From positions 96,001 to 160,000 of IMG/VR virus record IMGVR_UViG_3300045988_179014: a DNA stretch of 64,000 bases. One strand, written 5' to 3'. Under the pieces are notes generated by a model. That model saw nothing but the letters and a program-made list of their open reading frames with translations. It was not told the DNA's origin and did not search any database. Below, one piece after another: positions 1-64,000 of this stretch. Numbering within the stretch: the first letter of the stretch is position 1; every line of letters starts with the position of its first letter. This stretch comes from a virus. A program made the position numbers and the translations under genes.

Positions 1-100
1 TACACCCGCAGAATACTAGTTTCTGTCAATTACTATATTTGATTGTAATGTAAAAACAGTTATGACTATATGCAATAAATTATAGGCAATTTGTAATGAG

Positions 101-173
101 TGGCACCAAAGGGAATCGAACCCTTGACCTTTCGCTTTTCAGGCGAACGCTCTGCCAACTGAGCTACAGTGCC
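101..173 (-). tRNA. tRNA-Phe, anticodon GAA, CCA encoded
   Basis: The reverse complement folds as a cloverleaf: acceptor ggcactg/cagtgcc, D-arm tagctcagttgg, anticodon loop cuGAAaa, T-arm GGTTCGATTCC, 3' CCA. Confidence 0.85.
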
Positions 174-206
174 AAAACTTAGTGATTATACTTTCACATT
201 ATGTTG

Positions 207-279
207 TGCGTTGCCTGGGACTCGAACCCAGAACCCACTGATTAAGAGTCAGTTGCTCTACCAATTGAGCTAGCAACGC
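207..279 (-). tRNA. tRNA-Lys, anticodon CUU, no encoded CCA
   Basis: Acceptor gcgttgc/gcaacgc, anticodon stem actga/tcagt with loop cuCUUaa, T-arm GGTTCGAGTCC. Confidence 0.8.
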
Positions 280-300
280 GTGTTTTATAATAATTTGAGA

Positions 301-609
301 TTACTCTTTGTCCCATCCTTCATGTTCTGGGTGTTTCTCCCAAAATGACTTCTTGTGAGAATGTGAGTGAAAAGGTTGAAGCAATTTGTTAATCCAGGGA
401 ACCTGCTCACACAGCTCATGAGCACATTCATGGCACAACACAGCTTCGTAATCCGTTTCCCCTAACACACCAGAATGCCCTAAGTTGTCAACAAACATAC
501 CATATCCACCGTAAAAGCCTATCCATAAAGCATTGTTGAATTGATAGTTAGTATTTTCATTGGGGAATTGTGGAGCCAATTCTGTTTCACAAGCTGTGCA
601 TTGGGCCAT
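301..609 (-). CDS. small Cys-rich protein (CTAC ... CHEC pairs), possible zinc-binding
   Basis: ORF 301..672 trimmed to the internal ATG at 607-609, which has a GGAGAG RBS 8 nt upstream. The annotated upstream part overlaps the tRNA at 646-718. Confidence 0.4.
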   Translation of the reverse strand: MAQCTACETELAPQFPNENTNYQFNNALWIGFYGGYGMFVDNLGHSGVLGETDYEAVLCHECAHELCEQVPWINKLLQPFHSHSHKKSFWEKHPEHEGWDKE

Positions 610-645
610 CGTTTTCTCTCCCCGGTCTAATTCGTATTTCTCCAG

Positions 646-718
646 TGCCCTTGGTGGGACTCGAACCCACACTAAACAGATTTTAAGTCTGCTGCCTCTA
701 CCATTGGGCTACAAGGGC
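646..718 (-). tRNA. tRNA with anticodon UAA and a short type-I variable arm; identity ambiguous (Leu-like by anticodon)
   Basis: Acceptor gcccttg/caagggc, anticodon stem gcaga/tctgt with loop cuUAAaa, 5-nt variable region, T-arm GTGGGTTCGAGTCCCAC. Confidence 0.6.
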
Positions 719-726
719 ATAATTGG

Positions 727-800
727 TACGGCAGGGGGGATTTGAACCCACCTATTTCCACTTTATAAGAGTGGCGCTCATACCGATTAGCATCTGCCGT
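727..800 (-). tRNA. tRNA-Ile-like, anticodon UAU (reads AUA)
   Basis: Acceptor acggcag/ctgccgt, anticodon stem ccact/agtgg with loop cuUAUaa, T-loop TTCAAAT. Confidence 0.7.
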
Positions 801-888
801 ATGTAGTTTTCACATGTTGTTAAGTTGTGAATCCATTATAACTGATTCATCCAATATTTGCAACAATACTTCTCTTTGTTTTTTGCTA

Positions 889-964
889 GCACCCTCGGTG
901 GGACTCGAACCCACATCAATCCAATTATGCGCTGCCCGCTTAGAAGGCGGTGCCAGTACGAGGG
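889..964 (-). tRNA. tRNA-Arg-like, anticodon loop cuUCUaa; fold atypical
   Basis: Acceptor gccctcg/cgagggt and T-arm GTGGGTTCGAGTCCCAC are clear. The Arg-UCU anticodon arm follows the acceptor after only about 7 nt. A 20-nt D-loop-like segment (cagcgcataattggattgat) lies between the anticodon arm and the T-arm. Confidence 0.5.
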
Positions 965-987
965 CATGTTTTCATATGTTGGCGACT
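964..987. repeat. 24-nt element catgttttcatatgttggcgacttg, inverted copy at 1627-1650
   Basis: Both copies encode MFSYVGDL in opposite orientation and both abut a tRNA gene end. Confidence 0.5.
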
Positions 988-1138
988 TGTCGGGTCTCTC
1001 ACCCGAAGCTCTGGAGTACAAGTCCAGTGTGTTCTTCCCAGAATAGATGACACAAACCACTTTTTCTGGTAGTTCTAGTCCTTGAGGAAGAATTTTGTGC
1101 TTCTTCCTCATTCTGCTAGACCTTACACCATCGCGTCG

Positions 1139-1212
1139 TCGGGAAGACAGGATTTGAACCTGCGACTTCTGGTACCCAAAACCAGCGCTCTACCAAACTG
1201 AGCTACATCCCG
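1139..1212 (-). tRNA. tRNA-Pro, anticodon UGG
   Basis: D-arm tagctcagtttggtagagc, anticodon stem ctggt/accag with loop uuUGGgu, T-arm GCAGGTTCAAATCCTGT. Confidence 0.8.
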
Positions 1213-1255
1213 GTATTTAAGAATATTTTATTGTAAATTATCAGACTAAATTCAG

Positions 1256-1328
1256 CACGACAGGAGGGATTCGAACCCCCATCTAACACTTTTGGAGAGT
1301 GTCGCTCTACCAATTGAGCTACTGTCGT
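1256..1328 (-). tRNA. tRNA-Trp, anticodon CCA
   Basis: Acceptor acgacag/ctgtcgt, anticodon stem acact/agtgt with loop cuCCAaa, T-arm GGGGGTTCGAATCCCTCC. Confidence 0.85.
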
Positions 1329-1370
1329 ATGGATAAATGGCATCCTAATGTTAAAGTGCACACGAAGATA

Positions 1371-1649
1371 CTAGGTACTCTTTAACATCCATTTTTCATC
1401 CAGAATAGATGCTGCATTCTGGATATCTGTAATGGATAACACACCTTCAACATATGAGAAACTACTATTGTTATCACATATGCAAAAATCATAAATTGTT
1501 CCATCTTCAGCTAAGCCATAACAAAGATGAAACATGTCATCTATCTCAAAAGTAATGGATGCAATACGTCCATTACGATATGCGTCATGAAATTCAATGG
1601 ATGTTGGAGTTTTTCCTCGGCTTATCAAATCACCAACATATGAAAACAT
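1371..1649 (-). CDS. hypothetical 92-aa protein embedded in the tRNA array
   Basis: ORF 1371..1715 trimmed to the internal Met (MFSYVGDL...). The longer ORF start overlaps tRNA-Ala. Confidence 0.4.
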   Translation of the reverse strand: MFSYVGDLISRGKTPTSIEFHDAYRNGRIASITFEIDDMFHLCYGLAEDGTIYDFCICDNNSSFSYVEGVLSITDIQNAASILDEKWMLKST

Positions 1650-1671
1650 GACATCACATCCTTCAATCACT

Positions 1672-1746
1672 TGGTGGAAGCTAGGGGATTCGAACCCCTG
1701 ACCCTCTGCTTGCAAAACAGATGCTCTACCACTGAGCTAAGCCCCC
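1672..1746 (-). tRNA. tRNA-Ala, anticodon UGC, CCA encoded
   Basis: gggggcttagctcagtggtagagc, anticodon loop uuUGCaa, T-arm AGGGGTTCGAATCCCCT, 3' CCA. Confidence 0.85.
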
Positions 1747-1780
1747 AATAATAAATATGATTGAAAATTATATACATGCG

Positions 1781-1853
1781 TTGGGACATTGGGATTTGAA
1801 CCCAAGACCTCATCTGTATCAGAGATGCGCTCTAACCACTGAGCTATGCCCCA
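1781..1853 (-). tRNA. tRNA-Ile, anticodon GAU
   Basis: tggggcatagctcagtggttagagc, anticodon stem catct/agatg with loop cuGAUac, T-arm TTGGGTTCAAATCCCAA. Confidence 0.85.
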
Positions 1854-1882
1854 TTAATGTCTCTCATCAAGAGAGACAATTG

Positions 1883-1953
1883 CTGCCCCACCTGGATTCG
1901 AACCAAGATTAACTGAGTCAGAGTCAGTTGTGCTGCCATTACACTATAGGGCA
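1883..1953 (-). tRNA. tRNA-Gln, anticodon CUG
   Basis: Acceptor tgcccta/tggggca, anticodon stem actga/tcagt with loop cuCUGac, T-loop TTCGAAT. Confidence 0.8.
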
Positions 1954-1982
1954 AGGAGAGTATTATTGATTACTTTGTATTA

Positions 1983-2045
1983 GGCCCAGTGGTGCTGTTG
2001 TTGTGGGCTGGTATTTTTTTGAGGTTACCACTGGGCCAACAACAT
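1983..2045. other. structured element (ggcccagtgg ... ccactgggcc with nested gttgttgt/acaacaac) between tRNA-Gln and tRNA-Val
   Basis: 10-bp perfect inverted repeat enclosing a second complementary pair and a T7 run; no ORF. Confidence 0.35.
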
Positions 2046-2099
2046 GGTTGGTATAACATAGGTTTTTTCTTATGAAATCACTATACCATAACTACCATG

Positions 2100-2176
2100 T
2101 GGTGGACACAGAGATAATCGAAATCCCGACCTCCTGGGTGTAAACCAGGCGCTCTAACCAACTGAGCTATGCGTCC
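2100..2176 (-). tRNA. tRNA-Val, anticodon UAC, CCA encoded
   Basis: ggacgcatagctcagttggttagagc, anticodon stem cctgg/ccagg with loop uuUACac, T-arm GGGATTTCGATTATCTC, 3' ACCA. Confidence 0.85.
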
Positions 2177-2200
2177 ATTGTGAAACTAAGCAACATTGTG

Positions 2201-2273
2201 TGCTCTGAACGGGATTTGAACCCGTGTTGCTGCCTTGAGAGAGCGGCGTCCTAGGCCACTAGACGACCAGAGC
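2201..2273 (-). tRNA. tRNA-Glu, anticodon CUC
   Basis: Resembles bacterial tRNA-Glu (tcgtctagtggcctaggac ... GGGTTCAAATCCCG). Anticodon loop cuCUCaa; one mismatch in the anticodon stem. Confidence 0.75.
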
Positions 2274-2294
2274 ATAAAATGTTGGTTTTTATTT

Positions 2295-2368
2295 TGGAAC
2301 GGGTAAGGATTCGAACCTTACATATACCGGTAAAAGGCCGGCCGATTTGCCATTAATCTACCATTCCA
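2295..2368 (-). tRNA. tRNA, probable Lys (UUU); noncanonical anticodon loop ccUUUua
   Basis: Acceptor ggaatgg/ccgttcc, anticodon stem gccgg/ccggt, T-arm TAAGGTTCGAATCCTTA. Loop position 33 is C; assignment is by eye. Confidence 0.55.
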
Positions 2369-2547
2369 TGGGCAATTTCTTACCCATTTTCTCATCCCCA
2401 TCCAAGACTCTAACTTGGATGCCCTTCCGGTGCATTATCTTTATGCTAATGGGGCAACCATAGGTTCATTCCATATTGTAGGACAAACTATTCGAATTCA
2501 TCTATCCTGACAAAAATGAATTGTTCCCGTAGGTTGGATTATATCCG

Positions 2548-2620
2548 CTCCTCCACCTGGACTCGAACCAGGAACCGTTCGGTTAACAGCCGAATGCTCT
2601 GCCAATTGAGCTACAGAGGA
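2548..2620 (-). tRNA. tRNA-Asn, anticodon GUU (copy 1)
   Basis: tcctctgtagctcaattggcagagc, anticodon stem ttcgg/ccgaa with loop cuGUUaa, T-arm CCTGGTTCGAGTCCAGG. Confidence 0.85.
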
Positions 2621-2661
2621 ATATAGTATTACATTACAATAATACTTCAACATTTAGTTGG

Positions 2662-2736
2662 TACGCCCTGTGGGACTCGAACCCACGACCTACGGATTAA
2701 AAGTCCGCAGCTCTAAACCAACTGAGCTAAGGGCGC
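2662..2736 (-). tRNA. tRNA-Lys, anticodon UUU
   Basis: gcgcccttagctcagttggtttagagc, anticodon stem gcgga/tccgt with loop cuUUUaa, T-arm GTGGGTTCGAGTCCCAC. Confidence 0.85.
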
Positions 2737-2808
2737 ATGATAACTTCCCAATTTTTCCTTTGGATACTCGAAAACGCTCCATAATGGAAAAATTATCTCT
2801 GGGATGCG

Positions 2809-2891
2809 TGGATAGGGAGGGATTCGAACCCCCAGCGTTTCTTATGTCACGGTTTTACAGACCGCTTACTTCACCATTTGTATACCTATCC
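2809..2891 (-). tRNA. tRNA-Tyr, anticodon GUA, long variable arm
   Basis: Acceptor ggatagg/cctatcc, anticodon stem gcggt/accgt with loop cuGUAaa, about 15-nt variable arm, T-arm GGGGGTTCGAATCCCTC. Confidence 0.8.
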
Positions 2892-2926
2892 AGGTAATGT
2901 TTGTTTATATTCAATTGTTTTCTCAG

Positions 2927-3013
2927 CGGAGACGACAGGATTCGAACCTGCGGAGGGTGTAACCCCTCGACAGTTTAGCAAACTGTTGCTTTAGGCCTCT
3001 CAGCCACATCTCC
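2927..3013 (-). tRNA. tRNA-Ser, anticodon GCU, long variable arm
   Basis: ggagatgtggctgagaggc, anticodon stem acagt/actgt with loop uuGCUaa, 19-nt variable arm cgaggggttacaccctccg, T-arm CAGGTTCGAATCCTG. Confidence 0.8.
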
Positions 3014-3046
3014 AAGTATAACATATGCATGCTATTGATGCAAAAG

Positions 3047-3117
3047 AGGTGCCTATGGGATTCGAACCCATGTACACGGTTTTGCAGACCGCTGCCTCGC
3101 CACTCAGCCAAGGCACC
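3047..3117 (-). tRNA. tRNA-Cys, anticodon GCA
   Basis: Acceptor ggtgcct/aggcacc, anticodon stem gcggt/accgt with loop cuGCAaa, T-arm ATGGGTTCGAATCCCAT. Confidence 0.85.
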
Positions 3118-3118
3118 G

Positions 3119-3194
3119 CACTCCGGGTGAGAGTCGAACTCACATGTGTCCATTAACCTTTCTACTGGTTCGTAGCCAGAGGGTATACCGGAGT
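3119..3194 (-). tRNA. tRNA-Arg-like, anticodon loop cuACGaa; fold atypical
   Basis: Acceptor actccgg/ccggagt and T-arm GTGAGTTCGACTCTCAC are clear. The Arg-ACG anticodon loop matches the bacterial CTACGAA loop. As in 889-964, the anticodon arm follows the acceptor after about 8 nt, and a 21-nt D-loop-like segment precedes the T-arm. The gene abuts tRNA-Cys. Confidence 0.5.
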
Positions 3195-3260
3195 AATACA
3201 ATCCAAATATTAGGATGATTCATAGATTCTACATTTGTTGGTAACAGTAGAATCTATTTT

Positions 3261-3336
3261 GGGGTGACTGACCGGATTCGAACCGGCGAAATCCTGAGTC
3301 ACAGTCAGGCGTGTTAACCTCTCCACCACAGTCACC
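3261..3336 (-). tRNA. tRNA-His, anticodon GUG
   Basis: Acceptor ggtgact/agtcacc, anticodon stem cctga/tcagg with loop cuGUGac, T-arm GCCGGTTCGAATCCGGT, discriminator C. Confidence 0.85.
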
Positions 3337-3342
3337 ATTCTG

Positions 3343-3415
<73 letters not shown>

Positions 3416-4185
3416 ATAGGTCTGATACAGGTATGTTATATCAGACATGATTGCATTGAGGACGGACATACCCCACAAATCAATGCAATAAAGTCTTTTG
3501 TATTCCGCATGAGCGGCAGTCAACACCTAAGTTTCCGAACACGTTTCACAACGTTTCCATTACTGTTCAACAGTGTCAACTCCCAGATTTCCCTTTCACC
3601 GGTATGTTCTGGTCAACACAGGGTCTGCTTCCCCAGCATGCCTAGCTGGACCTCCCTACTAACTACTACAGCAGCTAGCTCTATATTGTGTTTTCACCTT
3701 GTGTGCTTCCATTCTAACAGATAATCAACCTCGTCGCAACCTATGCAAGTCCTCAGTTGTTTATTTGTTTATGTTTACACACTGAACCCAACATGGTGTT
3801 AGGTTTTCTGGCGATAATTCTACGATACACAATGCTCTGCCACTTGTCAAGTGTGGATTAGAGCTGATTTATGAAGGTGTTGTGTGCACCTTATTATTGA
3901 TTTTTAGACTGTCGCTGCAACCCCAAATAATGGGGGAGCTTTTTATACAACGCGGAAACTGGTGCGTTAAAACACCTAGGGACGGTAATCAAAATCGTCG
4001 CCATGACAGTCTCCTTCCTGGTTGTATCGTCTATTGTCGAAACGACTACTAATATCGTTTCAACCACTTGTGAGACCATCATACCAAGAAAATTAGCTCA
4101 TTGCAACCCTCAAACCAAAAATTTTCCTAATCTCGGTTTAGAAGGATAATAAAATGATTAATTTATACAAATATGATAGCGGTTC

Positions 4186-4878
4186 TCATTGCTGGTCACG
4201 CTTTTCGTCACGAGCCGTAGCAATTTCATTAACAATGACGGACACCCAAATTGCCTCCATGGATGATACTGAAGGATTCTCCTGTTTTCTCTCCAATGTC
4301 AGCTCTGCCCCAAAAGAGAAGAGTTCTTTGTTAAAAGTCCATACATCATTGTTTGATGCGTCTTTGATACTACCACTGAGTGTCAATGCAAAATCTTGTC
4401 GTAACGTCCCTTTGGTGCGTCCTTGAGCATCTTTGATGCTGAACGTGTAAAGCCATGAGAAAATCTGCTCATCAATATAACCAGACAAATGGTTGTACTC
4501 ATCATAAACTTTTGCTCGATGGTTGATGATACGAAACTCTTCCCCCTCACGCCCCATCAAATTCCCAGATGCGGTGTACATGCTATAAGTGTCGCCAATG
4601 AGATGGATTGCTTCACCACGGATTATAGCTATTGTCTTCCCATCAACCACTACATCCCAATGGTCCCCAAATGAGAAAACCGCCTTTTTGAGGATAATAC
4701 GGTCAGCTTGGGACAAGACATCTAAAGCTGACTGCGAATCAACAGAGTCTCCCGTACTTATCTGTTTCTCAGGCCCACTGTTGAATGCAGATAACCCTAG
4801 GATAGTTGCTACAAATGCAATACTAAACATGAGGTAAATTGGCCGTTTGAAAGTCGTACTTATGATTTTAATATACAA
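4186..4878 (-). CDS. membrane-anchored hypothetical protein, paralog A (N-terminal TM helix)
   Basis: 230-aa ORF with TM segment FSIAFVATILGL. Shares blocks (SQ..DR..LKK, KEL(F/Y)S...(A/I)IW(V/S)) with the ORF at 5129..5848. Confidence 0.6.
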   Translation of the reverse strand: MYIKIISTTFKRPIYLMFSIAFVATILGLSAFNSGPEKQISTGDSVDSQSALDVLSQADRIILKKAVFSFGDHWDVVVDGKTIAIIRGEAIHLIGDTYSMYTASGNLMGREGEEFRIINHRAKVYDEYNHLSGYIDEQIFSWLYTFSIKDAQGRTKGTLRQDFALTLSGSIKDASNNDVWTFNKELFSFGAELTLERKQENPSVSSMEAIWVSVIVNEIATARDEKRDQQ

Positions 4879-5060
4879 ATACTTTATTATCCTGTCAAAC
4901 CATAAATGTTAATTCAGCTATTTTCTATTTATGGACGAGCCTATTCCTCTGCGAACTGCTAGATTCAAGATAGTGAGTAATATGCATTTAGGGTGATGTT
5001 ATATTTCATGCATTTCAATCAATGATAGCAATATTGTTAAATAATTACTAGTTCAGATAA

Positions 5061-5106
5061 TGCAAACTGCTGTATACAAAATTAAAACATTGTGTACAGC
5101 AGTTTG
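5061..5106 (-). terminator. hairpin downstream of 5129..5848 (caaactgctgtatac ... gtgtacagcagtttg); no clear U-tract
   Basis: 14/15-bp inverted repeat with a 14-nt loop, 23 nt past the stop codon. Confidence 0.4.
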
Positions 5107-5128
5107 AGGGCAATCTAAATCTAATTGT

Positions 5129-5848
5129 CTAGCGTCTTTCTGTAGTAGTCTTATATGGTCTATTTCTTTCTGCCATAAAGATTACTGACCAGATGGCGTT
5201 AATGCTAGATATGGAATCAGAATTTTGTTTCTCTATCTTTATCGTTCCGTTGTCAGAATATAGCTCTTTATCAATTTTCCACAAGTCCTTTCCGTCAGTG
5301 CTTTTAATACTGACAACAAGAGCGGAGCTAAACTCCAATGGCAGATTGCTGAGAATGTTGGAGTCTGCGTCCCTCAACTCATATCCATATGCTTGATAGA
5401 GTGGATACGGTTTGTCGTTGGACTTTTCTGCTATCCCCGCGACCCGATTATCGTATTGGTCATAAATCCAAGTTTCTTCAGGTGCTCTACCATTGGTTGC
5501 AAGATAACGAGGTTCCTGATGGCCAATTGGATTACCAGATGGAGTATATATTATATTTACACGGTTTTCTCCATGTTGGGAGGAAGGATGTATTGTAGCG
5601 ATTACTTCATCATCCACAATAATCTTCCAATGTGATGAATTTGTCCGTTTCAGTAGTATATTGTTAGCAGAGGAAATTCTATCAACCACTGTCTGTGAAT
5701 CAGTATAATCATTACTGATTATTGAAACATGCGAATATGGTATTGATGGCACTATTCTCCAAGACCATACTGATAACGCTATAGTGCCTATTAGCGCGCC
5801 GAGAACAAATATTACTACACTTTTATCCAAAAGACGATAATCTTCCAT
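5129..5848 (-). CDS. membrane-anchored hypothetical protein, paralog B
   Basis: 239-aa ORF with TM segment VVIFVLGALIGTIALSVWSW; paralogous to 4186..4878. Confidence 0.6.
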   Translation of the reverse strand: MEDYRLLDKSVVIFVLGALIGTIALSVWSWRIVPSIPYSHVSIISNDYTDSQTVVDRISSANNILLKRTNSSHWKIIVDDEVIATIHPSSQHGENRVNIIYTPSGNPIGHQEPRYLATNGRAPEETWIYDQYDNRVAGIAEKSNDKPYPLYQAYGYELRDADSNILSNLPLEFSSALVVSIKSTDGKDLWKIDKELYSDNGTIKIEKQNSDSISSINAIWSVIFMAERNRPYKTTTERR

Positions 5849-5990
5849 GGTTATAAGTATACATCATCGTAACCGTAAGGTCAATTCGTACCAATCAGAA
5901 CAAACGGTCGATTCAAGTAATGTTCAGGCACCCATTACGTTTTTCCAAGGTTCCATACACGTGAAAGATAATTCAACTAGACTAATTCAG
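5846..5990. repeat. copy A of a ~145-nt repeat (~80% identical to 6256..6400), holding a decayed endonuclease 3' end
   Basis: By-eye alignment of the two segments. Copy A translates to ...VYGTLEKRNGCLNIT*, against ...VWDSGKTRWVLNIT* in copy B (the real end of ORF 6324..6953). Confidence 0.6.
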
Positions 5991-6098
5991 TTTTAAACAA
6001 TTTGAAGTAACTGTATGCAATGTTTTGTTTACACACAGTTACTTCAAACTAGGAAATCTTGGTGGCAAGAGACTTGTGTGGATACGATATTTTAGAAA

Positions 6099-6260
6099 CT
6101 ATGCCCAAATAAATGCTAGCACCAATACAATTGGCAACACTATAATTAGGGCAAATGCTATAGAGGGATTTATCTTAGAATTATATGCGCTCAGAGCGCT
6201 CCTTGTCTCAGAATCACATTCGCTCATAGCATTCCTTGTCTCAGAATCATATTCTCTCAT
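6099..6260 (-). CDS. small 53-aa protein with internal repeat E(Y/C)DSETR(N/S)A(M/L)S and a C-terminal TM helix
   Basis: Manually translated: MREYDSETRNAMSECDSETRSALSAYNSKINPSIAFALIIVLPIVLVLAFIWA*. Below the 60-aa track cutoff. The start sits at the end of repeat copy B, and a 27-nt direct repeat lies at 6196-6255. It competes with plus-strand ORF 6025..6309. Confidence 0.3.
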   Translation of the reverse strand: MREYDSETRNAMSECDSETRSALSAYNSKINPSIAFALIIVLPIVLVLAFIWA

Positions 6261-6400
6261 GGTTATAGGATACATCATCGTAACGGGAAAGTCAAATCAT
6301 ACCAGTTAGAATAAACGTTCGATTTAAGTAATGTTCAATACCCATCGTGTTTTTCCAGAGTCCCATACACGCGGAAGACGATTCAACCGAGCCAATTCAC
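6256..6400. repeat. copy B of the ~145-nt repeat (endonuclease gene 3' end plus the upstream region and start codon of the next gene)
   Basis: See copy A. Both copies end at the CAT (ATG on minus) start codon of a membrane-protein gene. Confidence 0.6.
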
Positions 6401-8464
6401 TCTCAGACAAGGAATCATTCCACAGCAAGTTTGCATCTTCACGAAACTGTTCTCTTCTGAATCGAAACTTGTGCACCCGGCGACCTTGCGCCACATAAGA
6501 ATAATCAGAGCTGAGTTCTTTATCTGTCACAAAACCCAATGATTTATACATGCTACCATTGCTGACATCATGAGCAGAGAAAGTGACGATTTGGTTGATT
6601 CCTTCAATTACGCACCATTTTCTGACGTATTCAAGCATCTTCCCCAATCCGCCCATCACAATACAAGACGTGGCATATCGGTCCAACACCAAACTCTGAT
6701 TCCTGCGACTCCAAACGGAAACCGCCACTAAACCATCCTGTTCAGTTTTCAACCCCAAATACAATGAGCCAGTGGTAGTTCCCTGAATATGATAAACATT
6801 CAAAAAATCAGATACATCAGTATATTGCAAAACTACAACTTTAGTTTTTCTCGCAGCTATCCTTTTGCTCTCATTCAGTCCCAGTTTGTGTTGTATCATA
6901 GATTTGATGATAGAAGAACGATAACACCAATCATCCTCCCAAACCTGCAACAATTGAATGCCTTTTCTTTACACAATCGCCATTTCATCGAATGATAGTT
7001 TTTGTCTTTACCATTGGTGTCAGAATGCCAATGCAAACCATTGTATTCAATAGCAAAATTCTTTGATGGTATATAAACATCCAGTTCATACGGTGGAATA
7101 ACAGCACGAGTATTGCTAACAACAGAATCCTCATCACCCAACAATTGTTTCACAAACTCTTGAAGTTCTTTCTCAGCTCTGGACGTGAATGAACCAGCCA
7201 CACAATCAGGACATTGACTATTGTAAAAATTACGTGCATTGACTCTTGCACACCACACATGGCCTTTACTGCATTTCCACCAGATTTTGTGATTGGAACC
7301 AGCAGTTACTTCCTCAGGGGTCAAGGAATTGAGTTGGTTGTCCCATTCCTGCGCTAAATGAGGATTAATAGTCGCCAAATCATTGAAACCAGGAACAACA
7401 ACACGATTATTACAAACAGGACACAACTGCATTGATGAGTGAACAGCTTTTTTAATAGATTGTGTCCATTGGTGACCAAGTGAACATTTCCAGTGAACTA
7501 TTTCCCGTGAATTGGGATACACAGCATAGGGATTCAATGGCTGATTAAGTTCCATATCCCAAAAACTCATCAATTCAGGACAACAAACACCCAAGCTCTT
7601 CTCTCTTGGTGCTATCGTGGATTTTTGTACAACACAATATGGGCATTTGGTTCTTTTATTGACACGTTGTTTAACAGTAGCCACCCATAAATGCCCCTCA
7701 GAACATTTCCAATGAACACGAATTTGCTGTGACGGTTTAATCATGGATGGATTGATGTCAGTATTGAGAGCATAATCCCATTCATTCAACAGCTCTGGAT
7801 ACAAAGTCGCAAAATCATTCACACCCACCACTAATTTATGATTACTGCATACCGGACATTTAGTATTTCGTTTAGTACGTTGCGAAACCGGTGCCATCCA
7901 TGTGTGTCCATTCTTGCACCACCAGTAAACCTTGACGCTGGAATTAGCAGTCACATCATTAGGCGATAAGGAATGATTCTGTTCATAATCCCACTCAGAT
8001 GCAATCACTGGATGAGTAATGTTCAAAGTATTGACATTTTGTTCTGGAAGCTTACCTTGACATATTGGGCATGAGCCGCTTTTAATCCGGTGTTTCACTC
8101 CCATGACATATTCATGACCTGATGAACAAATCCAATGGAAACGTTTTGAGTTGGTTCTAGCAACTTGTCCAAAAGGGATTCCATTCATGTTCTCATCCCA
8201 TTCTGACAACAAATGAGGGTATCGAACATCCAATCTTTCTGATGGTGGTCCCAATCTTGCGCACAATGGACAACTACTGCCATTGACTCGGTTACGGACA
8301 GAAGCCATCCACTTGTGTTGACAATGATGACAAACCCAACCCACTTTTTCAATCGTCCCAGCTGAATAATCGGATGGAGTGTGCTTGTTGATAGTCGTGT
8401 CCCATTCCATCAACAACTGAGGAGCCACATCCGTGAGTGAACGTTTGGGTTGAGGTTTACGCAT
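6324..8464 (-). pseudogene. frameshifted paralog of the modular endonuclease family (zinc-ribbon repeats + DUF559-like + conserved C-terminal domain)
   Basis: ORFs 6896..8464 and 6324..6953 lie in different frames and overlap. Together they reproduce the full architecture of 21891..23792 (..YELDVYIPS..AIEYNGLHWH.. then ..QLLQVWEDDW..VWDSGKTRW). The frame break is at the A/T run near 6960-6968. Confidence 0.6.
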
Positions 8465-8466
8465 AT

Positions 8467-11439
8467 CTAACTCAAACGATTGGGTGGAGTGGTTTTGGCC
8501 GCAGCTGCACGAAAAATGTTCTCCAAAACATTAGCATCCTCCACTGTGGAACCAGTCATGGAACGCATATTGGCTGTCTTGTTGGTGTATGCATCAATAA
8601 TGTTTTCATCCACAGTACCTTCCAAATAGGGAAAATAGGCATTGGCATTTTGACCGTCTCGATGTGCCCGACCCAATGCTTGCTCAGTATCCAAATTGTT
8701 CTGTCGGATATCATGAATTATGCTGACACGTGGGTTACTGCTTGCTTTGTTTCCATCTGGTAATGTTTCTCCAGCATGTAAAGAAATACCAGCAACCACT
8801 GTACACAAAACAACATCTGCTTGCCCCGTCTGAAACTTGATACGTTCTGTTTCTCTCATGGAAACATTACGTCCACTGATTTCCGTTACTCGGAGTTTAC
8901 GCGCTTCCAAAAGTTCTTTATATCGGTCTATTGTTTCCATGAATTCACATGAAATGTATACTTGGTTCCCTGAATCCACAAGGTCTGCAATCATGTCAGC
9001 CATGGAATCAACTTTTAACAATGAGGATTTTTGTCTATATCGTAAGGTTTCTACCAGTGCGCCTTTGGGGTCTCGTTTTGCTGGGGTGAGTCTCAACCAG
9101 TTACGGAAACGTGTCCAAGCTTCCTCGTAAATGGGCCGTTGTTGATTGGTTAGTGCGATTGGGAAAGGAATGGTCAACTGTTCTGGCCATCCTGCTATGT
9201 CTTTGGGTGAACGCATAATGAAAGGAGCATCTGGTTTCAGTAATCCGCGACCTATACGTTGAGCGTCTTTTCGTTGGATTTCTTTTGCGTGTTTGATAGC
9301 TATTTCATATTTTCTGCGTTCCACGGGGTCTTTGGAATTCTTGCTGAAACTGGGAACAGAAGCCCACGAATATCCTGTTTTACCTTTGGTCACAGCGAAA
9401 TTATGTTTTTCCAAGAACGGTCCCCAAGTTGCTGGTGTTACCGTTTTTGATGCTGGCATATTTGTCAACAATGGAGCAATGATTCCAGCCATACTAGCAA
9501 AATTCAGTGGGGATGCTCCAGGTGTGGCAGTTGAATAGACCACAAAAGGAGAAACGTCTTTCTGGTAGGGTTTTTCCAATTGAGCAATGTTCACCGCAGC
9601 AACAGACATGGTGGAGCTGGGATAGTTTTTCAAATAATGAGCTTCATCAAAAATAATGAAGTCCCATTGTATTATGGGGGTTCCTTTCTGTGATGTTTGT
9701 CTGTTCTTGGTTCGTTGTTTCTTAGCGGTTTTGGCTGTTTCAGGAGTTTCCAGCAGTTTGTTCAATTGTTGATAGTTGATGACCATTGGACGCATGAGTG
9801 CTGTGGAGACAGGGTAATTGTGAAGTGTTTGTCTCCATTGTGGAATAACACTTTTAGGGCACACTATCAACAGTTTGGCTTTGTGTTTGACCCCGAATCC
9901 GCGCTGTTTTGCCAATGCAGTAATCCCTGAAAGTGTTGACAGTGTATTGTGAGTGGGAATATGCTCTCGCCCGGCCAGATACAAATGATTAGGACTGTCA
10001 ACACTAATGCAATAATAGGGCTCAGTTTTCTCAATTTCCTGCACTGAAACAATGTATCTGAACTGGTATTGTGCATTGGCAGCGAAATTGTTCAAATATT
10101 CATTCAGCAATGAGGCTTTGTCTTCAATACGGAAAACTTGATGAGTGGGACAATAGTGCAAAGATTTTTTTGTGGTGTTTTGATTCCGTGTGATGTTTGG
10201 TTTTGTACAATCCATGACTTGCCAGCCAAAACTACTAATCAGTGTTTTCACGTCAGCTTGCAGAGGGTCTGGTAAATCAAATTGGACTCCATAAGAATCC
10301 ACAGAACCAGCCACATCCATGATTCCTTGTAACAGTTCCAGTCGTTGTTCCCAATGTGATGTGAGATAACTTACAGGAATTGTTTTAGATGGTGCAGAAT
10401 CATACAGTTCATTCAATTCTTGATTCAGTTTTTCAAAACCATAATCATTCAATATGTTCATGCTTGCCACAGAATCCATTGAACCCAACCATGCACCCAA
10501 TATGTATGGATTGATTGGTAGTTCCTGGTGTGTACCTTCCACCATGGATGCGTTGTAAATACAGTGATTGGGTGTTCCAGTTGTAGCGTAGAGAGAATCC
10601 ACAATTTCTCTAGTGGTTTTGACAGAATCTTGATGCTGCTTGTCATGTGGTGCAGTTGCTCGGTCCAATGCTTCTAGAACTTCTTGTGGATGGTATAGAT
10701 GATGTTGGTTTTGCAGATTCAGAGGATTCACTGTTTCCAGCAGTTTTTGAATAAACACTAGGTTTTCACATTCGCTGGAAAGGGAATTGTAGTCTATTGC
10801 ATTGTGTTGATGTTGTGCATCCAACAAGTAGTTTTGTAATGCTTCGTGGTCTGAATGATTCAGTGGTGGGAATCGGTTGTTTATTTTAGGGTGATTTCGT
10901 TCAGCCAAATTACTGGTTAGCCAACGATGGTCTTCGTCAGCATCCAATGTGCTTCCATCCGAGAAAGTTATACAGTAGAATTTGTCGGCTTTTGATTCAT
11001 ATTTGGCTGTTACCATAGTGGGTAGACCATCAGAACTCAGCACGTATTGCCCCACTGCGATGTCTTTCATGGGAACTAAACCTTGTGGAGTTGGTAGTAG
11101 AGTGCTGGATGCAAGACCTTTACCCAAACCGGTTTTGTCCGCTTCCAGGAATCCTCTCCACCCTTGCTGGTAGGCTTTGATGATTTTCTTGGCCGCTTCC
11201 AGTTGATGTTCTCGTGGGGTGAAACTGACTGAACTTTTCTCAGGGGGCATTACCATTTTGTTCAGTTCATCTTCCTGCCAGCGAGCATAGGAAAAATCCT
11301 CACTACGGTATGGTCTCAACTCGGGGGGAAGAATAGTTCCACGGTATACATGAATTTTGTGGTTTTTCCAGTATTGTACATCTGGGTGTTTGAATCCCCA
11401 TGGAAGTTCCAATGTATGAATCATGTACCACTCACGCAA
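8467..11439 (-). CDS. SNF2/DEAD-like helicase interrupted by an intein
   Basis: N-terminal helicase P-loop ..EADKTGLGKG.. and C-terminal helicase motif VI (QALGRAHRDGQ). An intervening ~390 aa carries intein and LAGLIDADG motifs. Confidence 0.8.
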   Translation of the reverse strand: MREWYMIHTLELPWGFKHPDVQYWKNHKIHVYRGTILPPELRPYRSEDFSYARWQEDELNKMVMPPEKSSVSFTPREHQLEAAKKIIKAYQQGWRGFLEADKTGLGKGLASSTLLPTPQGLVPMKDIAVGQYVLSSDGLPTMVTAKYESKADKFYCITFSDGSTLDADEDHRWLTSNLAERNHPKINNRFPPLNHSDHEALQNYLLDAQHQHNAIDYNSLSSECENLVFIQKLLETVNPLNLQNQHHLYHPQEVLEALDRATAPHDKQHQDSVKTTREIVDSLYATTGTPNHCIYNASMVEGTHQELPINPYILGAWLGSMDSVASMNILNDYGFEKLNQELNELYDSAPSKTIPVSYLTSHWEQRLELLQGIMDVAGSVDSYGVQFDLPDPLQADVKTLISSFGWQVMDCTKPNITRNQNTTKKSLHYCPTHQVFRIEDKASLLNEYLNNFAANAQYQFRYIVSVQEIEKTEPYYCISVDSPNHLYLAGREHIPTHNTLSTLSGITALAKQRGFGVKHKAKLLIVCPKSVIPQWRQTLHNYPVSTALMRPMVINYQQLNKLLETPETAKTAKKQRTKNRQTSQKGTPIIQWDFIIFDEAHYLKNYPSSTMSVAAVNIAQLEKPYQKDVSPFVVYSTATPGASPLNFASMAGIIAPLLTNMPASKTVTPATWGPFLEKHNFAVTKGKTGYSWASVPSFSKNSKDPVERRKYEIAIKHAKEIQRKDAQRIGRGLLKPDAPFIMRSPKDIAGWPEQLTIPFPIALTNQQRPIYEEAWTRFRNWLRLTPAKRDPKGALVETLRYRQKSSLLKVDSMADMIADLVDSGNQVYISCEFMETIDRYKELLEARKLRVTEISGRNVSMRETERIKFQTGQADVVLCTVVAGISLHAGETLPDGNKASSNPRVSIIHDIRQNNLDTEQALGRAHRDGQNANAYFPYLEGTVDENIIDAYTNKTANMRSMTGSTVEDANVLENIFRAAAAKTTPPNRLS
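9946..11110 (-). mobile_element. intein with a LAGLIDADG homing endonuclease domain inside the SNF2 helicase (boundaries approximate)
   Basis: C-terminal intein block ..NHLYLAGREHIPTHN followed by Thr; LAGLIDADG-like motifs PYILGAWLGSMDS and LLQGIMDVAGSVDS; inserted next to the helicase GLGK P-loop. Confidence 0.6.
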
Positions 11440-11583
11440 TCACAGGAGTAACATTTATTGGACTAGGCGCAGGTAATGGTTCAGGCGTTATCATATTCGG
11501 TTTCGACGTATTCATCCACGTGTAAATACCAAACAAGACCAGAACAATCAGAACAGCAATCAAAACCAATAGTCCCCGTTTGT

Positions 11584-11922
11584 TCATGATGCCTCCAGTA
11601 CAGTAATTGTCTCGTTTGGAAAAAACCAGCGTGTATGATTTAGTTTCTCATCTGACAGTGAATACAGCAAATTGTCAATGATGCAAATAGCTTCTTGCTG
11701 CTTGTTCAGATTCACGATGTTATTACGATGCAGATGTAGAGAAAATTGGTTGAGTGTCCGATTAAGTTGCTTCAGTTTACCAGCTTTAATCGCTTCACGT
11801 ATTCTGTCCAATAGAGCTTGACGCATTTCTCCACCTGACAACCCCATTTCTACTGCTTCGCCAAGGTTGTGAGACTGAGGGGGAGCGCTAAGAAGGTCGA
11901 ATTCCATGACTTCTCTCCTCAA
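11584..11922 (-). CDS. hypothetical protein
   Basis: 112-aa ORF in the gene-dense minus-strand run. Confidence 0.4.
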   Translation of the reverse strand: MRREVMEFDLLSAPPQSHNLGEAVEMGLSGGEMRQALLDRIREAIKAGKLKQLNRTLNQFSLHLHRNNIVNLNKQQEAICIIDNLLYSLSDEKLNHTRWFFPNETITVLEAS

Positions 11923-12190
11923 AAACGGTCCATACTACCTTAAAAATATCTGCACCCATTTTACCGAAAGAGGAAAATCTCAATTTTACCCACCAAAATA
12001 ATGCTCAATCCACCAAAAATCAGAAACGAACCAATATGTATTATTTATAGTGTTAATAACATGAGATTGAAGAACCATAATAGGAACTAAATTGATAAAA
12101 ACTATTGAATCATGTAGTCAGTAGTTCTAGCATTCAATACTTATCTCGTATTGTTGGTATTTTGGTTGTGTAAATTAGTCGGGTTTCATA

Positions 12191-13102
12191 TCAATTATTG
12201 AGAATGTAATCCTGGAATGCTGGGCTATCATTGAGGTTCACTTTATCAGGATTGACGCTAGTATTGTTCAAGTATGCAATAGGTGGATAATACCCAGTTT
12301 TGAGGTGTGTATCATCCCCAACGGCCAAAATCCAACTGGCAAATGTTCCATTGCTGATAGATTTCTCATCCACATCCTGTACGTTTACACTCTGTGCTGT
12401 TTCAACCACTGCTTTAATAACTTCATCGGATTTTGTAGTGTTCAAAGTAGCAGATTTCTTCAACAATGCCAACATCAAATCCCAAGTGGTGTTTGGGGAT
12501 GTAACAACTGATTCTGCCAAAGTTTCAGCAGCATACATTGACATGGCATTACCAGTTGGCACAGGATGTACTCGTAGTTCAATCACCCCATTCTCCACCA
12601 TGCGCTTGAAAGATGTTTGATTCAACAAAACAAAGTCTCGTGATTTGGGTGAATCAAAATCAATGTAAATGTCCAAAATCTTCTTGTTATCAGTTTGTTT
12701 GTCATTGGTGAAAATGAAAACAGCAGAATCTTTGCCATCATTCCCGCGAACAAGAGATTTTTGCTCTGTGTTGGTTGATTCAATGATTTGCCCATGGAAT
12801 GTTTCCAACTTATTATTGGCAACAACCATGTTTCCTTTCCGGTCAGCAACTTGGGACAATTCGTCTGAGTTTTTCATTTGCTGAATCCAAGGAATAGTGA
12901 ATTTAGCCACTCCAATACCCAACAATGGCATGACAACAATCAAAACCGCTAAAACAATGATTACAGTTTTGGGAGTAAAAAACGGTTTGGAAACAGGCGA
13001 GTTTGAATCAGTCGTAATTTCTGTGACGTCAGGTGTATCAATCGTTGACTGGGCGGAATCAACTTTTTCATCAGTTGGTTCAATCAAATCATTCTGATTC
13101 AA
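12191..13102 (-). CDS. membrane-anchored exported protein; possible degenerate DsbA-like fold
   Basis: N-terminal TM segment VIIVLAVLIVVMPLLGIGV. The segment LDIYIDFDSPKSRDF resembles a DsbA h-D-F-x-C-P-x-C block with both Cys replaced by Ser. Speculative. Confidence 0.45.
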   Translation of the reverse strand: MNQNDLIEPTDEKVDSAQSTIDTPDVTEITTDSNSPVSKPFFTPKTVIIVLAVLIVVMPLLGIGVAKFTIPWIQQMKNSDELSQVADRKGNMVVANNKLETFHGQIIESTNTEQKSLVRGNDGKDSAVFIFTNDKQTDNKKILDIYIDFDSPKSRDFVLLNQTSFKRMVENGVIELRVHPVPTGNAMSMYAAETLAESVVTSPNTTWDLMLALLKKSATLNTTKSDEVIKAVVETAQSVNVQDVDEKSISNGTFASWILAVGDDTHLKTGYYPPIAYLNNTSVNPDKVNLNDSPAFQDYILNN

Positions 13103-14339
13103 GGGTTTCCTCCTGTCCCAGTTTCACAAAATTACGGGCTTGTTCAACCACTTGCTCCTTGGTCGTCGTTTCTACGCCCTGCAATGACGGAGCGGTATTC
13201 ACCCATTCATCGTAGCCTTTCACCACATCACTGTTGTCAAACCCTTGAAGATGTTCAGGTAATTCCCTGTTTTGCTGTTTTGAGGATAAAGGTTGCAATG
13301 TGGCATGTTTCACACTCCAAGACATTGCATGTTTCGTATTTTTGTCAATAGTTCCCCAATCCAGAGCTTGATACTTTGCTGGAGAAATATTGATGATGGT
13401 TTGACGCAGAATTGGGGCTATACGAGCATCAAATGAGGTACCATTCACTTGTGTTTCTTGCAAATTGTTAAGAATTCGCTCAGTAATGTCTGATGCATTC
13501 AAATTTTTGGCATCAATAGTAGCAAAATCATATTGTGGACGTTGTGCTATAGTACGAACATCAGCTGTGAAAACCCCTGATTCATCTATCATCCACAATG
13601 TCCATCCACGACCTAGTTTTGCTTTCTTGTCACTGAAACCGCGTCGAATGGTAGAACCATTATAATAGATTTTGCTTTTTGCTGTATCTGTCATCCCATC
13701 AGTTGAACCCACCCAGCCTCTTTCGTGAATATGACCAAACAGGGAATAGCTCCAATTGTGGTCATCCAAAAGTGTGGGGGGTATCACAATTTCTCGGGGA
13801 GATTGCTCTGCATGCAGGGTTTCATGAAGATACTTGTCAAATATGCTACCATGTGTGGACAAAATGTTGATTTCCCCATCAACCGGTTTCACCAGCTTCA
13901 TGGTATCGGCTTGTTCCCCATACATGTGATGAGAGACCATGTGTAAATGAATGCCATCAGCGATTTCATGGGTTACATAAGGTTCAGCATGTGAAAACAC
14001 CTTACGCCACGGGTCATGCAGCACTCTGGATGCGGCAATATCAGCTCGGATGTCATTGGTGTCATGATTCCCCGCTAACAAATAAGCTGGAATCCCTGCA
14101 CTCCATAAACGCCTCAACTGGTTTTGAACGAATATGATGGTTCGGATATCTGGGGAAGGTTGATGAAAAGTGTCTCCAGCCCAAACAGTGGCATCAACAC
14201 CTTCTTCAATGATTTCAGTGATGATACGCGACAAAGCAAGGTATCCATCAGCTTCACGCAAATTGATTCCTTGTGTATTCACTAAACTGGTAGCTTTGTA
14301 TCCAGCATGGGGGTCACTGATATGCGCCAATTTGAACAT
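13089..14339 (-). CDS. Mre11/SbcD-family metallophosphoesterase nuclease
   Basis: Motifs ISDPH, GDTFH, LLAGNHD, HMVSHH, GHIHERG. No adjacent SbcC/Rad50-like gene is seen. Confidence 0.7.
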   Translation of the reverse strand: MFKLAHISDPHAGYKATSLVNTQGINLREADGYLALSRIITEIIEEGVDATVWAGDTFHQPSPDIRTIIFVQNQLRRLWSAGIPAYLLAGNHDTNDIRADIAASRVLHDPWRKVFSHAEPYVTHEIADGIHLHMVSHHMYGEQADTMKLVKPVDGEINILSTHGSIFDKYLHETLHAEQSPREIVIPPTLLDDHNWSYSLFGHIHERGWVGSTDGMTDTAKSKIYYNGSTIRRGFSDKKAKLGRGWTLWMIDESGVFTADVRTIAQRPQYDFATIDAKNLNASDITERILNNLQETQVNGTSFDARIAPILRQTIINISPAKYQALDWGTIDKNTKHAMSWSVKHATLQPLSSKQQNRELPEHLQGFDNSDVVKGYDEWVNTAPSLQGVETTTKEQVVEQARNFVKLGQEETLESE

Positions 14340-14416
14340 GCTGTCTCCATGAATTCGCCAATTAATACCAAGTCATTCTATCAACTAAGATTAATCGGTG
14401 AATTCAGTAATAGACA

Positions 14417-14980
14417 TCAACAAATACGGTGACGACGAGCATATTCACTCATGATAACAGCTGCACTTTGAGCCACATTCAATGACCGTACCACCCCATA
14501 CTGTGGAATATAAATCATGGCATCACACTGTTCAACAACTTCTTTACTGAGCCCTTTCTGTTCCTCCCCATAAATGAAAGCAGACTTTTCAGGAATGTCC
14601 ACATCATAAACAGGTTGCGGGGAGAATCCTTCACTATTGTCAACGGCAAAAAATGTGTAGCCTTTAGGAATGAGCAAATTGAAGACATCATCCAACTCGT
14701 CAGCATGTAGCACATTTTCATAATGATGCATGCCAACAGTGCCGCGACGGTCGAAACGCCGTTTGCCCACCATGAACACACTATTACCAAGAAATGCATT
14801 GGAAGCACGCACAACGGACGCTTTGTTGAAGTCGTGTGTCAGGTTCATACAAATACTGACCATTGCAGAACGGCCAGTCTCCACAGCGTTTCGAATCTGT
14901 GGAGTAGTCATGTTGAAAAATTCGTCTTGGACATTCTTAGGTCCGACATGATGGCTGTTAAAATCATAATTGCTAATCAT
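14417..14980 (-). CDS. SpoU/TrmH-family RNA 2'-O-methyltransferase
   Basis: SpoU motifs IYGEEQKGLS and IYIPQYGVVRSLNVAQSAAVIM. Start chosen at the internal ATG at 14978-14980; the ORF track extends to 15097. Confidence 0.65.
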   Translation of the reverse strand: MISNYDFNSHHVGPKNVQDEFFNMTTPQIRNAVETGRSAMVSICMNLTHDFNKASVVRASNAFLGNSVFMVGKRRFDRRGTVGMHHYENVLHADELDDVFNLLIPKGYTFFAVDNSEGFSPQPVYDVDIPEKSAFIYGEEQKGLSKEVVEQCDAMIYIPQYGVVRSLNVAQSAAVIMSEYARRHRIC

Positions 14981-15071
14981 AATGCAACAATATGACACAA
15001 TATGGTTGAAAAAGCAAATCCTGACTATCGTGATGGAGCGATATTTTGACAAGCCCAACCAAGGAATATTG

Positions 15072-15521
15072 ATGAACGAAAAACCCATATTAGACAACGA
15101 CTATGCTGATGATTTGGTCACTGTACGCGAAATGTTGATTAGCGAAGTGGAACAAATCCATAAAGCACTATCCAATGAGGTAACTCCAACACTTGGTGGT
15201 GTGAGTGTTGTGGGAATAATGATGGCTGGAGTACTTCTAGGTAGTGGATTGCTCATTCTAGAGATTTTGGCTGTATTGTTGTTTGTTGCAATAATTGTGA
15301 TGTTTATTGTTGGTCGTTACTATCTTTTTGCTAGGTCATGTTCCAGTGTTTTGAATCATTTGCAACAAGGCGACCCATTGTTGTCTCCTTCCAATGTTAG
15401 GCTTCCGTTTCGTCGTACACCCATTCCCACACCTGAGAACGTTTACAATGCCGCTTGGAACGGTCTGGATGGAGAATGGCAGGAATTACGTCCATTATTA
15501 GAATCTGAACTGAACCATTGA
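15072..15521 (+). CDS. small two-TM membrane protein, one of few plus-strand genes
   Basis: ORF 14970..15521 trimmed to the Met (MNEKPILDN) preceded by an AAGGAA RBS. Two hydrophobic helices. Confidence 0.4.
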   Translation: MNEKPILDNDYADDLVTVREMLISEVEQIHKALSNEVTPTLGGVSVVGIMMAGVLLGSGLLILEILAVLLFVAIIVMFIVGRYYLFARSCSSVLNHLQQGDPLLSPSNVRLPFRRTPIPTPENVYNAAWNGLDGEWQELRPLLESELNH

Positions 15522-15591
15522 TGTATGTAAAAACATATGGAAAAGCCCCTTGTGTCATATTCATCACAAGGGGCTTTCATTGTTGATGGAA

Positions 15592-16707
15592 TCAGAGACG
15601 TCCGATTTTGAAGCCTGATTTTAGGAACCAGTTGAGGTCAGTGATAACTACACCACGTCTTGGATTAGCAGCATGAACCACTTTGCCATTGCCAACATAA
15701 ATTCCGATGTGCACACTGGTCCATAAAATGTCCCCAGGTTGAATCTCGTCTTTACTGACAGGAGTGGATGCCAAACCTTGAGCATGGGCGATACGTGGAA
15801 TGTTTTTACCATTGTGTGTATGATAAGCCCAATACACCAGTCCAGAACAGTCAAATGCATTAGGGCCAGAAGCACCCCAAACATATGGTTTCCCAACTTG
15901 GTCAATAATCATTTGAATAGTGGCATTGTCCACATTTGATGCTTTCAATGAACGCTTCTCATCATCTGTATTACGACCCCACTTATCACCTGAAGATGAA
16001 TTAGTGTTTGATGAATGAGCAGCAGTACGACCAGGGGTGTTGGCCACTTCATTAACAGTAGGCTCATTTGATGTCACAGCAGGTTCGGTTGTTGTGGTCT
16101 CTTTTGGACGCTCTTTGGTGCCAACCAGTACAACCTTGGGTATTGGCGCAGTTAAAACAGTCAACTTTTCTTCACTGGCGGTTTCAGTTCCCGCTTTAGC
16201 ACGACTTTGCGTTGAAATCACTGTTTTAAGGGCTTCACCTGCTGCTCCCTCATTTTCTACTTTGGTTTCACCCACATACAAATCATCACTGTTTTGGGTA
16301 ATTTCTGGTGCAGGTAATGTCACAGTAGATGATGTTCCAGCTATCTCATGTTTGTAGAGCACTAGATTTTCGTTGTTTTCAAGTGTTCGAGATGCAACGA
16401 GAGGATGGTCGCCTTCAATACGGTACTCATAGCTTTTGAGTCCTCGTGCTGACAATAATTCATCAATGGTGGCTTTGGCGTCAGTTACATCAATCACTTG
16501 TGTGTTTTCGTCAGAATTGACAACAATACGTGCTTTGAATGAGGAATCAGTACTCCCGGTCCCTTCAGCATTCAAAACAGCAGTATTGTCAATTGGGGAT
16601 GGAGGTACAGCCATAGCCACGGTAGGACTCAACGAAATCATGGCTGTAATAAGTCCTGTTGTTAGTTTTGTTGTTGTTCTTTTTTTCATCATAAGCTTTC
16701 GATTCAC
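15592..16707 (-). CDS. secreted peptidoglycan hydrolase: signal peptide + G5 domain + NlpC/P60 endopeptidase
   Basis: N-terminal signal peptide; G5-like middle region; C-terminal NlpC/P60 with catalytic CSGLVYWAY ... H ... H. Confidence 0.75.
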   Translation of the reverse strand: MNRKLMMKKRTTTKLTTGLITAMISLSPTVAMAVPPSPIDNTAVLNAEGTGSTDSSFKARIVVNSDENTQVIDVTDAKATIDELLSARGLKSYEYRIEGDHPLVASRTLENNENLVLYKHEIAGTSSTVTLPAPEITQNSDDLYVGETKVENEGAAGEALKTVISTQSRAKAGTETASEEKLTVLTAPIPKVVLVGTKERPKETTTTEPAVTSNEPTVNEVANTPGRTAAHSSNTNSSSGDKWGRNTDDEKRSLKASNVDNATIQMIIDQVGKPYVWGASGPNAFDCSGLVYWAYHTHNGKNIPRIAHAQGLASTPVSKDEIQPGDILWTSVHIGIYVGNGKVVHAANPRRGVVITDLNWFLKSGFKIGRL

Positions 16708-16929
16708 CAGTACATACCGGTTTTGTGTTATTTGATTTTCGGATTAACAGAAACTCATTAAAAGAGATAGGATAAATGCAAAAACCTACAATAATGAGCA
16801 CGAACGTTTGATAATATCAATACCCCAGCGGTTTGGTAATTATAATATTTCAGCAATATTGAGCATTTTGTTTAATGGGCAAAAGAATGGCCGCAGACAT
16901 TTAGGAATCTGCGGCCATTCTACAATGTA

Positions 16930-18036
16930 TCAAGATTGGGGTTTTGAAACAATAATAACAATGTTTTCTTCACTCTTGCCAGTTTGTCCCACACCAGGAA
17001 CCACATGTGTTACTTGAGGGGAAGTAACTGTTGAACTTACCACTTCCACAGTCTTGATATGACGGAATCCTGCAACCGCTAAATCGGTTTGTGCTTGTTC
17101 CGCAGTTTTGCCAATCACATCAGGAACAGTAATTTCCTTGGACTCGAATGCTTTGGAAACAACAACCTGCACATCGCTTCCACTTTCCACCTCACCCGCT
17201 TTAGGAGTCTGTCCAATGACAATACCTGAAGGTTTTTCTGACTCTTCCTCGCTGAAAATAACGTTCAACCCAAGCTGTTCTGCTTCAGCAGTGACAAGTT
17301 CCTTGCTCTTACCTTCCCAGTCAGGCAGTGTAACCTTACCGTTGGAAACATTCAAAGTGACGGATGTTCCATTAGCTACTTCAGTACCCGGTTCGATGCT
17401 TGCGCTGACGACATTTCCGGCTGGAAGCCCTTTACCGTCCACTTCATTCACAGCCTCAACAGAAACATTCATCTCATACAATTTTGCTTTTGCTTCTTCC
17501 AACGGTACATTCACTAAATTCGGAAACTCTGATTTGGCAGGACCATTGGAATATTTCATGGTCACTGTTTCTCCAATTTTTGTTTTTGTACTTGGTTCTA
17601 TATTCTGCTCAACCAATGTTCCACGTGGTTTTTCATCATTAACCACCCATGTTACCTGACATTCCAGTTTGGCCTCTTTGAAAGGAGCACAAGCATCATC
17701 GTTGGAAGCAACTTTACTGATTGCTTGTGGGACATGCGTATAATTAGCATTATCATAAGCAAGATAGATGAAATAACCACCAATAAGCAACAGAAAAGCA
17801 ACAATAGTGCTAACAACAATGACCCATTTACGTTTCTTGGATACGGCAGCTTGAGAGTTGGTGGTTGATTCTTCAGAATTATTGTCCTGATTCACTGAAC
17901 AATCTTCTTTAGTTTTATTCGAATCATCATCAGTATCAAAAACTGATGTTTCAGAATCATCAGCTATTGTTTCCGAATTCTTCTCAACAACTGTATCCTT
18001 ATTGTCTTCAGTTGTGTCATTAGTGTTATCATTCAT
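16930..18036 (-). CDS. membrane protein with three or four extracellular PASTA domains and no kinase domain
   Basis: Short acidic N-terminus; TM segment WVIVVSTIVAFLLLIGGYFIYLAY; repeated PASTA-like modules (..VPDVIGKTAEQAQTDLAVAGF.., ..LPDWEGKSKELVTAEAEQLGL..). Confidence 0.65.
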   Translation of the reverse strand: MNDNTNDTTEDNKDTVVEKNSETIADDSETSVFDTDDDSNKTKEDCSVNQDNNSEESTTNSQAAVSKKRKWVIVVSTIVAFLLLIGGYFIYLAYDNANYTHVPQAISKVASNDDACAPFKEAKLECQVTWVVNDEKPRGTLVEQNIEPSTKTKIGETVTMKYSNGPAKSEFPNLVNVPLEEAKAKLYEMNVSVEAVNEVDGKGLPAGNVVSASIEPGTEVANGTSVTLNVSNGKVTLPDWEGKSKELVTAEAEQLGLNVIFSEEESEKPSGIVIGQTPKAGEVESGSDVQVVVSKAFESKEITVPDVIGKTAEQAQTDLAVAGFRHIKTVEVVSSTVTSPQVTHVVPGVGQTGKSEENIVIIVSKPQS

Positions 18037-18100
18037 ATTTTACTTGACCTTCCTTGTGTTTTCGTTTGTCATTGTAACAAGTTGACACAATGGCCCTATT

Positions 18101-19666
18101 TCATGTGTTGTCTTTCTTCTTATCCCGTTCACGACGGACATTCCCGGCTTCCTCTTCATCCCAATAACAAACTGCCAGCAAGGGATTTGTAAGAATTTGG
18201 CTATTGTCTTCTGGATTCTCTGCAAACTTTAATCGTGCTGCATATGCTCGACGTTTGACGTATCGTGAAATACGTTGAGAACGTGAAGACACCTGCAAAG
18301 CTTTCTCGTCATAACCTTCCAGCAGAATGTCATCAACACTACGGGCTCGTGAAAGCGCCACATACCCCAAACCAGGAGTGAAACAATTAGAAAGGTCCAC
18401 TTTAATGGCATCGAATGTTTGTCCTTGGGATTTGTGAACCGTGATTGCATACCCCAGTTTCAGTGGGAATTGATTAATCTGTGCTTCCAATTCATCCACT
18501 TCCACTATCTTGTTCTCTGGCGAAGTGGTAATTGTTTTCTTGCGATAAGCCTCATACACTAAACGCGTAATTCCAACAATGTTTCCATTGTTCAACTGCA
18601 CCTGTACTGAATCGTCAGATATGGAAATAATTTTTCCCACACTACCATTCGCGGCTACCATTTGTTCCATGGCCGCATCATAGTAGTTAGCGGTAACAAT
18701 AACAGTGGCATCAATTTTCAATTCCAAGACTTCTGGAATATTGCGTGTTTTAATCATTTTGTCAACGGCGTCAGTATTGCCGAAAATCTTCTGAACATGA
18801 AACACTTTCAATGGGTTTTGGTTTGATGCCAGCTGTTCTTCATTGTATTTGTTCACATTTTTGTTGGTGGTGAACAGAGTAGTATACGTTTTGTTTGTAT
18901 CAGGTGTATTTGTTCGACAGTCTTCCAGAATATGGTAACTCTGCTCATCCATTTCACCACGTTCAATGGTGCGAAGTAAATGCAACAAGCGTTTATCCGC
19001 TGTACGTCGCACCTTGTCCATGTATGCATATTGGATGTTTCCGTTCTTCCAAGCATTTGAACAAATCGCTGGTTGGTAATTCGCAGTATTTGTTCTATTT
19101 CGTGGAGCAACTGGAGGAAGTTGAAGAAAATCCCCCAAAAGAACTACTTGAATACCACCAAAAGGTTCATCATTTTTACGAATTGTTTTACACACTCGGT
19201 CGATGTTGTCCAAGTAATAAGCCGGCAGCATTGAAATTTCATCAATAATTAATACATCCGTATATTTAATACGAGTTCTCGCGGCATAGCTGATACGGTC
19301 CTTTGTGGTGAATTCTTTGTCAAGAATACCCAACCCAGACCATGAATGAACAGTACGTCCATCAATCAATGCAGCTGCCAATCCTGTAGAAGCAGTAACA
19401 GCAACAGAAAAACGACCCTCAAATTTTGCATCCAACAGTTTGATGAATTGTTGGACAATGTGTGTTTTCCCAGAACCAGCTGGACCTGAGATGAACAAAT
19501 TCTCGCGTTGCAGTAATCGAGCCAATACCTCAACTTGACTGGAACACATACAATCATTCATAGCATCAGTTGGGGTTTCGTAGCCAATGAACGGGTCGGC
19601 CTCGAAAGCCTCCAATGTTTCCCGTCGTTTTTTCTGAGCACGTTCAACAGCTGACATCCGTGCCAT
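18101..19666 (-). CDS. PIF1/RecD-family helicase
   Basis: Walker A ISGPAGSGKTHIV; AAA_30/UvrD_C-like layout. Confidence 0.7.
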   Translation of the reverse strand: MARMSAVERAQKKRRETLEAFEADPFIGYETPTDAMNDCMCSSQVEVLARLLQRENLFISGPAGSGKTHIVQQFIKLLDAKFEGRFSVAVTASTGLAAALIDGRTVHSWSGLGILDKEFTTKDRISYAARTRIKYTDVLIIDEISMLPAYYLDNIDRVCKTIRKNDEPFGGIQVVLLGDFLQLPPVAPRNRTNTANYQPAICSNAWKNGNIQYAYMDKVRRTADKRLLHLLRTIERGEMDEQSYHILEDCRTNTPDTNKTYTTLFTTNKNVNKYNEEQLASNQNPLKVFHVQKIFGNTDAVDKMIKTRNIPEVLELKIDATVIVTANYYDAAMEQMVAANGSVGKIISISDDSVQVQLNNGNIVGITRLVYEAYRKKTITTSPENKIVEVDELEAQINQFPLKLGYAITVHKSQGQTFDAIKVDLSNCFTPGLGYVALSRARSVDDILLEGYDEKALQVSSRSQRISRYVKRRAYAARLKFAENPEDNSQILTNPLLAVCYWDEEEAGNVRRERDKKKDNT

Positions 19667-19673
19667 ACGATTC

Positions 19674-20630
19674 TCACTTCCTTACCTGTTTGGCAATCTG
19701 CACAAGCAGAAGTTCCATTGTAACAGAATCATCCGCCTGAGACCCACCCTTCAAATCAGTTTCAGCTTGTGCTATTAATTCTGTTAACTTTTGACAAATG
19801 CTTAATCCTAATTGTCGTGACATGTTCTGTGCCAATTTGAGTGCATAACTGTTGGAAACAGATAGGACAGCAGACAATTGTGCTCTATCAGTGATGCCGT
19901 GAAAGTGCTCCAAAGCAGCTATTCGCCACATCAATTGTATCTTATTGCGTAAAACAGATAACACCACCAAAGGATGACTGTGTAAAATGATTCTGCGATA
20001 AACACTTATTGTTTCAGGTACATCGCCTTGCATCAAAGGTTTCTCGATTTCCCAAGGTGGAATGGACCCTGGAGGTTGCGGCAGACGAATCATCAAATCT
20101 GCTACCGTAATCATGGATTGCTGTTTAGGAGTCAATGTTTCCAGTGACCGTAACAAAGAAAGCAAACTGTCATAATCTTCTGCAACATAATCTTCCAAGA
20201 AGCGTTTTTCACTACGTCCAAGAGATAGATTTGACAGCAATTTAGTGGTTACACTTGATTTGTCTTTGGATGATTCTTTGGCCAGTATGACACGGCCACC
20301 CAAATGATTGACGATTTGTTCCAATTTCTTTGTTGAGTTACGATTGGCCCCTGAAACCAGAACCAACCCATACCGTAATTTATGATTCAATTCATTCTTT
20401 GATGATGATTCCAAATCTTTGACCAATTTTTTGATTGTACTGATGTCATCCAATTCCATAACAGCTGTAGGCGGGTTTCCGAAAATGGTTTCTTGTCCCA
20501 CTTCGTCCAATGAATTCACTCGCTGAACATCAGTATCAGATTGCCATTGTTTCAAAATGCTCGCACGCTGAAAATCTCGGAAAGCAGACGATTTGTCCAA
20601 GATTAACGCCAATTTCATTCCGCACCTCAA
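19674..20630 (-). CDS. hypothetical; possible DNA polymerase III delta (HolA)-like clamp-loader subunit
   Basis: Length and C-terminal ..GGSQADDSVTMELLLVQIAK.. resemble HolA domain III. Weak. Confidence 0.35.
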   Translation of the reverse strand: MRCGMKLALILDKSSAFRDFQRASILKQWQSDTDVQRVNSLDEVGQETIFGNPPTAVMELDDISTIKKLVKDLESSSKNELNHKLRYGLVLVSGANRNSTKKLEQIVNHLGGRVILAKESSKDKSSVTTKLLSNLSLGRSEKRFLEDYVAEDYDSLLSLLRSLETLTPKQQSMITVADLMIRLPQPPGSIPPWEIEKPLMQGDVPETISVYRRIILHSHPLVVLSVLRNKIQLMWRIAALEHFHGITDRAQLSAVLSVSNSYALKLAQNMSRQLGLSICQKLTELIAQAETDLKGGSQADDSVTMELLLVQIAKQVRK

Positions 20631-21184
20631 AATCGAAAAACGATGGTACCATGGTCAACAACATCATACTTGGGAATAAAAATTTTATCCATGTTTCCGT
20701 CACAGAAAATACGACGCGAATCCAAACTGTGACTTGCATTGTCACCCATGACGAACAATTCCTCCCCAGTCAATGTGTGCTCATATCCTGTTTGTCCTTT
20801 AGCGCATTCGTAATTGTCTTGCTCCAGTTCATATACTGTTTCCCCATTTACCATGAATGCTTTCCCATCAAATGCGAGTGTGTCTCCAGGTATTGCTGTG
20901 ATGCGTTTTATCAAATTGGTGTCACGCTCCACATATGAATCCCACGAATTTGGTTTCTTGAATACAACAATTTGTCCACGGGAAACATAATCCGATTGCT
21001 TCAATACAATACTGTCCCCATGATGCAAAGTTGGTTCCATTGACCGTCCAGAGACGGCAAAAACAGAAATCCTAGCTATCATCAACACAACAAAAAACAA
21101 AACCGCAAGTATGGTTACTGCAACAACAAGACCTATACCAATTTTTATGATTCGTTTACCCAAATCTCTACTTGCCAAGTCCAT
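20627..21184 (-). CDS. lepB: signal peptidase I (S26 family)
   Basis: TM anchor; catalytic Ser box SGRSMEPTL; later Lys-box region. Confidence 0.75.
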   Translation of the reverse strand: MDLASRDLGKRIIKIGIGLVVAVTILAVLFFVVLMIARISVFAVSGRSMEPTLHHGDSIVLKQSDYVSRGQIVVFKKPNSWDSYVERDTNLIKRITAIPGDTLAFDGKAFMVNGETVYELEQDNYECAKGQTGYEHTLTGEELFVMGDNASHSLDSRRIFCDGNMDKIFIPKYDVVDHGTIVFRF

Positions 21185-21189
21185 TGTTG

Positions 21190-21672
21190 TTACTCCATTT
21201 TCATTTGTTGACGGAGATTGTTTCCCAATGTTTGGAGGGTCTGCAATTCCAATCGTAAAGTGTTGCTCAGTCGTGTCAGTTCCAGTCGTGCTTGTTCATA
21301 AATGAAAGCATCATTCTCCAGATTTTCACAACGTAAATCCGCTTGAGCTTTACGCAATGCTTCGGTTTTACCGCTGGCCGACATGTATTCGCGACGATGT
21401 TGACGTGCATATTTGGCTTTTGCTCGTTTTTCATGACGTTCGAAAGTATTGATATCATCCATCACCCGAAACAACGCCAGACGCGCCTGCTGAATGGACG
21501 AATTGAGTTCTTCCAGCGATTCATAATCAGTTACCTGATTGTCGTAGTCATAGTATCGAGATGTCTTCCAAACACGAAAATTTGGAAGATTCATTTTAAC
21601 AGCTTCATCAACTGTCTTGGCGCCTTGCTCCTCGAAAAGGTCATTGTCATCATTCAAAGCCGAATCGTCCAT
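21190..21672 (-). CDS. hypothetical coiled-coil protein
   Basis: 160-aa ORF, charged and helical. Confidence 0.4.
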   Translation of the reverse strand: MDDSALNDDNDLFEEQGAKTVDEAVKMNLPNFRVWKTSRYYDYDNQVTDYESLEELNSSIQQARLALFRVMDDINTFERHEKRAKAKYARQHRREYMSASGKTEALRKAQADLRCENLENDAFIYEQARLELTRLSNTLRLELQTLQTLGNNLRQQMKME

Positions 21673-21890
21673 TTTATGACCTTAACTCCTACGCTATAAT
21701 CGCTTTCTGTAACGCCCCTGAATAAGCTTGGTAAAACCTAGCTGATTTGGGGCATTTGTTTCAACTTACCATGAGATTTTACCAAATCCGATGTTTGCGA
21801 TACATGCATCAGGAAACACAAAAACCAAGCTCAAAAGGCTTCCTGTAACGTCAAGTATTCTTACACAGTATTTCTGTACACAACACAAGG

Positions 21891-23792
21891 TCATGAATCC
21901 AGCATCTTCACCCAACGAGTCTTACCCGAATCCCAAACTTTGCTCAAACCGTTCAATTCCACCAATTCGGATTCGGTCAAACCATCTTGCCACAATAATT
22001 CCGGGTCTTTCATGAAACGTTGTTTACGAAACACAAACTTGTGGTATCTACAATTCTTCCAAACATACTTGTAATCTGGTGGCAATTCTCTGTCCAGTGT
22101 GAATCCATTGGAAACATACACAGTACCATCACTGACTTCATGGTCTGAGAAAGAAACAATCCGATGAACACCTGATAATTGAACAACAGCATATTTCAGC
22201 AATTTACTGAAACCACCAGGAACAGACACGGAAGTGGCGAAACGTTCCAATACAGCAGTCTCATTTTGCAGAGAAAATGACATAACCGCCACCAACGAAT
22301 TGGTCTCATCCACTAAACCAAAAGACCTGGTAAAATCCTTGAAACCCTGAATATGGTACGAATTCAAAAATTCACGAACCACATTCTTGTCAGGAATCAC
22401 ACCAACCGTTTTACGCGCCATGACACGACTGACACTCAACCCTAATTTGTGTCGTATCATAGATTTGACGATAGAAGAACGATAACACCAATCATCCTCC
22501 CAAATCTGCAATAATTGGACCTGTTTGTCATGACACTGTTTCCACTTGTTGTAATGATACTGACGAGGATTGGGACGTCCAGCTTCACGCATCACATTTT
22601 CTTGATGCCAATACACGCCATTCACTTCAATGGCCAAATGCTTGGATGGTATATAAACATCCAGCTCATATGGCGCAATAAGTGAACGGTCATGTCGCAC
22701 CACGGATTCAGACCCCACTAAACCTTCCACGAACTTTGCAATCTCCAACTCGCTCACTGATGCATTGGACCTGCATTGTCGACAACCACTGTAGCGACGT
22801 GAATAAACTGCCGCTTTCCAAGAATGTCCTTTTTGGCAACGCCACCAGACTTTTCGAGATGATTGAACTGTAACCATTTCTGGTCCATTACCATTCAAAA
22901 CCTCATCCCACTCACATGCAAGGTCAGGAGAAACTGTTTTCAAATCATTGAATCCCACCAAAACCCTAGTGTTTGAATTTGAACAATAAGGACAACCTGT
23001 GGATTGACGATGAGCCACTGATGCTTCCCAAGAATGTCCTCGGAAACACTGCCACCAATATTTGTTAGCTGTTCCATAAAGAACTTCGGATGGCGTCACC
23101 AACCCATTCTTTGATGGATGCCATTCCTGTGTCAGCTGCGGATTGACAGTAGCCAAATCGTTGAACCCGAACCATACTTTCCGATTAGCGCAATACGGAC
23201 ACCCTTGTCGTCTTTGACTTCGTTTAATTATGGATGCTTCCCACTCATGGTTGTTCACACACTTCCACCACACCTTTTTGGAACTGGTGTACAAAACCTC
23301 ACATAGTGATTCAAGATTTTTCACATTCCATTCCGGAACCAACTCTGGATTACAACTGGCCAAATCGTTGAAACCAGATAGAACCTTCCTGTTGGCACAA
23401 TAAGGACAACCTTGATTCCGTGTTGTACGATACTTGACTTTGGCTTCCCAAATATGACCCAAAACACATCGCCATGTGAATACTTGTGAACTGGTAGCAA
23501 GAATAGAACTTGTATCAGGTGTGTTCACGTCCATGATTAATTCTGCTGCTATTTGTGGGAACTGTGACTTCAAATCATTGAACCCAGCAAGCACTTTCCG
23601 ATTCGCACAATAAGGGCAACCACTGTGTCGATTGGATTTGTTGTTGACAGATGATTCATAAGAATGCCCTAATGAACACAACCAATACGCTTTGATGGAG
23701 GAACCTTGTGGAAGATGGTCAGGATTCAAATGAGAATTACGTTTCCAGCCCCATTCACTCATAAGTAACGGAGAATCTGATACATTCCGCAT
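21891..23792 (-). CDS. modular nuclease, probable homing endonuclease: ~9 zinc-ribbon repeats (DUF4379-like) + DUF559/Vsr-like PD-(D/E)xK + conserved C-terminal domain
   Basis: Repeats of W.C..GH.W.A.V..R.....GCPYC.N..V..GFNDL; then YELDVYIPSKHLAIEVNGVYWH; then the QIWEDDW...HIQG...VWDSGKTRW domain shared with the two paralogs. Confidence 0.65.
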   Translation of the reverse strand: MRNVSDSPLLMSEWGWKRNSHLNPDHLPQGSSIKAYWLCSLGHSYESSVNNKSNRHSGCPYCANRKVLAGFNDLKSQFPQIAAELIMDVNTPDTSSILATSSQVFTWRCVLGHIWEAKVKYRTTRNQGCPYCANRKVLSGFNDLASCNPELVPEWNVKNLESLCEVLYTSSKKVWWKCVNNHEWEASIIKRSQRRQGCPYCANRKVWFGFNDLATVNPQLTQEWHPSKNGLVTPSEVLYGTANKYWWQCFRGHSWEASVAHRQSTGCPYCSNSNTRVLVGFNDLKTVSPDLACEWDEVLNGNGPEMVTVQSSRKVWWRCQKGHSWKAAVYSRRYSGCRQCRSNASVSELEIAKFVEGLVGSESVVRHDRSLIAPYELDVYIPSKHLAIEVNGVYWHQENVMREAGRPNPRQYHYNKWKQCHDKQVQLLQIWEDDWCYRSSIVKSMIRHKLGLSVSRVMARKTVGVIPDKNVVREFLNSYHIQGFKDFTRSFGLVDETNSLVAVMSFSLQNETAVLERFATSVSVPGGFSKLLKYAVVQLSGVHRIVSFSDHEVSDGTVYVSNGFTLDRELPPDYKYVWKNCRYHKFVFRKQRFMKDPELLWQDGLTESELVELNGLSKVWDSGKTRWVKMLDS

Positions 23793-23820
23793 TCATCCAC
23801 CTTCCATTTGTGTTCAGTGT

Positions 23821-23866
23821 ATCCAAAAACCCAGAAGCCGTAATGAAAAAAACAACTTCTGGGTTT
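23821..23866 (-). terminator. rho-independent terminator after nrdE
   Basis: Perfect 11-bp stem aaacccagaag/cttctgggttt, followed on the minus strand by UUUUUU. Confidence 0.7.
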
Positions 23867-23892
23867 CAGGAATGTTTTAGTGTGTCATTGTT

Positions 23893-26067
23893 TTACAGTT
23901 GACATGATTCACAGTATTCAGCAGCAGTTCCCTCGATTTGAGTACCTGCTAAAGCTCGTTGTTTGATACGAGTGTAATAAAGGGTTTTGCATCCAGCTCT
24001 CCACGCTTTGATGTAGGCGCGATTCAGGTCTCTTGTGGTGGCTGTGTCAGGGAAAAACAGTGTTAGGGACAATCCTTGGTCCACATGTTGGGTAGCAGCT
24101 GCATATACGGCAATAATCGCGTCTGGGCCTATCTTGTATGCATCTCTATAGTATGGAATGGTGTCATCACTGAGATAAGGCGCAGGATAATACACGCGAC
24201 CAAGTTTGCCTTCTTTTCTAATCTCGACAGGTGCGGAAACAGGGTGGATTGAACTGGTGCTGTTATTGATGTATGAGATGCTTCCAGTTGGCGGTACTGC
24301 TTGCAAATTCTGGTGGTATAGTCCATGTGTTTTCACGTCTTCCGCCAACTGTATCCAATCCTGTGGTTTTGGAATATAAATACTGGACCGATGGAACAGG
24401 TTACGTACCTTTTCTGTCTCAGGTTGTGACCAATCCTTGTCAATGTATTTCTGGAAGAACTCACCAGAAGCGTATTTCGAGTCCTCAAACCCATCAAAAG
24501 TTTCACCACGTTCTTTAGCAATTTTGTTGGATGCTCGTAATGCTTGATACAGAACTGCGTAAAAGTAAATATTGGTGAAATCCACTGCTTCAGGGGAGTC
24601 GTAATGAATGTGTTCTCTGGCTAGGAATCCGTGAAGATTCATTTGTCCCAACCCAATGGCATGTGAACGCTTATTCCCGGATTCAATTGAAGGCACTGAT
24701 GCAATATTGGACAAATCTGACACTGAGGTCAATGCACGTACAGCTGTTTCCACTGTTCTGGCAAAATTGGGGGAATCGAAAGACAACGCAATATTCATGG
24801 AACCGAGATTACATGAGATGTCTTTTCCAACATGTTTGTAATTCATGTTTTCATGATATGTGGACGCTTCAGAGACCTGTAGAATCTCTGAACACAAATT
24901 GGACATGTTGATGCGCCCTTTAATCGGATTTGTACGATTGGCGGTATCTTCAAACAATATGTATGGGTAACCAGATTCAAATTGGATTTCTGCAATGGTT
25001 TGGAAGAACTGGCGTGCTTTTACTTTGCTTTTTCGGATTCTGTTGTCATTTACCATCTCATGATACTTTTCAGTAATGGAAATGTCTGACAGAGGGATTC
25101 CGTATACTCGTTCCACATCATATGGAGAAAACAGATACATGTCATCATTGTTTTTAGCGAGTTCGAAAGTAATGTCTGGAATCACTACGCCCAAAGAGAG
25201 GGTTTTGATACGAATTTTTTCGTCGGCATTTTCGCGTTTGGTGTCAAGGAAACGCATGATGTCTGGATGATGAGCGTTGAGATATACTGCTCCTGCTCCT
25301 TGACGTGCACCCAACTGATTGGCGTAAGAGAATGCATCCTCCAAAAGTTTCATCACAGGTATGACTCCACTGGACTGATTCTCGATTTGTTTGATAGGTG
25401 CTCCCTGTTCACGCAGGTTTGTCAAGTTGAGAGCCACACCACCACCGCGTTTCGATAATTGCAGGGATGAGCTGATACCACGTGCGATGGATTCCATGTT
25501 GTCCTCAAGCCGCATCAGGAAACAGCTAACCAGTTCCCCTCGTTGTGCACGTCCAGCATTGAGAAAAGTTGGTGTTGCAGGTTGGAAACGTCCAGTCATT
25601 ATTTCATCCAGGATTGTTTCAGCCAGTTTTTCGTCACCATGAGCCAAGTAGAGTGATACCATGGTCACACGGTCCTCAAAACGCTCCAAGTAACGTTTTC
25701 CGTTGAAGGTTTTCAGGGTGTATGCTGAATAATATTTGAAAGCGCCAAGGAAACTCTGGAAGCGGAATTTGAACGCATACGCTCTCTTGTACAGGGACTT
25801 CACAAAATCAAAAGCGTATTGTTCTATCACATCTTCTTCATAGTATCCATTGTCAACCAAATACTCCAGTTTTTCTTCCAAATCGTGAAAATACACTGTG
25901 TTCTGGTTGACATGCTGGAGAAAGAATTGACGGGCGGCTTGACGGTCAGCATCCACTTGTAGACGACCATCACTCCCAACCAAGTTAAGTTTGGCGTTCA
26001 ATGCATGATAGTCCATTTCGGGGGTGCTGGTTTCGTCATAGTCAATGGCATTATTGGGTGCTGACAT
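23893..26067 (-). CDS. nrdE: class I ribonucleotide reductase large subunit (NrdE-like, no ATP cone)
   Basis: Active-site SNLCSEI; C-terminal Cys pair ..YCESCQL; overall R1 length. Confidence 0.85.
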
Positions 26068-26307
26068 TGGTGAGTGCTCCTTAAATGTTTAATGTGGTTC
26101 CGGTTTTTCTAACACAACATTTGATAACCAGAAAAACCCGAGAACGGCAGATTCTACTTGGTTTATTTCAAAAGTCGAATATTACGAAATTGGTTGGTTC
26201 GTTAAAAATCTACACAATGAGAACAGTAGATGTATTTATCACTGTATCAACTTTGGCGAGAGTGATTCATGTCATAAAACAGGTAATGTTGAAGCTCGTC
26301 CAATGTC

Positions 26308-26919
26308 TCAATCTTCACTGTCGTCATCAATGGGGTCAAGTCCTAAACGCTCCCGACGACGATTTTCCCGATTACGCTCTTTAGCTCTTTGAGCAGCTTG
26401 GCGCGCTTCCTCGCGTAGTCTGAGTTCTCGTTCAAATCGAGTGTCTCTTACATCTGGAATATTCAATTCTTCACGTGCTGCTTCGTCTTTGGTGGTGCGC
26501 ATGAAAGCGAACAATGCTATCACAATAACTACGAAAATGGATGAAATAATGGTGTATCCAATACGGTATCCATTAGCGTACAAGACAACAACCATGATAG
26601 CCGCTACAACCGCTGAAACACGTCTACGCCAAGTTGGGGAGAGACGCAAACGGTATGGTATCCAGTTAGGGTCACCAGATGTTTTCGCGTAATGCAAAAA
26701 CAGGCTCACAGCATATCCAAAAATAAACATTGTGACAGAATATGGAAGCAGGAATCCACTTCGAACCAGATTTCCCCAACCCCCAAATGGTAAGAAAGCA
26801 TCCAATAGAATTGCTATCACAGTACCCAGAACAGTACCTATACCGGACCACAGGAAAAGACGACGTGGTTGTTGGTTGTACTCACGGCGAATACGAACCA
26901 AGAATTTGCGGAACAACAT
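26308..26919 (-). CDS. four-TM membrane protein with charged C-terminal tail
   Basis: Hydrophobic helices; Arg/Glu-rich C-terminus. Confidence 0.45.
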   Translation of the reverse strand: MLFRKFLVRIRREYNQQPRRLFLWSGIGTVLGTVIAILLDAFLPFGGWGNLVRSGFLLPYSVTMFIFGYAVSLFLHYAKTSGDPNWIPYRLRLSPTWRRRVSAVVAAIMVVVLYANGYRIGYTIISSIFVVIVIALFAFMRTTKDEAAREELNIPDVRDTRFERELRLREEARQAAQRAKERNRENRRRERLGLDPIDDDSED

Positions 26920-29633
26920 TAAATCATCCTCTCCTCTGCCTCAAATTTTTCTTTACTGTCGCGTAACGCTTGCTCTCGGAATGGGGATTTGAGAATTGCT
27001 TTCGCGGTTTCTTTGGCTTCATTGATTCGGTCAGCATGTTTCGCTAAACTGGCAAAAATCATTTCTGACCTTCCCGATTGTTCGACACTAAATAATTTAC
27101 CTTCTCCACGTGTTGACAAATCAGCTTTGGCAATAGCAAATCCGTCCTCATTTTCTACCAACGCCTGAAGACGCGATTGTGCCGCTTCTGTCGAGCCCAA
27201 AGAAACCAAATAGCAAATGGATGGTTTGTTGCTTCGTCCAACTCTTCCACGAATTTGGTGTAATGATGCACTTCCCAGCCGCTCAGCCGATAAAACCACT
27301 ACTCGTGTTGCATCTGGAATGTCAACACCAACTTCCACCACCAATGAAGAGACCAGAACATCATAATCGTGGTCTCGGAATGCGGCCATTACTTCTTGTT
27401 GTTGTTCAGATTTCATTTGCCCGTGAACCAGACCAATACGTAAACCTGACAGAGACAAACTGGAAAGGTTCTTGAATGTACGTTCCACTGATGCTGCATC
27501 AATTTTATCGGATTCAGACACCAGTGGAGCAATGATGAAAGTTTGGTTTCCTTTATGAGCTTCATTGATGACATCAGTCCAAATCTCATTGGTGGCCTGT
27601 TCCAACACACTCAACGAATCCTCTTGAACCCATTTGGTCACAATAGGTAAACGACCGGGAGGTTTTTCACGTAACTCAATCATATCCACATCACCATAGA
27701 ACACTTGCGCTGTGCTTCGTGGAATAGGGGTTGCTGTTTGCATCATTATGTGAGGTATGGAACCATCTACCCGAGCTGAAAGCATTCGACTTCTTTGTTG
27801 CGCCCCGAATTTCTGCTGCTCATCAATGGCGACAAAACCCAAATTATAGTATTCAATACTTGTCATGGCGGTTGGTGTGCCCACGATAATGTTGGTTTCA
27901 CCACTAGCAATACGAGCCATCATTGCCCGTTTGTCCTTGGCTTTCATTTTTGACTTCACAAAATCCAGTGTGATGTTTCTGGCATCCCGACCCATGGCAT
28001 TCAGCAGTTTCTCAAACCCATGATGAAGCTGGGTGGCCAAAACCTCAGTTGGTGCCACAACAACCGCTTGATAACCTGCATCCACAGCTCGTAACGCGGC
28101 CAGCTGAGCAATAACAGATTTACCTGCTCCAACATCAGCATTCAGTAATGTCATGGATGCATGTGAAGACGCCAAAAAACGATTCATGGTGACAGTAGCA
28201 CGTTTCTGGTCTTTTGTAAGCTGGAAAGGTAGCGCTCTAATACCTCGTGCTTGTAGTTTCTGTTCACCTTCCAACATCGCCAAACCAGGGCGACCGGCGT
28301 TTTTGGTTTTGGCGTCCTGAATCAAAATCTGCATATGCACCAATTCATAAAACGCCAAAGTGTCCAATGCTTCCCTGTGACGTTGCATACTGGAAGGAAA
28401 ATGAAGTTCAGTCAACGCTTCACAGTAATTCATGCGCCCTTCCTGCCGAAGGTAAGCCGGCAGTTTGATGTTACCCAATCGTGAAAGAAGCTCCCGGTTG
28501 GCTGACATGATGAAATAGGTTGTAACACCTTTGGACGGTGATTGTTTGTACACCGGAACAATAGGAAGAACTATAGCTTCATCAGCATGCTCAATAGAAC
28601 TCCCACTGATTTGTGGGGTGTGATTCCACCAAGAGAATTTACCTGTAACCAACACATTGTTACCAATTTTGAATTTGTTGGTTAACCATTTTTGATTGAA
28701 GAAAGTACTTCTAATTGTATGACCTGTATTGGTTTTAACTTTGAAAACCGCTCCACCACGACCAGAAGTAATTTCCCCAACTTCTTCCAATGTGCCTACA
28801 ACAACTGCGGTTTCCCCTTCAATCAAATCTTTGAAATCTTGAGGTTGTGATTTATCAATGTAGCGTTTAGGCAATGAAAAAAGTAAATCATACAAACTGT
28901 CAATTCCCAGACTGCTAAGTTTCTCTTCCAAAGTCTGTTTTGATGTTTTCAAAGCTTTCCAGGATTGATGATTTGCAGACACAATATTGAGTGCACTGAC
29001 AGGAATAGTTTTCAATGATTGTAGTGTTCCATCAAAACCAACAATAGGTTCCCGGTTCAACTGTAATACTTGACGGTCGAATTGGATTTTGGGGAATGGT
29101 GATTCCATGGTTTCAGACATTGCTTCCAAATCCAAAACTCGTGCAATGTCAATTCGATAACCATTTTTTACAGGATAACCATGAACTTTCCTTACCAAAT
29201 CACGATACAACTTAATATTGGGTATTGTGATGTTTACATGTTTCCCATCCTCGGACAATTCAGCACGTGGGACAGGAATCGTGTCAGCAGCCGAAGCCAG
29301 AATTTTGGCATCAGTGGAGTCAATGATGGTTTTATAATTTCTCAAAGCTTGCCGCAAAACATAAGCATTCAGTGGTCCCATACGCATTGCATAATGATTG
29401 GTACCATCTGATGATTCAACCAGTCGTAAACCCAAAAGATTGACGAACAACCCACCACTTAAATCTTGCTGTGAAAACAGATGAATGTCTTGTTCGTCCA
29501 ATGTCAACACAACTTGTTTTCCATACACTTCAGGCAAAAGAGTACTGGTTTGTGTATAGGAGGATGTTTCAGGGGATGGTAGAGATGATTCAGTGGTTAG
29601 CTCCTCATCTGCCCACAAATCTATTTCTGTCAT
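26919..29633 (-). CDS. recG: RecG/Mfd-like superfamily-2 DNA helicase with N-terminal extension
   Basis: Wedge/OB region; helicase motifs DVGAGKS, DEQQKFG, QIRGRVGR. Confidence 0.7.
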   Translation of the reverse strand: MTEIDLWADEELTTESSLPSPETSSYTQTSTLLPEVYGKQVVLTLDEQDIHLFSQQDLSGGLFVNLLGLRLVESSDGTNHYAMRMGPLNAYVLRQALRNYKTIIDSTDAKILASAADTIPVPRAELSEDGKHVNITIPNIKLYRDLVRKVHGYPVKNGYRIDIARVLDLEAMSETMESPFPKIQFDRQVLQLNREPIVGFDGTLQSLKTIPVSALNIVSANHQSWKALKTSKQTLEEKLSSLGIDSLYDLLFSLPKRYIDKSQPQDFKDLIEGETAVVVGTLEEVGEITSGRGGAVFKVKTNTGHTIRSTFFNQKWLTNKFKIGNNVLVTGKFSWWNHTPQISGSSIEHADEAIVLPIVPVYKQSPSKGVTTYFIMSANRELLSRLGNIKLPAYLRQEGRMNYCEALTELHFPSSMQRHREALDTLAFYELVHMQILIQDAKTKNAGRPGLAMLEGEQKLQARGIRALPFQLTKDQKRATVTMNRFLASSHASMTLLNADVGAGKSVIAQLAALRAVDAGYQAVVVAPTEVLATQLHHGFEKLLNAMGRDARNITLDFVKSKMKAKDKRAMMARIASGETNIIVGTPTAMTSIEYYNLGFVAIDEQQKFGAQQRSRMLSARVDGSIPHIMMQTATPIPRSTAQVFYGDVDMIELREKPPGRLPIVTKWVQEDSLSVLEQATNEIWTDVINEAHKGNQTFIIAPLVSESDKIDAASVERTFKNLSSLSLSGLRIGLVHGQMKSEQQQEVMAAFRDHDYDVLVSSLVVEVGVDIPDATRVVVLSAERLGSASLHQIRGRVGRSNKPSICYLVSLGSTEAAQSRLQALVENEDGFAIAKADLSTRGEGKLFSVEQSGRSEMIFASLAKHADRINEAKETAKAILKSPFREQALRDSKEKFEAEERMI

Positions 29634-29652
29634 GTTTTGCTTTCATTGAATC

Positions 29653-30492
29653 TTATTCGCCTTGCGCAGCTTTCAGCACATTCTGGGTTGCCACAATGTA
29701 TTCAATAATCTGTTTGTCCAACCCATTGATGCTTTCCTCCAGCTCTTTTGCATATGTCAGCTGGTCAGCATTATCTGTGAAGTTCTTACCCGTCAAAGCT
29801 GTAACCAGATTACCAAGACTGCGAAGTACATCATTTGATAGACGAAGAATGTAGAAGACTCGTTCCACTCGCTCTCTTTCACTGGCGGAATCACGTAATG
29901 CTTCCATGGTTTTACCGAGCATGGGGTCAGCATTTAATGCACGTACCACCACTTTGGCTTCATCATCAACGTTCTCAACATCTATGAACTGGATAACCAT
30001 ACTGCGTACAGTCTGACTTAAACCACGATAAGTGTCCAAAACATTGATAATGCGTTGAGTCTCGTTGATGAAATGTGTTTCGGTTTTCATGGTCAGTTTA
30101 CGCTCAACAGGAGATTCATGTGAAGTAGTATGAGGTTTTTCACTTACCATGTTAGGTTCGGAATTGTCATAAGTGGTTTGATTATGTGCAACTGGCTCAT
30201 TGGTAGTGTTCACTGTCTCAACACTTGTAGACATGACCGTGGTGGTTGTAGTATCTGTAACCTGAGAATCTGATGTGTAGGTAGTATTGTCATCAAAGAA
30301 ATGTGCTGTATCTTCTTCCCCATCAGTGTCCGCTCCCATATTGGCCACTGTCAGCAATTCATCCAAACTGTTGCCATCATCAATTGCGAAACCTGAGCCT
30401 TCATTCTCAATGCCAAAATCGTCATTGTCAGTCATAGAAGCTATTCTCCGTTCAGTAATCATCAACCGAAATCGTTTTAGTGCTCTTGTCAA
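29653..30492 (-). CDS. hypothetical protein (acidic N-terminus)
   Basis: 279-aa ORF. Confidence 0.4.
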   Translation of the reverse strand: MTRALKRFRLMITERRIASMTDNDDFGIENEGSGFAIDDGNSLDELLTVANMGADTDGEEDTAHFFDDNTTYTSDSQVTDTTTTTVMSTSVETVNTTNEPVAHNQTTYDNSEPNMVSEKPHTTSHESPVERKLTMKTETHFINETQRIINVLDTYRGLSQTVRSMVIQFIDVENVDDEAKVVVRALNADPMLGKTMEALRDSASERERVERVFYILRLSNDVLRSLGNLVTALTGKNFTDNADQLTYAKELEESINGLDKQIIEYIVATQNVLKAAQGE

Positions 30493-32467
30493 AACTTAAA
30501 ACGATTTCTTTGTTTTTGTTGTCAGAATGGTTACGTTTGACCATACTGTGAGCAACAGGATTGGACACATGTTTTAACACCACTCGCTGAATCTCGCGAG
30601 CACCATATTTGGATACATCAGATTTAGCTAGCAGTTCTTGAAGAATATCATCGCTAATAGTTGCAAGAGAGTATCCATTTGTCGCCATTCTTTCCGCAAG
30701 TATTCCAATTTCTTTCATTACAATTTTACGGGCGGTATCTGTAGAAAGTTCATTAAAAATGACAATCTCATCCAAACGGTTAATCAGTTCAGGACGAAAT
30801 TCAGCTTCTACTGCTTTCATGACAATATTTTTTGCATTTTTCTGTCGCTGAGTGTAAGCCTCATTATCAGTTGAGAAATTAAAACCTGTAGATGGTTTCA
30901 TCAAATCTGTGGCGCCTAGATTACTGGTCATGATAATGATGCATTGTGTGAAATCAACTGTTTGTCCCATACCATCAGTCATACGTCCAGCATCAAGAAT
31001 TTGTAGGAAACTGTCCCAAATTTTTGGATGTGCTTTTTCGATTTCATCCAGCAATACAACAGATTTGGGGTTTTCACGTACAGCATTTGTTAGCACCCCA
31101 CCTTGTTCAAATCCTGTGTATCCAGGAGGTGCGCCCAAAAGTTTCGCGGCCTCATGGGATTGACTGTATTCCGACATATCAATACGGACAACATGGAAAG
31201 GTTCTTCAGCAATATTTTCAGCAAGTGTCAATGCCATCTTTGTTTTCCCCACACCTGTTGGACCCAAAAACAGTAATGACCTCAGAGGTTTTTGAGAATC
31301 ATTCAACCCGGCTGCTGGCACTACCAAGCCATTAATCAAGGATTGTACAGCAGAATCCTGACCCATAACCTCATTTGTCAATATTTGTTGAAGTTTGGAC
31401 ATGTCATTGAAAACAATTGGCGTTTTTTCGTGATTATCGTTTTTGTCACTACCAGCATTCACACTCTGTCCTAAAGCGGCCAATAGATTTGAAGGAAGTG
31501 CGATACCAATACTCTCACCTTCTGGTCCACGCAACATGACTGCCGATAAGCTTTCATCTTCTGCAACACCTGGAATATAAGAGACCAACTCATCTTGAAG
31601 CTCATTGAATACATTGCCAATAATACGACTAACAACAACTTCATTGTTGCGATTACGGTATTCTGGTGATTCTGACAATGCCAATATGCCACCTAAACGA
31701 CGAATAGCCATCATCCATGCCCCAATAGGAGGATAAATAAGCCCTTTTCGGCCTTCTTCACGGCTAACCAATTCCGGGGTTTGTCTGATAGCATAAGAAA
31801 CAAACCTTGTAATCAATTTTTTGGTGACATCAATGTTGAATGTTTCTTGTATTTGTTTGTTGAGTGCAAGGTGTAAAAGATTTACGAGTTCTGTACGTTT
31901 CAAAGACAATTCTACAGTGTCAGTAAAACTCCAACTTGACCAAATCTTTGTAATACCTTGTTGTTCCAGTTGGTGGATTCCCATGAAATTATTGTGATTC
32001 GTTTCCATGATGATATGCGATTTATGAGGGAACCCAAACAGTTTTGCCGCTACTATTGGTTCTTCTGTAATGAAGCAAATGTCTCGTTCTTGGCATTGTA
32101 AAGTTTCTGTAACCGCATTGATGTAGGTGGAGTAGCGACGCGGGAAACTCATGATTTGTTCAAGCGTATCCGAACTAATACGCACAAAATGCATCTTATT
32201 GCGATTCAGCTTTTTCAAGTATCTGTCAATGTTGCTAATCAGAAGATTGATGAGAAACGTTTTGCCACTCTGAGGGGTTCCAACCACAGCAATATGTCCT
32301 TGACTGGGGTCCAACAACTCACTCACTAGGCTGTCCAGTTCATTTTTGTAAACTTGTGGAAGCTGCTCGTACACAACAGATTGACGTGAAGTATCGTTAT
32401 TGACCAAATCAATTTCGAGTACTGTTGTGGGATTCAAAATGTTATGTTGTAGATTTGTGGTTAGCAT
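30452..32467 (-). CDS. ClpA/ClpB-like two-domain AAA+ ATPase
   Basis: D1 Walker A VVGTPQSGKT; D2 FLGPTGVGKT ... VVLLDEIEKAHP ... sensor region. Confidence 0.65.
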   Translation of the reverse strand: MLTTNLQHNILNPTTVLEIDLVNNDTSRQSVVYEQLPQVYKNELDSLVSELLDPSQGHIAVVGTPQSGKTFLINLLISNIDRYLKKLNRNKMHFVRISSDTLEQIMSFPRRYSTYINAVTETLQCQERDICFITEEPIVAAKLFGFPHKSHIIMETNHNNFMGIHQLEQQGITKIWSSWSFTDTVELSLKRTELVNLLHLALNKQIQETFNIDVTKKLITRFVSYAIRQTPELVSREEGRKGLIYPPIGAWMMAIRRLGGILALSESPEYRNRNNEVVVSRIIGNVFNELQDELVSYIPGVAEDESLSAVMLRGPEGESIGIALPSNLLAALGQSVNAGSDKNDNHEKTPIVFNDMSKLQQILTNEVMGQDSAVQSLINGLVVPAAGLNDSQKPLRSLLFLGPTGVGKTKMALTLAENIAEEPFHVVRIDMSEYSQSHEAAKLLGAPPGYTGFEQGGVLTNAVRENPKSVVLLDEIEKAHPKIWDSFLQILDAGRMTDGMGQTVDFTQCIIIMTSNLGATDLMKPSTGFNFSTDNEAYTQRQKNAKNIVMKAVEAEFRPELINRLDEIVIFNELSTDTARKIVMKEIGILAERMATNGYSLATISDDILQELLAKSDVSKYGAREIQRVVLKHVSNPVAHSMVKRNHSDNKNKEIVLSFDKSTKTISVDDY

Positions 32468-32557
32468 GAGCCTCTTCCTAAGATACCAGTAAGGGACAGG
32501 ATTATTCTACCAATCCTGTCCCCAGCCAAAATATTACTATTGTTGTTTACAATTATC

Positions 32558-33442
32558 TTATTCTGCACGCAATTCCAATAGTGTGCTAAAACGATTTAGG
32601 AAAGCTAGTGCCTCATTTGTTTGGTCCAACATTTCTTTGACACGAGAATCTGGAATAACATTTACAAAATCATCAGGTTCAGGAAGTGAATTAAGACCGA
32701 CCAGCGCATTGACCAGATTGTAAATATTCATGGAATCGGTTGGGCTCATTCCGCCGTCCCCATCAACTTGTACTTCAAGGAATTCGTCATCCGCAGAAGA
32801 TGTCATCTTGTCTGGCATATCAGCTTCCAGAAGAGCATCAGCGGCAGCTTCAAGCCCTTTCTGGTATCCTTCTTGTTCAGCTTCAACAAGTTTCTTCTCT
32901 TTTTCAGCAACAACCTTGTCATCTGCCTTTTTCTGGGCACGTTGTTCCTCAATGATACGTTCAATAGCATCAGAAGCTTCATCTGGTGGCAAATCTTTTG
33001 TTTCTTCACGAATCTGCTCAGTAATACGTGGAAGTTCGCGTTTGATGTCTCTTGCCTGAGCTTCTGTCAATTTAACGGTGGTACCTTCAGGTGACACTTC
33101 TTCAATCATGGTTATTGCTTTTGACAAATCCAATAATTGATAGCTACGAGCAGGAGAAATCTCGAACTCTTCAGTGACATAGGAAGCCCATGTATCATAC
33201 CCCAGTGCCTTGTACGCTTTACCTTCATGCGCTTGTGCCAGAAGAATGTATGTGGCTGTGGCAGCAGACCGAATTGCCTCAGTTAACTCCCGAGCCTCGG
33301 TTTCAGACATGGCACTTTCAGTCTCAAGAATTTCATCCAACTCCATTGAATAGTCCAAACCATCTGAACCATTATCCTCATCTTCAAATAATTGCTCATC
33401 CCCATCAATGAGGTCATCAATACTATCAAGAATGTCAGACAT
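32558..33442 (-). CDS. hypothetical highly acidic protein
   Basis: 294-aa, Asp/Glu-rich ORF. Confidence 0.4.
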   Translation of the reverse strand: MSDILDSIDDLIDGDEQLFEDEDNGSDGLDYSMELDEILETESAMSETEARELTEAIRSAATATYILLAQAHEGKAYKALGYDTWASYVTEEFEISPARSYQLLDLSKAITMIEEVSPEGTTVKLTEAQARDIKRELPRITEQIREETKDLPPDEASDAIERIIEEQRAQKKADDKVVAEKEKKLVEAEQEGYQKGLEAAADALLEADMPDKMTSSADDEFLEVQVDGDGGMSPTDSMNIYNLVNALVGLNSLPEPDDFVNVIPDSRVKEMLDQTNEALAFLNRFSTLLELRAE

Positions 33443-33493
33443 AAAACGCCTTCCTACAAGTTTTAAGCACGAATATCAATCAAATTGTAAACA

Positions 33494-34177
33494 TTAATAA
33501 AGAATTGTGTTGAAAAGCAAAACAGCCAAGAGAAAAGGGGCAATAATAATTGGTACCAAAGGTTGTGAAATCTTCTCAGTAAACAGTTTTTTTACTGACC
33601 GTTTCCGAACTGCTAAACCAATTCCCCAGAGTAATAATAATACGATTAGGAAAATCAGCCCCCATTTGAAACCTGAAAACCCGAGAATTGGGAAACCAGC
33701 CGCTACCACCAATTGTATTGCCCGACCATCAGATGCACCAATGTTCGGTAAAAATATGGCAACTGTAGCGCAAGCAAACCACAACAGGTAAACAGTTAGT
33801 GTTGTTTGATTCGTATGCAATCGAAGAAAGACCAAGCCTGCGATAAAAGCTAACACAGTGGAAAATCGAAGAATCCGTCTATCTGCTTTACGATGAATGA
33901 AATCAGTGAAAATGGTTTGACCCAATACGGTAGTCATCAAACCAGTTCCCAGAATGCATACAAAAACATACATTGGGGATTCATGAAGAACCACTAATCC
34001 CACTAAGGTCGACAACAGCCATGAAATTCCCCAAGAAGTTAGATTGATAGCCCTCCAGTGCGGTTTTAACGGACTATCAGACAACCAGGCAGGCGGAGAG
34101 AGCAATGAGAGCATTACAAGACACAGAGGGGCAAATAAAGCCAACCACGGCCAATAATCGAGCAGGTCAATCATCAC
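33494..34177 (-). CDS. polytopic membrane protein
   Basis: About six hydrophobic helices. Confidence 0.45.
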   Translation of the reverse strand: MMIDLLDYWPWLALFAPLCLVMLSLLSPPAWLSDSPLKPHWRAINLTSWGISWLLSTLVGLVVLHESPMYVFVCILGTGLMTTVLGQTIFTDFIHRKADRRILRFSTVLAFIAGLVFLRLHTNQTTLTVYLLWFACATVAIFLPNIGASDGRAIQLVVAAGFPILGFSGFKWGLIFLIVLLLLWGIGLAVRKRSVKKLFTEKISQPLVPIIIAPFLLAVLLFNTILY

Positions 34178-34180
34178 ACA

Positions 34181-35386
34181 TCAATTCATTTGACTCAGAG
34201 CAACCATAATGAATACATTGCTCACATTGTTACCATTTTCCGTCACTGGCTCAAAAATGAAAGCAGTGGAGTCAGTTCCCCATTTGAGACGAACATCTGT
34301 AGTTGCTACTGGATGGAAAGCTGAATTAATTACTGTACGGGAGAATTTGGCTGTATAAGGTTCATCAGATTCGTAGTTCAAACCCTCAAGCTCAACAGTC
34401 AATGTGTTTGAACCGTTGGCATCACTGACACTCAACCCGTCCTTATCCACTGTCAGGTAAACTGCATATTCTGCTGGAGACAGGTCCGAAATGACTTTAA
34501 TGGCATTTTTGAGAGCTGTTGTGTTTACTGTAATGTCATATTCCACACCTGATTCCACTGCTTTCCTCATTTTGTCAGCATGAGTAAAAGCTGTGGTATT
34601 TGTCAAAGCAAACAATGCCAAACGCCCGTCAGGGAATGAATAGCCAAAACGTAAAGCCCCACGGTGTGTTTTCTCCCCCACCAAAGTGATAGAAGTGTTC
34701 AGCCCTTTAGTAGGAGGAACAACAGTAGCACTGGCACTTGGTAACAAGATGTGTTCAGTTGTGAAAGATTCCACCAATGTATCATCATCGTCAACATTCG
34801 CTGGACTGAAATCAAGAGAAATCTGGGCCAAAGCGTAACGGTCAGTAGCAAACAACGTTAGTTTGTTGTTTGCAGAATCAAGTCCTAAATCAACTGACCC
34901 CAAGAATGATGTGGCGCCAGAATTTTTAGCATCACATAGTTTCGCGATACGCCCCAATGAATCAAAAAATTCTGTATCATCAACTTCACCCAACTCAACC
35001 AATTCAGGAACTTTGGAAACACGAAAATCCAGTAATGGAACAGTAAATTTTCCCAAATTGGTTTTCATAATTAAAACAGTGTCAGATGTTTTAGTAACAG
35101 TTACATCACCATCAGATTTGACCAGCGCATTGGCGAGACTTTTGAGATAAGTCCCTTCCAACGCCAAATCCACTTGTGTCACTCCATCAGTAGATAAATC
35201 AATCGTTGAAACATTGAATTCTGCTTTCATATAAGAATTACTATTCTCATGAGCAAAATACCCGCTACCTTGTTCATTCACTGATAACACAACATGTGAA
35301 CGACTGTTTTTCGTATCGTAATTCTTGGTAGCCCATAAAATGGCTGTTACCAGGTTTTTGACATTGGCCACAAACTTCATCAACAT
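34181..35386 (-). CDS. dnaN: DNA polymerase III beta sliding clamp (DnaN)-like
   Basis: Clamp-length ORF with the characteristic ..FATDRYALAQ.. motif (compare ATDGHRLA). Confidence 0.55.
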   Translation of the reverse strand: MLMKFVANVKNLVTAILWATKNYDTKNSRSHVVLSVNEQGSGYFAHENSNSYMKAEFNVSTIDLSTDGVTQVDLALEGTYLKSLANALVKSDGDVTVTKTSDTVLIMKTNLGKFTVPLLDFRVSKVPELVELGEVDDTEFFDSLGRIAKLCDAKNSGATSFLGSVDLGLDSANNKLTLFATDRYALAQISLDFSPANVDDDDTLVESFTTEHILLPSASATVVPPTKGLNTSITLVGEKTHRGALRFGYSFPDGRLALFALTNTTAFTHADKMRKAVESGVEYDITVNTTALKNAIKVISDLSPAEYAVYLTVDKDGLSVSDANGSNTLTVELEGLNYESDEPYTAKFSRTVINSAFHPVATTDVRLKWGTDSTAFIFEPVTENGNNVSNVFIMVALSQMN

Positions 35387-35403
35387 ATCCTTTACACATA
35401 TTT

Positions 35404-35847
35404 TTAAAACTGGATGGATTCCACATCAGTTGAGTCCACAAGACCATCAGTGAACTCATCAACACTGGAATCTGAGCTACATGAAGAATTACAATCTGAA
35501 CCAACCAACTCTATATCTCCAACAATGGAAATAGTCTCAGGTGTTTTGTTGTCAATTGTTTCCACAGAACCAGCTTTGGATGAATTGGTTTTGCGTTTAC
35601 GAGCTACAGACGACTTTTTCGTATCTGATTTCTGGTCATGATTATCTTCATCTGAAACTGTATTGGTTTTATCCAAAGCTGCCAACATTTCAGATTCCAA
35701 AGTACTTAATTGATGGATTTCATCTCGGATGTCCTGCAATGCTTGTTCCAACGCTTTTCGACGTAAAATCATCTGTTGCTGGGCCTGATGATATGCTTCC
35801 AGTGCTTCACCACCAGATTCTATTCTGTCATTCTTTGTAAAAGCCAT
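35404..35847 (-). CDS. hypothetical coiled-coil protein
   Basis: 147-aa ORF. Confidence 0.4.
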   Translation of the reverse strand: MAFTKNDRIESGGEALEAYHQAQQQMILRRKALEQALQDIRDEIHQLSTLESEMLAALDKTNTVSDEDNHDQKSDTKKSSVARKRKTNSSKAGSVETIDNKTPETISIVGDIELVGSDCNSSCSSDSSVDEFTDGLVDSTDVESIQF

Positions 35848-35894
35848 ATGCTAAAAACCCTCCAAGAAACTAAGGTATTCCACATTCTACCGAA

Positions 35895-35923
35895 ATAGGG
35901 GCCAAGTTTCGCTCAGCCCCTAT
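35895..35923 (-). terminator. hairpin after the PBP gene (ataggggc ... gcccctat)
   Basis: 8-bp perfect stem, followed on the minus strand by UUUCGG. Confidence 0.45.
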
Positions 35924-35941
35924 CACGGATTATATGGATTG

Positions 35942-38314
35942 TCAGGAGGATGTATACAGAACAATCTCCTTTTTGGTTCCCACTGGTAATTGCAATCCAG
36001 GGGTCAAAGACTGTTCCACAACCACCCCGGATGGATACCCTTCTGGTGCAGGTTTTGTTTCTTTACTGACATGCACCACAATACCCAATGATTCCATGGT
36101 ACTGACAGCTTCAGCCGGTTGCATTCCAACAACAGACGGGATAGTGAAAAAATCACGTTTCTCAACTGGTACAGGTTGCAATGAGCGGTCAGCATTATCG
36201 TAATCCAATGGCTGATTTGACTCACCTGAACCTGCCACAATTGCTCTTAAAACATCTGATGCGGCTTGTGATGCTGGGTTGATACTTTGACGCTGCCCAC
36301 GATACACCATTCCGTCTACACCTCTGGTTACTGTATCCATGTCGTAAATACCCATGTAGATGGAGTGTGTTTTGGATACTTGAGCCCATGCATAATTGTA
36401 ATTCTGGTTGGTTCCAGATTTACCCACAGCATCATATCCCTGAATTTGCGCTTTGGTTCCGAAAGCCCCCTCAACTTCACCAGGATATGTGTTCGCACGC
36501 ATTGCTTGAAGCACTGTTGATGCTGTGTGTGGACTCATGACTCGACGACAGGAGTCTTTGGCCGGGTCATAAGTATCCGGAATCGCTGGTGAGGTTCCAT
36601 CAGCGTATTCATAATTGGCAACAGGTGTGGCAGGGCAGAAAACACCCCCATTCGCAAATGTTGCATAAGCAGCTGCCATATTGATGGGACTGTTTTCAAC
36701 AGAACCCAAAACAAATGACAGGCTACGTTCAGTAACACCTTTCGGAACATTGAGATTCAAGTTTCTGCTCATGTCAAAAATCTTGTTCATCCCAATTTTG
36801 GTGGCTAGTGTCAAAAACCAAGTGTTGGAAGACCATGCAGTAGCTTGTTTGTAGTTGATGTTGCCAGCTTGATATGTACACCCATTCGAGTTGTGGAAAC
36901 CGCCTCGGGGATGGTCATAGCCAGAAGGGGAATATGGACATTGTGATGAGAACTGCATATCTGCTGGGTCCATACCTGATTCCAATGCTGCGGCTAATGC
37001 AACCATTTTGAAGGTGGAGCCAGTTGCCGCTGGATTAGCTGGCACATTGAGTGTTGTTTCTCCTTCACCAACACCATAATTACGATTCACCCCGATGCCT
37101 GATACTCCACCATTACCAGGATTTACAACTGCGACAGGGGCAACCACTCGATTGCCGTTACCAAAATCTTTTTCCAGCTGTTCATCAATTAACTGCATTT
37201 GTTGAGGATTCATATATGTTTTGATGTGCAAACCGCCTTTGGCCAGAATCGCATCTCGTTCATCTTGAGTTTCCCCCAGTTTTGGACTCTTGGACAAATA
37301 TTGGAAAACATAGTTGCAGTAGAATGGGTATTTGGATGACACACAATTCCCAGCAGAACGTTTTTTACGTACAAGAGTCAACTCCTCAGCTAATGCATTT
37401 GATGCTTCTTCTTGTGTGATGTAACCTTCTGCGACCATACGATTGAGGACAGTTTTTTGACGAGTTTTCCACTGGTTTTTACGGTCATCATTGTCCAAGT
37501 TGTATGCAGCCGGGTTTTGCACTGACCCCACCAGCACAGCAGATTCCGCCAAAGTCAAATCCTTGGCAGATTTCCCAAAAAAGTAATTGGAAGCTGATTC
37601 AATGGAGTAAATATTAGGTCCACCAAAAGCAACTGTATTGAAATAAGCCAACAGAATCTCATCTTTACTGTGAGTTTTTTCATACTCAATAGCAAGTTTC
37701 AGTTCTTTCAGTTTTCGTGTATATGTGCTTTCAACCGCCTCTTTTTTCTTCTCTTTACCCGCCATATTATAGAATTGCAGATTTTTCACCAATTGCTGAG
37801 TGATACCAGACCCACCCCCGGAACTCAACAATGCTCTAAAAGTTCCTTTGGGGTCGAATCCTTTGTGTTCATAGAACCTTTTGTCTTCAGTTGCCAAAAG
37901 ACCTTTCTTGGCATAATCACTGATTTCATCCAATGATTTCAGAGCAATACGGTCCTCTGACCAGACTTCAGCGAAAACGTCCCCATTTGTGTCATATAGT
38001 GTGTTTCGTTGGGCGATTTGAATGTCTCCCAGCTCGGATGGCATTTGTTTCCATACACTTACCATAGGGTCAGCAACCATAGCAGCACTACTCAGCATTG
38101 CAAGGGGCAACATGGACACCAAAAGACCTGCAACAACAGATATCCCAATAATACCGAAAATGGCTCCAACAGTTTTCTTAGCACTTCTTTTTTCAACAAC
38201 ATGCTCTTCCACAGAAGCTACGCCATCGAAAAGTTCATCAATACTTACTGTGGTAGCGTTTTTGTCATTCCACTGACCAAACATATAATTCCTCCAAGAA
38301 ACTGTGACCGCCAT
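35942..38314 (-). CDS. class A penicillin-binding protein (glycosyltransferase + transpeptidase) with a C-terminal PASTA domain
   Basis: TM anchor; GT51 motifs (RFYEHKGFD, QQLVKN); transpeptidase STFK; C-terminal PASTA. Confidence 0.85.
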   Translation of the reverse strand: MAVTVSWRNYMFGQWNDKNATTVSIDELFDGVASVEEHVVEKRSAKKTVGAIFGIIGISVVAGLLVSMLPLAMLSSAAMVADPMVSVWKQMPSELGDIQIAQRNTLYDTNGDVFAEVWSEDRIALKSLDEISDYAKKGLLATEDKRFYEHKGFDPKGTFRALLSSGGGSGITQQLVKNLQFYNMAGKEKKKEAVESTYTRKLKELKLAIEYEKTHSKDEILLAYFNTVAFGGPNIYSIESASNYFFGKSAKDLTLAESAVLVGSVQNPAAYNLDNDDRKNQWKTRQKTVLNRMVAEGYITQEEASNALAEELTLVRKKRSAGNCVSSKYPFYCNYVFQYLSKSPKLGETQDERDAILAKGGLHIKTYMNPQQMQLIDEQLEKDFGNGNRVVAPVAVVNPGNGGVSGIGVNRNYGVGEGETTLNVPANPAATGSTFKMVALAAALESGMDPADMQFSSQCPYSPSGYDHPRGGFHNSNGCTYQAGNINYKQATAWSSNTWFLTLATKIGMNKIFDMSRNLNLNVPKGVTERSLSFVLGSVENSPINMAAAYATFANGGVFCPATPVANYEYADGTSPAIPDTYDPAKDSCRRVMSPHTASTVLQAMRANTYPGEVEGAFGTKAQIQGYDAVGKSGTNQNYNYAWAQVSKTHSIYMGIYDMDTVTRGVDGMVYRGQRQSINPASQAASDVLRAIVAGSGESNQPLDYDNADRSLQPVPVEKRDFFTIPSVVGMQPAEAVSTMESLGIVVHVSKETKPAPEGYPSGVVVEQSLTPGLQLPVGTKKEIVLYTSS

Positions 38315-38357
38315 ATTTTAACAATCTCAGGCATAATCTAAAATATTTGTATACTAT

Positions 38358-39119
38358 TCAGTCAGCAAAATGTTCATTTATCAATTCTTCCGACAACTTG
38401 GACGCTGATTGTTTGGATGCAGAAGTGGACTGACCTTGTAATTCAACAGATGTTTTTTCAATCAGTTCCATCAGTTTTGCATTACCTGAATCATTGAGAA
38501 CTGCACCAAACGATTCCGGCTTGTCATTACTGGTGAAAATGGCAGTGAGTGAATTGCTGTAAACATGGTCGATGAATCTCTCCAACAATGGAAGTTCTCT
38601 ACGTTCATCATAAAAATCTCGTGCTCCCACATTATCCAAGATGAACACTTTGGTTTTATCGGACAGCAAGTTCTCAAATTTTGCACGTCCTTCAAAACCT
38701 GTATATGCCAAACTCAGCATAGCTTCTTCAGAAATGATTTTGACCTGTGAGAATGTAGTCCATCCAGCACCAATGAATTTCCGAACAATTGCATATGCCA
38801 AGTACTTCCCTAATTCAGTTGCACCATGAATGAAGAAACTCTGTTGACCATATGTGTTGATGAGTTCAAGAATTTCATGAGCGGCTGGATGGTTCATTCG
38901 TGACAATGACGCTTTCTGCCAGCGTTTTGGAAGATTGTTGTCCCATCGTTGAAGGTTGAGACGTCGCTCATGTATAATGCGTTCCCGTTCCACTTTGGCG
39001 TATCGTTCATCCATGGAATCCTGAAACTGTTTGAAAGCATCAAAATCTGTTTCGTTGTGTCGGGCATAAGTAAAACGCCCACTTGAGCTGGCAGTGTGCA
39101 AATCATCCATCTCAGTCAT
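38358..39119 (-). CDS. possible DnaC/IstB-like AAA+ helicase loader
   Basis: Weak Walker A FIHGATELGKY and Walker B VFILDNVG; sits downstream of dnaB. Confidence 0.4.
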   Translation of the reverse strand: MTEMDDLHTASSSGRFTYARHNETDFDAFKQFQDSMDERYAKVERERIIHERRLNLQRWDNNLPKRWQKASLSRMNHPAAHEILELINTYGQQSFFIHGATELGKYLAYAIVRKFIGAGWTTFSQVKIISEEAMLSLAYTGFEGRAKFENLLSDKTKVFILDNVGARDFYDERRELPLLERFIDHVYSNSLTAIFTSNDKPESFGAVLNDSGNAKLMELIEKTSVELQGQSTSASKQSASKLSEELINEHFAD

Positions 39120-39505
39120 CTGCGGCTCCTACGTGAACGTTTGGTATTGTTTTCACGGTCATGAATCAATCCACCCCGGTCCAACGTTGCAACTGTCAAT
39201 GGAAGCTTTTTCTCAAAAATCTGATTGATTACTTTGACGTATTTTTTCTCAGACCATTTATTGGTAAGAACAAGTTTTCGATAATAAAGTTTTACATCAC
39301 GAAGAATATGGTCCACGCTTTTGGCCGATGATTTAAAATATGTCTCATATGTTTTTATGGGATTGATAACATCCATGTATTTTGACATAAAGGAATCAGC
39401 TTTTTGTTCATCAGTTAAACTTTGTACATCGAATTCATCCCCAAAATCCAATGTGTTCTCACCTTGAAATAATGGGTGACGTTTCACAGAGGTATGATTG
39501 TCCAT
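39116..39505 (-). CDS. hypothetical protein
   Basis: 129-aa ORF overlapping its neighbours by 4 nt. Confidence 0.4.
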   Translation of the reverse strand: MDNHTSVKRHPLFQGENTLDFGDEFDVQSLTDEQKADSFMSKYMDVINPIKTYETYFKSSAKSVDHILRDVKLYYRKLVLTNKWSEKKYVKVINQIFEKKLPLTVATLDRGGLIHDRENNTKRSRRSRR

Positions 39506-39506
39506 T

Positions 39507-40982
39507 TTATAAGTCCTGAATGCTTAAATCGTCGTCCAAATTATCTGGGTCAAACTCAGAAAAATCCATGTCATCAACTATTTCTTCCATTTCTTCTTCC
39601 GTCAAACGTTCATCAATCTCTTTTTCACGTTTGATTTCGCGAAAGATGGAACACTCCAGATTTGTGTGACATCGAATAATTTTGTTTGCTTCACCATCCC
39701 GGTTTTTCGCCAAAACAACCAATGTGTGTGGTGTAGTATCATCTTGCGGTAAATCACGGTGAAGAAGAACAACCACATCAGAGTCCATAGCAATAGAGCG
39801 GGACTCACGAATGTTGTCCAGAGTTGGAAGTTTTCCTTCTTCATCGTCATCTTTATTATTCAACTGCACAAGAATCATAATCGGTACACCAAGTGTTTTT
39901 GCGGTTAACTTCATACTACGGGACAAATCAGCCACCGCTTCTTGACGAGTACCAAACCTTCCTACTGGTGTCACCAATTGTAGATAATCCAAAATCACCA
40001 TGTCGAGACCATCAGGACTTTGCGCACGCTTGAAGGCTTTAGAACGAATGGAATCCACAGTGGCTTTGGGGTCTGTGTCAATCATTATTTTCATGTGGCA
40101 AAGCTCATCGTAAGCTTCCTCCACCAACACTCGGTCCTCAGGGGCTAGTTTGCCACGTTTTAGCCTGCTTTGTGACACCCCAGACATGCATGCCACAATA
40201 CGGTCAATAATAGAATCATGAGACATCTCAAGTGAAAAAAACAGAACCGATTTTCCTGCTCGTGCTGCCGCAACCAAAGCCATAACCGCAAAAACAGATT
40301 TACCAATACCCGTTCTGGCACCTACAGTAATCAATTGTTGTGGCGACCAGCCCAAAGTGTATCTGTTCAATGTAGGTAATAGGGTTGGAATCCCCTGTAA
40401 ACCATCTGATTTTTCATCATTTTCTTGAGTTATTTTTTCACGATGATTCAATAATTCAAAATAGTCGTCTTTGTACGCAGCAACATTGATTATAGTCGAG
40501 TCATCAGATAAATGGAAAAGCACATCATTGAATTCAGATGTGAGATTGGATATTGCTTCTACAGCTGAAATGCCAGAATTATCCTGGAAAGTTGGTTGAG
40601 CACTTTTAATTAAAGCACTGGCACGGTTTTTTGCCGCAGATTCCCTCACCACTTGTGCGTACAATTCGGGGGTTCCTTGCAGTAGATATCTTTCCCCGTC
40701 ACGGTGTAATTGATATAGTCCTGCTACACCACCCAATTGTTCCAAAGCGCCACGTCGCTCTAAAAGATGAGCCACAGAAATAACCGAGATTGACTCATCT
40801 TGACGGGCCAGCTCCATAATACAGCTGAAAGCTGTTTCCCACATCGGTTCTGAAAAATCGTCTGGACGCACCAACTCTAAAACACGATTGGTTGAGGTGC
40901 CATCATAAATTAATGACGCTACTAATCGCCGCTGAACTTGCTGATATAGTTCACACCCCTGTTCCGCCAAAACAAACCCCAA
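39507..40982 (-). CDS. dnaB: replicative DNA helicase DnaB
   Basis: N-terminal DnaB domain; RecA-like core GARTGIGKSVFAVM. Confidence 0.85.
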   Translation of the reverse strand: MGFVLAEQGCELYQQVQRRLVASLIYDGTSTNRVLELVRPDDFSEPMWETAFSCIMELARQDESISVISVAHLLERRGALEQLGGVAGLYQLHRDGERYLLQGTPELYAQVVRESAAKNRASALIKSAQPTFQDNSGISAVEAISNLTSEFNDVLFHLSDDSTIINVAAYKDDYFELLNHREKITQENDEKSDGLQGIPTLLPTLNRYTLGWSPQQLITVGARTGIGKSVFAVMALVAAARAGKSVLFFSLEMSHDSIIDRIVACMSGVSQSRLKRGKLAPEDRVLVEEAYDELCHMKIMIDTDPKATVDSIRSKAFKRAQSPDGLDMVILDYLQLVTPVGRFGTRQEAVADLSRSMKLTAKTLGVPIMILVQLNNKDDDEEGKLPTLDNIRESRSIAMDSDVVVLLHRDLPQDDTTPHTLVVLAKNRDGEANKIIRCHTNLECSIFREIKREKEIDERLTEEEMEEIVDDMDFSEFDPDNLDDDLSIQDL

Positions 40983-41066
40983 TCATAGTCATCATGCTGT
41001 TTTATTGTAACATTTGGTCCCAGAACCATCTAATAAAGTTCCGGGGCCAAATTACGATTATTCGCC

Positions 41067-42269
41067 TTACTTGTCCCCTCTTTCGGAGAGGGCCGGGGCG
41101 TAACGTTTTGTCACCTGAATCAGAGCGGTCTTGATTTCCGATTTTTCCGCTGTTGTTAGCCCCCGCAATTTATTTGTTGCAGCAACCAAAGGCTTAATGT
41201 GCGCTACCACGTACGCACATTTGTCCATGTCCGCAAAAATGTGGAGGACTCTGATGACCGCTTGAGCGCGTTGCATCGGCTCATCTGTACCCTCCGTCAG
41301 AGATTCGCGCAGAGACCGTAGAATCATATTTGCATCATCAAGGGTCAACTTTTCCCAGTCTTCAAAATCATCAGGATTTTTGAGGATGGTTTTTAGGTCA
41401 AGGCGACCATTCTTGCGAAGCCAATCTTGAAACCGCAACGTGGCGCCGTAACCAATAGTACCCTGCATCAATACGCCCTCCAGCTCTACATCACTGGATG
41501 GCATAGAGCCGAGTACACGTGATAGATTGTCCCAGCTACGTCGCGAAGGCCAGGCGCATTGGAGAACAGTGAGAGCTGATGCATCATTGACGTTCACCCC
41601 GTAAGCATCGGGGCTATTTTTCGTACCACCTTCCTGGTGCAGGCAACCAGGATTCTCGCGGATAAAACGCACAATCAAGTTACGCCACTCTTTTTCACGA
41701 GGCTGCGAAAAGCCACGTCCCCAGTTGTCTATCATCCCATCCAACCAGGATTTCGTGTCCGGTTGCCATGCCAACCAGATAATTCTGTTGGCAGTGGCAG
41801 CATCGACGTCGTAGCCGTCGGCTGCCGATTCCGTGGGATTCATCGCGCCAACTAGAGCCGTCTCCTCCGGAAATTTCTGACCATTGGGGAACTCTCGATT
41901 TTGTATCACGGTCAACAACGACGCTTTGACCGCGGGGTGAGCGTTCGAAAATTCGTCAAAAAATAGGATTACTTTCTTTTTCTTCATGACGTCTAATTGC
42001 CACTTTTGTGGCGCATACTCTGTTACGGGAGTTATTCCCTCGGCAGTTTCGACTTCTCCCCGAGTGGGGAAGCCCGAGACATCTTGGGGGTCCATGCGTG
42101 AGGCGATAACTGGTATCACCACGTATTCCATCTCATGCGCAATTGCTTCAACCGTTGCCGTTTTGGCCGTTCCGGGGGCTCCCACAAGCATAACAGCCTG
42201 TCGCGCTTTGATGGCATAGAGGAGTGCTTTCGCTGATATGTGTTGTGGAATACCTGAAGGGTGACTCAT
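41067..42269 (-). CDS. MoxR-like AAA+ ATPase
   Basis: Walker A VMLVGAPGTAKT, Walker B LFFDEF, AAA_5-like layout. Confidence 0.75.
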   Translation of the reverse strand: MSHPSGIPQHISAKALLYAIKARQAVMLVGAPGTAKTATVEAIAHEMEYVVIPVIASRMDPQDVSGFPTRGEVETAEGITPVTEYAPQKWQLDVMKKKKVILFFDEFSNAHPAVKASLLTVIQNREFPNGQKFPEETALVGAMNPTESAADGYDVDAATANRIIWLAWQPDTKSWLDGMIDNWGRGFSQPREKEWRNLIVRFIRENPGCLHQEGGTKNSPDAYGVNVNDASALTVLQCAWPSRRSWDNLSRVLGSMPSSDVELEGVLMQGTIGYGATLRFQDWLRKNGRLDLKTILKNPDDFEDWEKLTLDDANMILRSLRESLTEGTDEPMQRAQAVIRVLHIFADMDKCAYVVAHIKPLVAATNKLRGLTTAEKSEIKTALIQVTKRYAPALSERGDK

Positions 42270-42425
42270 CGAAAATCTCCAAATCTCCTACTGGGCAAAT
42301 TTTACTGATACCATTATAGCTTGTTCCAGTCAGAAGTCAAATATGAGCCTGATGCCTTTTTGATGCAATAATTAAAGGTAGACTAGAAACACTAATCTAC
42401 CCTTAATGAACTATTTTTCTACTAT

Positions 42426-43571
42426 TCAGGACTCCACCTCAACTGCTGTTTCATCATCCTCAATTCCATACAGGTTTTTGGCTAAGTGCTTTTTAACCGC
42501 TTCTGTCAAACGGTTTATTAATGTCGCATCCTGTTTCAATGAATCTAGAGCTTCCGCTTTGCTCTTTCCAATAACTTGCCCTGTTTCTGCTTCAATATAT
42601 GTGCGATTGTTGGGTTTGGTGATTACTCCATATTCGACACCAACCTCCATCATTTCAGCTGGGACATTTATACCTTGATTAAAGGTCAAAACGGAAACGC
42701 CGGTGCCATATGGTGGCGCAATTTTGTTTTTTACGATTTTGAATTTAATTTCATTCCCAATAACATCTTTTTTGTCATTGGGGTTATCTCCTTTGACTGG
42801 AGCGCCTTTTTTGATTTCAATGCGCTGTGAGGCGTAAAAACGTAACGCCTTCCCACCAGGAGTTGTTTGTGGAATACCAACAGGAGAGAAACCACCAATT
42901 TTATCGCGAGTTTGGTTCAGGAAAATGATAGTTGTGTTGTTTCTATTAGCCGCTCCAACTAATTTTCGTAATGCTTTGGACATGAGTCGTGCTGCTAATG
43001 CCACTGTAACGTCACTAGCATCTCCATCCAATTCAGCTTGGGGCACTAATGCTGCCACTGAATCCAAGACAATAATGTCTACGACTCCGGATTCAGTCAA
43101 ATCTTGGAGTAAATCTAATGTTTGTTCTGCTGAGTTGGGTTGAGCTACTGCTAAGTCTTTAACTTTAACCCCTAATTTAGCAGCATAGCGAGGGTCTAAC
43201 GCATGTTCAACATCAAGGAATACTGCGGTCCCTCCTGCTTGTTGCACATTTCCTACAGCGGTCAGTGCAATGGACGTTTTACCAGAGGATTCTGGACCAT
43301 AAATCTCAATCACACGACCTTTGGCTAATCCTCCTCCAAGAATCTGGTCCAGTACCATGGAACCACTGGAGATAGTCTCTACTTCTAATGGTTGGTCTCC
43401 CAATTTCCTTAGTATATCTTGCGACCCATCCCCAGTTTGGTATTTTTTATCTCTATTCACGTTGTCAATGGTGGCTTGAAATTGCTTAAATCGTTCAGCA
43501 TTGATAATAGCCATGTATATGTTCTCGCTTCCTAATTCTGGTGAGGGTCGGCGTCCTCCTAATTCTACCAA
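42426..43571 (-). CDS. recA: recombinase RecA
   Basis: Canonical RecA blocks (GSMVLDQILGGGLAKGRVIEIYGPESSGKT, FLDVEHALDP, IIVLDSVAAL). Confidence 0.9.
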   Translation of the reverse strand: MVELGGRRPSPELGSENIYMAIINAERFKQFQATIDNVNRDKKYQTGDGSQDILRKLGDQPLEVETISSGSMVLDQILGGGLAKGRVIEIYGPESSGKTSIALTAVGNVQQAGGTAVFLDVEHALDPRYAAKLGVKVKDLAVAQPNSAEQTLDLLQDLTESGVVDIIVLDSVAALVPQAELDGDASDVTVALAARLMSKALRKLVGAANRNNTTIIFLNQTRDKIGGFSPVGIPQTTPGGKALRFYASQRIEIKKGAPVKGDNPNDKKDVIGNEIKFKIVKNKIAPPYGTGVSVLTFNQGINVPAEMMEVGVEYGVITKPNNRTYIEAETGQVIGKSKAEALDSLKQDATLINRLTEAVKKHLAKNLYGIEDDETAVEVES

Positions 43572-43765
43572 TCCATATCCATTAGCGTCTTATTCTTTTA
43601 GCACTGCTATCAAGATACCGAGAAGCGTTTTGAGCTTGATTTTTGTGTTTCCTGATGCATGTATCGCAAACAAGGTTTTCTCCCGAAACCTCTTGAAAAT
43701 GCGAAAACTACCCCTGAATAAGTTAGGTAAGACCGGGCTTATTCAGGGGTAGTTATAGATGGATT

Positions 43766-45361
43766 TTAACTTAGTCGGCTGTCATCAGAGATGTTGATGA
43801 CATTACATATTTTGTGTAGCGAATCAGGTACCGATGAAAAACCGCCTTCTGTTGTCACGAGAATAACCGAATAATATGTACTGCACAGTAGCTCTTGTTC
43901 AACCCGCTGCCAATCCGTGTATCCGTCGGTTCCCAGTATAACAATATTAGGCCGTTTCTTGCGGGGAATCGAGTTGGCGTACTTAAAAGCTACGCTCATA
44001 TCAGTCCCCCCGCCCCCATACAAATCAATTTCACGAACTGATTTCAGGGGAGCAATATTCTTGATTTCCGTGTCAACCGAAAAAACCGTCAACCCACCTT
44101 TTTGCCGCGAACTATTTGAGACAATTGATTCTGCTTCAATCAGCACACTCTCATAATCAGACTTGGTCATGGAGCCAGACGTGTCAATTCCGATGTACAC
44201 CACCGGAGCATAAGACACTTGTCCGGGGAAAATTATCTTTCCAGTATAGCGACGATTAACTTTCCGGTACGAAGTTTCCGTCCTTCCAATTATAATATTA
44301 GAGTAAGCATTTGAAACTGCTCGTCTAAGCAACTCCTGCCACCGAACTTTGGGCGGTTCCATCAAGTTCAGCATAGCTTTTAGCAACTCTGTGGCCGTAC
44401 CGTAACCCTGTCCACCCGAGTTCAGCTCGTCCTTGATGCGCGCTGTTGTATTTCTTTGTGCGAGTGAACGTTCGGTATCAGTAATACGCTCGATGCCAGC
44501 TTCGTCAGCCGCATCCGAACGCGAAAGAGTGCTTTCATCACAGTGTCGTGAATTTTTGGATGATTTGTTACCTTGAGACATTCCTTTTTTGAAGTCATCC
44601 AGTACATCAGAATCGGATGAACTGCCATTGCCCGAGTTTGATTCATTAGACGGATTCTGCGAACCGGAGCCATTTTGGGAAGATGACTGGTCAGAATCGT
44701 TTTCAGAACCTTCTCCTGAAGAATCCTGACCCTGACCATCATTGGTATCTGAATCGTTTCTCTCAGTTCCTTGTTGGCCTTGGTTCTGGCCTGATTGTGA
44801 CTGACCAGATAAACCAGAGCTGTTTCCAGAATCATCACCATTCATGGACAAAGCATCTGCATAAAACTCCATAGTCTTAAATGGCGGCAGATTGAATTTT
44901 TTCGGCGTTAGAAGCATTGAGAAATCGCCCCGTTTTAGGGTTTCCAAGACAGTATTGATTTCCAAATCGCCTGCAACGTTCATCTGTTCAGGCCCAATGC
45001 CCAAACTCTCCGCACGCACAAAATGATTATTTAGCACATGCATACATTCATGCAACAGTACTATAGCTTGCATTTCTTTGTCGCACTGGTAAAGAAACCA
45101 GTACGAAAGTCCCACACGAGCATGAACGTCTGTGTATGCAGTTTTAGCGGTTGCATCCAAAAATGGGCGTAACACGGACAACGCATCACGAAACGATGGG
45201 AGAATGTCTTGAGCTTTCCAGAGCGCCCGAGAAAATATATTGCGCTCATCCGTTGTAAGCGCGCGAATTGGATGATTCTTCAAATCGTATTCCAACCGCT
45301 TCAGAATCTCCTTTTGTTCCGGGGTGAAGTTCTCAACCGTGTTATTGTTATTGTTCACCAC
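43766..45361 (-). CDS. metallopeptidase (HExxH) + von Willebrand factor A domain protein, MoxR partner type
   Basis: HECMH motif near the N-terminus; acidic linker; C-terminal MIDAS GIDTSGSM. Confidence 0.7.
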   Translation of the reverse strand: MVNNNNNTVENFTPEQKEILKRLEYDLKNHPIRALTTDERNIFSRALWKAQDILPSFRDALSVLRPFLDATAKTAYTDVHARVGLSYWFLYQCDKEMQAIVLLHECMHVLNNHFVRAESLGIGPEQMNVAGDLEINTVLETLKRGDFSMLLTPKKFNLPPFKTMEFYADALSMNGDDSGNSSGLSGQSQSGQNQGQQGTERNDSDTNDGQGQDSSGEGSENDSDQSSSQNGSGSQNPSNESNSGNGSSSDSDVLDDFKKGMSQGNKSSKNSRHCDESTLSRSDAADEAGIERITDTERSLAQRNTTARIKDELNSGGQGYGTATELLKAMLNLMEPPKVRWQELLRRAVSNAYSNIIIGRTETSYRKVNRRYTGKIIFPGQVSYAPVVYIGIDTSGSMTKSDYESVLIEAESIVSNSSRQKGGLTVFSVDTEIKNIAPLKSVREIDLYGGGGTDMSVAFKYANSIPRKKRPNIVILGTDGYTDWQRVEQELLCSTYYSVILVTTEGGFSSVPDSLHKICNVINISDDSRLS

Positions 45362-45486
45362 GACATCCTTACTGTTAATCTTCCAATCCCGCCAATTCTA
45401 TCATGGAATCATCTCATACACCAAATTGAACGCATCGAGTTCACATGCGGAGTGAGGAAAATATAACACTCTCCTCACTCCAGCAC

Positions 45487-46512
45487 TCACAATCCATGCT
45501 TTAGTAAATATTTGTTGTTGATGATTTTAAAATTCCTATTAACATCAAGCCATTCTGGTAGTGTTGCTGTGGAATCATCTACCAAATGGAACACAATGCC
45601 TTCATCGAGCAGGCCATTGGTAATCTGTCCACGAAGCGTTGAGACTTTTTCAATCATCTCATCCAAATCCCCGGTTGGGGCCCATTCATCACCCAAAACA
45701 GGGACAGAGCACTTGTTGAAAACATCATCCCAATCAGCATGAGGAACTTTGACTGAATTCTCCCATATGGCAAACACGAATGGACGCAAATGCTCAAGCT
45801 TTAGCCGATTCCCATTAAATTTTGGTCCGGCCAGCTCAAATTGCACAGCCATACCAGGATATTGCTTAATGGCATCTACAAGACCAAATTGCTCAGCCAC
45901 TTGGAACCCTGCAACATCCTTTGACGTTTCCCAATTCCGACTGAAAATCCGGATATTTTCTCCATCGTTTAACAAGGTTTGAGAAGACCCATCTACCTTA
46001 ACTGTCGGGACCCATTTCATTTCTTTGATTAAGTCCCAATATTCCGAAAGAGTTTGCACCCGAATAGCATCCGTTTTCGGAGCCCATTTGGTATCAAACC
46101 GGCCAATGATGTTCCCATTCTGAGGTAGCTGTTCCTCCCATTTATAAACACCTACCATATCTGTCACATCTGTTCCAACGGGGAGAGAAGCATCCAATCC
46201 AAGTTCTTCCAGGGACATAAGCAAACCCTGAGAGACTACGCCCCTCAGTTTACGGGTACGCAGAACATGTCCTTTGACTGTTGTGCCATTGACTACAACA
46301 CTTTTCTGCTTATGAGTTTGAAACGATTCAAAATGTGGATTGGTTTCTGGTAGTAATGTATCCGTCTCAAAATACACAGCTTTCATGCCAGGCCGGAACG
46401 TGTTTTTACGAACAACCACCTTCCAACCCAACACATGTGCTGTCTCAATTTGGTCAGCATTGTCAATAGTCTCTATTGCTTTTACTGTCTGAATAGTTGC
46501 CAGCTTCCTCAT
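45487..46512 (-). CDS. ATP-dependent ligase-like nucleotidyltransferase (putative RNA ligase)
   Basis: Motif I KVDGSS in an about 340-aa protein. Confidence 0.5.
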   Translation of the reverse strand: MRKLATIQTVKAIETIDNADQIETAHVLGWKVVVRKNTFRPGMKAVYFETDTLLPETNPHFESFQTHKQKSVVVNGTTVKGHVLRTRKLRGVVSQGLLMSLEELGLDASLPVGTDVTDMVGVYKWEEQLPQNGNIIGRFDTKWAPKTDAIRVQTLSEYWDLIKEMKWVPTVKVDGSSQTLLNDGENIRIFSRNWETSKDVAGFQVAEQFGLVDAIKQYPGMAVQFELAGPKFNGNRLKLEHLRPFVFAIWENSVKVPHADWDDVFNKCSVPVLGDEWAPTGDLDEMIEKVSTLRGQITNGLLDEGIVFHLVDDSTATLPEWLDVNRNFKIINNKYLLKHGL

Positions 46513-46558
46513 TTTTTATCCTATCCTATAATCTAATGCTAATACAGTATAAACTATT

Positions 46559-47038
46559 TTATTCAATTACTACAATACCCAATCTGCTCAATGCTTCACA
46601 TAATCGTTCAATATGTGTAGAGTAACGCTCAATCAAACGAGCAGGGGGATTATTGGACAAATTGACTTTCATGTCTGCATATTTGACAGAAAGTGCTATT
46701 GTGCTATTTGAACGAATCAACCGGTCAATGTATGCAGAATAAGTTTCTTCGTTCTTCCGACTATCCATTAGCAACACATCAATCAGGTCAGGAAAATCCA
46801 GCCTGATTCTCTCCTCGTATTCTGGATGGTCTTCTATAACATCATGTAACCATGCTGCCGCTTCCACCAATGGCGAGTTTGACAACTTTCTTGCTTCATG
46901 AGCAGTCAAAGCCAGATGAGTCGTATATGGAAATTCTCCCCACTTGTCTTTTGCGTGTGCTTCTGAGGCCAACAAAATAGCCTTTTCAACCATGTCTTTT
47001 GAATCCATATTACCCCCTGTATATTCTTTGCTACACAA
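46559..47038 (-). CDS. HD-domain phosphohydrolase
   Basis: H ... HD (LHDVIEDH) motif. Confidence 0.6.
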   Translation of the reverse strand: MCSKEYTGGNMDSKDMVEKAILLASEAHAKDKWGEFPYTTHLALTAHEARKLSNSPLVEAAAWLHDVIEDHPEYEERIRLDFPDLIDVLLMDSRKNEETYSAYIDRLIRSNSTIALSVKYADMKVNLSNNPPARLIERYSTHIERLCEALSRLGIVVIE

Positions 47039-47108
47039 TAAGACAATTACTTGCTGATTGAAACAGGAATCATTAATTCATAATTCCTGTACATTCTCAA
47101 AACTGCTT

Positions 47109-47651
47109 TCATTGACTTATTTCTTCCATAGCTTGGTACAAAGCGACTTGTAGTCGGTTTTCTCGCTGCGGTTTGAAAACAGTCGGAATTTTAGGGTATG
47201 AAAAACCCACCTCTTCCGGGGTATGGTTACCCTTTCTCCCATTACAGGACAAACAGGCAACACAGAGGTTACCCCAAGTATTTAAACCACCTCGGGATTT
47301 CGGGATAATGTGGTCAATGGTATCACCATATTCATGACAATACTGGCAAGTCCAATTATCTCGAATCAAAATCATGTTTTTGGATACCGTGGTGTCCATA
47401 TTCACTTTTTTAATTCGACCACGAGGGACATAGCGATTTAGCCCGATAACTAGCGGACGGGCCATGGAAAAATGTTGGCTCCGTACCATGGAACCATCTG
47501 CACGGGGAATCAAAACATATGCATCATGGCTCAACACCATTGTGGTAGCTCGCATCCACGAAATAGTGTTCATCACAGTCATGGAGGTATCCACAACTGC
47601 AACACGATTTTCCCCGATTTCTTTTTCCAAGATACTTATATGTTCCATCAT
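47109..47651 (-). CDS. HNH endonuclease
   Basis: CQYCHE ... DHIIP ... GNL..AC..CN.RKGNH. Confidence 0.75.
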   Translation of the reverse strand: MMEHISILEKEIGENRVAVVDTSMTVMNTISWMRATTMVLSHDAYVLIPRADGSMVRSQHFSMARPLVIGLNRYVPRGRIKKVNMDTTVSKNMILIRDNWTCQYCHEYGDTIDHIIPKSRGGLNTWGNLCVACLSCNGRKGNHTPEEVGFSYPKIPTVFKPQRENRLQVALYQAMEEISQ

Positions 47652-47718
47652 GGTCTCTTTCTGACTTGCTTTTCCCTTCTAGCGCGTCGCTTCTGTATCC
47701 TATCCAGTCATACTTATA

Positions 47719-49302
47719 CTACTTCTTTTGTGTTGCTCTCCACATCTCACGACTTGCATCCCGTCGTGAAATGTCTTCACCTTTCAGTCTAGCATCCAAG
47801 AACTGGAAAAGTAAACTCCTGTCCGCATCAAACGTAGCTACTCTCTTCGCAAATTCCCGTTTGACGCTATTGGCATCACTTTGCAAGTCTTTTTCAGGTA
47901 GTTCGTCTATTATCTTTTTAGCTTTAGCAACCGCGTGTGCTCTGGCGAGAACAGTATTCTGGTAGTATTCCAGCCGTTGTTTTGTGGTGTACTCAGCCCA
48001 ACTGCCTTTCTCCACATCGTCTGGGATGGTTGCTTTCAACTCGGGAATACTTAACACATCTCCGCTTTTAGCAATCCCCATCAAATCAGCATATGTAAGT
48101 TTGATGCCTTGAATAGTTTTTCGTGCCGCGTCTTTTGAAAACACAGTACGCATTTTATGCAGTTTCAAATAATCCTCTTGTTTGATTTTTACTTGCATCT
48201 GTTTCTTGGGGTCATCAGAAATAATACGAATCACCATACCTTCACGGTTTTCACGGTCAGGTAATTTCAACGCTTCATTCAATGTTTTTGCAGGTAGTGT
48301 TTCAGCGGTATTCAATCCTTTTGCTTTGCTCCAAATATTTGTATAATCCGATGTTGACTCGTACAAACCAGTATTCTTTTGTACTGCCCCAATCATGGAA
48401 ATGTCCACTTTATTGTATGAAAGCACAATTTGATTCTTGCCAGGACCTACACCTTCGAAAAGAAATGTTGTATCACTATGCTCTTGCAACAAGCGTTCTG
48501 CCGCGTTACGGAATTTTTCTTCCTGTTGCAGCATTTGAGTGAATTGAATAGCTTGTTCAGATTTGAAACTTCCTTTTGTCGCTACTGCTGGATTTCCTTT
48601 CGGGTCACGATACAGAATCAACATCGAACCATCCATTTTGTCTGTGACTTCAGCAGGAGCATCAAAATCCAATTTTGACAAATCAATACTTGGAATTTGT
48701 GGTGCTTCATCTTCATCATCACCCAACATCCAATGCGGCGTCATGTTCCCATCCGACCATCCTGATTCCATTTGACTCAATGTGAAAAACTTGGCCCATG
48801 GTCGTTGAAGGATGTAAGCATCACTGAAATCATCTTGACTACTACGAATCATGAGTCCACGAGCAGTCTTGGTGGCATCATTCCATTTGCCCTCCATTTG
48901 TGCTCGTTTTCCATAGCAAAGAACAATCATGTCGGAGTCATCAGGATGTTGACTGGTAAGAATGTATTCGTGGTCTACCATATCTTTGAGCAGTTCTACA
49001 TCCATGATTTCACTCAATGCAGGCCCCATGTCACTGCGACGATTGGTTCGTAAAGGACGCAACAAGGAACCTTTCATCATGGCTTCATAAGCTTGTCGCG
49101 CTTCACCATGACTGTCAAAATGGTCATCTGGAGCTAAACCAAAAGGACACCCACGAACCCCAGTACTGTGACATACCCCAGTGGCACCTGTTTCTGGATT
49201 GATGTGAATTTTGCCAACCATATGACGACTCCTAAATAACGAAGAAACTTCATGCATATTCTCTAATAATGAAGAACTATTGTTGAATAAATTGTATCCC
49301 AC
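47719..49302 (-). CDS. RNA ligase (Rnl-type) with an N-terminal Cys-motif domain
   Basis: Motif I TDKMDGSM; N-terminal HINPETG..GVCHSTGVRGCPFG. Confidence 0.6.
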   Translation of the reverse strand: MGYNLFNNSSSLLENMHEVSSLFRSRHMVGKIHINPETGATGVCHSTGVRGCPFGLAPDDHFDSHGEARQAYEAMMKGSLLRPLRTNRRSDMGPALSEIMDVELLKDMVDHEYILTSQHPDDSDMIVLCYGKRAQMEGKWNDATKTARGLMIRSSQDDFSDAYILQRPWAKFFTLSQMESGWSDGNMTPHWMLGDDEDEAPQIPSIDLSKLDFDAPAEVTDKMDGSMLILYRDPKGNPAVATKGSFKSEQAIQFTQMLQQEEKFRNAAERLLQEHSDTTFLFEGVGPGKNQIVLSYNKVDISMIGAVQKNTGLYESTSDYTNIWSKAKGLNTAETLPAKTLNEALKLPDRENREGMVIRIISDDPKKQMQVKIKQEDYLKLHKMRTVFSKDAARKTIQGIKLTYADLMGIAKSGDVLSIPELKATIPDDVEKGSWAEYTTKQRLEYYQNTVLARAHAVAKAKKIIDELPEKDLQSDANSVKREFAKRVATFDADRSLLFQFLDARLKGEDISRRDASREMWRATQKK

Positions 49303-49377
49303 TCATTCTGCAACTTGACACGGTCCAATAGACTCAGAATTGAATAGACAACATAAAACACTTCAGATAGAATAGGT

Positions 49378-50013
49378 TTGAATGATGATGCCATCTACCC
49401 AACATGGAGTGTTATGAGTTCATATTGTCATATGTTCCCGTTAGACGACATTTGGAAACAATGTCTGGCTAATCCAGTGTACTCAGAAACACAGCAGTGG
49501 CCAGATACCATGAAATCATTGATGGATGACCCAATTGACCGTCATATCATCAATGAACTTATGAGACAGTATCAGAAACAAGGCAAATTCCGTTATCCAA
49601 TTGTTTTAGCGCGGGACAATAATGAGCCTTACATGGTGGTTGATGGTACACATCGTGTAATAGCAGCAAAACTATTGGGATTGGAAACAATATGGGTGTC
49701 ATACGGTTTTGTTGAAACTGACAACAACACGTCTTTGGTTACCACTATTTGTTTTTCAGAAGACCAGTGGACCCAAAACCTGTTCGATGACTCCATAACA
49801 GATGTATTTCGCTCTGTTCCAGGTAATGATGAAATATGGTTTACAAGCTCAATGATGAATCCAGGAAACCCCTTCGCCATTTACTGGGATGCTGAAGAGG
49901 GCGAAACAAAAGACATACCTTTATTGCATAACTCTTTGCAGCAATTGATAACAAGATACATCAAACCAAACGTTACATATACGCTTCACACCACAGAAGA
50001 GCCTATTGATTGA
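49378..50013 (+). CDS. ParB-like nuclease domain protein
   Basis: ParB/Srx motif VVDGTHRVIAAKLLGLE; plus-strand gene. Confidence 0.5.
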   Translation: MNDDAIYPTWSVMSSYCHMFPLDDIWKQCLANPVYSETQQWPDTMKSLMDDPIDRHIINELMRQYQKQGKFRYPIVLARDNNEPYMVVDGTHRVIAAKLLGLETIWVSYGFVETDNNTSLVTTICFSEDQWTQNLFDDSITDVFRSVPGNDEIWFTSSMMNPGNPFAIYWDAEEGETKDIPLLHNSLQQLITRYIKPNVTYTLHTTEEPID

Positions 50014-50187
50014 ATGGATACAGTATTCTAACAATTGTTTTATTCGGTTATAAACAAATACTCATTCTACATGATTTTATTTTCAAATGAGCCATAATCT
50101 AAATCGTATGTGTGAAGACACTCTGTTGGCATTTATGTTTTTGAGCTAATAAATAACGATTGGTGGATAAAATTCAATTGGAAAATG

Positions 50188-50232
50188 AATGAGGCCAGTG
50201 ATTATTCTACTGGCCTCATTCGTGGTTTATTT
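50188..50232. terminator. bidirectional rho-independent terminator between convergent genes
   Basis: 12-bp perfect stem aatgaggccagt/actggcctcatt with a T-rich tail. Confidence 0.6.
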
Positions 50233-50245
50233 CAAAATATAAACA

Positions 50246-50926
50246 TCAATTGCGGAGAATGCCCAGAATATTGAGCAAATTGACAAAAATGTTGTAAATG
50301 TTCAGGAAAAGATTCAATGCATAGAATGACGCTGGGATGTTATCATGAGGATTACGGTCACGCAACATTTGGATATCTATGAAAGTGTAAATAGCCATTA
50401 TCACCACAACAGCCATGGAAATAAGCAATGATATCAGTGTCAACTTGAAGAAGAGAACATTCAAAATACTGAGAACAATAATGCCAAGTAGAATGAAGAA
50501 CAGTTTTGGCATCCATCTGTTGAGGTTGACTTGACTTACCCAACCTAGTACAGCCATTCCGCCGAAAATAACCACTGTACCCATAGCAGCCATGGACACT
50601 ATGTTACCCATACCAGAGCTGAGATAGTAGTTCAGTGTAGGGTACAGTATTATTCCCAACAGAGCTGGTATAGCAATGGCGAAAACATTAGAAAACGTGG
50701 GATTCAATGTTCTGCGTGAAAAACTGGCCACAATCAATGCGATAAGAACTACAACATACAACGGCAACATTAAAGCAGGTGGCACCAATGGACCGATGAA
50801 GAGACTTCCAAACGCAGCAGCACTCATAGCAGCTGTAACCCAAACCATTACTTTCTGATAAAAGACACTATTATTGTTTACAGCAGGCTCTCCATAATTT
50901 AAATTACTATAGGAATATGTCATCAC
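50246..50926 (-). CDS. Bax-inhibitor-1/YccA (TMBIM) family membrane protein
   Basis: Seven hydrophobic helices; family-like C-terminus ..FYALNLFLNIYNIFVNLLNILGIL. Confidence 0.55.
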   Translation of the reverse strand: MMTYSYSNLNYGEPAVNNNSVFYQKVMVWVTAAMSAAAFGSLFIGPLVPPALMLPLYVVVLIALIVASFSRRTLNPTFSNVFAIAIPALLGIILYPTLNYYLSSGMGNIVSMAAMGTVVIFGGMAVLGWVSQVNLNRWMPKLFFILLGIIVLSILNVLFFKLTLISLLISMAVVVIMAIYTFIDIQMLRDRNPHDNIPASFYALNLFLNIYNIFVNLLNILGILRN

Positions 50927-51065
50927 ATCTCCTTGTTAACTGTGTAGAGTGAAATATCATGTACATATGTGATTGGCGATTAAACAGAGCAACAAATGAT
51001 GCAACCAATCATACATATACTCTCTATTACTCATACAGTATCATGTAAAATACTACACGTGTTTG

Positions 51066-51707
51066 TCATCCGATTGAACGCATTGTGGGTATTGTGACCA
51101 TATCAGCAATTTCAAGCATGTCTATTGTGGTCATTACTCGCCCTACAATCAATGGCCAACGTTTACGGTCAGCTTTGATACCATGAAGTGATAGGATTTG
51201 TTGAGCAAACTGTCGTGCATCATAGCCTCGCACATGTTTCTCGTTTCCAATTGCTTCCCCAGTTGAGTAATCCACATAGGTTGTTTTTGTTTCAATAATG
51301 GGACCCAAGGATTGTGCTATACGCTCTAATACAGCAATACCACGACTGTTTTCTTCCAGTTCACACACCATTACCATATCCATGAGTGTGGTTTCAGCAG
51401 GGTCCTCCAACATGGCCACATTACGCAATTCAGCCAAAATTTCTGGAGTAAGCTGTCGCAACAGTCTTTTCCCTTCTCGGCGACGTTCAGCATGATAGCT
51501 ACGGTCAAATGATGATTCCACATACCACAGATGGTTTCCTGATACACGTGCTGTCACTGTTTTTTCAGGACAGTTGTCATCCACTAATTCCAGTTCATAC
51601 ATGGAATCAGGAATATGCTCCTCAAATGGTTGCGCTTTTACTGGTTGGCCATTCAATCCTCGAATAATGTCTCCAGGTTCCAAATCACCAATACGTTTAA
51701 GTGCCAT
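51066..51707 (-). CDS. hypothetical protein
   Basis: ORF 51066..51797 trimmed to MALKRIGDLEP to limit overlap with the upstream gene. Confidence 0.4.
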   Translation of the reverse strand: MALKRIGDLEPGDIIRGLNGQPVKAQPFEEHIPDSMYELELVDDNCPEKTVTARVSGNHLWYVESSFDRSYHAERRREGKRLLRQLTPEILAELRNVAMLEDPAETTLMDMVMVCELEENSRGIAVLERIAQSLGPIIETKTTYVDYSTGEAIGNEKHVRGYDARQFAQQILSLHGIKADRKRWPLIVGRVMTTIDMLEIADMVTIPTMRSIG

Positions 51708-52752
51708 TGTTGTGCCTTTCTTTGGTTCCGTCATCCAATGTATCCAAAAACTTGGCATATGCTTCATCTTCTCGACGCCATTGTTCTTCACGCTCAATAT
51801 AGTATTGTGAAGGGGTGAACTCCAGCGGATGAAGAATCACCAACCTGTCTTGATTTCGAAAGTATGCCACCCCAATAATTGTTTGCAAAATACTGTAATG
51901 ACCATCTCTCATAGTTGAATGAGCAACATTTCGACAATGGTCACTGTTTGATTCACCAAGATACACCGCCCAATGCAATTCCTTTTCCAACTCTTTCGGA
52001 AAAGTTGATGCATGTGCCACAACAGGAACCATATATATACGTTCATTGGATGAATTCTGCAATAAGCTTTTGAAAGCTGTTCTGGCAGTCGTATCATTAC
52101 GTAAAATACGCAAATCATCAGTGTTGAGAGGCAACAGAACAAACAACAGTTTACGACTTGATGCTTCAATCAAACCCAGTTTCCTTGTTTTTGTTTTGAT
52201 TTCTTCCCTCAGTTTCAGCAAATCACCTAACAAACTGAATAAACTGGCTTTGTATGGATGGTATTGGAAAGATGGGTATTCTGTTTCCAATTCTTCTCCC
52301 AAATCGGATATACAATCATGCAAATCAAATAAAGCAATTTCAGCTGATGCGGAGAAACGTCGGGATTGATGAGCCATGTTTCGTATGAACAGTTCTTTTT
52401 CGTGTTGGTTGTCTCCGTAAAACAGTGCCAAATTATTGTAGAAGAAGGAACTCCAACTTACTTTGACACGGTATGTACGATACAGTCGAAATGATACCTG
52501 TTGCTTAAAAACCCGATTTCTGTTGTCAATGTCAGAACTGAGTTGTAACCTATTCCAAGGCAGAAACTTCATTCCAGTCCTTCCAATACAAAAATCCCCA
52601 ATACCACAAATATCAGGTAGTATCAGGGATTTTTGAGGATAACAATGAGGTTCAAATATTGAGTGAACCAGCCAGTGTAACGGACAGCCGGTCATGAAAG
52701 TTTTCGTCGGAATAATCCAAAGACAGGATTTCAATGCCATCCTGGAAAACAT
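51697..52752 (-). CDS. hypothetical protein
   Basis: 351-aa ORF; the start may be internal because it overlaps 52652..52909. Confidence 0.4.
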   Translation of the reverse strand: MFSRMALKSCLWIIPTKTFMTGCPLHWLVHSIFEPHCYPQKSLILPDICGIGDFCIGRTGMKFLPWNRLQLSSDIDNRNRVFKQQVSFRLYRTYRVKVSWSSFFYNNLALFYGDNQHEKELFIRNMAHQSRRFSASAEIALFDLHDCISDLGEELETEYPSFQYHPYKASLFSLLGDLLKLREEIKTKTRKLGLIEASSRKLLFVLLPLNTDDLRILRNDTTARTAFKSLLQNSSNERIYMVPVVAHASTFPKELEKELHWAVYLGESNSDHCRNVAHSTMRDGHYSILQTIIGVAYFRNQDRLVILHPLEFTPSQYYIEREEQWRREDEAYAKFLDTLDDGTKERHNNGT

Positions 52753-52909
52753 TCAAACCAGTAGCATCCCCAGTGTCATCGTATATTGTTTCCAACATGA
52801 TTTGGGTACTATCATGTATGGAAGCCATAGTAATTTCATCAATAGGAACGGCCCAACCGTTTTCTACATAACGTTCAACAATACTTTCAGCCAAATTAGA
52901 ATCTACCAT
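52652..52909 (-). CDS. small hypothetical protein
   Basis: 85-aa acidic ORF. Confidence 0.3.
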   Translation of the reverse strand: MVDSNLAESIVERYVENGWAVPIDEITMASIHDSTQIMLETIYDDTGDATGLNVFQDGIEILSLDYSDENFHDRLSVTLAGSLNI

Positions 52910-52927
52910 ATTTGTCCCATCTCAATT

Positions 52928-54220
52928 TTACGGAGTTTCCACTACACGAATAGAAACCCTTCTTGCATTGAAAATTTTACCAAATCTATTTTCTGATAAC
53001 ATTTCCCGCGCTAATTTTTTACTGGGAACAAATGTTTTTCTGGTAATCTTTTTCAAAACATCAGGAGGAAGAACTTTTGCTGCTTTTTTACGGTCAATAG
53101 TTTCACGTCCACTAATCAGAAGAGCATTTTTACGTGAACGACCTGGAATAACAGTGTTGACATGTTGACCTGACACGACAGCGGCAATTTTGACCTTGTT
53201 GGCCATATCATCCCGACGTTCTTTGACAGATTTGTAACTACCCCCAAAAGATTCACGAGCGGAGCCATAAAAATCAGCCAATGCTTGAGTCCCATCCTGT
53301 AAACGCTCTTCAGCTGATTGGCCCATAAAACGAGTACGTGGTTCAAATGTTTGCTGTTTGATGTTACGTGGATTACCAGCAACATAATCCAGTACTTGAG
53401 TGTTTGAGATAACTTGACGTAACTGCTCATCACTTAAATGTTCACGAGCCAAATCAATGTCAATAATTTCCCTTGAAGTTGAAATAAGTTCGCGTTGTGC
53501 TGGACTCAAGTTTGCAAGGGCATGCTCATTCAAACCATCATCACTGACTGTCACCACAAATGTACCCGCATCCGTTTTGACAGTATGTTTGAAGGATTCC
53601 CCAGGTTTTAGTTGTAGACCCAAAGCTTCACGTTTTAAGGCATTTTGTAATTTGGTGCGACCATCTTCCACTGTTTTCACCGCCACATCTTTAGCAAGAA
53701 CATCTTCAGTGTAGAATTTGTCTCCATCCCGAGTCATAATCACCGACGTTGGCACCATACGTGCTTTGGAAGCCTTCTCCGCCAAATGCATGTTTCCACG
53801 TTCAGCAGCTTTAGCAATCACATTTGAAATTACTTCTTTAGCACGGTTAGGGTCCCCATGGTCAGGTTCCACCAACAAATCACCAACCTGTTTTGCGCGA
53901 TACTCCACAATATTGGCTGACATGTTCAAAATCTGTTCACTCAAAGCTGCTTCTCGATTGGGCATCACAACATCACCTATACGAGAAGTAGCAGCATCAA
54001 CTGGGCGTGCTTTGAATTTAGGGGCCTTCTTACGGGAAGGAAGCACCCCACCATGTTTTTGTGCCATGATAGCTTCCCCAGCAGCTTGAGCCTCAGCCAG
54101 AGTCGCATAATGGTTTTCCTGACCATTCAGTCCACCATATGGGCAACCCTTCTTCTGAGCAGAGCATTCACCTGACTCCCCTGTTTCCGTATTGACATGA
54201 TATCGGCGATAACCTTTCAT
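52928..54220 (-). CDS. hypothetical protein with N-terminal Cys motif shared with the Rnl-type ligase
   Basis: N-terminal YHVNTETGESGECSAQKKGCPYGG, against HINPETGATGVCHSTGVRGCPFG in ORF 47719..49302. Confidence 0.5.
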   Translation of the reverse strand: MKGYRRYHVNTETGESGECSAQKKGCPYGGLNGQENHYATLAEAQAAGEAIMAQKHGGVLPSRKKAPKFKARPVDAATSRIGDVVMPNREAALSEQILNMSANIVEYRAKQVGDLLVEPDHGDPNRAKEVISNVIAKAAERGNMHLAEKASKARMVPTSVIMTRDGDKFYTEDVLAKDVAVKTVEDGRTKLQNALKREALGLQLKPGESFKHTVKTDAGTFVVTVSDDGLNEHALANLSPAQRELISTSREIIDIDLAREHLSDEQLRQVISNTQVLDYVAGNPRNIKQQTFEPRTRFMGQSAEERLQDGTQALADFYGSARESFGGSYKSVKERRDDMANKVKIAAVVSGQHVNTVIPGRSRKNALLISGRETIDRKKAAKVLPPDVLKKITRKTFVPSKKLAREMLSENRFGKIFNARRVSIRVVETP

Positions 54221-54370
54221 AACCTCTCCTCAAACCACCAAACAAACCAATAACAACTTATCTAATACAGATTTCGTTCATACATGTTTGCACAATCACC
54301 CAGTTGTATTCTCATTCAACAATTGTTTACAACACAATCTGCACGAAAACAAAACTCAACGTGTGAAACA

Positions 54371-56056
54371 TCAATCAAAAGTTTTCACCCAGCGCACCTT
54401 ACCAGAATCCCAAACTTTGCCTAAACCATTCAATTTAGCCAATTCGTTCTCAGTGGCGCTGGAATCAAACAACAAATCAGGGTCACGTTCAAACCGAAAA
54501 CCGTTCTGCTCATACAAAAATCCATCACTGACTTCACAATCCGAAAAAGTCACCAGCCTACGAGGATTACAAACAATCTCGAAATGCTTCAACAATTTAC
54601 TGAACCCACCAGGAACAGACACAGAAGTAGCATAACGAACAATGAAATAACAATCCTGCTGCTTCATCACTGAAAACACTGCCACCAGTAGATTGGTTCT
54701 CTTGTCCCACAAACCAAAATGCTTCGACGCTCCAACAAAGCCTTGAATATGATTTGTATTCAGGAACTCCCGTGCAACGGAAACCGAAACGTCCCCTATT
54801 CGAGTTTGTCGTGCCCCCACCCCTTTCGGAGACACCTTCAATCTGTGTGCAATCATTCGTTGTAGAATTGACCGTTTGTAATACCAGTCATCTTCCCAGA
54901 TTTGAAACAATGACACACCTTGAGCACGACAGGAAACATACTTGTCACGATGATAGTTACGATTTTTGCCAAATTGTTCACTGTGCCAATACAACCCATT
55001 CACTTCAATAGCAAAATGTAACTCTGGAAAGAAGAAATCCACTTCATATGGTCCAATGAGACTACGCACTCGTTCCTCTACAGGCCCAGAATAAACCGAA
55101 CGAACAAAGGCCCCCACTGATTGCTCCAACCTTGATGTCCCTTTATCGCGATTGGCAGGTAGTAAAGGCATCATCCACCGTTCCAACCAGCGTATTGTAA
55201 ACTTGGAGTCAGAGTCATCAAGACAATTGTTCAACTCATCCACCAAATCATGATAAGTCAATGTTCTATTGGCATGAAAATATGCAGCCAGTGAGTCCAA
55301 GTCTTTGTAAGGTGTTTTCAATAATCGTGCTAAACTTGTTTCTTTGGCTTTACGTGATGAACGTCCACGATTTTTGACCACGTTGTCTGCACTTTTCTTC
55401 AACTCCAGCTTGTTGACAATTTTACTCCATGTACGTTCCCCAATAGAATGTCCTGTTTCTGTCTTAATCAGTTGCAGTAACTCGGTAGCTGTCAAATTGT
55501 CATCATTGTACAATTCATGTAAACGTTTTTGAGTGAAACCATGTGCAGCCAACTCTTGTATCTGGTTTTCCAAAGTTGTTTGTTTACGAACTTTGATGTT
55601 ACGTTCCTGTAAAATTCTGGAAAGTACTGAAGGAGAAATTCCATATTCTCGATACATGGATTCCAAAGACTTTCCAGTTTGGTATTCTGCCACTGCTTCA
55701 TCAGCTGTGATTCCCACCCCATATTTGGCGTCAGTTGCGTATTTTCTGCGTTGTGATTCATTAATTTTTGCCATACGCAACATATTGGTTTCTTCTATGG
55801 AACGATTCTTCAACCCTGCATATGTCCACAAAGAAGCAAGAGACGATTTGGATATCACCGTTTCCCCAGCTTTTTGATTGATGGCTGCGATGATGTCGTT
55901 TTTACTCATACCATCATCATATTTGGTTTGGATTGTTTCAACATCCCAACCCAATGATGCCAAAACTGTGATACGACGTTCTATCCTCTCTACATTGGTT
56001 GATTTTTTGTTTGGTGTATTGTGTCTTGAATGTTGTGAAATAGTAGAATCTGTCAT
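54371..56056 (-). CDS. modular nuclease paralog with N-terminal helix-turn-helix-like repeats instead of zinc ribbons
   Basis: C-terminal PYEVDFFFPELHFAIEVNGLYWH plus the QIWEDDW ... VWDSGKVRW domain shared with 21891..23792 and 6324..8464. Confidence 0.6.
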   Translation of the reverse strand: MTDSTISQHSRHNTPNKKSTNVERIERRITVLASLGWDVETIQTKYDDGMSKNDIIAAINQKAGETVISKSSLASLWTYAGLKNRSIEETNMLRMAKINESQRRKYATDAKYGVGITADEAVAEYQTGKSLESMYREYGISPSVLSRILQERNIKVRKQTTLENQIQELAAHGFTQKRLHELYNDDNLTATELLQLIKTETGHSIGERTWSKIVNKLELKKSADNVVKNRGRSSRKAKETSLARLLKTPYKDLDSLAAYFHANRTLTYHDLVDELNNCLDDSDSKFTIRWLERWMMPLLPANRDKGTSRLEQSVGAFVRSVYSGPVEERVRSLIGPYEVDFFFPELHFAIEVNGLYWHSEQFGKNRNYHRDKYVSCRAQGVSLFQIWEDDWYYKRSILQRMIAHRLKVSPKGVGARQTRIGDVSVSVAREFLNTNHIQGFVGASKHFGLWDKRTNLLVAVFSVMKQQDCYFIVRYATSVSVPGGFSKLLKHFEIVCNPRRLVTFSDCEVSDGFLYEQNGFRFERDPDLLFDSSATENELAKLNGLGKVWDSGKVRWVKTFD

Positions 56057-56369
56057 GAGCGTTTTGAGATGTTGTAAACAGTTGAGAAGTAGTGTTGTAT
56101 GTAAAATAGTTTTTGCAATGGAATATGCGCTTTTATTGAATGATTCGTAGAAGATTGAACTGTTCTACGATGTTTCCAAAGTGTCAAAATTCAAGCTACT
56201 TCTGATGATTCAAATGAGTCGAAGTTGATTAGCGCCGCTGGGTTGGATATATTTTCAACCATCAATTGTTACCCTGTCAATAAGTCCTATGGTGTTTATG
56301 GGAGGAAGTCCTAATTATCCTCCTCACCTATTTTACACATAGTGCAGTAAACTCAAAAACAGAGACAAA

Positions 56370-57413
56370 TCAGCTTTGACTAGGGGTTTTGTTGTCATTC
56401 AGAACTTCAATCAAGGTATTGGAATCCCAACTTTTACCACCCCCTGTGCCGCCTCCAACGAAAACCATGGGGCTTGTGGTCACTTCTTCCCCAAGCTGTA
56501 GTCCATGCTGTTTAGCCGCTTTCTCTTGTTTTCCAGACAAATCGAAACCAAGAACATTTTCTATTTCCCCAGTTTCGGGATTAGGTAGTTGTAGCCCATT
56601 TTCCACACCTAACGCAATTGGGAAAAACGACCATGCAACACCATCAGACAAAACATAGTTTTCGTTCCATTCAGCATATTGTGGTAAAGGCGGAACAGCA
56701 CGTAATGTTACAACACCTTTTGCGTAATCCCAGCCACCTTCACCAGTTTCAGGGTCTACAAAAGGTACCCAAGCCGTTTCCTGCCCAAACAGCTGATTAT
56801 ATTGTCGTAAAAATCCTTCTTCGCCTTCAGCAGGGAAAGATTCCGGAATATTCGAAAACTGTACTTTGTTGGGTTTCAGAGGGTCAGCCCATTCCAGGAT
56901 TCTGACAACAGCTTCAGGTTGGTTCTCATATTTGGCTGATACTCCTAATTTTACTTTGGCCAAATTATACATTCTACGAACAATATTTTTTCGGTATTCC
57001 ACAATTGATTTGGATGCTGCAATACCGAAACCCATGGCGAAAAAGAAAATGATGAATCCTGCCACAATCATTTGCCACATGTTGACAACTGTTCCGACAA
57101 AAGTGGTGAGTAATCCAGTCAACCAAATCAGTAGAAACACTACCCGATGTTGAATTCCTCCATTAGGTTCTTCACCTGGTTTTGTTTCTTTCTGTTTTTT
57201 TAGAGACAGTACACGTTTGTCTTTGATTGTGTAGGAAATACGTTCCTTCCAAATGGGCCAAATAGGTTGTGGTAGGTCTTCGAAAGGGGTTTTCTTGTTG
57301 AGTTTTTCCAGTTTACGGTCAGTCACCAATTTTTTGTGTGCCAATGCTATCAGACGGAAAACAATCGGCATTACAACAATGTAGACTCCAGCCAGAATCA
57401 AGGGGAATTCCAT
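56370..57413 (-). CDS. membrane protein ending in a P-loop (GGGTGGGKS) 18 aa before the stop
   Basis: N-terminal TM helices; Walker A-like sequence at the extreme C-terminus; followed by 313 nt of noncoding sequence and the endonuclease paralog. Confidence 0.5.
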   Translation of the reverse strand: MEFPLILAGVYIVVMPIVFRLIALAHKKLVTDRKLEKLNKKTPFEDLPQPIWPIWKERISYTIKDKRVLSLKKQKETKPGEEPNGGIQHRVVFLLIWLTGLLTTFVGTVVNMWQMIVAGFIIFFFAMGFGIAASKSIVEYRKNIVRRMYNLAKVKLGVSAKYENQPEAVVRILEWADPLKPNKVQFSNIPESFPAEGEEGFLRQYNQLFGQETAWVPFVDPETGEGGWDYAKGVVTLRAVPPLPQYAEWNENYVLSDGVAWSFFPIALGVENGLQLPNPETGEIENVLGFDLSGKQEKAAKQHGLQLGEEVTTSPMVFVGGGTGGGKSWDSNTLIEVLNDNKTPSQS

Positions 57414-57424
57414 GAGTTGTCTCC

Positions 57425-58309
57425 TTATGTAAGATTCAAAGCGTTGGCGAATGTTTCCACTGAATCTGTATCAGGTAGTGTCAGCATGTAGCCGGAACCA
57501 TTTGATGCAACCACTACAATGATTGGGGTGGGAGTGTTACCAATCAAAGCAACATTCATGGAAGCAGCTGTCACAGTACCAGGAACCGTGAGTTGTTGAA
57601 AATTGGAAGGATTTTCGAACAAGCGTGAATTGGCTGCATCTTTCATCAAATACACTTGAGCTGTTTTCTCCCCCAGAGTGGCATTACCTGCCAAACAAAA
57701 ATCTGTGGGGTCAACAACTGAACAAGAGGTTACCGCTCCTGCAATTTTAGCACCACGTACAGTCAATGTCATGTCACCAGCTTTGAATACTGTGTCAGTA
57801 GCTTGGGAATCGATTTTACCAGTTGTTGTTTTGATGGGTGTTGGTAGAGATGCAGAGAGAGGATTCTTGGGTGGAGTCACTGGTGTAGGACTGGTTTCAG
57901 TGACGGCTTCTGTGGAAACAGCTGAATCAGGATTTGGATTATTGGCTTTTTGTGATGCCAATACATTGATGACAAGTGCAGCAAGACCAATTATTACCCC
58001 TACCCCAATCACGGCCAAACCCAATATGACATAATGATTGCGGCTATTGGATGTTGAGGAATAATTTGCAGGGTCTACTTTTTGTTGTAGCAATTCATCA
58101 ACATTCATTTTCTCGTCAGGATAAAATGCAGAATCATTGGTAGTTGTATTGGTCATGTATTCCTGATTTGGGTTTAAGCGCTCTCCATTTTTGTTGTGTT
58201 CTTTTCTGACCACGTTTTCTCCTACTTGTGAATTTTGAATAAATATCTTCACAATATTCTGTTTATCCAGGTTTATTGTACATAATTCAGGTGCTATGAC
58301 GAGTGACAA
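57425..58309 (-). CDS. membrane-anchored exported protein
   Basis: Single TM helix, Thr/Pro-rich linker, extracytoplasmic domain. Confidence 0.45.
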   Translation of the reverse strand: MSLVIAPELCTINLDKQNIVKIFIQNSQVGENVVRKEHNKNGERLNPNQEYMTNTTTNDSAFYPDEKMNVDELLQQKVDPANYSSTSNSRNHYVILGLAVIGVGVIIGLAALVINVLASQKANNPNPDSAVSTEAVTETSPTPVTPPKNPLSASLPTPIKTTTGKIDSQATDTVFKAGDMTLTVRGAKIAGAVTSCSVVDPTDFCLAGNATLGEKTAQVYLMKDAANSRLFENPSNFQQLTVPGTVTAASMNVALIGNTPTPIIVVVASNGSGYMLTLPDTDSVETFANALNLT

Positions 58310-58394
58310 CGGTTTTGAATTTGGTTGTTTTCATCGACAAAAGAAAGAGGGAAGATGCACGAATAACACCTTCCCTCTTTGTGAAAATGATTGC

Positions 58395-58904
58395 TCAGAA
58401 TGGGATTTCATCCTCTGAGTCAAAATCAAGGTCGAGGTCAAAATCGTCAGTTTCAACCGGTTTTGGAGCTGGTTTGGATGAACGGGAGTTTCCAGTGTTT
58501 CCACTGTTACCATTACTACGGTTTGAGGAAGTTTTGGCTACACGGTTGGAATGAGCTGAATCAAATGCCAACTCCAATCCAACTTCGGTTACAACTACCT
58601 GTTCACGGTCTGGAACTTCTACACCGTCTTTATTGGTGTAGCCATCTTTGGTTTGGGTGTAGCCATAAACAACTACTCGGTCACCAGGTCGGAGTGATTC
58701 ATGGATGTTTTCTGCCAACCGACCCCAAGCAGTACAATTCCGCCAAATGGTTTTACCGTCTTTCCAAGTGCCATTGTCATTGAATCTTGGAGTGACAGCA
58801 ATGGAAAAATCCACTACAGCCTTTTTATCATTGCCAACATGACGCAAATCATGAACCTGACCAATAGAGCCAGTAATTTTTTGCTCAATTCCTACTTTAG
58901 CCAT
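58395..58904 (-). CDS. ssb: single-stranded DNA-binding protein
   Basis: OB-fold region, Gly/Asn/Ser-rich linker, acidic tail ending DEIPF. Confidence 0.85.
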   Translation of the reverse strand: MAKVGIEQKITGSIGQVHDLRHVGNDKKAVVDFSIAVTPRFNDNGTWKDGKTIWRNCTAWGRLAENIHESLRPGDRVVVYGYTQTKDGYTNKDGVEVPDREQVVVTEVGLELAFDSAHSNRVAKTSSNRSNGNSGNTGNSRSSKPAPKPVETDDFDLDLDFDSEDEIPF

Positions 58905-59041
58905 TTTTCATCCTTCTTGTGAGTGGTTGTCTTTCTTACCCAATGGCTGGGAGTATTGTAATCAACAAGTCAAATATTTCCTGATTACTGCCAGTATCTT
59001 ACCAATGAATATGTTTCCATCGATTTCAAAAGTTCAATTGT

Positions 59042-60676
59042 TCACTGCTGCGGTTGTGGCCAAGAGTTGGGGATTGTGACTCCTTCAGGAATACTAGGTG
59101 GCAACGGTTCTGCTGGTTTATCCATGTCCAAAATAGCTGGTCGTTCTGGAACACTGGTACATCCAGCAGGTTTGGGCGGGATGCTGACAGATGGACTGGG
59201 TGAAGGTGCAGGAATGGTGGGTTGAGGAGTCACCCCAACAGATGGCGATGGCTCAGGAACAGGTGGAATGACAGGGGTACGGTTCTGCTGGTCATAGAGT
59301 TCACCCCATTGTTCCTCCCATCGTTTCAACTCATCCTGTTTGGTTTTACATGTTTGCAGTTTTTCGTTGTATGTATTGGATGCAGCAGCTTTACGGTCAT
59401 CAAAAGAACGCCAGTCATTGTGCTGTTCAACATAGGAATACCATATTTTACGAATCTTGTTGCGTTCTGTGATTAACCAAGACCACTTGCTGTGCACTTC
59501 ATCCACTTGTTGTACATAATTGTTCCAGGCGTCAGCTTGTGGGGCTGTCAATGCCATTTTGAAAGACCATTGAAGTTTACTATCCACATACTCTTGAGCT
59601 GCTTTATCCAGTTCGTTTTGTTTTGATTCCAGCGATTGGTTCTTTTCAGTAATCAGTTTGTTCGTATCATACACAGGAGATTTCTGCCCACTCCATGACC
59701 ATCCACAACCAGGTCCAGCAATGTCCGCAACATGATAAAAAGCCTTGTCCGTGAAATCGGTCTGGTCTGCGATTTTTTGTGGTAATTCGGGTTTTGTAAC
59801 GGTTGCTGGTAGTTGCGGAAAACCTGATGGCAATGGAGCTTCTGGTTCAACTGCTTTCGGATTTCCAATTTCCAACAAATTGATTGATGTCGGATTGGGG
59901 AGATTGTCAATTTTCACTGTTGTATGCAATTCTGTGTACTGCACTAAACCTGTGTATGCATCTTTGTCATAGAAAAAACTACGTTTGGCGTCATCTGGTG
60001 ATACTGTGAGGGAAACACATTGGGAAGCTTGTAAACTTGTTGTCATTTCTGTTGAGTAGAATTGCAACAAAATGTCCCGTTGTTCTGAATTGCTTGCTGT
60101 GACTCCAATAATGGCATCTCCCATGGTAATCATGAATGTATTACCTTGAACAGCCACAATCCCATGCTCTTTTTGTGTTACGGATACTTTGCCACATTTT
60201 TCCAATGCAGCTACATAACTGTGGAATGCTTGGTAGGCTTGCCCAGCACCGTAAACCTGTATGCGAGTTTCTACACCGCTTCCTGTTGCTGTAGTCGTGG
60301 CCAGAAGACTGTTGGGGACATCACCAATGCTTCCACACAGTGAAGGATTGATGACATGTTGGGGTTTGGCTCCTTCACTCACTTTCCATTGGTCCACTCC
60401 AGATGGTTGTTTGGCAATCAATTGAGAAGCCCATGTGACAGCTGGCGATTTGGTGCTGGCGATGTCTTGGTAGGGACTGATTTTTTGCGGCTCTTCAAAC
60501 AAATGATTATAACTTGCATACCCTGTATGGACCATTCCAGCAAATGCAATCAAAGTTGCTACCAAAAACATGAGATATAAAACAGGTTGATTGAAAATCC
60601 AAGCAATTAAAGGAAACTTGATAATACTACTTTCCTTGTAATCTCGGTAACGTTTGCGAACCATGTTTCTCCTCAT
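59042..60676 (-). CDS. membrane-anchored protein with Pro-rich C-terminal region
   Basis: N-terminal TM helix; PxP-rich tail. Confidence 0.45.
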   Translation of the reverse strand: MRRNMVRKRYRDYKESSIIKFPLIAWIFNQPVLYLMFLVATLIAFAGMVHTGYASYNHLFEEPQKISPYQDIASTKSPAVTWASQLIAKQPSGVDQWKVSEGAKPQHVINPSLCGSIGDVPNSLLATTTATGSGVETRIQVYGAGQAYQAFHSYVAALEKCGKVSVTQKEHGIVAVQGNTFMITMGDAIIGVTASNSEQRDILLQFYSTEMTTSLQASQCVSLTVSPDDAKRSFFYDKDAYTGLVQYTELHTTVKIDNLPNPTSINLLEIGNPKAVEPEAPLPSGFPQLPATVTKPELPQKIADQTDFTDKAFYHVADIAGPGCGWSWSGQKSPVYDTNKLITEKNQSLESKQNELDKAAQEYVDSKLQWSFKMALTAPQADAWNNYVQQVDEVHSKWSWLITERNKIRKIWYSYVEQHNDWRSFDDRKAAASNTYNEKLQTCKTKQDELKRWEEQWGELYDQQNRTPVIPPVPEPSPSVGVTPQPTIPAPSPSPSVSIPPKPAGCTSVPERPAILDMDKPAEPLPPSIPEGVTIPNSWPQPQQ

Positions 60677-60912
60677 ACACGCATTTCAACAGATGTTCAC
60701 ATTGTAACGAGAATGAGTCAGGGACAAGTACGGAGAACGATTTTAAGCGAGATTTAGCGGTTTCTTGATGCAAGTATCACAAACAAGCATTTCGCATAAA
60801 TCTTCTTGAAAACATGAAAAACACCCCTGAATAAGCTAGGTACAATCTAGCCTATTCTAGGGGCGTTACAGAACGCGATTTTATGGTTTTCTCATATACT
60901 CATTTTTGTGGT

Positions 60913-61884
60913 TTATGATGGATGTTGATTGGTCGAACTGGAAACAGCTTCCTTGTTGCTACTGGTTGAGCTTTGATTAACTGGATTCGTGTTGGGAGCG
61001 GAAGTGGCTGATGGTTCTGGGTTGGAAACAGATGGAGAAACAGTTGGAGCGGATTCTGAAACATGAGAGTTATCAGAATTATTGTTAGAAGAAACTGCTT
61101 GTTGTTTCTTCAACACAGTAATTTCGTCTTGCAATGATTTAATTGTTTCATCATAGTTTTTGGATTCCTTCAAAGCGTCCAATTCTGTTTGAAGTTTTGC
61201 ATTCTGTTTCTCCAACTCTGTAATACGTGTTTTCAATGATTCATCCGAACTTGTTTTTTCAGTTTCATGAGCTTTTGCTGCTGCCAAGTTGATGATGTCA
61301 TGTTTTTCATCTTCACTGATTGTAGCCATGGTTGTGGTGTGAACTGTGGTGTAATTACTATCAGTGTTTACATTACTGGCTGAGATGAGATAGCTGCTTC
61401 CGATTGTGAGCATTGATACCATGAGGAACAACGCAGAAAATTTCAATGTTGGATGAGCAGCAGAATATCTCCTCAACCTATTCCACCAAGATGATTTGGA
61501 TTCGCTCACATCAGAGTCCAAATCTACAGTAGGATGTGTGTTTTCATCTGTTGAGGCGGTTTCATTGCTGTTGGAACGTAATCCAGGAACAATCTTTTTG
61601 GCTCCTAAAGATGTGACAGAAAGCACAACTCTATAGAACTCACTCAAGAATGCAGAACCTACAGATACCAAACCAACAAGAATCAAACTGTTTATGAATC
61701 CGGTCAATTGTGATGAAATGAGTGCCATGGAAACGGCAGTCAAAGCTGTTCCCACCACTTTCAACAATGACAGATTATCACCATCTTTCAAAATCTTTCG
61801 TATGGTGTGTTTAATGTTGTGTGTATTGTTCTCAGCGTTGGTTTCTGTTCTTTCCTGATTGGTTTCTGTAATAGTTGTTGACAC
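60913..61884 (-). CDS. hypothetical TM/coiled-coil protein
   Basis: Two hydrophobic segments; heptad-like C-terminal region; Ser/Thr-rich tail. Confidence 0.45.
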   Translation of the reverse strand: MSTTITETNQERTETNAENNTHNIKHTIRKILKDGDNLSLLKVVGTALTAVSMALISSQLTGFINSLILVGLVSVGSAFLSEFYRVVLSVTSLGAKKIVPGLRSNSNETASTDENTHPTVDLDSDVSESKSSWWNRLRRYSAAHPTLKFSALFLMVSMLTIGSSYLISASNVNTDSNYTTVHTTTMATISEDEKHDIINLAAAKAHETEKTSSDESLKTRITELEKQNAKLQTELDALKESKNYDETIKSLQDEITVLKKQQAVSSNNNSDNSHVSESAPTVSPSVSNPEPSATSAPNTNPVNQSSTSSNKEAVSSSTNQHPS

Positions 61885-62003
61885 CTTTCAAACCCCGTGC
61901 AAATATTGTTGTTGTGCATATTGTTCTCTACAAAAGCTGAGAGCGCCCTTATCAGTTCTCAATGACTGAACAGGACGCCCTCGGAGCCTATTTGTTTATA
62001 TCG

Positions 62004-63905
62004 TTATTCAGTTGTGGACCTGATGAAGTTGATTACCAGGTTGGATTGGATGTCACGAGCGTTAGCACCATTTCCCGCACCTTGGAACAATACTCCATCC
62101 AAATTGTTGGTTGTGCCAGTTCCAGTATTGGTGTGGAATGCGTCAACAGTTGGTGTTTGAGACTCAGTACCATAATTGGCGTAACATTTACCTTGAATAC
62201 TTGTTGTCAATGTCACGGCCTCGCCAGTTTTTTGAGCCCCGTTTGCACCGAAACCAACTTTACTGGCGAATACATTGGTTGAAACATTAGGTGCATACTC
62301 CCATTTCAGGTTTAGAACTTGTGGTTTGTTCTCTTCAGATGCCCAAGTGGATTTGACGTTGAATTCACGATGCAATCCACTCAAAACTGTAGAAGTGGCA
62401 TTGGAGAATGTTCCAGTGTTCCAGTTGCGTTGATTTTCTGGTTTCTGGTTGCCAGTAAACAGTTGGTTTCCATCTTTTGTGGTCATTGTGAATTTTCCAC
62501 CATTACTGTCAGAGATACCAGGAGTTCCCTCATTCCAACGAGTAATGGTTGTGGTCAATGGGGCAGAACCATCATAGGAAACTACACCTTCACTCTTTGG
62601 ATACCACACATCAGCACTAATGGTTTTGTCCTGATTGTCGCGGAACAATTCAAAGAAGTTGGAATTGGAATCTGTAGATTTTGCTCCATATTTTGAATCG
62701 TTGGTTATTTTGTTTTCCCCAACTGGTTTGTTCTCAATATTGTCAACTGCTCCATTGGTTTTTGAAGCACCATTACCTGTAGCAGAAGGAGCACACTCGA
62801 ATGGGCATTCCTTGTCATAGAAGCCGAGTGAAGCAGTTGCGGCCATTGCAGCATTCGGATTTTTTGCGTCACCAAAATCCAGCACTGATGGTTGACGGTC
62901 ATATTTCTTTGAATATGCCACTGCTGAAATAGCTTTAGTTGAATCCCCAGAATCCAAAACTTTGATTCCATTACCTGCGGCCACCAAAGCGTTGAAATCG
63001 GCTTGGTTACAGTGAACAGAAATCATTTGCCAGAAACCAGTGTTTTGCAGAGTTCCGGTTACTTTACTGGCTGTACTGACTTTGCTTACTTGGTCGGAAT
63101 CGGAACATTCCCTGGTTGGAGCAGCATAAGCACCAGCCGCAGCATCCCATTTCTGTGTGTAACGACAAGTAGTTGTAGTAACCGTAGTAGTGGTTTCCGT
63201 AGAACTTACTGTGGCATACTGTGTTTGTTCATAAACGTTAAGCACACCACCTTCTGCCATACCAGCTTTATTCTGTTCATCAAGAGTTACATCTGACCTG
63301 TCAATTTTCGCATCTTTTTCCAACGCATCATTAACAGCAGCAGTCAACTCAGCTGGAGACATTCCTTGGTTTTGTGCAGTGTTCAAATTATCCCACAAAC
63401 GACCATAATTGCTCTTAATAGGTGTTCCACCTTGGTTGTGAAGATTGTCAGCACCAATAGGGTCTTTACCACCTACACTGATTTGACGTTTGATTTCAGT
63501 GGACCAAGAATAAGGATGTGTGTAATTCACGGTTTCTGTACTGGTGTTTGTTTTAGATGATGTTTCAGTCCATGTACGGTCAGGTTGTGAGAACGCACCA
63601 GAACAAATAACGGTGTAACCAGGTTTGGAATCAATTTTATGTCCATTTTCGTTTCGGTCCCAACTGTAAAATGCTTGAATCTCCCCTACGCTAGGACCAC
63701 GATTACCAAACTGCCATTGTGGGTTTTCAATAGTACCTTTATATGGCCAATTGTGGGTACGTCCAGAAAAGTTGAAAATCCACTCTTTGGCTGTGGTGGA
63801 ATACACATACCAGATAACATTGGATTTTTCACAAACTTCAGTTCCGCCCACTCTCTGTCGTACTTGTTTAATGGCAAAATTACGACTCAAACCAGAACGT
63901 GACAA
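62004..63905 (-). CDS. large Thr/Asn/Gly-rich protein, possibly surface or virion-associated; N-terminus may lie beyond the first Met
   Basis: 633-aa ORF with no recognisable catalytic motifs; composition typical of beta-rich surface or fibre proteins. Confidence 0.45.
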   Translation of the reverse strand: MSRSGLSRNFAIKQVRQRVGGTEVCEKSNVIWYVYSTTAKEWIFNFSGRTHNWPYKGTIENPQWQFGNRGPSVGEIQAFYSWDRNENGHKIDSKPGYTVICSGAFSQPDRTWTETSSKTNTSTETVNYTHPYSWSTEIKRQISVGGKDPIGADNLHNQGGTPIKSNYGRLWDNLNTAQNQGMSPAELTAAVNDALEKDAKIDRSDVTLDEQNKAGMAEGGVLNVYEQTQYATVSSTETTTTVTTTTCRYTQKWDAAAGAYAAPTRECSDSDQVSKVSTASKVTGTLQNTGFWQMISVHCNQADFNALVAAGNGIKVLDSGDSTKAISAVAYSKKYDRQPSVLDFGDAKNPNAAMAATASLGFYDKECPFECAPSATGNGASKTNGAVDNIENKPVGENKITNDSKYGAKSTDSNSNFFELFRDNQDKTISADVWYPKSEGVVSYDGSAPLTTTITRWNEGTPGISDSNGGKFTMTTKDGNQLFTGNQKPENQRNWNTGTFSNATSTVLSGLHREFNVKSTWASEENKPQVLNLKWEYAPNVSTNVFASKVGFGANGAQKTGEAVTLTTSIQGKCYANYGTESQTPTVDAFHTNTGTGTTNNLDGVLFQGAGNGANARDIQSNLVINFIRSTTE

Positions 63906-64000
63906 GAATTCTGACCATGCTCGACCAGGTTCGTTGTAGCCAATTGAGTTCCATTGAAATCCGCTTCTTGTAACACGACGAGTGCTGCCGCCACCACCGG

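What the first reader, a model, noticed from the sequence alone, without database searches (positions are those of the whole stretch)
889..964. tRNA-Arg(UCU)-like gene with rearranged arm order
The acceptor stem and a perfect T-arm are present, and the anticodon arm (accgc-cuUCUaa-gcggg) matches bacterial tRNA-Arg UCU. That anticodon arm begins only about 7 nt after the acceptor stem. A 20-nt segment resembling a D-loop (cagcgcataATTGGAttgat) lies between the anticodon arm and the T-arm. Total length is a normal 76 nt. Either I cannot see an unconventional fold, or D-like and anticodon segments have swapped order.
Basis: seen in the sequence. Interest (0 to 1): 0.55.

Follow-up and report, generated by a model that had tools for sequence, protein, structure and literature searches.

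The report
Phage arginine tRNA with swapped segments
This phage carries two arginine tRNA genes whose D-loop half sits after the anticodon arm instead of before it; about 190 relatives keep this layout, standard gene finders miss it, and I found no published description.

Summary
Window 890-965(-) (anticodon UCU) and 3119-3194(-) (ACG) lie in a 19-gene tRNA array and share one layout: acceptor stem, U8 A9, 10 nt, anticodon loop, then a D-loop-like UAAUUGGA segment, then a normal T-arm. ARAGORN misses both. Rfam's tRNA model reaches only 29.8 and 27.3 bits by deleting the D-arm.

The layout is a conserved family. I collected 192 distinct members from viral contigs, cultured phages and some cellular genomes; 189 have arginine anticodons.
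- Nucleotides 11-13 covary with the 3 nt before the invariant U-A-A, forming a D-stem that encloses the anticodon arm.
- The Levitt tertiary pair covaries perfectly (A:U 74, G:C 6).
- U8, A14, G18G19, A20 and the T-loop are conserved.

Exchanging blocks [10-21] and [22-47] in silico turns 144 of 189 into tRNA-Arg that ARAGORN calls with the same anticodon; it called none correctly before.

In arrays, the permuted genes carry Arg anticodons that the canonical genes lack (5 of 58 shared, 19 expected).

Best reading: functional tRNA-Arg with an internally permuted D/anticodon domain. Function and 3D fold are inferred, not shown. No description was found in the literature.

The parts
890..965 (-). 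Gene 1: permuted-core tRNA-Arg(UCU), 76 nt, no CCA encoded, discriminator G at 890
   Evidence: Family model R1 80.8 bits, E=1.7e-21. Rfam tRNA 29.8 bits with the D-arm deleted. Missed by ARAGORN. Sequence read.
959..965 (-). Gene 1 acceptor stem 5' strand (RNA nt 1-7, GCCCUCG); pairs with 891-897
   Evidence: Sequence. The acceptor helix is 99.3% paired across 80 family members, and all 7 pairs show compensatory changes.
957..958 (-). Gene 1 U8 A9 connector, invariant in the family
   Evidence: T8 and A9 are invariant in alignment A1.
952..956 (-). Gene 1 5' strand of the D-like helix (RNA nt 10-14, CUGGC), equivalent to canonical 22-26. U11:A38 and G12:C37 pair; G13:C35 and C14:G34 pair if G36 is bulged. 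An alternative local register is CUG(10-12):CAG(32-34).
   Evidence: Family covariation: N11 paired 79/80, N12 80/80. The bulged-G subfamily was read. The two registers have equal energy, -25.0 kcal/mol.
935..951 (-). Gene 1 anticodon arm (RNA nt 15-31): stem C16-C19/G27-G30 plus an A15.G31 mismatch, loop CUUCUAA at 940-946, anticodon UCU at 942-944
   Evidence: Sequence. The anticodon stem is 90% paired with compensatory changes at all 5 pairs.
927..934 (-). Gene 1 linker (C32 A33, with G34 in one register) and 3' strand of the D-like helix (RNA nt 34/35-39, ..CGCAU), equivalent to canonical 44-47 and then 10-13
   Evidence: The block assignment was tested by the in-silico swap.
915..926 (-). 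Gene 1 D-loop-like segment (RNA nt 40-51, AAUUGGAUUGAU): A40 = A14, A41 = R15, G44 G45 = G18 G19, A46 = A20 (the ArgRS determinant), U51 = Y48, which pairs with A41
   Evidence: GGA is present in 80/80 members. The Levitt-type pair is A:U in 74 and G:C in 6 with none unpaired, and is the best mutual-information partner. A20 identity from PMC9976931.
898..914 (-). Gene 1 T-arm (RNA nt 52-68): GUGGG UUCGAGU CCCAC
   Evidence: Sequence. The T-stem is 100% paired in the family.
891..897 (-). Gene 1 acceptor stem 3' strand (RNA nt 69-75, CGAGGGU)
3119..3194 (-). Gene 2: permuted-core tRNA-Arg(ACG), 76 nt, with the same segment lengths. Acceptor strands 3188-3194 and 3120-3126; U8 A9 at 3186-3187; D-like helix A11:U39, C12:G38, C13:G37 (3182-3184 with 3156-3158); anticodon loop CUACGAA at 3169-3175 with anticodon at 3171-3173; D-loop-like AAUGGACACAU at 3144-3154; T-arm 3127-3143; discriminator G at 3119. 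One nucleotide separates it from tRNA-Cys (3046-3117).
   Evidence: R1 70.5 bits, E=1.9e-18. Rfam tRNA 27.3 bits, below the gathering score. Missed by ARAGORN. The register was fixed by comparison with L053 and L087. It has 83-86% identical relatives in 48 actinophage records, none annotated at that site among the 40 listed.
100..3415 (-). The surrounding array of 19 canonical tRNA genes, none of them Arg, in which the two permuted genes are embedded
   Evidence: ARAGORN and Rfam. No further T-loop-bearing element lies in the gaps.

Best explanation
Both genes encode working arginine tRNAs whose D/anticodon domain is internally permuted.

In canonical numbering the chain runs 1-7, U8, A9, then [22-47], then [10-21], then 48-76. 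Block [22-47] is the 3' strand of the D-stem, position 26, the whole anticodon arm and variable-loop nucleotides 44-47. Block [10-21] is the 5' strand of the D-stem plus the D-loop. The D-stem therefore still forms, but it closes around the anticodon arm instead of around the D-loop. The D-loop leaves the helix and runs straight into position 48 and the T-stem.

Shown here by computation:
- four covarying helices and one covarying tertiary pair;
- arginine-only anticodons;
- conserved ArgRS identity nucleotides;
- a location in tRNA arrays where these genes supply the Arg anticodons that the canonical genes lack.

Inferred, not shown:
- The molecule folds into the usual L shape (U8:A14, R15:Y48, G18G19 docking on the T-loop, D-helix stacked on the anticodon stem). 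Every element keeps its normal strand polarity and only three backbone connections change: 9 to 22, 47 to 10, and 21 to 48.
- It is cut out of the array transcript by RNase P and 3' trimming, and receives CCA.
- It is charged by the host ArgRS through A20, C35, U36 or G36, and G73.
- It reads AGA/AGG (UCU) and CGU/CGC/CGA (ACG, after A34 is converted to inosine).
- The gene order probably arose once, by duplication and deletion inside a tRNA-Arg gene, and then spread and diversified among phages.

Why phages keep this form is unknown.
For: (1) The two window genes have identical architecture and both carry Arg anticodons. The family model scores them 80.8 and 70.5 bits against 34.8 or less for canonical tRNAs.

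(2) 95 of 119 viral hits to a loop-plus-T-loop pattern share the exact layout, giving 79 distinct sequences that were selected with no reference to the D-like helix.

(3) On a MAFFT alignment not fitted to any structure, 91.1% of cells are paired against 40-45% in slid registers. The D-like pairs are 79/80 (CG 56, UA 12, GC 8, AU 3) and 74/74 (GC 49, CG 15, UA 7, AU 3), with 15 different triplet combinations.

(4) The Levitt-type pair is A:U in 74 and G:C in 6, with none unpaired. It is the best mutual-information partner, and the G:C cases fall in several subfamilies.

(5) U8, A9, A14 and GGA are invariant.

(6) An anticodon-blind scan found ACG, UCU, UCG, CCU and GCG among members. Overall 189 of 192 distinct members have Arg anticodons, the discriminator is G/A/U in 189, and CCA is encoded in 131. 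The bacterial Arg identity set is A20, C35, U/G36 and A/G73 (PMC9976931).

(7) Exchanging the two blocks raises correct ARAGORN calls from 0/189 to 144/189. Moving the 5' cut by 3-6 nt upstream abolishes this.

(8) Segment lengths equal canonical ones: 10 nt for 22-31 and a 4-nt linker for 44-47.

(9) Members sit in tRNA arrays, with a median of 5 canonical tRNAs in the stored stretch. Among 58 arrays holding both kinds of tRNA-Arg, 5 share an anticodon against 19.0 +/- 2.9 expected (P<1e-4); in the unbiased subset it is 0 of 24 against 7.6.

(10) The window's own ORFs use CGU/CGC/CGA for 71% and AGA/AGG for 19.5% of Arg codons.
Against: There is no experimental evidence of expression, processing, aminoacylation or decoding for any member.

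In gene 1 the family-type D-helix register and a local alternative (CUG:CAG) have the same computed energy. The position-10 partner is a C.U mismatch, and the third pair needs a bulged G.

Single-sequence folding is no better than shuffles (z = -0.05), and RNAalifold does not predict the D-like helix.

The 3' cut point of the permutation is not defined by the swap test: shifts of -3 and -6 work as well or better.

Some arrays carry both a canonical and a permuted tRNA-Arg with the same anticodon, so complementarity is a tendency and not a rule (A3Wally; five loci).

The covariation would look the same if the RNA were rearranged into canonical order after transcription.
Confidence: 0.78

Rival explanations
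1. It is a D-arm-less tRNA, as in animal mitochondria, with a long unstructured variable region. The resemblance of that region to a D-loop would be coincidental and there would be no D-stem.
For: This is how Infernal fits both genes to RF00005: 15 D-arm positions are replaced by 4 nt and 17 nt are inserted in the variable region. RNAalifold predicts only the acceptor, anticodon and T stems.
Against: Nt 11-13 covary with the 3 nt before UAA (79/80, 80/80, 15 combinations), and shifted registers drop to 28-38% paired. The A/G after the invariant A covaries with U/C before the T-stem exactly like R15:Y48. GGA is invariant, the T-loop is fully canonical, and swapping the blocks back gives a normal cloverleaf. 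Mitochondrial D-arm-less tRNAs lack these features (PMC7609411).
Confidence: 0.05
2. It is a tRNA-shaped RNA that does not decode, for example a decoy that soaks up a host tRNA-Arg-directed nuclease or another tRNA-binding defence or host factor.
For: The body is non-canonical while the anticodon loop is perfectly canonical, which is what a decoy would need. Phage tRNAs are known counter-measures to tRNA-cleaving defences (PMC10264068, PMC11555353, PMC11464382). Colicin D targets tRNA-Arg, and AriB reads the D-loop as well as the anticodon stem (PMC12409363). A3Wally has an RNA ligase gene next to its array. No aminoacylation data exist.
Against: The full ArgRS identity set, a 7-bp acceptor stem, encoded CCA in 68% and all six Arg anticodons are conserved. 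Permuted genes carry the Arg anticodons that canonical genes in the same array lack. They match the phage's own Arg codon usage, and within the window they are the only Arg tRNAs visible. A pure decoy would not need to complement the isoacceptor set.
Confidence: 0.1
3. The transcript is rearranged after transcription by cutting and re-ligation into a canonical tRNA, by analogy with the circularly permuted tRNA genes of Cyanidioschyzon merolae.
For: The covariation found here is equally compatible with the canonical order. Relatives of this phage encode an RNA ligase next to the array. Permuted tRNA genes that are repaired at the RNA level exist in nature (PMC3978253).
Against: The acceptor ends are already at the gene termini, so circularisation cannot restore the order. 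An internal block exchange would need three cuts and three ordered ligations, for which no mechanism is known. I saw no bulge-helix-bulge motif by eye, and bacteria and phages lack the splicing endonuclease (established knowledge). The native order has its own conserved features that would be pointless otherwise: the invariant U8 A9 placed directly before the 22-25 strand, a 4-nt linker, and an A-Y dinucleotide before the T-stem.
Confidence: 0.03
4. It is a decayed or recombination-scrambled tRNA pseudogene with no function.
For: ARAGORN does not call it. Rfam scores are marginal. Single-sequence folding is no better than shuffles. The array is rich in homing endonucleases that could scramble genes.
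Against: There are two genes with the same layout in one array, 192 distinct relatives with compensatory changes in every helix, a covarying tertiary pair and invariant core nucleotides. Hosts range from Actinobacteria to Proteobacteria. None of this is compatible with neutral decay.
Confidence: 0.02

Closest known systems
Canonical bacterial and phage tRNA-Arg (class I cloverleaf, e.g. E. coli tRNA-Arg(ACG), phage T4 tRNA-Arg(UCU))
   Same: 7-bp acceptor stem, 5-bp T-arm with the GUUCGANUC loop, anticodon loops CU-UCU-AA and CU-ACG-AA, U8, A14, G18 G19, A20, an R15:Y48 pair, an A/G discriminator, about the same length, and a location in tRNA arrays. The same synthetase identity set (PMC9976931).
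   Different: The order of segments along the chain differs: [22-47] precedes [10-21]. There is no D hairpin and no separate variable loop, and the junction is three-way instead of four-way. Standard finders fail: ARAGORN misses 202 of 211, and Rfam tRNA scores 27-30 bits against 45-72 for the neighbouring genes.
Circularly permuted tRNA genes of the red alga Cyanidioschyzon merolae (PMC3978253)
   Same: It is a tRNA gene whose segments are not in canonical order, and it plausibly arose by duplication and deletion.
   Different: In C. merolae the whole gene is permuted: the 3' half lies upstream of the 5' half, with the acceptor ends in the middle. The transcript is circularised and recut into an ordinary tRNA. 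Here the acceptor ends are at the gene termini, the permutation is internal to the D/anticodon domain and cannot be undone by circularisation, and the mature RNA is expected to stay permuted.
D-arm-lacking mitochondrial tRNAs (e.g. metazoan mt-tRNA-Ser(AGY), nematode mt-tRNAs; PMC7609411)
   Same: No hairpin lies between the acceptor stem and the anticodon stem. Infernal aligns the phage genes in the same way, with the D-arm deleted.
   Different: The mitochondrial forms have lost the D-stem and the D-loop/T-loop contact and have degenerate T-loops. The phage family keeps a covarying D-stem, the GG, the Levitt pair and a perfect T-loop.
tRNA-Sec, selC-type tRNA-Cys and allo-tRNAs (8/4, 9/4, 9/3 structures; Mukai et al. 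2017 as reviewed in PMC7609411)
   Same: They are non-canonical tRNAs, some found mainly by mining metagenomes, and are missed or mislabelled by standard tools. Gene 2 gives a weak tRNA-Sec hit (20.5 bits).
   Different: Those keep the canonical order of arms and differ in helix lengths and a long variable arm. The phage family has the standard 7/5 acceptor/T lengths and a changed order of segments.
Phage tRNAs that escape tRNA-cleaving defence systems (T5 tRNA-Lys against PARIS, phage tRNA-Tyr against retron/Septu PtuAB; PMC10264068, PMC11464382, PMC11555353, PMC13096335)
   Same: They are phage-encoded tRNAs in arrays that differ from host tRNAs in ways that may matter for recognition by nucleases.
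   Different: The known escape tRNAs are ordinary cloverleaves with point differences in the anticodon loop, anticodon stem or D-loop. Here the anticodon loop is canonical and the body topology is changed. No link to any defence system has been shown.

Membership tests
tRNA (Rfam RF00005, canonical cloverleaf) | 7-bp acceptor stem closing the molecule, followed by a discriminator base | tested here: met
   GCCCUCG/CGAGGGU plus G, and ACUCCGG/CCGGAGU plus G. 99.3% paired in the family.
tRNA (Rfam RF00005, canonical cloverleaf) | T-arm: 5-bp stem with a 7-nt UUCRANY loop next to the 3' acceptor strand | tested here: met
   GUGGG-UUCGAGU-CCCAC and GUGAG-UUCGACU-CUCAC. 100% paired in the family.
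tRNA (Rfam RF00005, canonical cloverleaf) | Anticodon arm with a 7-nt loop, U33 and a purine at 37 | tested here: met
   CUUCUAA and CUACGAA loops on 4 Watson-Crick pairs plus one mismatch. 90% paired in the family.
tRNA (Rfam RF00005, canonical cloverleaf) | D-arm hairpin between positions 9 and 26, with arm order acceptor-D-anticodon-variable-T | tested here: not met
   Only 10 nt separate A9 from the anticodon loop. Infernal deletes the D-arm and ARAGORN finds no cloverleaf.
tRNA (Rfam RF00005, canonical cloverleaf) | Score at or above Rfam's gathering threshold (29 bits) | tested here: inconclusive
   Gene 1 scores 29.8 bits, and only with permissive filters. Gene 2 scores 27.3 bits. Neither is listed in the default gathering run.
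tRNA (Rfam RF00005, canonical cloverleaf) | Core tertiary nucleotides: U8, A14, R15:Y48, G18 G19 | tested here: met
   All are present in both genes. They are invariant in the family, and R15:Y48 covaries (A:U 74, G:C 6). Their actual contacts were not testable.
tRNA-Arg (bacterial ArgRS substrates) | Identity set of A20, C35, U36 or G36, and A/G73 (PMC9976931) | tested here: met
   Gene 1 has A46 (equivalent to A20), C23, U24 and G76. Gene 2 has A46, C23, G24 and G76. In the family GGA is 80/80, anticodons are Arg in 189/192, and the discriminator is G 93, A 57, U 39.
tRNA-Arg (bacterial ArgRS substrates) | Aminoacylation with arginine and decoding of Arg codons | not testable with these tools
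   Only indirect support: complementarity with canonical Arg isoacceptors and a match to the phage's codon usage.
Permuted-core tRNA-Arg family defined here (model R1) | Layout of acceptor stem, U8 A9, 10-11 nt, 7-nt anticodon loop, 5-nt stem strand, 3-8 nt linker, 3-nt D-stem partner, U-A-R..GGA.., A-Y, T-arm | tested here: met
   Both window genes fit with no indels in the core.
Permuted-core tRNA-Arg family defined here (model R1) | R1 score in the family range (42 bits or more; canonical tRNAs 40 or less) | tested here: met
   80.8 and 70.5 bits. The ranges come from 100 viral loci. The two genes were part of the model's seed, so their scores are partly by construction; cultured-phage members outside the seed score 67.8-80 bits.
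Circularly permuted tRNA genes (Cyanidioschyzon type) | 3' half upstream of 5' half, acceptor termini joined inside the gene, processed through a circular intermediate | tested here: not met
   Both acceptor strands lie at the ends of the gene and pair with each other in the native order.
Mitochondrial-type D-arm-less tRNA | Loss of the D-stem and of the D-loop/T-loop elements | tested here: not met
   A covarying D-like helix, an invariant GG and a canonical T-loop are all present.
tRNA-Sec / allo-tRNA | Acceptor/T helices of 8/4, 9/4 or 9/3 and a long variable arm with a stem | tested here: not met
   The helices are 7/5 and there is no conserved hairpin in the post-anticodon segment. The tRNA-Sec model scores 20.5 bits against a gathering score of 47.

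The most novel reading that the evidence does not exclude
The permuted core is an adaptation and not a frozen accident. By removing the canonical D hairpin and variable loop while keeping the acceptor/T domain, the anticodon loop and A20, phage tRNA-Arg would stay a substrate for RNase P, the CCA-adding enzyme, ArgRS, EF-Tu and the ribosome. It would become invisible or uncleavable to host factors that read the tRNA body, such as tRNA-cleaving defence nucleases or Arg-tRNA-specific toxins. That would make it a natural, body-level 'stealth' tRNA, and the first translationally active tRNA with a topology different from the universal cloverleaf.
Probability: 0.2. Interest if true: 0.95.

Novelty: new variant of a known kind. 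Interest (0 to 1): 0.86.

Why it matters
The cloverleaf order of tRNA segments is treated as universal. The known exceptions change helix lengths or lose arms, or are gene-level permutations that are repaired into normal tRNAs.

If these RNAs are charged and decode, they show that the L-shaped core can be built from a differently threaded chain. That bears on how tRNA folds and evolved, on what RNase P, ArgRS, EF-Tu, modification enzymes and the ribosome really need from the tRNA body, and on the design of orthogonal tRNAs.

There are practical consequences too. Phage tRNA repertoires are being under-counted and mislabelled. ARAGORN misses 96% of these genes, and GenBank records leave them blank or call them tRNA-Phe or tRNA-Ser. 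This biases codon-compensation and anti-defence analyses precisely for arginine.

The family occurs in cultured, tractable phages (Pseudomonas PAK_P2 and other Pakpunavirus, Agrobacterium Atu_ph04, Streptomyces Mildred21 and relatives, Microbacterium A3Wally), so every inference here can be tested directly.

Tried and rejected
- **Standard cloverleaf.** ARAGORN and Rfam at gathering thresholds find nothing at either site. The permissive Rfam run gives only a D-arm-deleted alignment.
- **Single-sequence folding.** The MFE is no better than shuffles (z = -0.05). Energy evaluation cannot choose between the two D-helix registers in gene 1. The structure therefore rests on comparative data.
- **RNAalifold.** It recovers only three helices and misses the 3-bp long-range helix.
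- **Close relatives of the whole array.** Megablast against phages finds only single tRNA hits, so I went through pattern scans instead.
- **Non-Arg members.** Most 'non-Arg' hits of the anticodon-blind pattern are ordinary tRNA-Thr genes, whose anticodon arm matches the pattern. Two scanner hits (L049, L180) are parser artefacts. Only L157 (GAU) and, doubtfully, L202 (GUA) remain.
- **Prophage context of the Brucella/Ochrobactrum copies.** PHROG hits on neighbouring ORFs are too weak to decide. Left unresolved.
- **Other hidden tRNA-like genes in the gaps of the window's array.** None carries a T-loop.
- **Literature.** Nine full-text searches and the 2020 review of non-canonical tRNAs gave no description of this fold. 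Subscription-only papers are not covered, so earlier notice cannot be excluded.
- **Not used.** The metagenome scan, the protein homology and structure tools, and tRNAscan-SE (not available).
Full report
**1. What is at the coordinates**

The finding lies on the minus strand inside an array of 19 canonical tRNA genes (window 100-3415), none of which is tRNA-Arg (ARAGORN; Rfam).

- a 7-bp acceptor stem;
- a perfect T-arm;
- a hairpin carrying the tRNA-Arg(UCU) loop CU-UCU-AA at nt 20-26 instead of 32-38;
- a D-loop-like AAUUGGA after that hairpin.

No standard cloverleaf exists for either. ARAGORN calls neither. Rfam's tRNA model lists neither at default settings. With permissive filters it reaches 29.8 and 27.3 bits (gathering score 29) by deleting the whole D-arm and inserting 17 nt into the variable region. 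Folding of the single sequence is uninformative (z = -0.05).

**2. It is a conserved family, not an accident**

The window is a large phage: ribonucleotide reductase, several helicases, many HNH/DUF4379 homing endonucleases, 42% G+C. It has no close relative by megablast.

I therefore searched IMG/VR for the layout itself, an Arg(UCU) loop followed 26-30 nt later by a T-loop where a normal tRNA has about 13 nt. That gives 79 distinct sequences with the window's layout, many with CCA encoded. These were selected without reference to anything between the acceptor stem and the T-stem other than the loop.

**3. Structure from covariation**

The test used a MAFFT alignment of these 78 viral sequences plus the two window genes (A1), which was not fitted to any structure.
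- The proposed structure is 91.1% paired, against 40-45% when partners are slid by 1-3 columns.
- The acceptor (99.3%), anticodon (90%) and T (100%) stems all show compensatory changes.
- Nt 11 and 12 pair with the second and third nucleotide upstream of an invariant U-A-A in 79/80 (CG 56, UA 12, GC 8, AU 3) and 74/74 sequences (GC 49, CG 15, UA 7, AU 3).
- An ungapped recount gives 79/80 and 80/80, plus 57/80 for nt 13. A further 11 sequences belong to a subfamily that pairs nt 13 and 14 across a bulged G; I read that subfamily, which includes gene 1, from the laid-out sequences.
- There are 15 different triplet combinations, and shifted registers give only 28-38% pairing.

So a D-stem-like helix exists, but it encloses the anticodon arm.

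The segment that follows reads A-R-Y-(Y)-G-G-A, the consensus of a canonical D-loop (A14 R15 Y16 Y17 G18 G19 A20). GGA is present in 80/80. The decisive point is that its second nucleotide covaries with the nucleotide immediately 5' of the T-stem: A:U in 74 and G:C in 6, never unpaired. That column is its best mutual-information partner, and the G:C cases are spread over several subfamilies. This is the behaviour of the canonical Levitt pair R15:Y48. U8 and A9 are invariant.

**4. The permutation model and its test**

The segment lengths match canonical blocks.
- The 10 nt between A9 and the anticodon loop equal positions 22-31.
- The usual 4-nt linker after the anticodon stem equals 44-47.
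- The 3' strand plus loop equals 10-21.
- The base before the T-stem is 48.

The chain order is therefore 1-9, [22-47], [10-21], 48-76. This is an exchange of two adjacent blocks, or equivalently a circular permutation of the D/anticodon domain inside an otherwise normal tRNA.

I tested this by exchanging the blocks in silico. ARAGORN called 3 of 189 native sequences and none correctly. After the swap it called 154 of 189, and 144 as tRNA-Arg with the same anticodon. Moving the 5' cut 3 or 6 nt upstream, which breaks the D-stem, gave 8 and 5 calls. Moving the 3' cut by -3 or -6 still works (178 and 169 calls), so that boundary lies somewhere in the loop between G19 and position 48 and is not fixed by this test.

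All elements keep their normal strand polarity. Only three backbone connections differ from a canonical tRNA: 9 to 22, 47 to 10, and 21 to 48. From established tRNA crystal structures (recalled, not computed here), these nucleotides are neighbours in the core: U8:A14:A21 stacks on R15:Y48, A9 lies in the D-stem groove near 23, and 44-45 lie next to 26 and 10:25. An L-shape is therefore plausible, but that is an inference.

**5. Arginine specificity and function**

A second, anticodon-blind scan looked for a D-loop GG followed 10-16 nt later by a T-loop. Among the 47 cleanly parsed family members in new loci it returned ACG 21, UCU 14, UCG 7, CCU 4 and GCG 1; L137, a further ACG member, was misparsed by the script, giving 48 Arg members. 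The other pattern hits are ordinary tRNA-Thr genes.

A structural scanner run over all loci found 192 distinct members. Of these, 189 have Arg anticodons, two of the remaining three are parser artefacts, and one (L157) has an Ile-like GAU loop. The discriminator is G 93, A 57, U 39, and CCA is encoded in 131. Bacterial arginine identity is A20 (the main determinant), C35, U/G36 and A/G73 (PMC9976931); both window genes have all four.

Covariance model R1 separates the family (42.6-77.7 bits in 100 loci) from canonical tRNAs (39.9 or less). It scores the window genes at 80.8 and 70.5 bits. Members outside the seed, from cultured phages, score 67.8-80 bits.

The genes live in tRNA arrays, with a median of 5 canonical tRNAs in the stored stretch. 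In 58 arrays that hold both permuted and canonical tRNA-Arg genes, the two kinds share an anticodon in only 5, against 19.0 +/- 2.9 expected by shuffling (P<1e-4). In the unbiased subset it is 0 of 24 against 7.6. The permuted genes therefore fill gaps in the Arg isoacceptor set, which argues for decoding and against a decoy role.

In the window's own 39 long ORFs, CGU+CGC+CGA make up 71% of Arg codons and AGA+AGG make up 19.5%. These are the codons that ACG (as ICG, assuming A34-to-inosine editing as in bacterial tRNA-Arg(ACG)) and UCU would read. Gene 2 ends one nucleotide before tRNA-Cys, the tight packing typical of co-processed array members.

**6. Distribution and annotation**

Cultured phages carry members.
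- Agrobacterium Atu_ph04 (80 bits): nothing annotated at the site.
- Pseudomonas PAK_P2 and other Pakpunavirus, phiPsa397 and the vB_PpuM phages: nothing annotated at the site.
- Stenotrophomonas SOVA965 and Limnohabitans DC31: nothing annotated at the site.
- Streptomyces phage Mildred21: labelled 'tRNA-Phe(gaa)', although the loop is CUUCGAA, which is UCG (Arg).
- Alishewanella Slicko01 and Slickus01: labelled 'tRNA-Ser', although the loop is CUUCUAA.

The window's ACG gene has 83-86% identical relatives in 45 Streptomyces phage records and 3 Microbacterium phage records. None of the 40 listed is annotated at that site. Microbacterium phage A3Wally has an unannotated permuted ACG gene inside a cluster of canonical Arg tRNAs.

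ARAGORN misses 202 of 211 members in genomic context.

A scan of one genome per bacterial or archaeal species gave 91 pattern hits, of which 37 are members. Most are on MAG contigs and a few are in isolates such as Brucella/Ochrobactrum. Their context is not clearly prophage, and I leave that open.

**7. Comparison with what is known**

The closest thing functionally is ordinary tRNA-Arg. Formally the genes fail the defining arm order of the cloverleaf, and gene 2 falls below Rfam's threshold.

They are not Cyanidioschyzon-type permuted genes. Those are permuted as whole genes and are repaired through a circular RNA (PMC3978253). Here the acceptor ends are terminal and the permutation is internal.

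They are not mitochondrial-type D-arm-less tRNAs, because the D-stem, the GG and the T-loop are all intact. They are not tRNA-Sec or allo-tRNAs, because the helices are 7/5 and there is no variable arm. The 2020 review of natural non-canonical tRNAs lists nothing like this (PMC7609411).

Nine full-text searches found no description. Papers outside the library cannot be excluded.

**8. Why phages keep it**

This is unknown. Phage tRNAs are established counter-measures against tRNA-cleaving defences. Such nucleases read the anticodon loop, the anticodon stem, the D-loop or the variable loop (PMC10264068, PMC11464382, PMC11555353, PMC12409363, PMC13096335). Colicin D is specific for tRNA-Arg (cited in PMC12409363). 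A body-level change that preserves ArgRS and ribosome function while removing the canonical D hairpin and variable loop could be selected in that arms race. I rate that at about 0.2. A frozen accident that spread by descent and horizontal transfer among tRNA arrays is the default alternative.

**9. Verdict**

The best explanation is a functional tRNA-Arg with an internally permuted core (confidence about 0.78). The remaining probability is divided among a non-decoding decoy, a D-arm-less reading, RNA-level rearrangement and a pseudogene. This is a new variant of a known kind (tRNA), it would surprise specialists, and it is directly testable in cultured phages.

Noticed in passing
L013, L051, L056, L071, L097, L105, L115, L102, L106, L062, L111, L012, L049, L008, L003 (positions): About 16 viral contigs carry canonical-order tRNA-Arg(UCU) genes with a long, stem-forming variable arm, for example L013 ...CUUCUAAUCUGG CGAGCUGCAAUGCUCAUU GCGGGUUCGA. 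That is a class-II-like tRNA-Arg, which is itself unusual because long variable arms are normally limited to Leu, Ser, Tyr and Sec.
   Followed up: no
L157:193-271 (-); L202:1295-1389 (-): L157 has the permuted fold (60.5 bits on model R1) but the anticodon loop CUGAUAU (GAU, Ile-like), making it the only convincing non-Arg member. L202 is a 95-nt GUA (Tyr-like) sequence with UAAUGGA after the anticodon arm, but it scores only 28.7 bits and is doubtful.
   Followed up: partly
window 965-990 (+) and about 1625-1650 (-): The sequence CATGTTTTCATATGTTGGYGAYTTG occurs twice in inverted orientation inside the tRNA array. On the minus strand it starts the internal Met of ORF 1371-1715 (MFSYVGDLISRGKT...). 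On the plus strand it starts a 26-codon ORF (MFSYVGDLSGLSPEALEYKSSVFFPE) that abuts the 5' end of the permuted tRNA gene. It looks like a duplicated N-terminal gene fragment.
   Followed up: no
L319 (Microbacterium phage A3Wally, MZ150783, 89109-98179): The deposited tRNA product names look systematically wrong, as if anticodons had been translated as codons. For example ARAGORN's tRNA-Gly(tcc) is deposited as 'tRNA-Ser(tcc)' and its Thr(cgt) as 'tRNA-Arg(cgt)'. An RNA ligase gene (gp169) directly follows the array.
   Followed up: partly
hit H82: One phage record is listed with a masked name and accession ('Microbacterium phage xxxxxxxxxxxx', 191,968 bp). It is probably the window's own source. 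The window is most likely a ~192 kb Microbacterium phage related to A3Wally and Zooman; its tRNA-Pro is 91% identical to that of Arthrobacter phage Atuin.
   Followed up: no
L241, L258, L287 (Brucella haematophila, Brucella cytisi, Ochrobactrum sp.) and other genome-contig loci: Permuted tRNA-Arg(UCU) genes with GC-rich stems, a U discriminator and encoded CCA occur in a few bacterial isolate chromosomes. They lie next to single tRNAs and not in arrays, and the neighbouring ORFs give few phage-family hits. Whether they sit in prophages or other islands, or serve the cell, is open.
   Followed up: partly
window 6896-8464, 21891-23792, 54371-56056, 43766-45361, 8467-11439, 35942-38314 (all -): There are three large paralogous DUF4379/HNH homing-endonuclease ORFs and a fourth HNH-related ORF. 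An SNF2-type helicase ORF has a weak intein-splicing match, which may mark an intein. The phage also encodes a class A penicillin-binding protein with a PASTA domain.
   Followed up: no
window 724-800 (-): The tRNA-Ile(UAU) gene is the weakest canonical tRNA of the array, scoring 44.9 bits on Rfam against 49-72 for the others. A UAU anticodon for Ile is uncommon in bacteria.
   Followed up: no

What the first reader, a model, noticed from the sequence alone, without database searches (positions are those of the whole stretch)
3119..3194. Second tRNA-Arg-like gene (ACG loop) with the same unusual layout
The anticodon loop is identical to the bacterial Arg-ACG loop (CTACGAA), and the acceptor and T-arm are clear. 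As in 889-964, the anticodon arm comes about 8 nt after the acceptor stem, and a 21-nt D-loop-like stretch (tagaaaggTTAATGGAcacat) follows it. Both odd genes decode Arg, so one event could have produced a lineage-specific variant tRNA-Arg architecture. Alternatively, both are degenerate.
Basis: seen in the sequence. Interest (0 to 1): 0.55.

Follow-up and report, generated by a model that had tools for sequence, protein, structure and literature searches.

The report
Phage arginine tRNA with rearranged core
This is a real gene for an arginine tRNA whose D-arm parts are wrapped around and placed after the anticodon arm instead of before it, and it belongs to a large family found in hundreds of phage genomes that standard tRNA finders mostly miss and that I could not find described in the literature.

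Summary
Window 3119-3194 (minus strand) encodes a 76-nt RNA with a 7-bp acceptor stem, a canonical T arm and the anticodon loop CUACGAA. It has no D hairpin. ARAGORN and Rfam at gathering score do not call it; the Rfam tRNA model gives 21.2 bits against a cut-off of 29.

It is not degenerate. More than 200 homologues in phage contigs share the layout: acceptor, UA, 4 nt, 1 nt, anticodon arm, 3-5 nt linker, 4 nt, AAnUGGA, NNNAU, T arm. The two 4-nt segments form a helix that encloses the anticodon arm. Two of its pairs are Watson-Crick in 108 of 108 sequences, each using all four pair types.

Members carry only Arg anticodons (UCU, ACG, CCU, CCG, UCG) or, in a smaller branch, Ile anticodons. 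The base after GG, equivalent to D-loop position 20, is A in 57 of 57 ACG members and U in 29 of 30 Ile members. These match the bacterial identity sets. The odd genes fill anticodon slots that canonical tRNA-Arg genes in the same arrays leave empty.

Best reading: a functional tRNA-Arg(ACG) with an internally permuted core. The L-shaped 3D fold is inferred, not shown.

Ten literature searches found no description.

The parts
3119..3194 (-). Whole gene: rearranged-core tRNA-Arg(ACG), 76 nt including discriminator G73 (3119). No CCA is encoded.
   Evidence: Sequence. Family model R1 gives 68 bits, E = 2e-17, and the gene was not in the seed. Rfam tRNA gives 21.2 bits, below the 29-bit cut-off. 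ARAGORN makes no call.
3188..3194 (-). Acceptor stem, 5' strand ACUCCGG. It pairs with 3120-3126 (CCGGAGU).
   Evidence: 7 of 7 pairs in the sequence. In the family this helix is 98.6-99.3% paired, with compensatory changes in all 7 pairs.
3186..3187 (-). U8 A9, invariant in the family.
   Evidence: UA in 108 of 108 sequences, although no search pattern forced it.
3182..3185 (-). X helix, 5' strand UACC. A11-U39, C12-G38 and C13-G37 pair; U10.U40 is a conserved mismatch. In the permuted-core reading this strand corresponds to D-stem positions 22-25.
   Evidence: X pairs 2 and 3 are Watson-Crick in 108 of 108 sequences, each with all four pair types. Pair 1 is Y.U in 94%. The helix is 100% paired, with changes on both sides in all 3 pairs, in the 77-nt class.
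3164..3181 (-). C14 junction nucleotide (3181) and the anticodon arm: stem UCUGG/CCAGU (U.U at the outer pair) and loop CUACGAA. The anticodon ACG is at 3173-3171.
   Evidence: Sequence. The family anticodon stem is 88-90% paired with compensatory changes. The loop CUACGAA occurs in 57 unique members.
3159..3163 (-). Linker AGAAA between the anticodon stem and the X 3' strand. It would correspond to variable-region positions 44-47.
   Evidence: The linker is 3-5 nt in all members, most often UGAAA, AGUA or AGAAA.
3155..3158 (-). X helix, 3' strand GGUU. In the permuted-core reading it corresponds to D-stem positions 10-13.
   Evidence: Same evidence as for the X 5' strand.
3144..3154 (-). D-loop-like single strand AAUGGA plus CACAU. 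By analogy these are A14, A15, G18 and G19 (3151-3150), A20 (3149, the Arg identity base), A21 and U48. It is 1 nt shorter than the family consensus AAYUGGA.
   Evidence: With position 20 left free in the scan, it is A in 57 of 57 ACG members and U in 29 of 30 Ile members. The A and U that end the stretch are 90% or more and 100% conserved in the scan that did not force them. The same shorter AAUGGA occurs in the UCG gene of Streptomyces phage Mildred21.
3127..3143 (-). T arm: GUGAG, UUCGACU, CUCAC.
   Evidence: Sequence. The family T stem is 99-100% paired with compensatory changes.
890..965 (-). Paralogue: rearranged-core tRNA-Arg(UCU), 76 nt, with the same layout. Its X helix is UGG(C)/(G)CgCA, which has either a G.G mismatch or a bulged G.
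   Evidence: R1 gives 83.6 bits, but the gene is in the seed. Rfam tRNA gives 29.8 bits only with lax filters and nothing at gathering threshold. ARAGORN makes no call.

Best explanation
Window 3119-3194 (minus strand) encodes a functional arginine tRNA with anticodon ACG. It belongs to a family of phage tRNAs, mostly Arg with a smaller Ile branch, that fold into a three-way junction instead of a four-way cloverleaf.

Shown by comparative evidence:
- The acceptor stem and T arm are canonical.
- The 4 nt after U8-A9 pair with the 4 nt that follow the anticodon arm. This forms a short helix (X) that encloses the anticodon arm and so extends it.
- The strand that follows is an unpaired D-loop look-alike, A-A-(Y)-U-G-G-A/U-N-N-N-A-U. 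It runs straight into the T stem.

Inferred:
- The segment order equals a canonical tRNA in which block 10-21 (D-stem 5' strand plus D loop) has moved behind block 22-47. That gives the order 1-9 | 22-25 | 26 | 27-43 | 44-47 | 10-13 | 14-21 | 48 | 49-76. A duplication of the D and anticodon domain followed by loss of both ends would produce it.
- X stacks on the anticodon stem as the D stem normally does. That gives 5 + 1 + 4 stacked layers, the same count as in a canonical tRNA.
- The nucleotides that would form the U8-A14 and A15-U48 pairs are in place, and GG could reach the T loop, giving an ordinary L shape.

Inferred working, from established tRNA biology:
- The gene is transcribed within the tRNA array.
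- It is trimmed by RNase P and 3' processing. Its 3' end lies 1 nt from the 5' end of tRNA-Cys.
- CCA is added after transcription.
- A34 is deaminated to inosine by host TadA.
- Host ArgRS charges it through A20, C35, G36 and G73.
- It then reads CGU, CGC and CGA, which are 70% of the Arg codons in the window's ORFs.
For: 1. Anatomy and failure of standard models.

2. Family size. There were 19 loci with a first pattern. A scan restricted to a non-U first anticodon base (loop CU-VNN-AA) gave 87. In total 186 unique sequences matched the parse, 184 of which also kept the X and anticodon-stem pairing.

3. Structure. In the 76-nt class (n = 65), 95.1% of cells are paired against 62.4% in shuffles, and the covariation score is 0.871 against 0.223, with 0 of 500 shuffles as high. 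In the 77-nt class (n = 40) the figures are 96.4% and 0.876, and the X helix is 100% paired with double changes in all 3 pairs. Sliding the partner strand by 1-3 columns drops pairing to 37-48%. The X and anticodon stems were never part of any search pattern or filter for these sets.

4. The family model scores the gene at 68 bits, while canonical tRNAs score 31.5 or less.

5. Amino-acid specificity. The scan that allowed any non-U first anticodon base returned only ACG (57), CCU (13) and CCG (2). UCG members exist. A scan for G35 or U35 anticodons found nothing.

6. Identity nucleotides track the anticodon. Position 20 is A in 57 of 57 ACG members and U in 29 of 30 Ile members (Fisher p = 3e-22). 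N73 is A in 30 of 30 Ile members and G, A or U in Arg members. This matches the bacterial identity sets tabulated in PMC9976931.

7. Complementary distribution. In 94 loci that also hold canonical tRNA-Arg genes, only 7 anticodons are shared with the odd gene. Shuffles give 30.0 +/- 3.8, and 0 of 5000 were as low. Fisher p = 3e-6 for UCU against ACG.

8. The same contig carries canonical Arg(CCU) and Arg(CCG) just outside the window. With the odd UCU and ACG genes this gives a non-redundant set of four isoacceptors.

9. Arg codon usage in the window's ORFs: CGT 42%, CGA 18%, CGC 10%, AGA 13%.

10. Moving the D-loop-like block in front of the anticodon arm in silico makes ARAGORN of 184 as tRNAs (182 as Arg), against 0 of 184 in native order.
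Against: - No expression, processing, aminoacylation or structure-probing data were available. Function in translation is inferred from comparative evidence only.
- The L-shaped 3D model and the permuted mapping (X 5' strand = 22-25) are not demonstrated. The in-silico re-ordering test does not discriminate between mappings: a control with a non-complementary D stem was still called in 171 of 184 cases.
- Under the permuted mapping, G10 is present in only about 55% of members.
- The anticodon stem often has a mismatched outer pair. In one subfamily only 3 clean pairs remain.
- In this gene the D-loop-like strand is 1 nt shorter than the consensus.
- The selective reason for the architecture is unknown.
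- Several conserved letters (UAAnUGG, UUCGA) were forced by my search patterns, so their invariance is partly by construction.
Confidence: 0.82

Rival explanations
1. It is a tRNA-like decoy or regulator that is not used for decoding. For example, it could soak up or inhibit a host tRNA-targeting nuclease, ArgRS or a tRNA-modifying enzyme. The conserved anticodon loop and elbow would then serve as bait.
For: Phage tRNAs are known to counter tRNA-directed defences (titles and abstracts of PMC10264068 and PMC11464382). The architecture is restricted to two amino-acid identities. The core is unusual enough that ribosome compatibility is not guaranteed.
Against: The odd genes avoid anticodons that canonical tRNA-Arg genes in the same array already supply: 7 shared against about 30 expected. 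That is what a substitute decoder would show, not an added decoy. Acceptor stem, discriminator, position 20 and anticodon all follow the synthetase identity rules and switch together between the Arg and Ile branches. Solitary copies are mostly UCU, the anticodon for AGA.
Confidence: 0.08
2. The RNA is rearranged after transcription. It would be cut and religated, for instance by phage RNA ligase, to restore the canonical order, as happens with circularly permuted tRNA genes of red algae.
For: The segment order is an exact internal permutation of a canonical tRNA. Some carriers encode an RNA ligase near the array, for example Mildred21 gene 203.
Against: Restoring the canonical order would need two cuts and two ligations inside the molecule. 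No bulge-helix-bulge or other processing motif is evident. The X helix is conserved by covariation in the genomic order, where it encloses the anticodon arm. Junction lengths are tightly conserved in that order.
Confidence: 0.03
3. It is a degenerate tRNA pseudogene or a chance resemblance.
For: It is not called by ARAGORN or by Rfam at gathering score. The MFE z-score is only -1.98.
Against: Compensatory changes occur in all four helices across more than 100 diverse sequences. The family model gives 68 bits. The pattern finds 6 chance matches in 596 Gb of cellular genomes, against more than 100 structured matches in viral contigs.
Confidence: 0.02

Closest known systems
Canonical bacterial and phage tRNA-Arg(ACG/ICG), class I cloverleaf
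   Same: It shares a 7-bp acceptor stem and a 5-bp T stem with a UUCGA loop. It has the anticodon loop CUACGAA and a total length of 76 nt. It also carries the identity nucleotides A20, C35, G36 and G73 and the conserved core letters U8, A14, G18, G19, A21 and U48. It sits in a tRNA array and fills the ACG slot.
   Different: There is no D hairpin between position 9 and the anticodon arm. The two D-stem-like strands flank the anticodon arm, and the D-loop-like strand lies between that helix and the T stem. The result is a three-way rather than a four-way junction. It scores below the Rfam tRNA cut-off (21.2 against 29 bits).
D-armless mitochondrial tRNAs (for example metazoan mt-tRNA-Ser; reviewed in PMC7609411)
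   Same: There is no D hairpin, only a short connector between the acceptor stem and the anticodon arm. Both are three-way junctions.
   Different: The mitochondrial tRNAs are truncated and flexible. As far as I recall, they also lack the G18-G19/T-loop elbow. This family keeps full length, a GG-containing D-loop-like strand and a canonical T loop, and adds a covarying helix around the anticodon arm. It occurs in phages, not organelles.
Circularly permuted tRNA genes (Cyanidioschyzon merolae type; PMC3978253) and engineered circularly permuted tRNAs
   Same: The order of tRNA segments in the gene differs from the canonical order by a circular permutation. My recollection of earlier work on engineered permuted tRNAs is that the tRNA fold tolerates altered backbone connectivity.
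   Different: In those genes the whole molecule is permuted (the 3' half comes before the 5' half) and RNA processing restores the canonical order. Here the ends are canonical. Only the internal block 10-47 is permuted, and the covariation indicates that the genomic order is the order that folds.
Other natural non-canonical tRNAs: tRNA-Sec, tRNA-Pyl, allo-tRNAs with 8/4 or 9/3 branches (PMC5389517, PMC7609411)
   Same: These are natural tRNAs that depart from the 7/5 cloverleaf. They were found through metagenome mining, and some occur in phages.
   Different: Those variants change helix lengths but keep the order acceptor, D arm, anticodon arm, variable region, T arm. None places the D-loop region after the anticodon arm.

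Membership tests
Canonical tRNA (cloverleaf; Rfam RF00005) | 7-bp acceptor stem with a discriminator base, and a T arm stacked directly on it | tested here: met
   ACUCCGG/CCGGAGU plus G, then GUGAG-UUCGACU-CUCAC.
Canonical tRNA (cloverleaf; Rfam RF00005) | Anticodon arm with a 7-nt loop, U33 and a purine at position 37 | tested here: met
   Loop C-U-ACG-A-A. The stem is 4 bp plus a U.U pair.
Canonical tRNA (cloverleaf; Rfam RF00005) | D-arm hairpin (positions 10-25) between the acceptor stem and the anticodon arm | tested here: not met
   Only 7 nt separate the two stems. The covariance model deletes the D arm, replacing 15 model positions with 4 nt.
Canonical tRNA (cloverleaf; Rfam RF00005) | Score at or above the curated gathering threshold (29 bits), or a call by ARAGORN | tested here: not met
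   21.2 bits. Absent at gathering threshold. No ARAGORN call. In the family, ARAGORN overlaps 3 of 221 genes, and the Rfam tRNA model reaches 29-41 bits for 9 of 19 genes sampled.
Rearranged-core phage tRNA-Arg/Ile family (defined here, model R1) | High score with the family covariance model | tested here: met
   68 bits, E = 2e-17, and the gene was not in the seed. Canonical tRNAs score 31.5 or less.
Rearranged-core phage tRNA-Arg/Ile family (defined here, model R1) | Helix X: the 3 nt after U8-A9-Y pair with the 3 nt before U-AA(Y)UGG, enclosing the anticodon arm | tested here: met
   A11-U39, C12-G38 and C13-G37, with U10.U40. The TACC/GGTT combination is common among ACG members.
Rearranged-core phage tRNA-Arg/Ile family (defined here, model R1) | Unpaired AA(Y)UGG-N20-NNN-A-U strand running into the T stem | tested here: met
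   AAUGGA-CACAU at 3154-3144, 1 nt shorter than the consensus. The same shorter form occurs in the Mildred21 UCG gene.
Bacterial tRNA-Arg identity (substrate of ArgRS) | A20, C35, U/G36 and A/G73 (PMC9976931, Table 1) | tested here: met
   By sequence only: A at 3149 after GG, C35 at 3172, G36 at 3171, G73 at 3119. A20 is present in 57 of 57 ACG members when left free in the scan. The identity table was read.
Bacterial tRNA-Arg identity (substrate of ArgRS) | Actual arginylation and use on the ribosome | not testable with these tools
   No biochemical or RNA-seq data. The only indirect support is the complementary anticodon distribution.
D-armless mitochondrial-type tRNA | Truncated tRNA with a short D-replacement loop, an ordinary short variable region and no D-loop/T-loop elbow | tested here: not met
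   The gene is 76 nt long, has a 21-nt region after the anticodon arm that includes a GG motif, and has a canonical UUCGA T loop. The features of the mitochondrial tRNAs are taken from PMC7609411 and from my own knowledge.
Class II tRNA (long variable arm) | A D arm is present and the long variable region forms its own hairpin | tested here: not met
   There is no D arm. Part of the region after the anticodon arm pairs with the 5' segment, not with itself. The 3-bp hairpin that MFE folding places at RNA positions 42-51 mostly involves positions that vary freely in the family.
Circularly permuted tRNA gene (red-alga type) | The 3' half is encoded upstream of the 5' half, and processing restores the canonical order | tested here: not met
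   The acceptor strands are in normal order at the two ends of the gene. The RNA processing itself was not testable.

The most novel reading that the evidence does not exclude
Phages carry a widespread, so far undescribed class of working tRNAs (Arg, and a smaller Ile branch) in which the tRNA core is internally circularly permuted. The D-stem strands clamp the anticodon arm and the D loop is fed into the T stem, giving a three-way junction that still builds the L shape and still presents position 20 to ArgRS or IleRS. The rewiring may have been selected because it makes these tRNAs invisible to host factors that read the canonical D arm, such as tRNA-targeting defence nucleases. That last point is pure conjecture.
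Probability: 0.55. Interest if true: 0.9.

Novelty: new variant of a known kind. Interest (0 to 1): 0.85.

Why it matters
- Fold. The cloverleaf order (acceptor, D arm, anticodon arm, variable region, T arm) is among the most conserved features in biology. A natural, apparently functional tRNA family with a different backbone path through the core would show that the L shape does not need that order.
- Annotation. Carefully curated phage genomes lack these genes or mislabel them. Forty-five Streptomyces and Microbacterium phage records have no feature at the ACG-type gene. Mildred21 gene 169 is annotated tRNA-Phe but carries an Arg(UCG) anticodon loop. Phage tRNA-Arg and tRNA-Ile counts, and codon-compensation analyses built on them, are therefore biased.
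- Experiments. Cultured carriers exist, so the tRNAs can be tested directly.
- Applications. The fold is a test case for how ArgRS, IleRS, RNase P, EF-Tu, the CCA-adding enzyme, TadA and the ribosome tolerate a rewired core. It is also a candidate scaffold for orthogonal tRNAs.
- Open question. It becomes possible to test whether the rewiring protects phage tRNAs from host tRNA-directed immunity.

Tried and rejected
- Canonical fold. I looked by hand and with the Rfam tRNA and tRNA-Sec models for a hidden D arm or another anticodon arm. There is none. The model deletes the D arm, and the 21-nt stretch has no conserved self-pairing.
- Plus strand. It gives hairpins, but no T arm abutting the acceptor stem. 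All neighbouring tRNAs are on the minus strand.
- Close relatives of the window in the cultured-phage collection. Only single tRNAs match. A RecG-like helicase from the window has only 30-32% identical hits, so the host remains unknown.
- MAFFT alignment of both length classes together. It misplaced the linker gap and split the X 3' strand. I replaced it with separate gapless alignments and an anchor-based parse.
- In-silico re-ordering as a test of which X strand equals 10-13. ARAGORN is too tolerant of D-stem mismatches, so the test does not discriminate.
- Other amino-acid identities in this layout. A scan for G35 or U35 anticodons found nothing.
- Prior description. Ten literature searches turned up no description of this layout. 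The 2020 review of non-canonical tRNAs does not list it. One catalogue of viral candidate structured RNAs (PMC10690425) mentions a motif, DNAVirus_2961, that sometimes overlapped ARAGORN tRNA-Arg calls. It may be the same family, but no supplement was available to check.

Full report
**What is at the coordinates**

The gene lies inside an array of 19 canonical tRNA genes on the same strand (100-3415). ARAGORN and Rfam find all 19 of those, but not this gene or its paralogue at 890-965, and none of the 19 is a tRNA-Arg.

With permissive filters the Rfam tRNA model reaches 21.2 bits here, against a cut-off of 29. It gets there only by deleting the D arm and inserting 17 nt in the variable region. 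The paralogue reaches 29.8 bits. The discriminator (3119) is separated by a single nucleotide from the 5' end of tRNA-Cys (3117), which is the usual packing of co-processed tRNA genes.

**It is a family, not an accident**

- A pattern taken from what the two paralogues share found 19 loci in viral contigs. Seventeen of them had the same layout with completely different acceptor stems.
- The same pattern found 16 stretches in one genome from each of 185,579 prokaryotic species. Ten are real, mostly on metagenome-assembled contigs or inside tRNA arrays. Six are chance matches without an acceptor stem.
- Further scans brought the total to 186 unique sequences matching the parse, 184 of which also kept the X and anticodon-stem pairing, plus 30 unique Ile-type members.
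- Cultured phages carry the gene too: 42 Streptomyces and 3 Microbacterium phage records with the ACG type, Vibrio phages, Agrobacterium Atu_ph04, Stenotrophomonas SOVA965, Limnohabitans DC31 and a crAss-like phage. At those places the records almost always have no feature.
- In Streptomyces phage Mildred21 one member sits in an unannotated gap of the tRNA array. Another is annotated tRNA-Phe(gaa), although its loop CUUCGAA carries the Arg anticodon UCG.

**The structure**

All members read: acceptor (7), U8 A9, four nucleotides (Y plus 3), one nucleotide, anticodon arm (5+7+5), a 3-5 nt linker, four nucleotides (3 plus U), AA(Y)UGG-N, NNN-A-U, T arm, acceptor, N73.

The two four-nucleotide segments are complementary and covary: CGG/CCG, CGA/UCG, ACC/GGU, CCC/GGG, CUC/GAG, CAC/GUG, CGC/GCG, CUG/CAG, CCA/UGG, CCU/AGG and UCC/GGA.

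- Two of the pairs are Watson-Crick in 108 of 108 sequences, each with all four pair types.
- The third is Watson-Crick in 74%. The exceptions are confined to two subfamilies.
- The outermost position is a conserved Y.U mismatch.

On gapless alignments of the two length classes, 95.1% and 96.4% of cells are paired, against 62-64% in column shuffles. Covariation scores are 0.87-0.88 against 0.22, and no shuffle in 500 was as high. Sliding the partner strand by 1-3 columns drops pairing to 37-48%. Neither this helix nor the anticodon stem was part of any search pattern or filter for those sets.

A covariance model built from the 76-nt class scores the gene under study at 68 bits, although it was not in the seed. 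Canonical tRNAs score at most 31.5 bits. The secondary structure is therefore a three-way junction. Its arms are the acceptor stem, a long arm made of helix X plus the anticodon stem, and the T arm. A 12-13 nt single strand runs between X and the T stem.

**Evidence that it works as a tRNA for arginine**

1. Anticodons. The scan that allowed any non-U first anticodon base returned only ACG, CCU and CCG. UCU and UCG members also exist. A scan for anticodons with G or U in the middle position found nothing.

2. Identity nucleotides. With the nucleotide after GG left free, it is A in 57 of 57 ACG members and U in 29 of 30 members with Ile anticodons (GAU, UAU). Fisher p = 3e-22. N73 is A in 30 of 30 Ile members and G, A or U in Arg members. 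This matches the bacterial identity sets: Arg uses A20, C35, U/G36 and A/G/U73, and Ile uses U20, A35, U36 and A73 (PMC9976931, Table 1). So the displaced strand appears to present "position 20" as a real D loop does.

3. Complementarity. In 94 loci that also contain canonical tRNA-Arg genes, the canonical and odd genes share an anticodon only 7 times. Shuffling gives 30.0 +/- 3.8, and 0 of 5000 shuffles were as low. Loci with an odd ACG gene have canonical UCU (28) rather than ACG (2), and the reverse holds for odd UCU loci (4 against 12; p = 3e-6).

4. This phage. The contig continues beyond the window with canonical Arg(CCU) and Arg(CCG). The two odd genes complete a non-redundant set of ACG, CCG, UCU and CCU. 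CGU, CGC and CGA make up 70% and AGA 13% of the Arg codons in the window's ORFs.

None of this is direct evidence of expression or charging.

**How the fold probably works (inference)**

The segment order equals a canonical tRNA whose block 10-21 has been moved behind block 22-47: 1-9, 22-25, 26, 27-43, 44-47, 10-13, 14-21, 48, 49-76.

- Connectivity agrees. The X 5' strand runs through one nucleotide into the 5' strand of the anticodon stem, as 22-25 and 26 do. The X 3' strand runs directly into A-A-Y-U-G-G, as 10-13 runs into A14-G19.
- The split of the variable region (about 4 nt, then 1 nt) agrees.
- The count of stacked layers (5 + 1 + 4) agrees.
- U8, A9, the A before the last U, and the last U were never forced in the scan, yet they are 90-100% conserved. 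They would supply U8-A14, A21 and A15-U48.

Duplication of the D and anticodon domain followed by loss of both ends would generate this order. Re-ordering the segments in silico turns 184 of 184 members into ARAGORN-callable tRNAs, against 0 of 184 natively. A control showed that this does not prove which strand is which. I could not model the 3D structure.

**What remains unexplained**

I do not know why phages keep this architecture, or why only for Arg and Ile. Both identity sets in the table include position 20 of the D loop. That may explain why the D loop had to be retained, but not why the core was rewired. Escape from host factors that read the D arm is a conjecture. A retron study notes that T5 and E. 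coli tRNAs differ mainly around the D loop (PMC12475279).

**Detectability and novelty**

ARAGORN overlaps 3 of 221 family genes. The Rfam tRNA model at gathering threshold reaches 29-41 bits for 9 of 19 genes sampled, while canonical genes score 43-76. Covariance-based finders will therefore report some members as weak tRNAs without revealing the layout.

Ten full-text searches found no description. The 2020 review of natural non-canonical tRNAs covers only Sec, selC*-Cys, allo-, Pyl and mitochondrial tRNAs. A 2023 catalogue of viral candidate structured RNAs mentions a motif that sometimes overlapped tRNA-Arg predictions. It may be this family, but I could not check. The library is incomplete, so prior description cannot be excluded.

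**Verdict**

The finding is real and its core interpretation (a variant tRNA-Arg architecture) is right. I rate it a new variant of a known kind (a tRNA) and of high interest.

Noticed in passing
L232-L293 (for example L190:9034-9110, L149:2428-2504); none in the window: A tRNA-Ile branch of the same architecture. There are 30 unique sequences with anticodon UAU (20) or GAU (10) and loop CUKAUAC. Twenty-nine of 30 have U instead of A after GG, and all 30 have A73.
   Followed up: yes
L231 (Streptomyces phage Mildred21, MF155946) 1511-1586 and 5001-5077: Gene SEA_MILDRED21_169, annotated tRNA-Phe(gaa), is a rearranged-core gene with loop CUUCGAA (Arg anticodon UCG). A second member (ACG) lies unannotated between genes 185 and 186.
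   Followed up: yes
L009 7048-7124 and 9046-9120 (same contig as the window, beyond window position 1): The tRNA array continues outside the window; ARAGORN tRNAs in L009. It includes canonical tRNA-Arg(CCU) and tRNA-Arg(CCG), so this phage mixes canonical and rearranged Arg isoacceptors.
   Followed up: yes
L008:4651-4744 (-): A 94-nt member with an extra hairpin inserted after AACUGG and the loop CUUAUAA (anticodon UAU). It lies directly next to a UCU member.
   Followed up: partly
L017:4778-4858 (+) and L014:4380-4460 (-): 81-nt UCG variants. Helix X seems to be 4 bp with a bulged U, and the tail after GGA is 9 nt. A similar bulged form may apply to the window paralogue 890-965 (UGGC/GCgCA).
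   Followed up: partly
L147 (Acidobacteriaceae bacterium KBS 96), L141 (Chloroflexi MAG), L145 (Aquamicrobium zhengzhouense): A few members lie on cellular contigs. Some sit inside dense tRNA arrays: 25 tRNAs in 8 kb in L147 and 35 in L141. I did not check whether these are prophages or mobile tRNA arrays.
   Followed up: no
L023:6036-6505 (-) and L036:2679-2928 (-): A GOLLD RNA (RF02032, 159.5 bits) lies next to a phage tRNA array that holds two rearranged tRNA-Arg genes. A permuted tmRNA (RF04321, 91.8 bits) lies in another carrier.
   Followed up: no
window 6896-8464, 21891-23792, 54371-56056 (all minus strand): Three ORFs of 522-633 aa all match the same HNH/homing-endonuclease families (phrog_559, phrog_3339). 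This suggests several homing endonuclease insertions in this phage.
   Followed up: no
window 724-800 (-): A canonical tRNA-Ile with anticodon UAU has the lowest Rfam score in the array (44.9 bits). The window also holds three tRNA-Lys and two tRNA-Asn genes.
   Followed up: no

Follow-up and report, generated by a model that had tools for sequence, protein, structure and literature searches.

The window analysed here (the whole stretch of 64,000 nucleotides) encodes a membrane protein of 368 residues that is in effect the juxtamembrane segment, transmembrane helix and ectodomain of a PknB/Stk1-type kinase minus the kinase. The kinase-less state is a conserved trait of its family and not an assembly truncation, the gene is under purifying selection, and its carrier, a phage-like DNA element of giant size (about 340 kb), is probably a phage. 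By analogy with cellular PASTA proteins, we tentatively favour a role in which the protein, anchored in the membrane, would bind nascent peptidoglycan or lipid II. In this way it may influence the wall and division control of the host in trans, and the element could disturb or redirect wall growth in a Gram-positive host.

Domain structure and predicted topology

The repeats of the protein are genuine PASTA domains, as a sequence-only reading of the same DNA had assumed. The Pfam PASTA profile (PF03793) matched the protein in 4 stretches with 124.2 bits (cut-off 23.2; E=1.9e-36), and an AlphaFold2 (AF2) model, built from an input alignment of 37 sequences, showed a disordered N-terminal tail, a long single helix (residues 68-98) and four alpha/beta modules with a pLDDT of about 90 at approximately the boundaries listed in Table 1. 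These modules match the PASTA fold, being ~65-70 residues long with one helix on a small beta-sheet and forming a linear array. The best Foldseek matches in the PDB were the PASTA ectodomains of S. aureus PrkC/Stk1 (3py9, 3m9g) and M. tuberculosis PknB (2kui, 5e12), with E-values from 1e-11 to 1e-13, and further matches to solved PASTA domains included 3ouv (TM 0.87) and 5nod (TM 0.76). The number of modules, previously put at three or four, can thus be fixed at four from both the Pfam stretches and the AF2 modules.

No catalytic domain of a kinase or a penicillin-binding protein (PBP) accompanies these modules, which bears out the initial description of the protein. The Pfam search of the protein matched no kinase or transpeptidase family, including no Pkinase, PF00905 or PF00912, and only the C-terminal positions 273-563 of the 563 positions of the NCBIfam PASTA-kinase model NF033483 could be aligned (152 bits versus a cut-off of 450), with the tail of the protein aligning to the juxtamembrane part of the model. 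A PASTA-bearing PBP is ruled out, since the protein has neither a transpeptidase nor a transglycosylase domain. No PHROGs family was matched, and two other candidates were dismissed because their matches reflect the composition of the low-complexity tail and transmembrane region, namely MapZ (NCBIfam NF047909; 28.5 bits versus a cut-off of 700, confined to this region) and DUF4711 (21.8 bits versus a cut-off of 27).

The Kyte-Doolittle maximum of the protein (2.63) falls on residues 72-90, and the sequence KKRK precedes this hydrophobic core. According to the positive-inside rule, the protein is predicted to adopt an N-in/C-out (type II) topology with the PASTA modules outside. The tail contains 19 D/E, 4 K/R and 19 S/T residues, so that the earlier description of an acidic stub of roughly 60 residues is accurate for this protein, the actual size being 66, but acidity is not conserved across the family, where tails range from 33 to 338 residues and two members have a net positive tail. 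We propose that on the cytoplasmic side the protein neither acts as an enzyme nor passes on a signal. For the PASTA-only family a cytoplasmic function is nevertheless conceivable, given that one member carries DUF6575 and some relatives have N-terminal regions of 200-360 residues.

Table 1. Positions of the PASTA gene, its parts and signals, and neighbouring and envelope-related genes in the window
Feature	Position	Strand	Basis or remarks
Kinase-less PASTA membrane protein gene	16930..18036	-	ATG start; 368 aa plus stop codon
Shine-Dalgarno-like motif AAGGAAGG	18048..18055	-	11 nt 5' of the PASTA ATG, within the 64-nt interval between the PIF1 helicase and PASTA genes; read from sequence
Residues 1-66, predicted cytoplasmic tail	17839..18036	-	Disordered, acidic, Ser/Thr/Asn-rich; pLDDT below 50
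Residues 67-98, predicted membrane segment	17743..17838	-	Basic KKRK patch, then single transmembrane helix (hydrophobic core 72-90)
Residues 99-165, PASTA module 1	17542..17742	-	Atypical; AF2 secondary structure
Residues 166-232, PASTA module 2	17341..17541	-	AF2 model; alignment to S. aureus kinase PASTA repeats
Residues 233-298, PASTA module 3	17143..17340	-	AF2 model; holds the best Pfam stretch (235-295)
Residues 299-368, PASTA module 4 (PASTA4), membrane-distal	16933..17142	-	AF2 model; best-conserved part of the protein
Intrinsic-terminator-like hairpin	16880..16921	-	15-bp stem, 8-nt loop, UUUUG; begins 9 nt past the PASTA stop codon
Secreted G5 + NlpC/P60 peptidoglycan endopeptidase	15592..16707 (exact start uncertain)	-	Pfam NLPC_P60 2.6e-20, G5 2.5e-10
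PIF1-like helicase	18101-19666	-	Pfam; order kept in all 8 loci
HolA-like clamp-loader subunit	19674-20630	-	Pfam; order kept in all 8 loci
S26 signal peptidase I	20627-21184	-	Pfam; order kept in all 8 loci
Class A PBP, second PASTA-bearing gene	35942..38314	-	Transglycosylase + transpeptidase + one C-terminal PASTA (residues 724-789)

Family conservation and the carrier element

Precomputed Pfam annotation of 36 close homologues (45-96% identity) listed PASTA domains only and no kinase. About 80 of the best 150 50%-cluster representatives align end to end with the PASTA protein, and a kinase was absent from all ten of the longest distant relatives that were checked (552-676 aa). The transmembrane helix and the four modules are kept in 36/36 full-length aligned family members (a 227-aa fragment in the alignment, P0036, is outside this number). 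The possibility, raised at the outset, that a kinase domain had been cut off by assembly does not hold, as the homologues share the kinase-less layout and the gene is internal to its contigs of 337-347 kb, with relatives on contigs of up to 697 kb, as in JGI Ga0308157_10000025 with 697,643 bp. The exact gene product was found on a contig of 337,400 bp, ENA ERZ27262748 k119_28504, and on four other contigs of 0.2-1 Mb.

Mean pairwise identity within the family is 21% in the tail, 27% in the transmembrane part and 45%, 54%, 64% and 77% in modules 1 to 4, respectively. In PASTA4 the minimum pairwise identity is 50%, and most invariant columns of the family alignment (A1) fall in this module; in module 1, the same alignment shows a nearly invariant Cys116/Cys126 pair. 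Compared with a 98%-identical IMG/VR copy, dN/dS was 0.15 for the whole gene and 0.07 for the ectodomain, values close to those of the helicase and HolA genes on its flank, versus 0.37 for the tail; the counts behind the ectodomain and tail values are small. The identity gradient and the lower dN/dS of the ectodomain indicate that selection acts on the outer part of the protein, leaving the inner part free to vary. Moreover, PASTA4 retains 77% identity across lineages in which HolA shares only 33-49% identity with the HolA of the window. We propose that, in a clade of giant phage-like elements (about 340-730 kb) with Gram-positive-type hosts, the PASTA gene belongs to the core and is inherited vertically.

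The carrier had been called phage-like from the start, and several features agree with this. IMG/VR lists two relatives as viral, the element has a tRNA array of at least 35 genes plus a Ro60/TROVE gene, and the region is rich in ORFans and encodes two RNA ligases, HNH and homing endonucleases and inteins, as well as NrdE and dCMP deaminase. A family-pattern scan of the 185,579 species genomes of GTDB found no relative. On the other hand, Pfam and PHROGs recognised no capsid, portal or terminase gene in ~107 kb, which is about one third of the ~340-kb genome (the window plus an extra 43 kb of the IMG/VR copy; some ORFs were searched with one library), and for this reason the word phage remains something we infer. 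The genes that were found on contig positions 1-106,802 of this copy include replication, repair, tRNA and secretion-like genes.

Among the INPHARED phages, no nucleotide match was obtained for 20 kb of the window, and the only three protein matches were weak (32% identity or less), one of them probably being a host pknB inside a 386-kb 'Staphylococcus phage' record. Matches among the PLSDB plasmids were bona fide pknB kinases on large replicons only. Two large unknown proteins gave nothing in a tblastn search against phages, and three gave nothing in a PDB sequence search. The class A PBP of the element, when used as a host clue, pointed to no host, as its best cellular relatives were only 25-32% identical and came from mixed phyla, with Actinobacteria heading the list and CPR/Patescibacteria, Gammaproteobacteria and Firmicutes also present. 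A link of the carrier elements to the rumen 'Houyi' megaphages (648-716 kb; PMC11662467) is possible.

In all 8 loci compared, representing 7 lineages, the PASTA gene lies in a collinear block with the order signal peptidase I, HolA-like, PIF1 helicase, PASTA and secreted G5/NlpC-P60 hydrolase, and this long block also includes SpoU methylase and Mre11-like genes. Upstream of the PASTA ATG, the motif AAGGAAGG is a putative ribosome-binding motif. Downstream, the terminator-like hairpin has a fold energy of -27.8 kcal/mol (z = -7.6), and 0/200 shuffled sequences were equally stable; it was revealed by folding, while a pattern-based terminator scan had missed it. A strong hairpin of differing sequence occupies the same site in four other loci (L006, L008, L009 and L010), and L001 has a long inverted repeat there. 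A promoter-pattern scan performed no better than chance. Since the hairpin follows directly on the PASTA gene and the gap to PIF1 is short, we place the PASTA gene in the replication-gene transcription unit, and the hairpin together with a gap of 69-390 nt puts the PASTA and hydrolase genes in separate transcription units. A holin- or spanin-type lysis-cassette protein can be ruled out for a protein of 368 aa with a large folded ectodomain, encoded at the end of a replication-gene unit and separated by a hairpin from the hydrolase gene.

The hydrolase is encoded directly downstream of the PASTA gene in 8/8 loci. From its alignment, the enzyme has a signal peptide that includes an AxA motif, the invariant residues Cys287/His333/His345 and, between the signal peptide and G5, a conserved N-terminal module with no Pfam match. 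A functional tie between this enzyme and the PASTA protein is presumed. The class A PBP (Pfam matches: Transgly 3e-48, Transpeptidase 1.7e-23, PASTA 3.3e-8) has an architecture common to at least 120 homologous clusters, six of its homologues are on contigs equal in size to contigs carrying PASTA-only homologues, and it probably belongs to an envelope module of the element. The modules of the PASTA protein are only 23-27% identical to the PASTA domain of this PBP.

Possible roles at the host cell wall

In Firmicutes and Actinobacteria, PASTA kinases play a central part in regulating wall synthesis, division, exit from dormancy and tolerance to beta-lactams, and the ligands of PASTA arrays and the way these control the cell are still debated. 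In the reading that we tentatively favour, the PASTA protein would be synthesised together with the replication genes, because its gene is the last of the SPase-HolA-PIF1-PASTA unit, and would insert in the host membrane, displaying its four modules on the outer face of the cytoplasmic membrane. The array, and above all the conserved distal PASTA4, might then bind the ligands of cellular PASTA domains, candidates being lipid II, uncross-linked nascent peptidoglycan and divisome or hydrolase partners at active wall-synthesis sites. Since the protein has no kinase, such ligand sites would be occupied without signalling, and the presumed competition with the host PASTA kinase and PASTA-PBPs could uncouple host wall and division control. 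Meanwhile, the class A PBP with its PASTA domain, the secreted G5-NlpC/P60 endopeptidase and the signal peptidase I of the element would act, although the link to these envelope genes is likewise presumed.

For the decoy suggested in the sequence-only reading, a precedent is found in mycobacteria, where overexpression of the transmembrane helix and four PASTA units of PknB in M. smegmatis led to delayed regrowth, elongated cells like those seen upon PknB depletion, mislocalised nascent peptidoglycan and beta-lactam sensitivity (PMC4632501). The transmembrane helix and all four units were needed, as constructs without the helix or with 1-3 units were nearly inert (PMC4632501), and in StkP as well as in PknB the PASTA unit farthest from the membrane stands out functionally (PMC10434722, PMC6428115). 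The PknB phenotypes were obtained by strong overexpression of the cognate ectodomain (PMC4632501). The PASTA protein shares no more than about 27-32% identity with the ectodomains of cellular PASTA kinases, and these comparisons did not point to mimicry of any one host kinase. A constructive scaffold role fits the peptidoglycan synthase and hydrolase of the element at least as well as an inhibitory role.

A broader and more speculative version of the favoured reading is that these giant phage-like elements (about 340-730 kb), which form a widespread clade, bring along a toolkit of their own for peptidoglycan growth. It would consist of the class A PBP, PonA2-like and with a PASTA domain, the secreted G5-NlpC/P60 endopeptidase, the signal peptidase I and the kinase-less four-PASTA anchor, the latter being a natural dominant-negative or hijacker of the host PASTA-kinase and divisome checkpoint. 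If true, the element would silence host wall-integrity signalling, drive wall growth and block division during a long infection.

Also possible, if rather doubtful, is that the protein serves as a tether or regulator of the element's own wall enzymes, with PASTA4 binding the adjacent G5-NlpC/P60 enzyme and possibly the class A PBP and holding the enzyme at a set height and place in the wall. The outcome would be controlled wall remodelling or cell enlargement instead of premature lysis. The invariable position of the hydrolase gene next to the PASTA gene, the conservation of PASTA4 and the presence of a class A PBP with PASTA and a signal peptidase I on the same element are all in line with this, the Pfam-less N-terminal module of the hydrolase could serve as a docking module, and PASTA4 of StkP binds the hydrolase LytB with a KD of 22 uM and governs its localisation (PMC10434722). 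However, the adjacency is part of a long collinear block whose genes are otherwise unrelated (HolA, PIF1, SpoU methylase, Mre11-like) and may therefore be general synteny and not a PASTA-hydrolase coupling, and the hairpin and intergenic gap between the two genes speak against the tether as well.

Superinfection exclusion or surface masking, in which the PASTA array coats nascent wall or lipid II or blocks a membrane step of DNA entry by competing phages, is unlikely. Many phage exclusion proteins are membrane-anchored extracytoplasmic binders, and a single-pass membrane protein with a predicted external binding array, no catalytic domain and probable expression with early or middle replication genes would conform to this type. 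Nevertheless, the protein has no similarity to any known exclusion protein, the PHROGs search gave no match at all, and exclusion genes are usually variable accessory genes, whereas the PASTA gene belongs to the syntenic core and equals the PIF1 helicase in conservation.

It is very improbable that the carrier is a giant non-viral element and that the protein helps its secretion- or conjugation-like apparatus to penetrate the wall, with the PASTA anchor and NlpC/P60 opening the wall locally for a T4SS- or Tad-like machine. About 45-55 kb upstream of the PASTA gene, the IMG/VR copy encodes an ATPase of the T2SSE/VirB11 type (E=1.6e-26) and a protein of 1035 aa with a weak TrbL/VirB6 match (E=7e-7), and this suggestion would also accommodate the lack of a recognised capsid, terminase or portal gene in the ~107 kb. 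Yet the secretion-like genes are far from the PASTA locus, the TrbL match is weak, the jumbo Microcystis phage MaAM05 also has a T2SSE homologue, and the tRNAs, Ro60-like gene, RNA ligases, homing endonucleases, NrdE and dCMP deaminase described above are typical of jumbo phages, in agreement with the viral classification of the two relatives. Finally, a decaying, functionless remnant of a captured PASTA-kinase gene, as the layout of a kinase gene minus its kinase domain might suggest, is effectively refuted by the conservation data, namely the intact ORF in every relative of a large and old family, the low dN/dS and the identity of PASTA4 across lineages with divergent HolA.

The PASTA-only family represents a natural, strongly conserved kinase-free array, apparently kept for extracellular activity alone, and thus offers a clean tool for probing PASTA arrays. 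It is also a candidate inhibitor of wall-stress signalling, the inhibition of which by recombinant PknB PASTA has already been proposed as a therapeutic principle (PMC4632501). In addition, the findings hint at an unreported habit of giant phage-like elements to carry peptidoglycan synthases and accessories, beyond lysins.

Comparison with known systems

PASTA-only proteins as such are already present, uncharacterised, in viral and bacterial databases. The literature searched gave no described function for them and no account of PASTA proteins encoded by jumbo or huge phages, and the sequence-only reading likewise was not aware of a function for stand-alone phage PASTA proteins. Such stand-alone proteins have precedents, however, with entries in BFVD and one gene on a chromosome. 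Several BFVD entries from uncultured Caudovirales, named 'PASTA_pknB domain containing protein', lack kinase and PBP domains like the PASTA protein, and one 760-aa viral entry aligns with it over 289 columns (E=2.4e-16). All these database proteins belong to different families and contexts, and most of the viral entries have one PASTA module, compared to four here. The chromosomal example, a kinase-less 'beta-lactam-binding protein with PASTA domain' of 574 aa, is 29% identical to the PASTA protein, and its gene adjoins an ABC transporter and the trp operon, unlike the locus described here.

PASTA-bearing PBPs (PBP2x, PBP2B, S. aureus PBP1 and M. tuberculosis PonA2) have the PASTA fold in common with the protein, and the class A PBP of the element, with its one C-terminal PASTA, is PonA2-like. 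The closest likeness is to the PknB/Stk1/StkP/PrkC kinases (NF033483), which also combine a disordered juxtamembrane segment, one transmembrane helix and a linear PASTA array, which lies outside the membrane in the kinases and is predicted to do so here, with four modules in PknB and StkP as in the PASTA protein. Their ectodomains are its best sequence and fold matches, and the distal PASTA is special in both. In contrast, these kinases possess an N-terminal Hanks-type Ser/Thr kinase domain, absent from the PASTA protein, and are encoded in chromosomal loci of the pknB-pstP-rodA-pbpA type and not on a giant phage-like element. An engineered counterpart exists in residues 331-627 of M. tuberculosis PknB (PMC4632501), which likewise comprise a transmembrane helix and four PASTA units without a kinase. 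However, that artificial construct was overexpressed in the host to which it is cognate (PMC4632501), while the PASTA protein is natural, divergent and equipped with a 66-aa acidic tail.

Architecture and distribution of the PASTA protein

The gene under study is preceded, 11 nt 5' of its start, by a AAGGAAGG motif, and PASTA was the only Pfam family above threshold in its product (PF03793, E=1.9e-36, 124 bits compared to a gathering score of 23.2). The sequence-only reading had counted three or four PASTA modules and no kinase; both Pfam, with four matching stretches, and AlphaFold2 (37-sequence family alignment; mean pLDDT 78.6) settled the number at four, and no kinase family was matched. 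The NCBIfam model of Stk1-family PASTA kinases aligned by its C-terminal part alone (model positions 273-563 of 563 to residues 15-294) and scored 152 bits against a cut-off of 450, indicating that the protein matches a PASTA kinase from the juxtamembrane segment through the TM helix to the ectodomain and lacks the catalytic domain. The hydrophobic core of the helix (residues 72-90) follows a KKRK motif, thus predicting an N-in/C-out topology. Foldseek searches of the PDB ranked the PASTA ectodomains of two kinases first, PrkC/Stk1 from S. aureus (3py9, 3m9g) and PknB from M. tuberculosis (2kui, 5e12), with E of 1e-11 to 1e-13; PASTA units of PBP1 and PBP2x came next, and a sequence profile picked out the same chains. 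The four modules share just 18-28% identity with each other, which marks the array as old and not the product of a recent duplication.

An identical protein is encoded within a 337,400-bp contig and on four further contigs of 0.2-1 Mb, and its 90% cluster comprises 19 sequences from contigs of 343-347 kb. A word-indexed search returned 36 relatives (45-96% identity, 227-644 aa) with PASTA as the sole recognised repeat and a kinase domain in none; true PASTA kinases appeared only further down, at about 30% identity. When 1.84 billion cluster representatives were searched exhaustively with a profile, around 80 of the best 150 matches were end-to-end single-stretch matches (197-676 aa), and the ten longest relatives tested carried no kinase domain. 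This search also returned giant proteins (P0078-P0086 and others), 1,000-3,400 aa long and with as many as 28 PASTA-like stretches. No relatives were found in 185,579 GTDB species (one genome per species) or among isolate phages, and a plasmid search matched only true pknB genes. The PASTA-only state is neither a truncation nor an ordinary bacterial gene: the repeats are PASTA, the gene lies inside a long contig and the kinase is absent family-wide, leaving no room for the possibility raised earlier that it was lost by assembly.

Mean pairwise identity within the family climbs steadily from the part predicted to lie inside the cell to the part outside, and one TM helix and four modules are retained in all 36 full-length aligned members, with a nearly invariant Cys pair in module 1. 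Together, this argues for selection on a membrane-anchored, predicted extracellular array of which the distal unit matters most. Compared to the 98%-identical IMG/VR copy, dN/dS was 0.15 overall, 0.07 for the ectodomain and 0.37 for the tail (small counts), and 0.11-0.12 for the adjoining PIF1 and HolA-like genes. The acidic cytoplasmic stub, previously singled out as a notable feature, is not conserved, since tails range from 33 to 338 aa and, though acidic in most members, are net positive in two; that of member P0019 contains a DUF6575 domain.

Features of the element, its relatives and the PASTA protein (coordinates refer to the window unless a relative's locus or residues are named; L011, L013, L094 and L096 are stretches of the 98%-identical IMG/VR contig)
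Feature	Coordinates	Strand	Details
PASTA protein gene	16930..18036	-	ATG start, 368 aa
Disordered tail (AlphaFold2)	residues 1-66		mean pairwise identity 21%
TM helix (AlphaFold2)	residues 68-98		mean pairwise identity 27%
PASTA1 (AlphaFold2)	residues ~99-165		alpha/beta, pLDDT about 90; identity 45%
PASTA2 (AlphaFold2)	residues 166-232		alpha/beta, pLDDT about 90; identity 54%
PASTA3 (AlphaFold2)	residues 233-298		alpha/beta, pLDDT about 90; identity 64%
PASTA4 (AlphaFold2)	residues 299-368		alpha/beta, pLDDT about 90; identity 77%
Class A PBP	35942-38314	-	transglycosylase, transpeptidase, one C-terminal PASTA
tRNA array	100-3415; continuing on L011 11476-20010		19 genes in the window, at least 35 on the IMG/VR contig
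DUF4379 repeat proteins	6896-8464, 21891-23792	-	5-6 treble-clef zinc-finger repeats
DUF4379 repeat protein	L012 16838-18592		5-6 treble-clef zinc-finger repeats
SNF2 helicase	8467-11439	-	weak, sub-threshold Intein_splicing match
RNA ligases	45487-46512, 47719-49302	-	PHA02142/Rnl2-like and T4 Rnl1-like
HNH gene	47109-47651		between the RNA ligases
Split DnaE	L013 11223-16934		PHP/N-terminal and finger/HhH genes, DnaX-like clamp-loader gene between
Secretion-like stretch	L096 2350-3594, 7095-11114; L094 3289-6396		upstream of the window
Intein domains in NrdE and RecA	L004 501-4937; L008 18248-20665		relatives
G5 + SLT transglycosylase protein	L001 978-1778	-	266 aa, 697-kb relative
Post-PASTA hairpins	L001 ~11950-12010; L004 ~11060-11110; L006 ~11095-11150		just past the stop codon

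Gene neighbourhood and carrier element

The order S26 signal peptidase I, HolA-like, PIF1 helicase, PASTA and G5/NlpC-P60 hydrolase was found in all eight loci examined, from seven lineages. Leaving out the 98%-identical locus, identity to the window copy was 46-52% for PASTA, 43-56% for PIF1, 34-49% for the HolA-like protein and 36-43% for the hydrolase. The gap between PIF1 and PASTA is 64 nt in the window and 18 (L008), 53 (L001 and L010) and 56 nt (L009) in relatives, and a terminator-like hairpin (-27.8 kcal/mol, z -7.6) lies directly 3' of the PASTA gene, indicating that this gene closes a replication-gene unit and that the hydrolase forms a separate one. In L006, L008, L009 and L010 this place is likewise taken by a strong hairpin, of different sequence, and in L001 by a long inverted repeat. 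The stems are unrelated between lineages. In three lineages the loop includes the 9-mer TCTGATATT, found at no other place in these 21-kb loci; GATATT is found in the loops of L009 and L010, and the window hairpin lacks TCTGATATT. The loop element is a candidate for a conserved regulatory site between the two genes.

Following a signal peptide that contains an AxA site, the hydrolase comprises a conserved Pfam-less module, G5, a linker of low complexity and an NlpC/P60 domain in which a Cys and two His residues are invariant. In the 697-kb relative, a G5 and SLT transglycosylase protein close to the block resembles the resuscitation-promoting factor RpfB in this pairing, and an ADP-ribosyl exotoxin-like gene lies at the end of the locus.

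A class A PBP whose domain layout is like that of PonA2 is encoded about 18 kb upstream of the PASTA gene on the coding strand. At least 120 homologous clusters of the same architecture (50-99% identity) were found among 5,406 matches, nearly all from metagenome assemblies and on contigs of up to 727,572 bp; six are on contigs equal in size to those bearing PASTA-only homologues. The best cellular relatives reach 25-32% identity at most. The genes of the PASTA block and the PBP are long resident in the clade rather than lately captured.

Every large ORF of the window is on the minus strand. These encode NrdE, RecG, a ClpB-like ATPase, DnaB, a clamp-like protein, SSB, RecA, two RNA ligases, HNH and homing endonucleases, an SNF2 helicase with a putative intein, DUF4379 proteins (recurring beside the conserved block in relatives), MoxR/VWA proteins and a Bax1-I membrane protein, besides many family-less ORFs. 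Core genes of the clade are interrupted by inteins, as seen in NrdE and RecA of relatives. On the 98%-identical contig the tRNA array holds at least 35 genes, among them tRNA-Ile(tat) and Lys and Asn genes in duplicate, and encloses a 527-aa TROVE/Ro60-like gene; dCMP deaminase, MazG-like and NERD proteins and a split DnaE come next. The two RNA ligases and the HNH gene may be a tRNA-repair set accompanying this array.

The idea of a phage-like carrier held up. Two relatives (189 kb and 309 kb) are in IMG/VR. The contig of another, P0019, is 697,643 bp in both the JGI and ENA assemblies with a differing start, suggesting a circular genome. Animal-gut megaphages of 648-716 kb are on record (PMC11662467). 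On the other hand, no capsid, portal or terminase gene was recognised in the ~107 kb of the element read. Upstream of the window (~2.3-14 kb of the IMG/VR contig) there is a T2SSE/VirB11-type ATPase, interrupted by a LAGLIDADG intein in the 309-kb relative, a match-less 1339-aa protein and a membrane protein of 1035 aa that matches TrbL/VirB6 weakly, all adjoined by a Rad50/SbcC-like ATPase; one may ask from this stretch whether the element is indeed a phage. Giant phage is the likeliest label, and probably the right one.

Possible mode of action

The protein is a single-pass membrane protein with four PASTA units predicted to be exposed outside and no catalytic or known signalling domain, under selection centred on the distal unit and accompanied by wall enzymes on the same element. 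Its array would bind the usual PASTA ligands, namely lipid II, nascent peptidoglycan or divisome/hydrolase partners, and could thereby influence, in trans, how the host controls its wall and division. We tentatively propose that it interferes with or hijacks this control. What we regard as the strongest outside support comes from M. smegmatis, where overexpression of a PknB fragment consisting of TM helix and four PASTA units delayed regrowth, elongated cells as in PknB depletion, mislocalised nascent peptidoglycan and increased beta-lactam sensitivity, while fragments lacking the TM helix or carrying only one to three units had almost no effect (PMC4632501). Precisely this required architecture is found in the natural protein. 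Moreover, the distal PASTA stands out both in StkP, where it binds LytB, and in PknB, where it is essential and tied to lipid II binding (PMC10434722, PMC6428115), in agreement with the conservation gradient.

Alternatively, PASTA4 might position the adjoining hydrolase or the PBP of the element, as StkP does LytB. This is rather unlikely. The adjacency of the hydrolase gene speaks for it, an argument weakened by the collinearity of the region at large and by the terminator-like hairpin that separates the two genes. Superinfection exclusion is improbable, and a role as accessory of a secretion-like apparatus on a non-viral element still more so. A dead remnant is contradicted by the conservation and can practically be dismissed.

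Relation to known PASTA proteins

Kinase-less PASTA proteins are an already known architecture. Uncultured Caudovirales are represented in BFVD by several "PASTA_pknB domain containing proteins", one aligning over 289 columns, and a 29% identical chromosomal protein is encoded beside an ABC transporter and the trp operon. A search of open-access literature found no paper that describes a function for any of these or mentions PASTA together with jumbo, huge or phage-encoded proteins. New here is a large, conserved, giant-element-borne family with TM helix and four PASTA units, found together with a signal peptidase, a secreted endopeptidase and a class A PBP that has a PASTA unit of its own. 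The family is not categorically new, yet it represents a natural experiment on kinase-free PASTA arrays, and a hint that host wall growth may be under the control of giant phage-like elements. Identity as a PBP was ruled out by the lack of any Pfam match besides PASTA. Since a search for the kinase domain, which defines the PASTA-kinase family, came back negative, the protein stands outside that family, and it is the ectodomain of these kinases that it would work like and with which it shares its stock.
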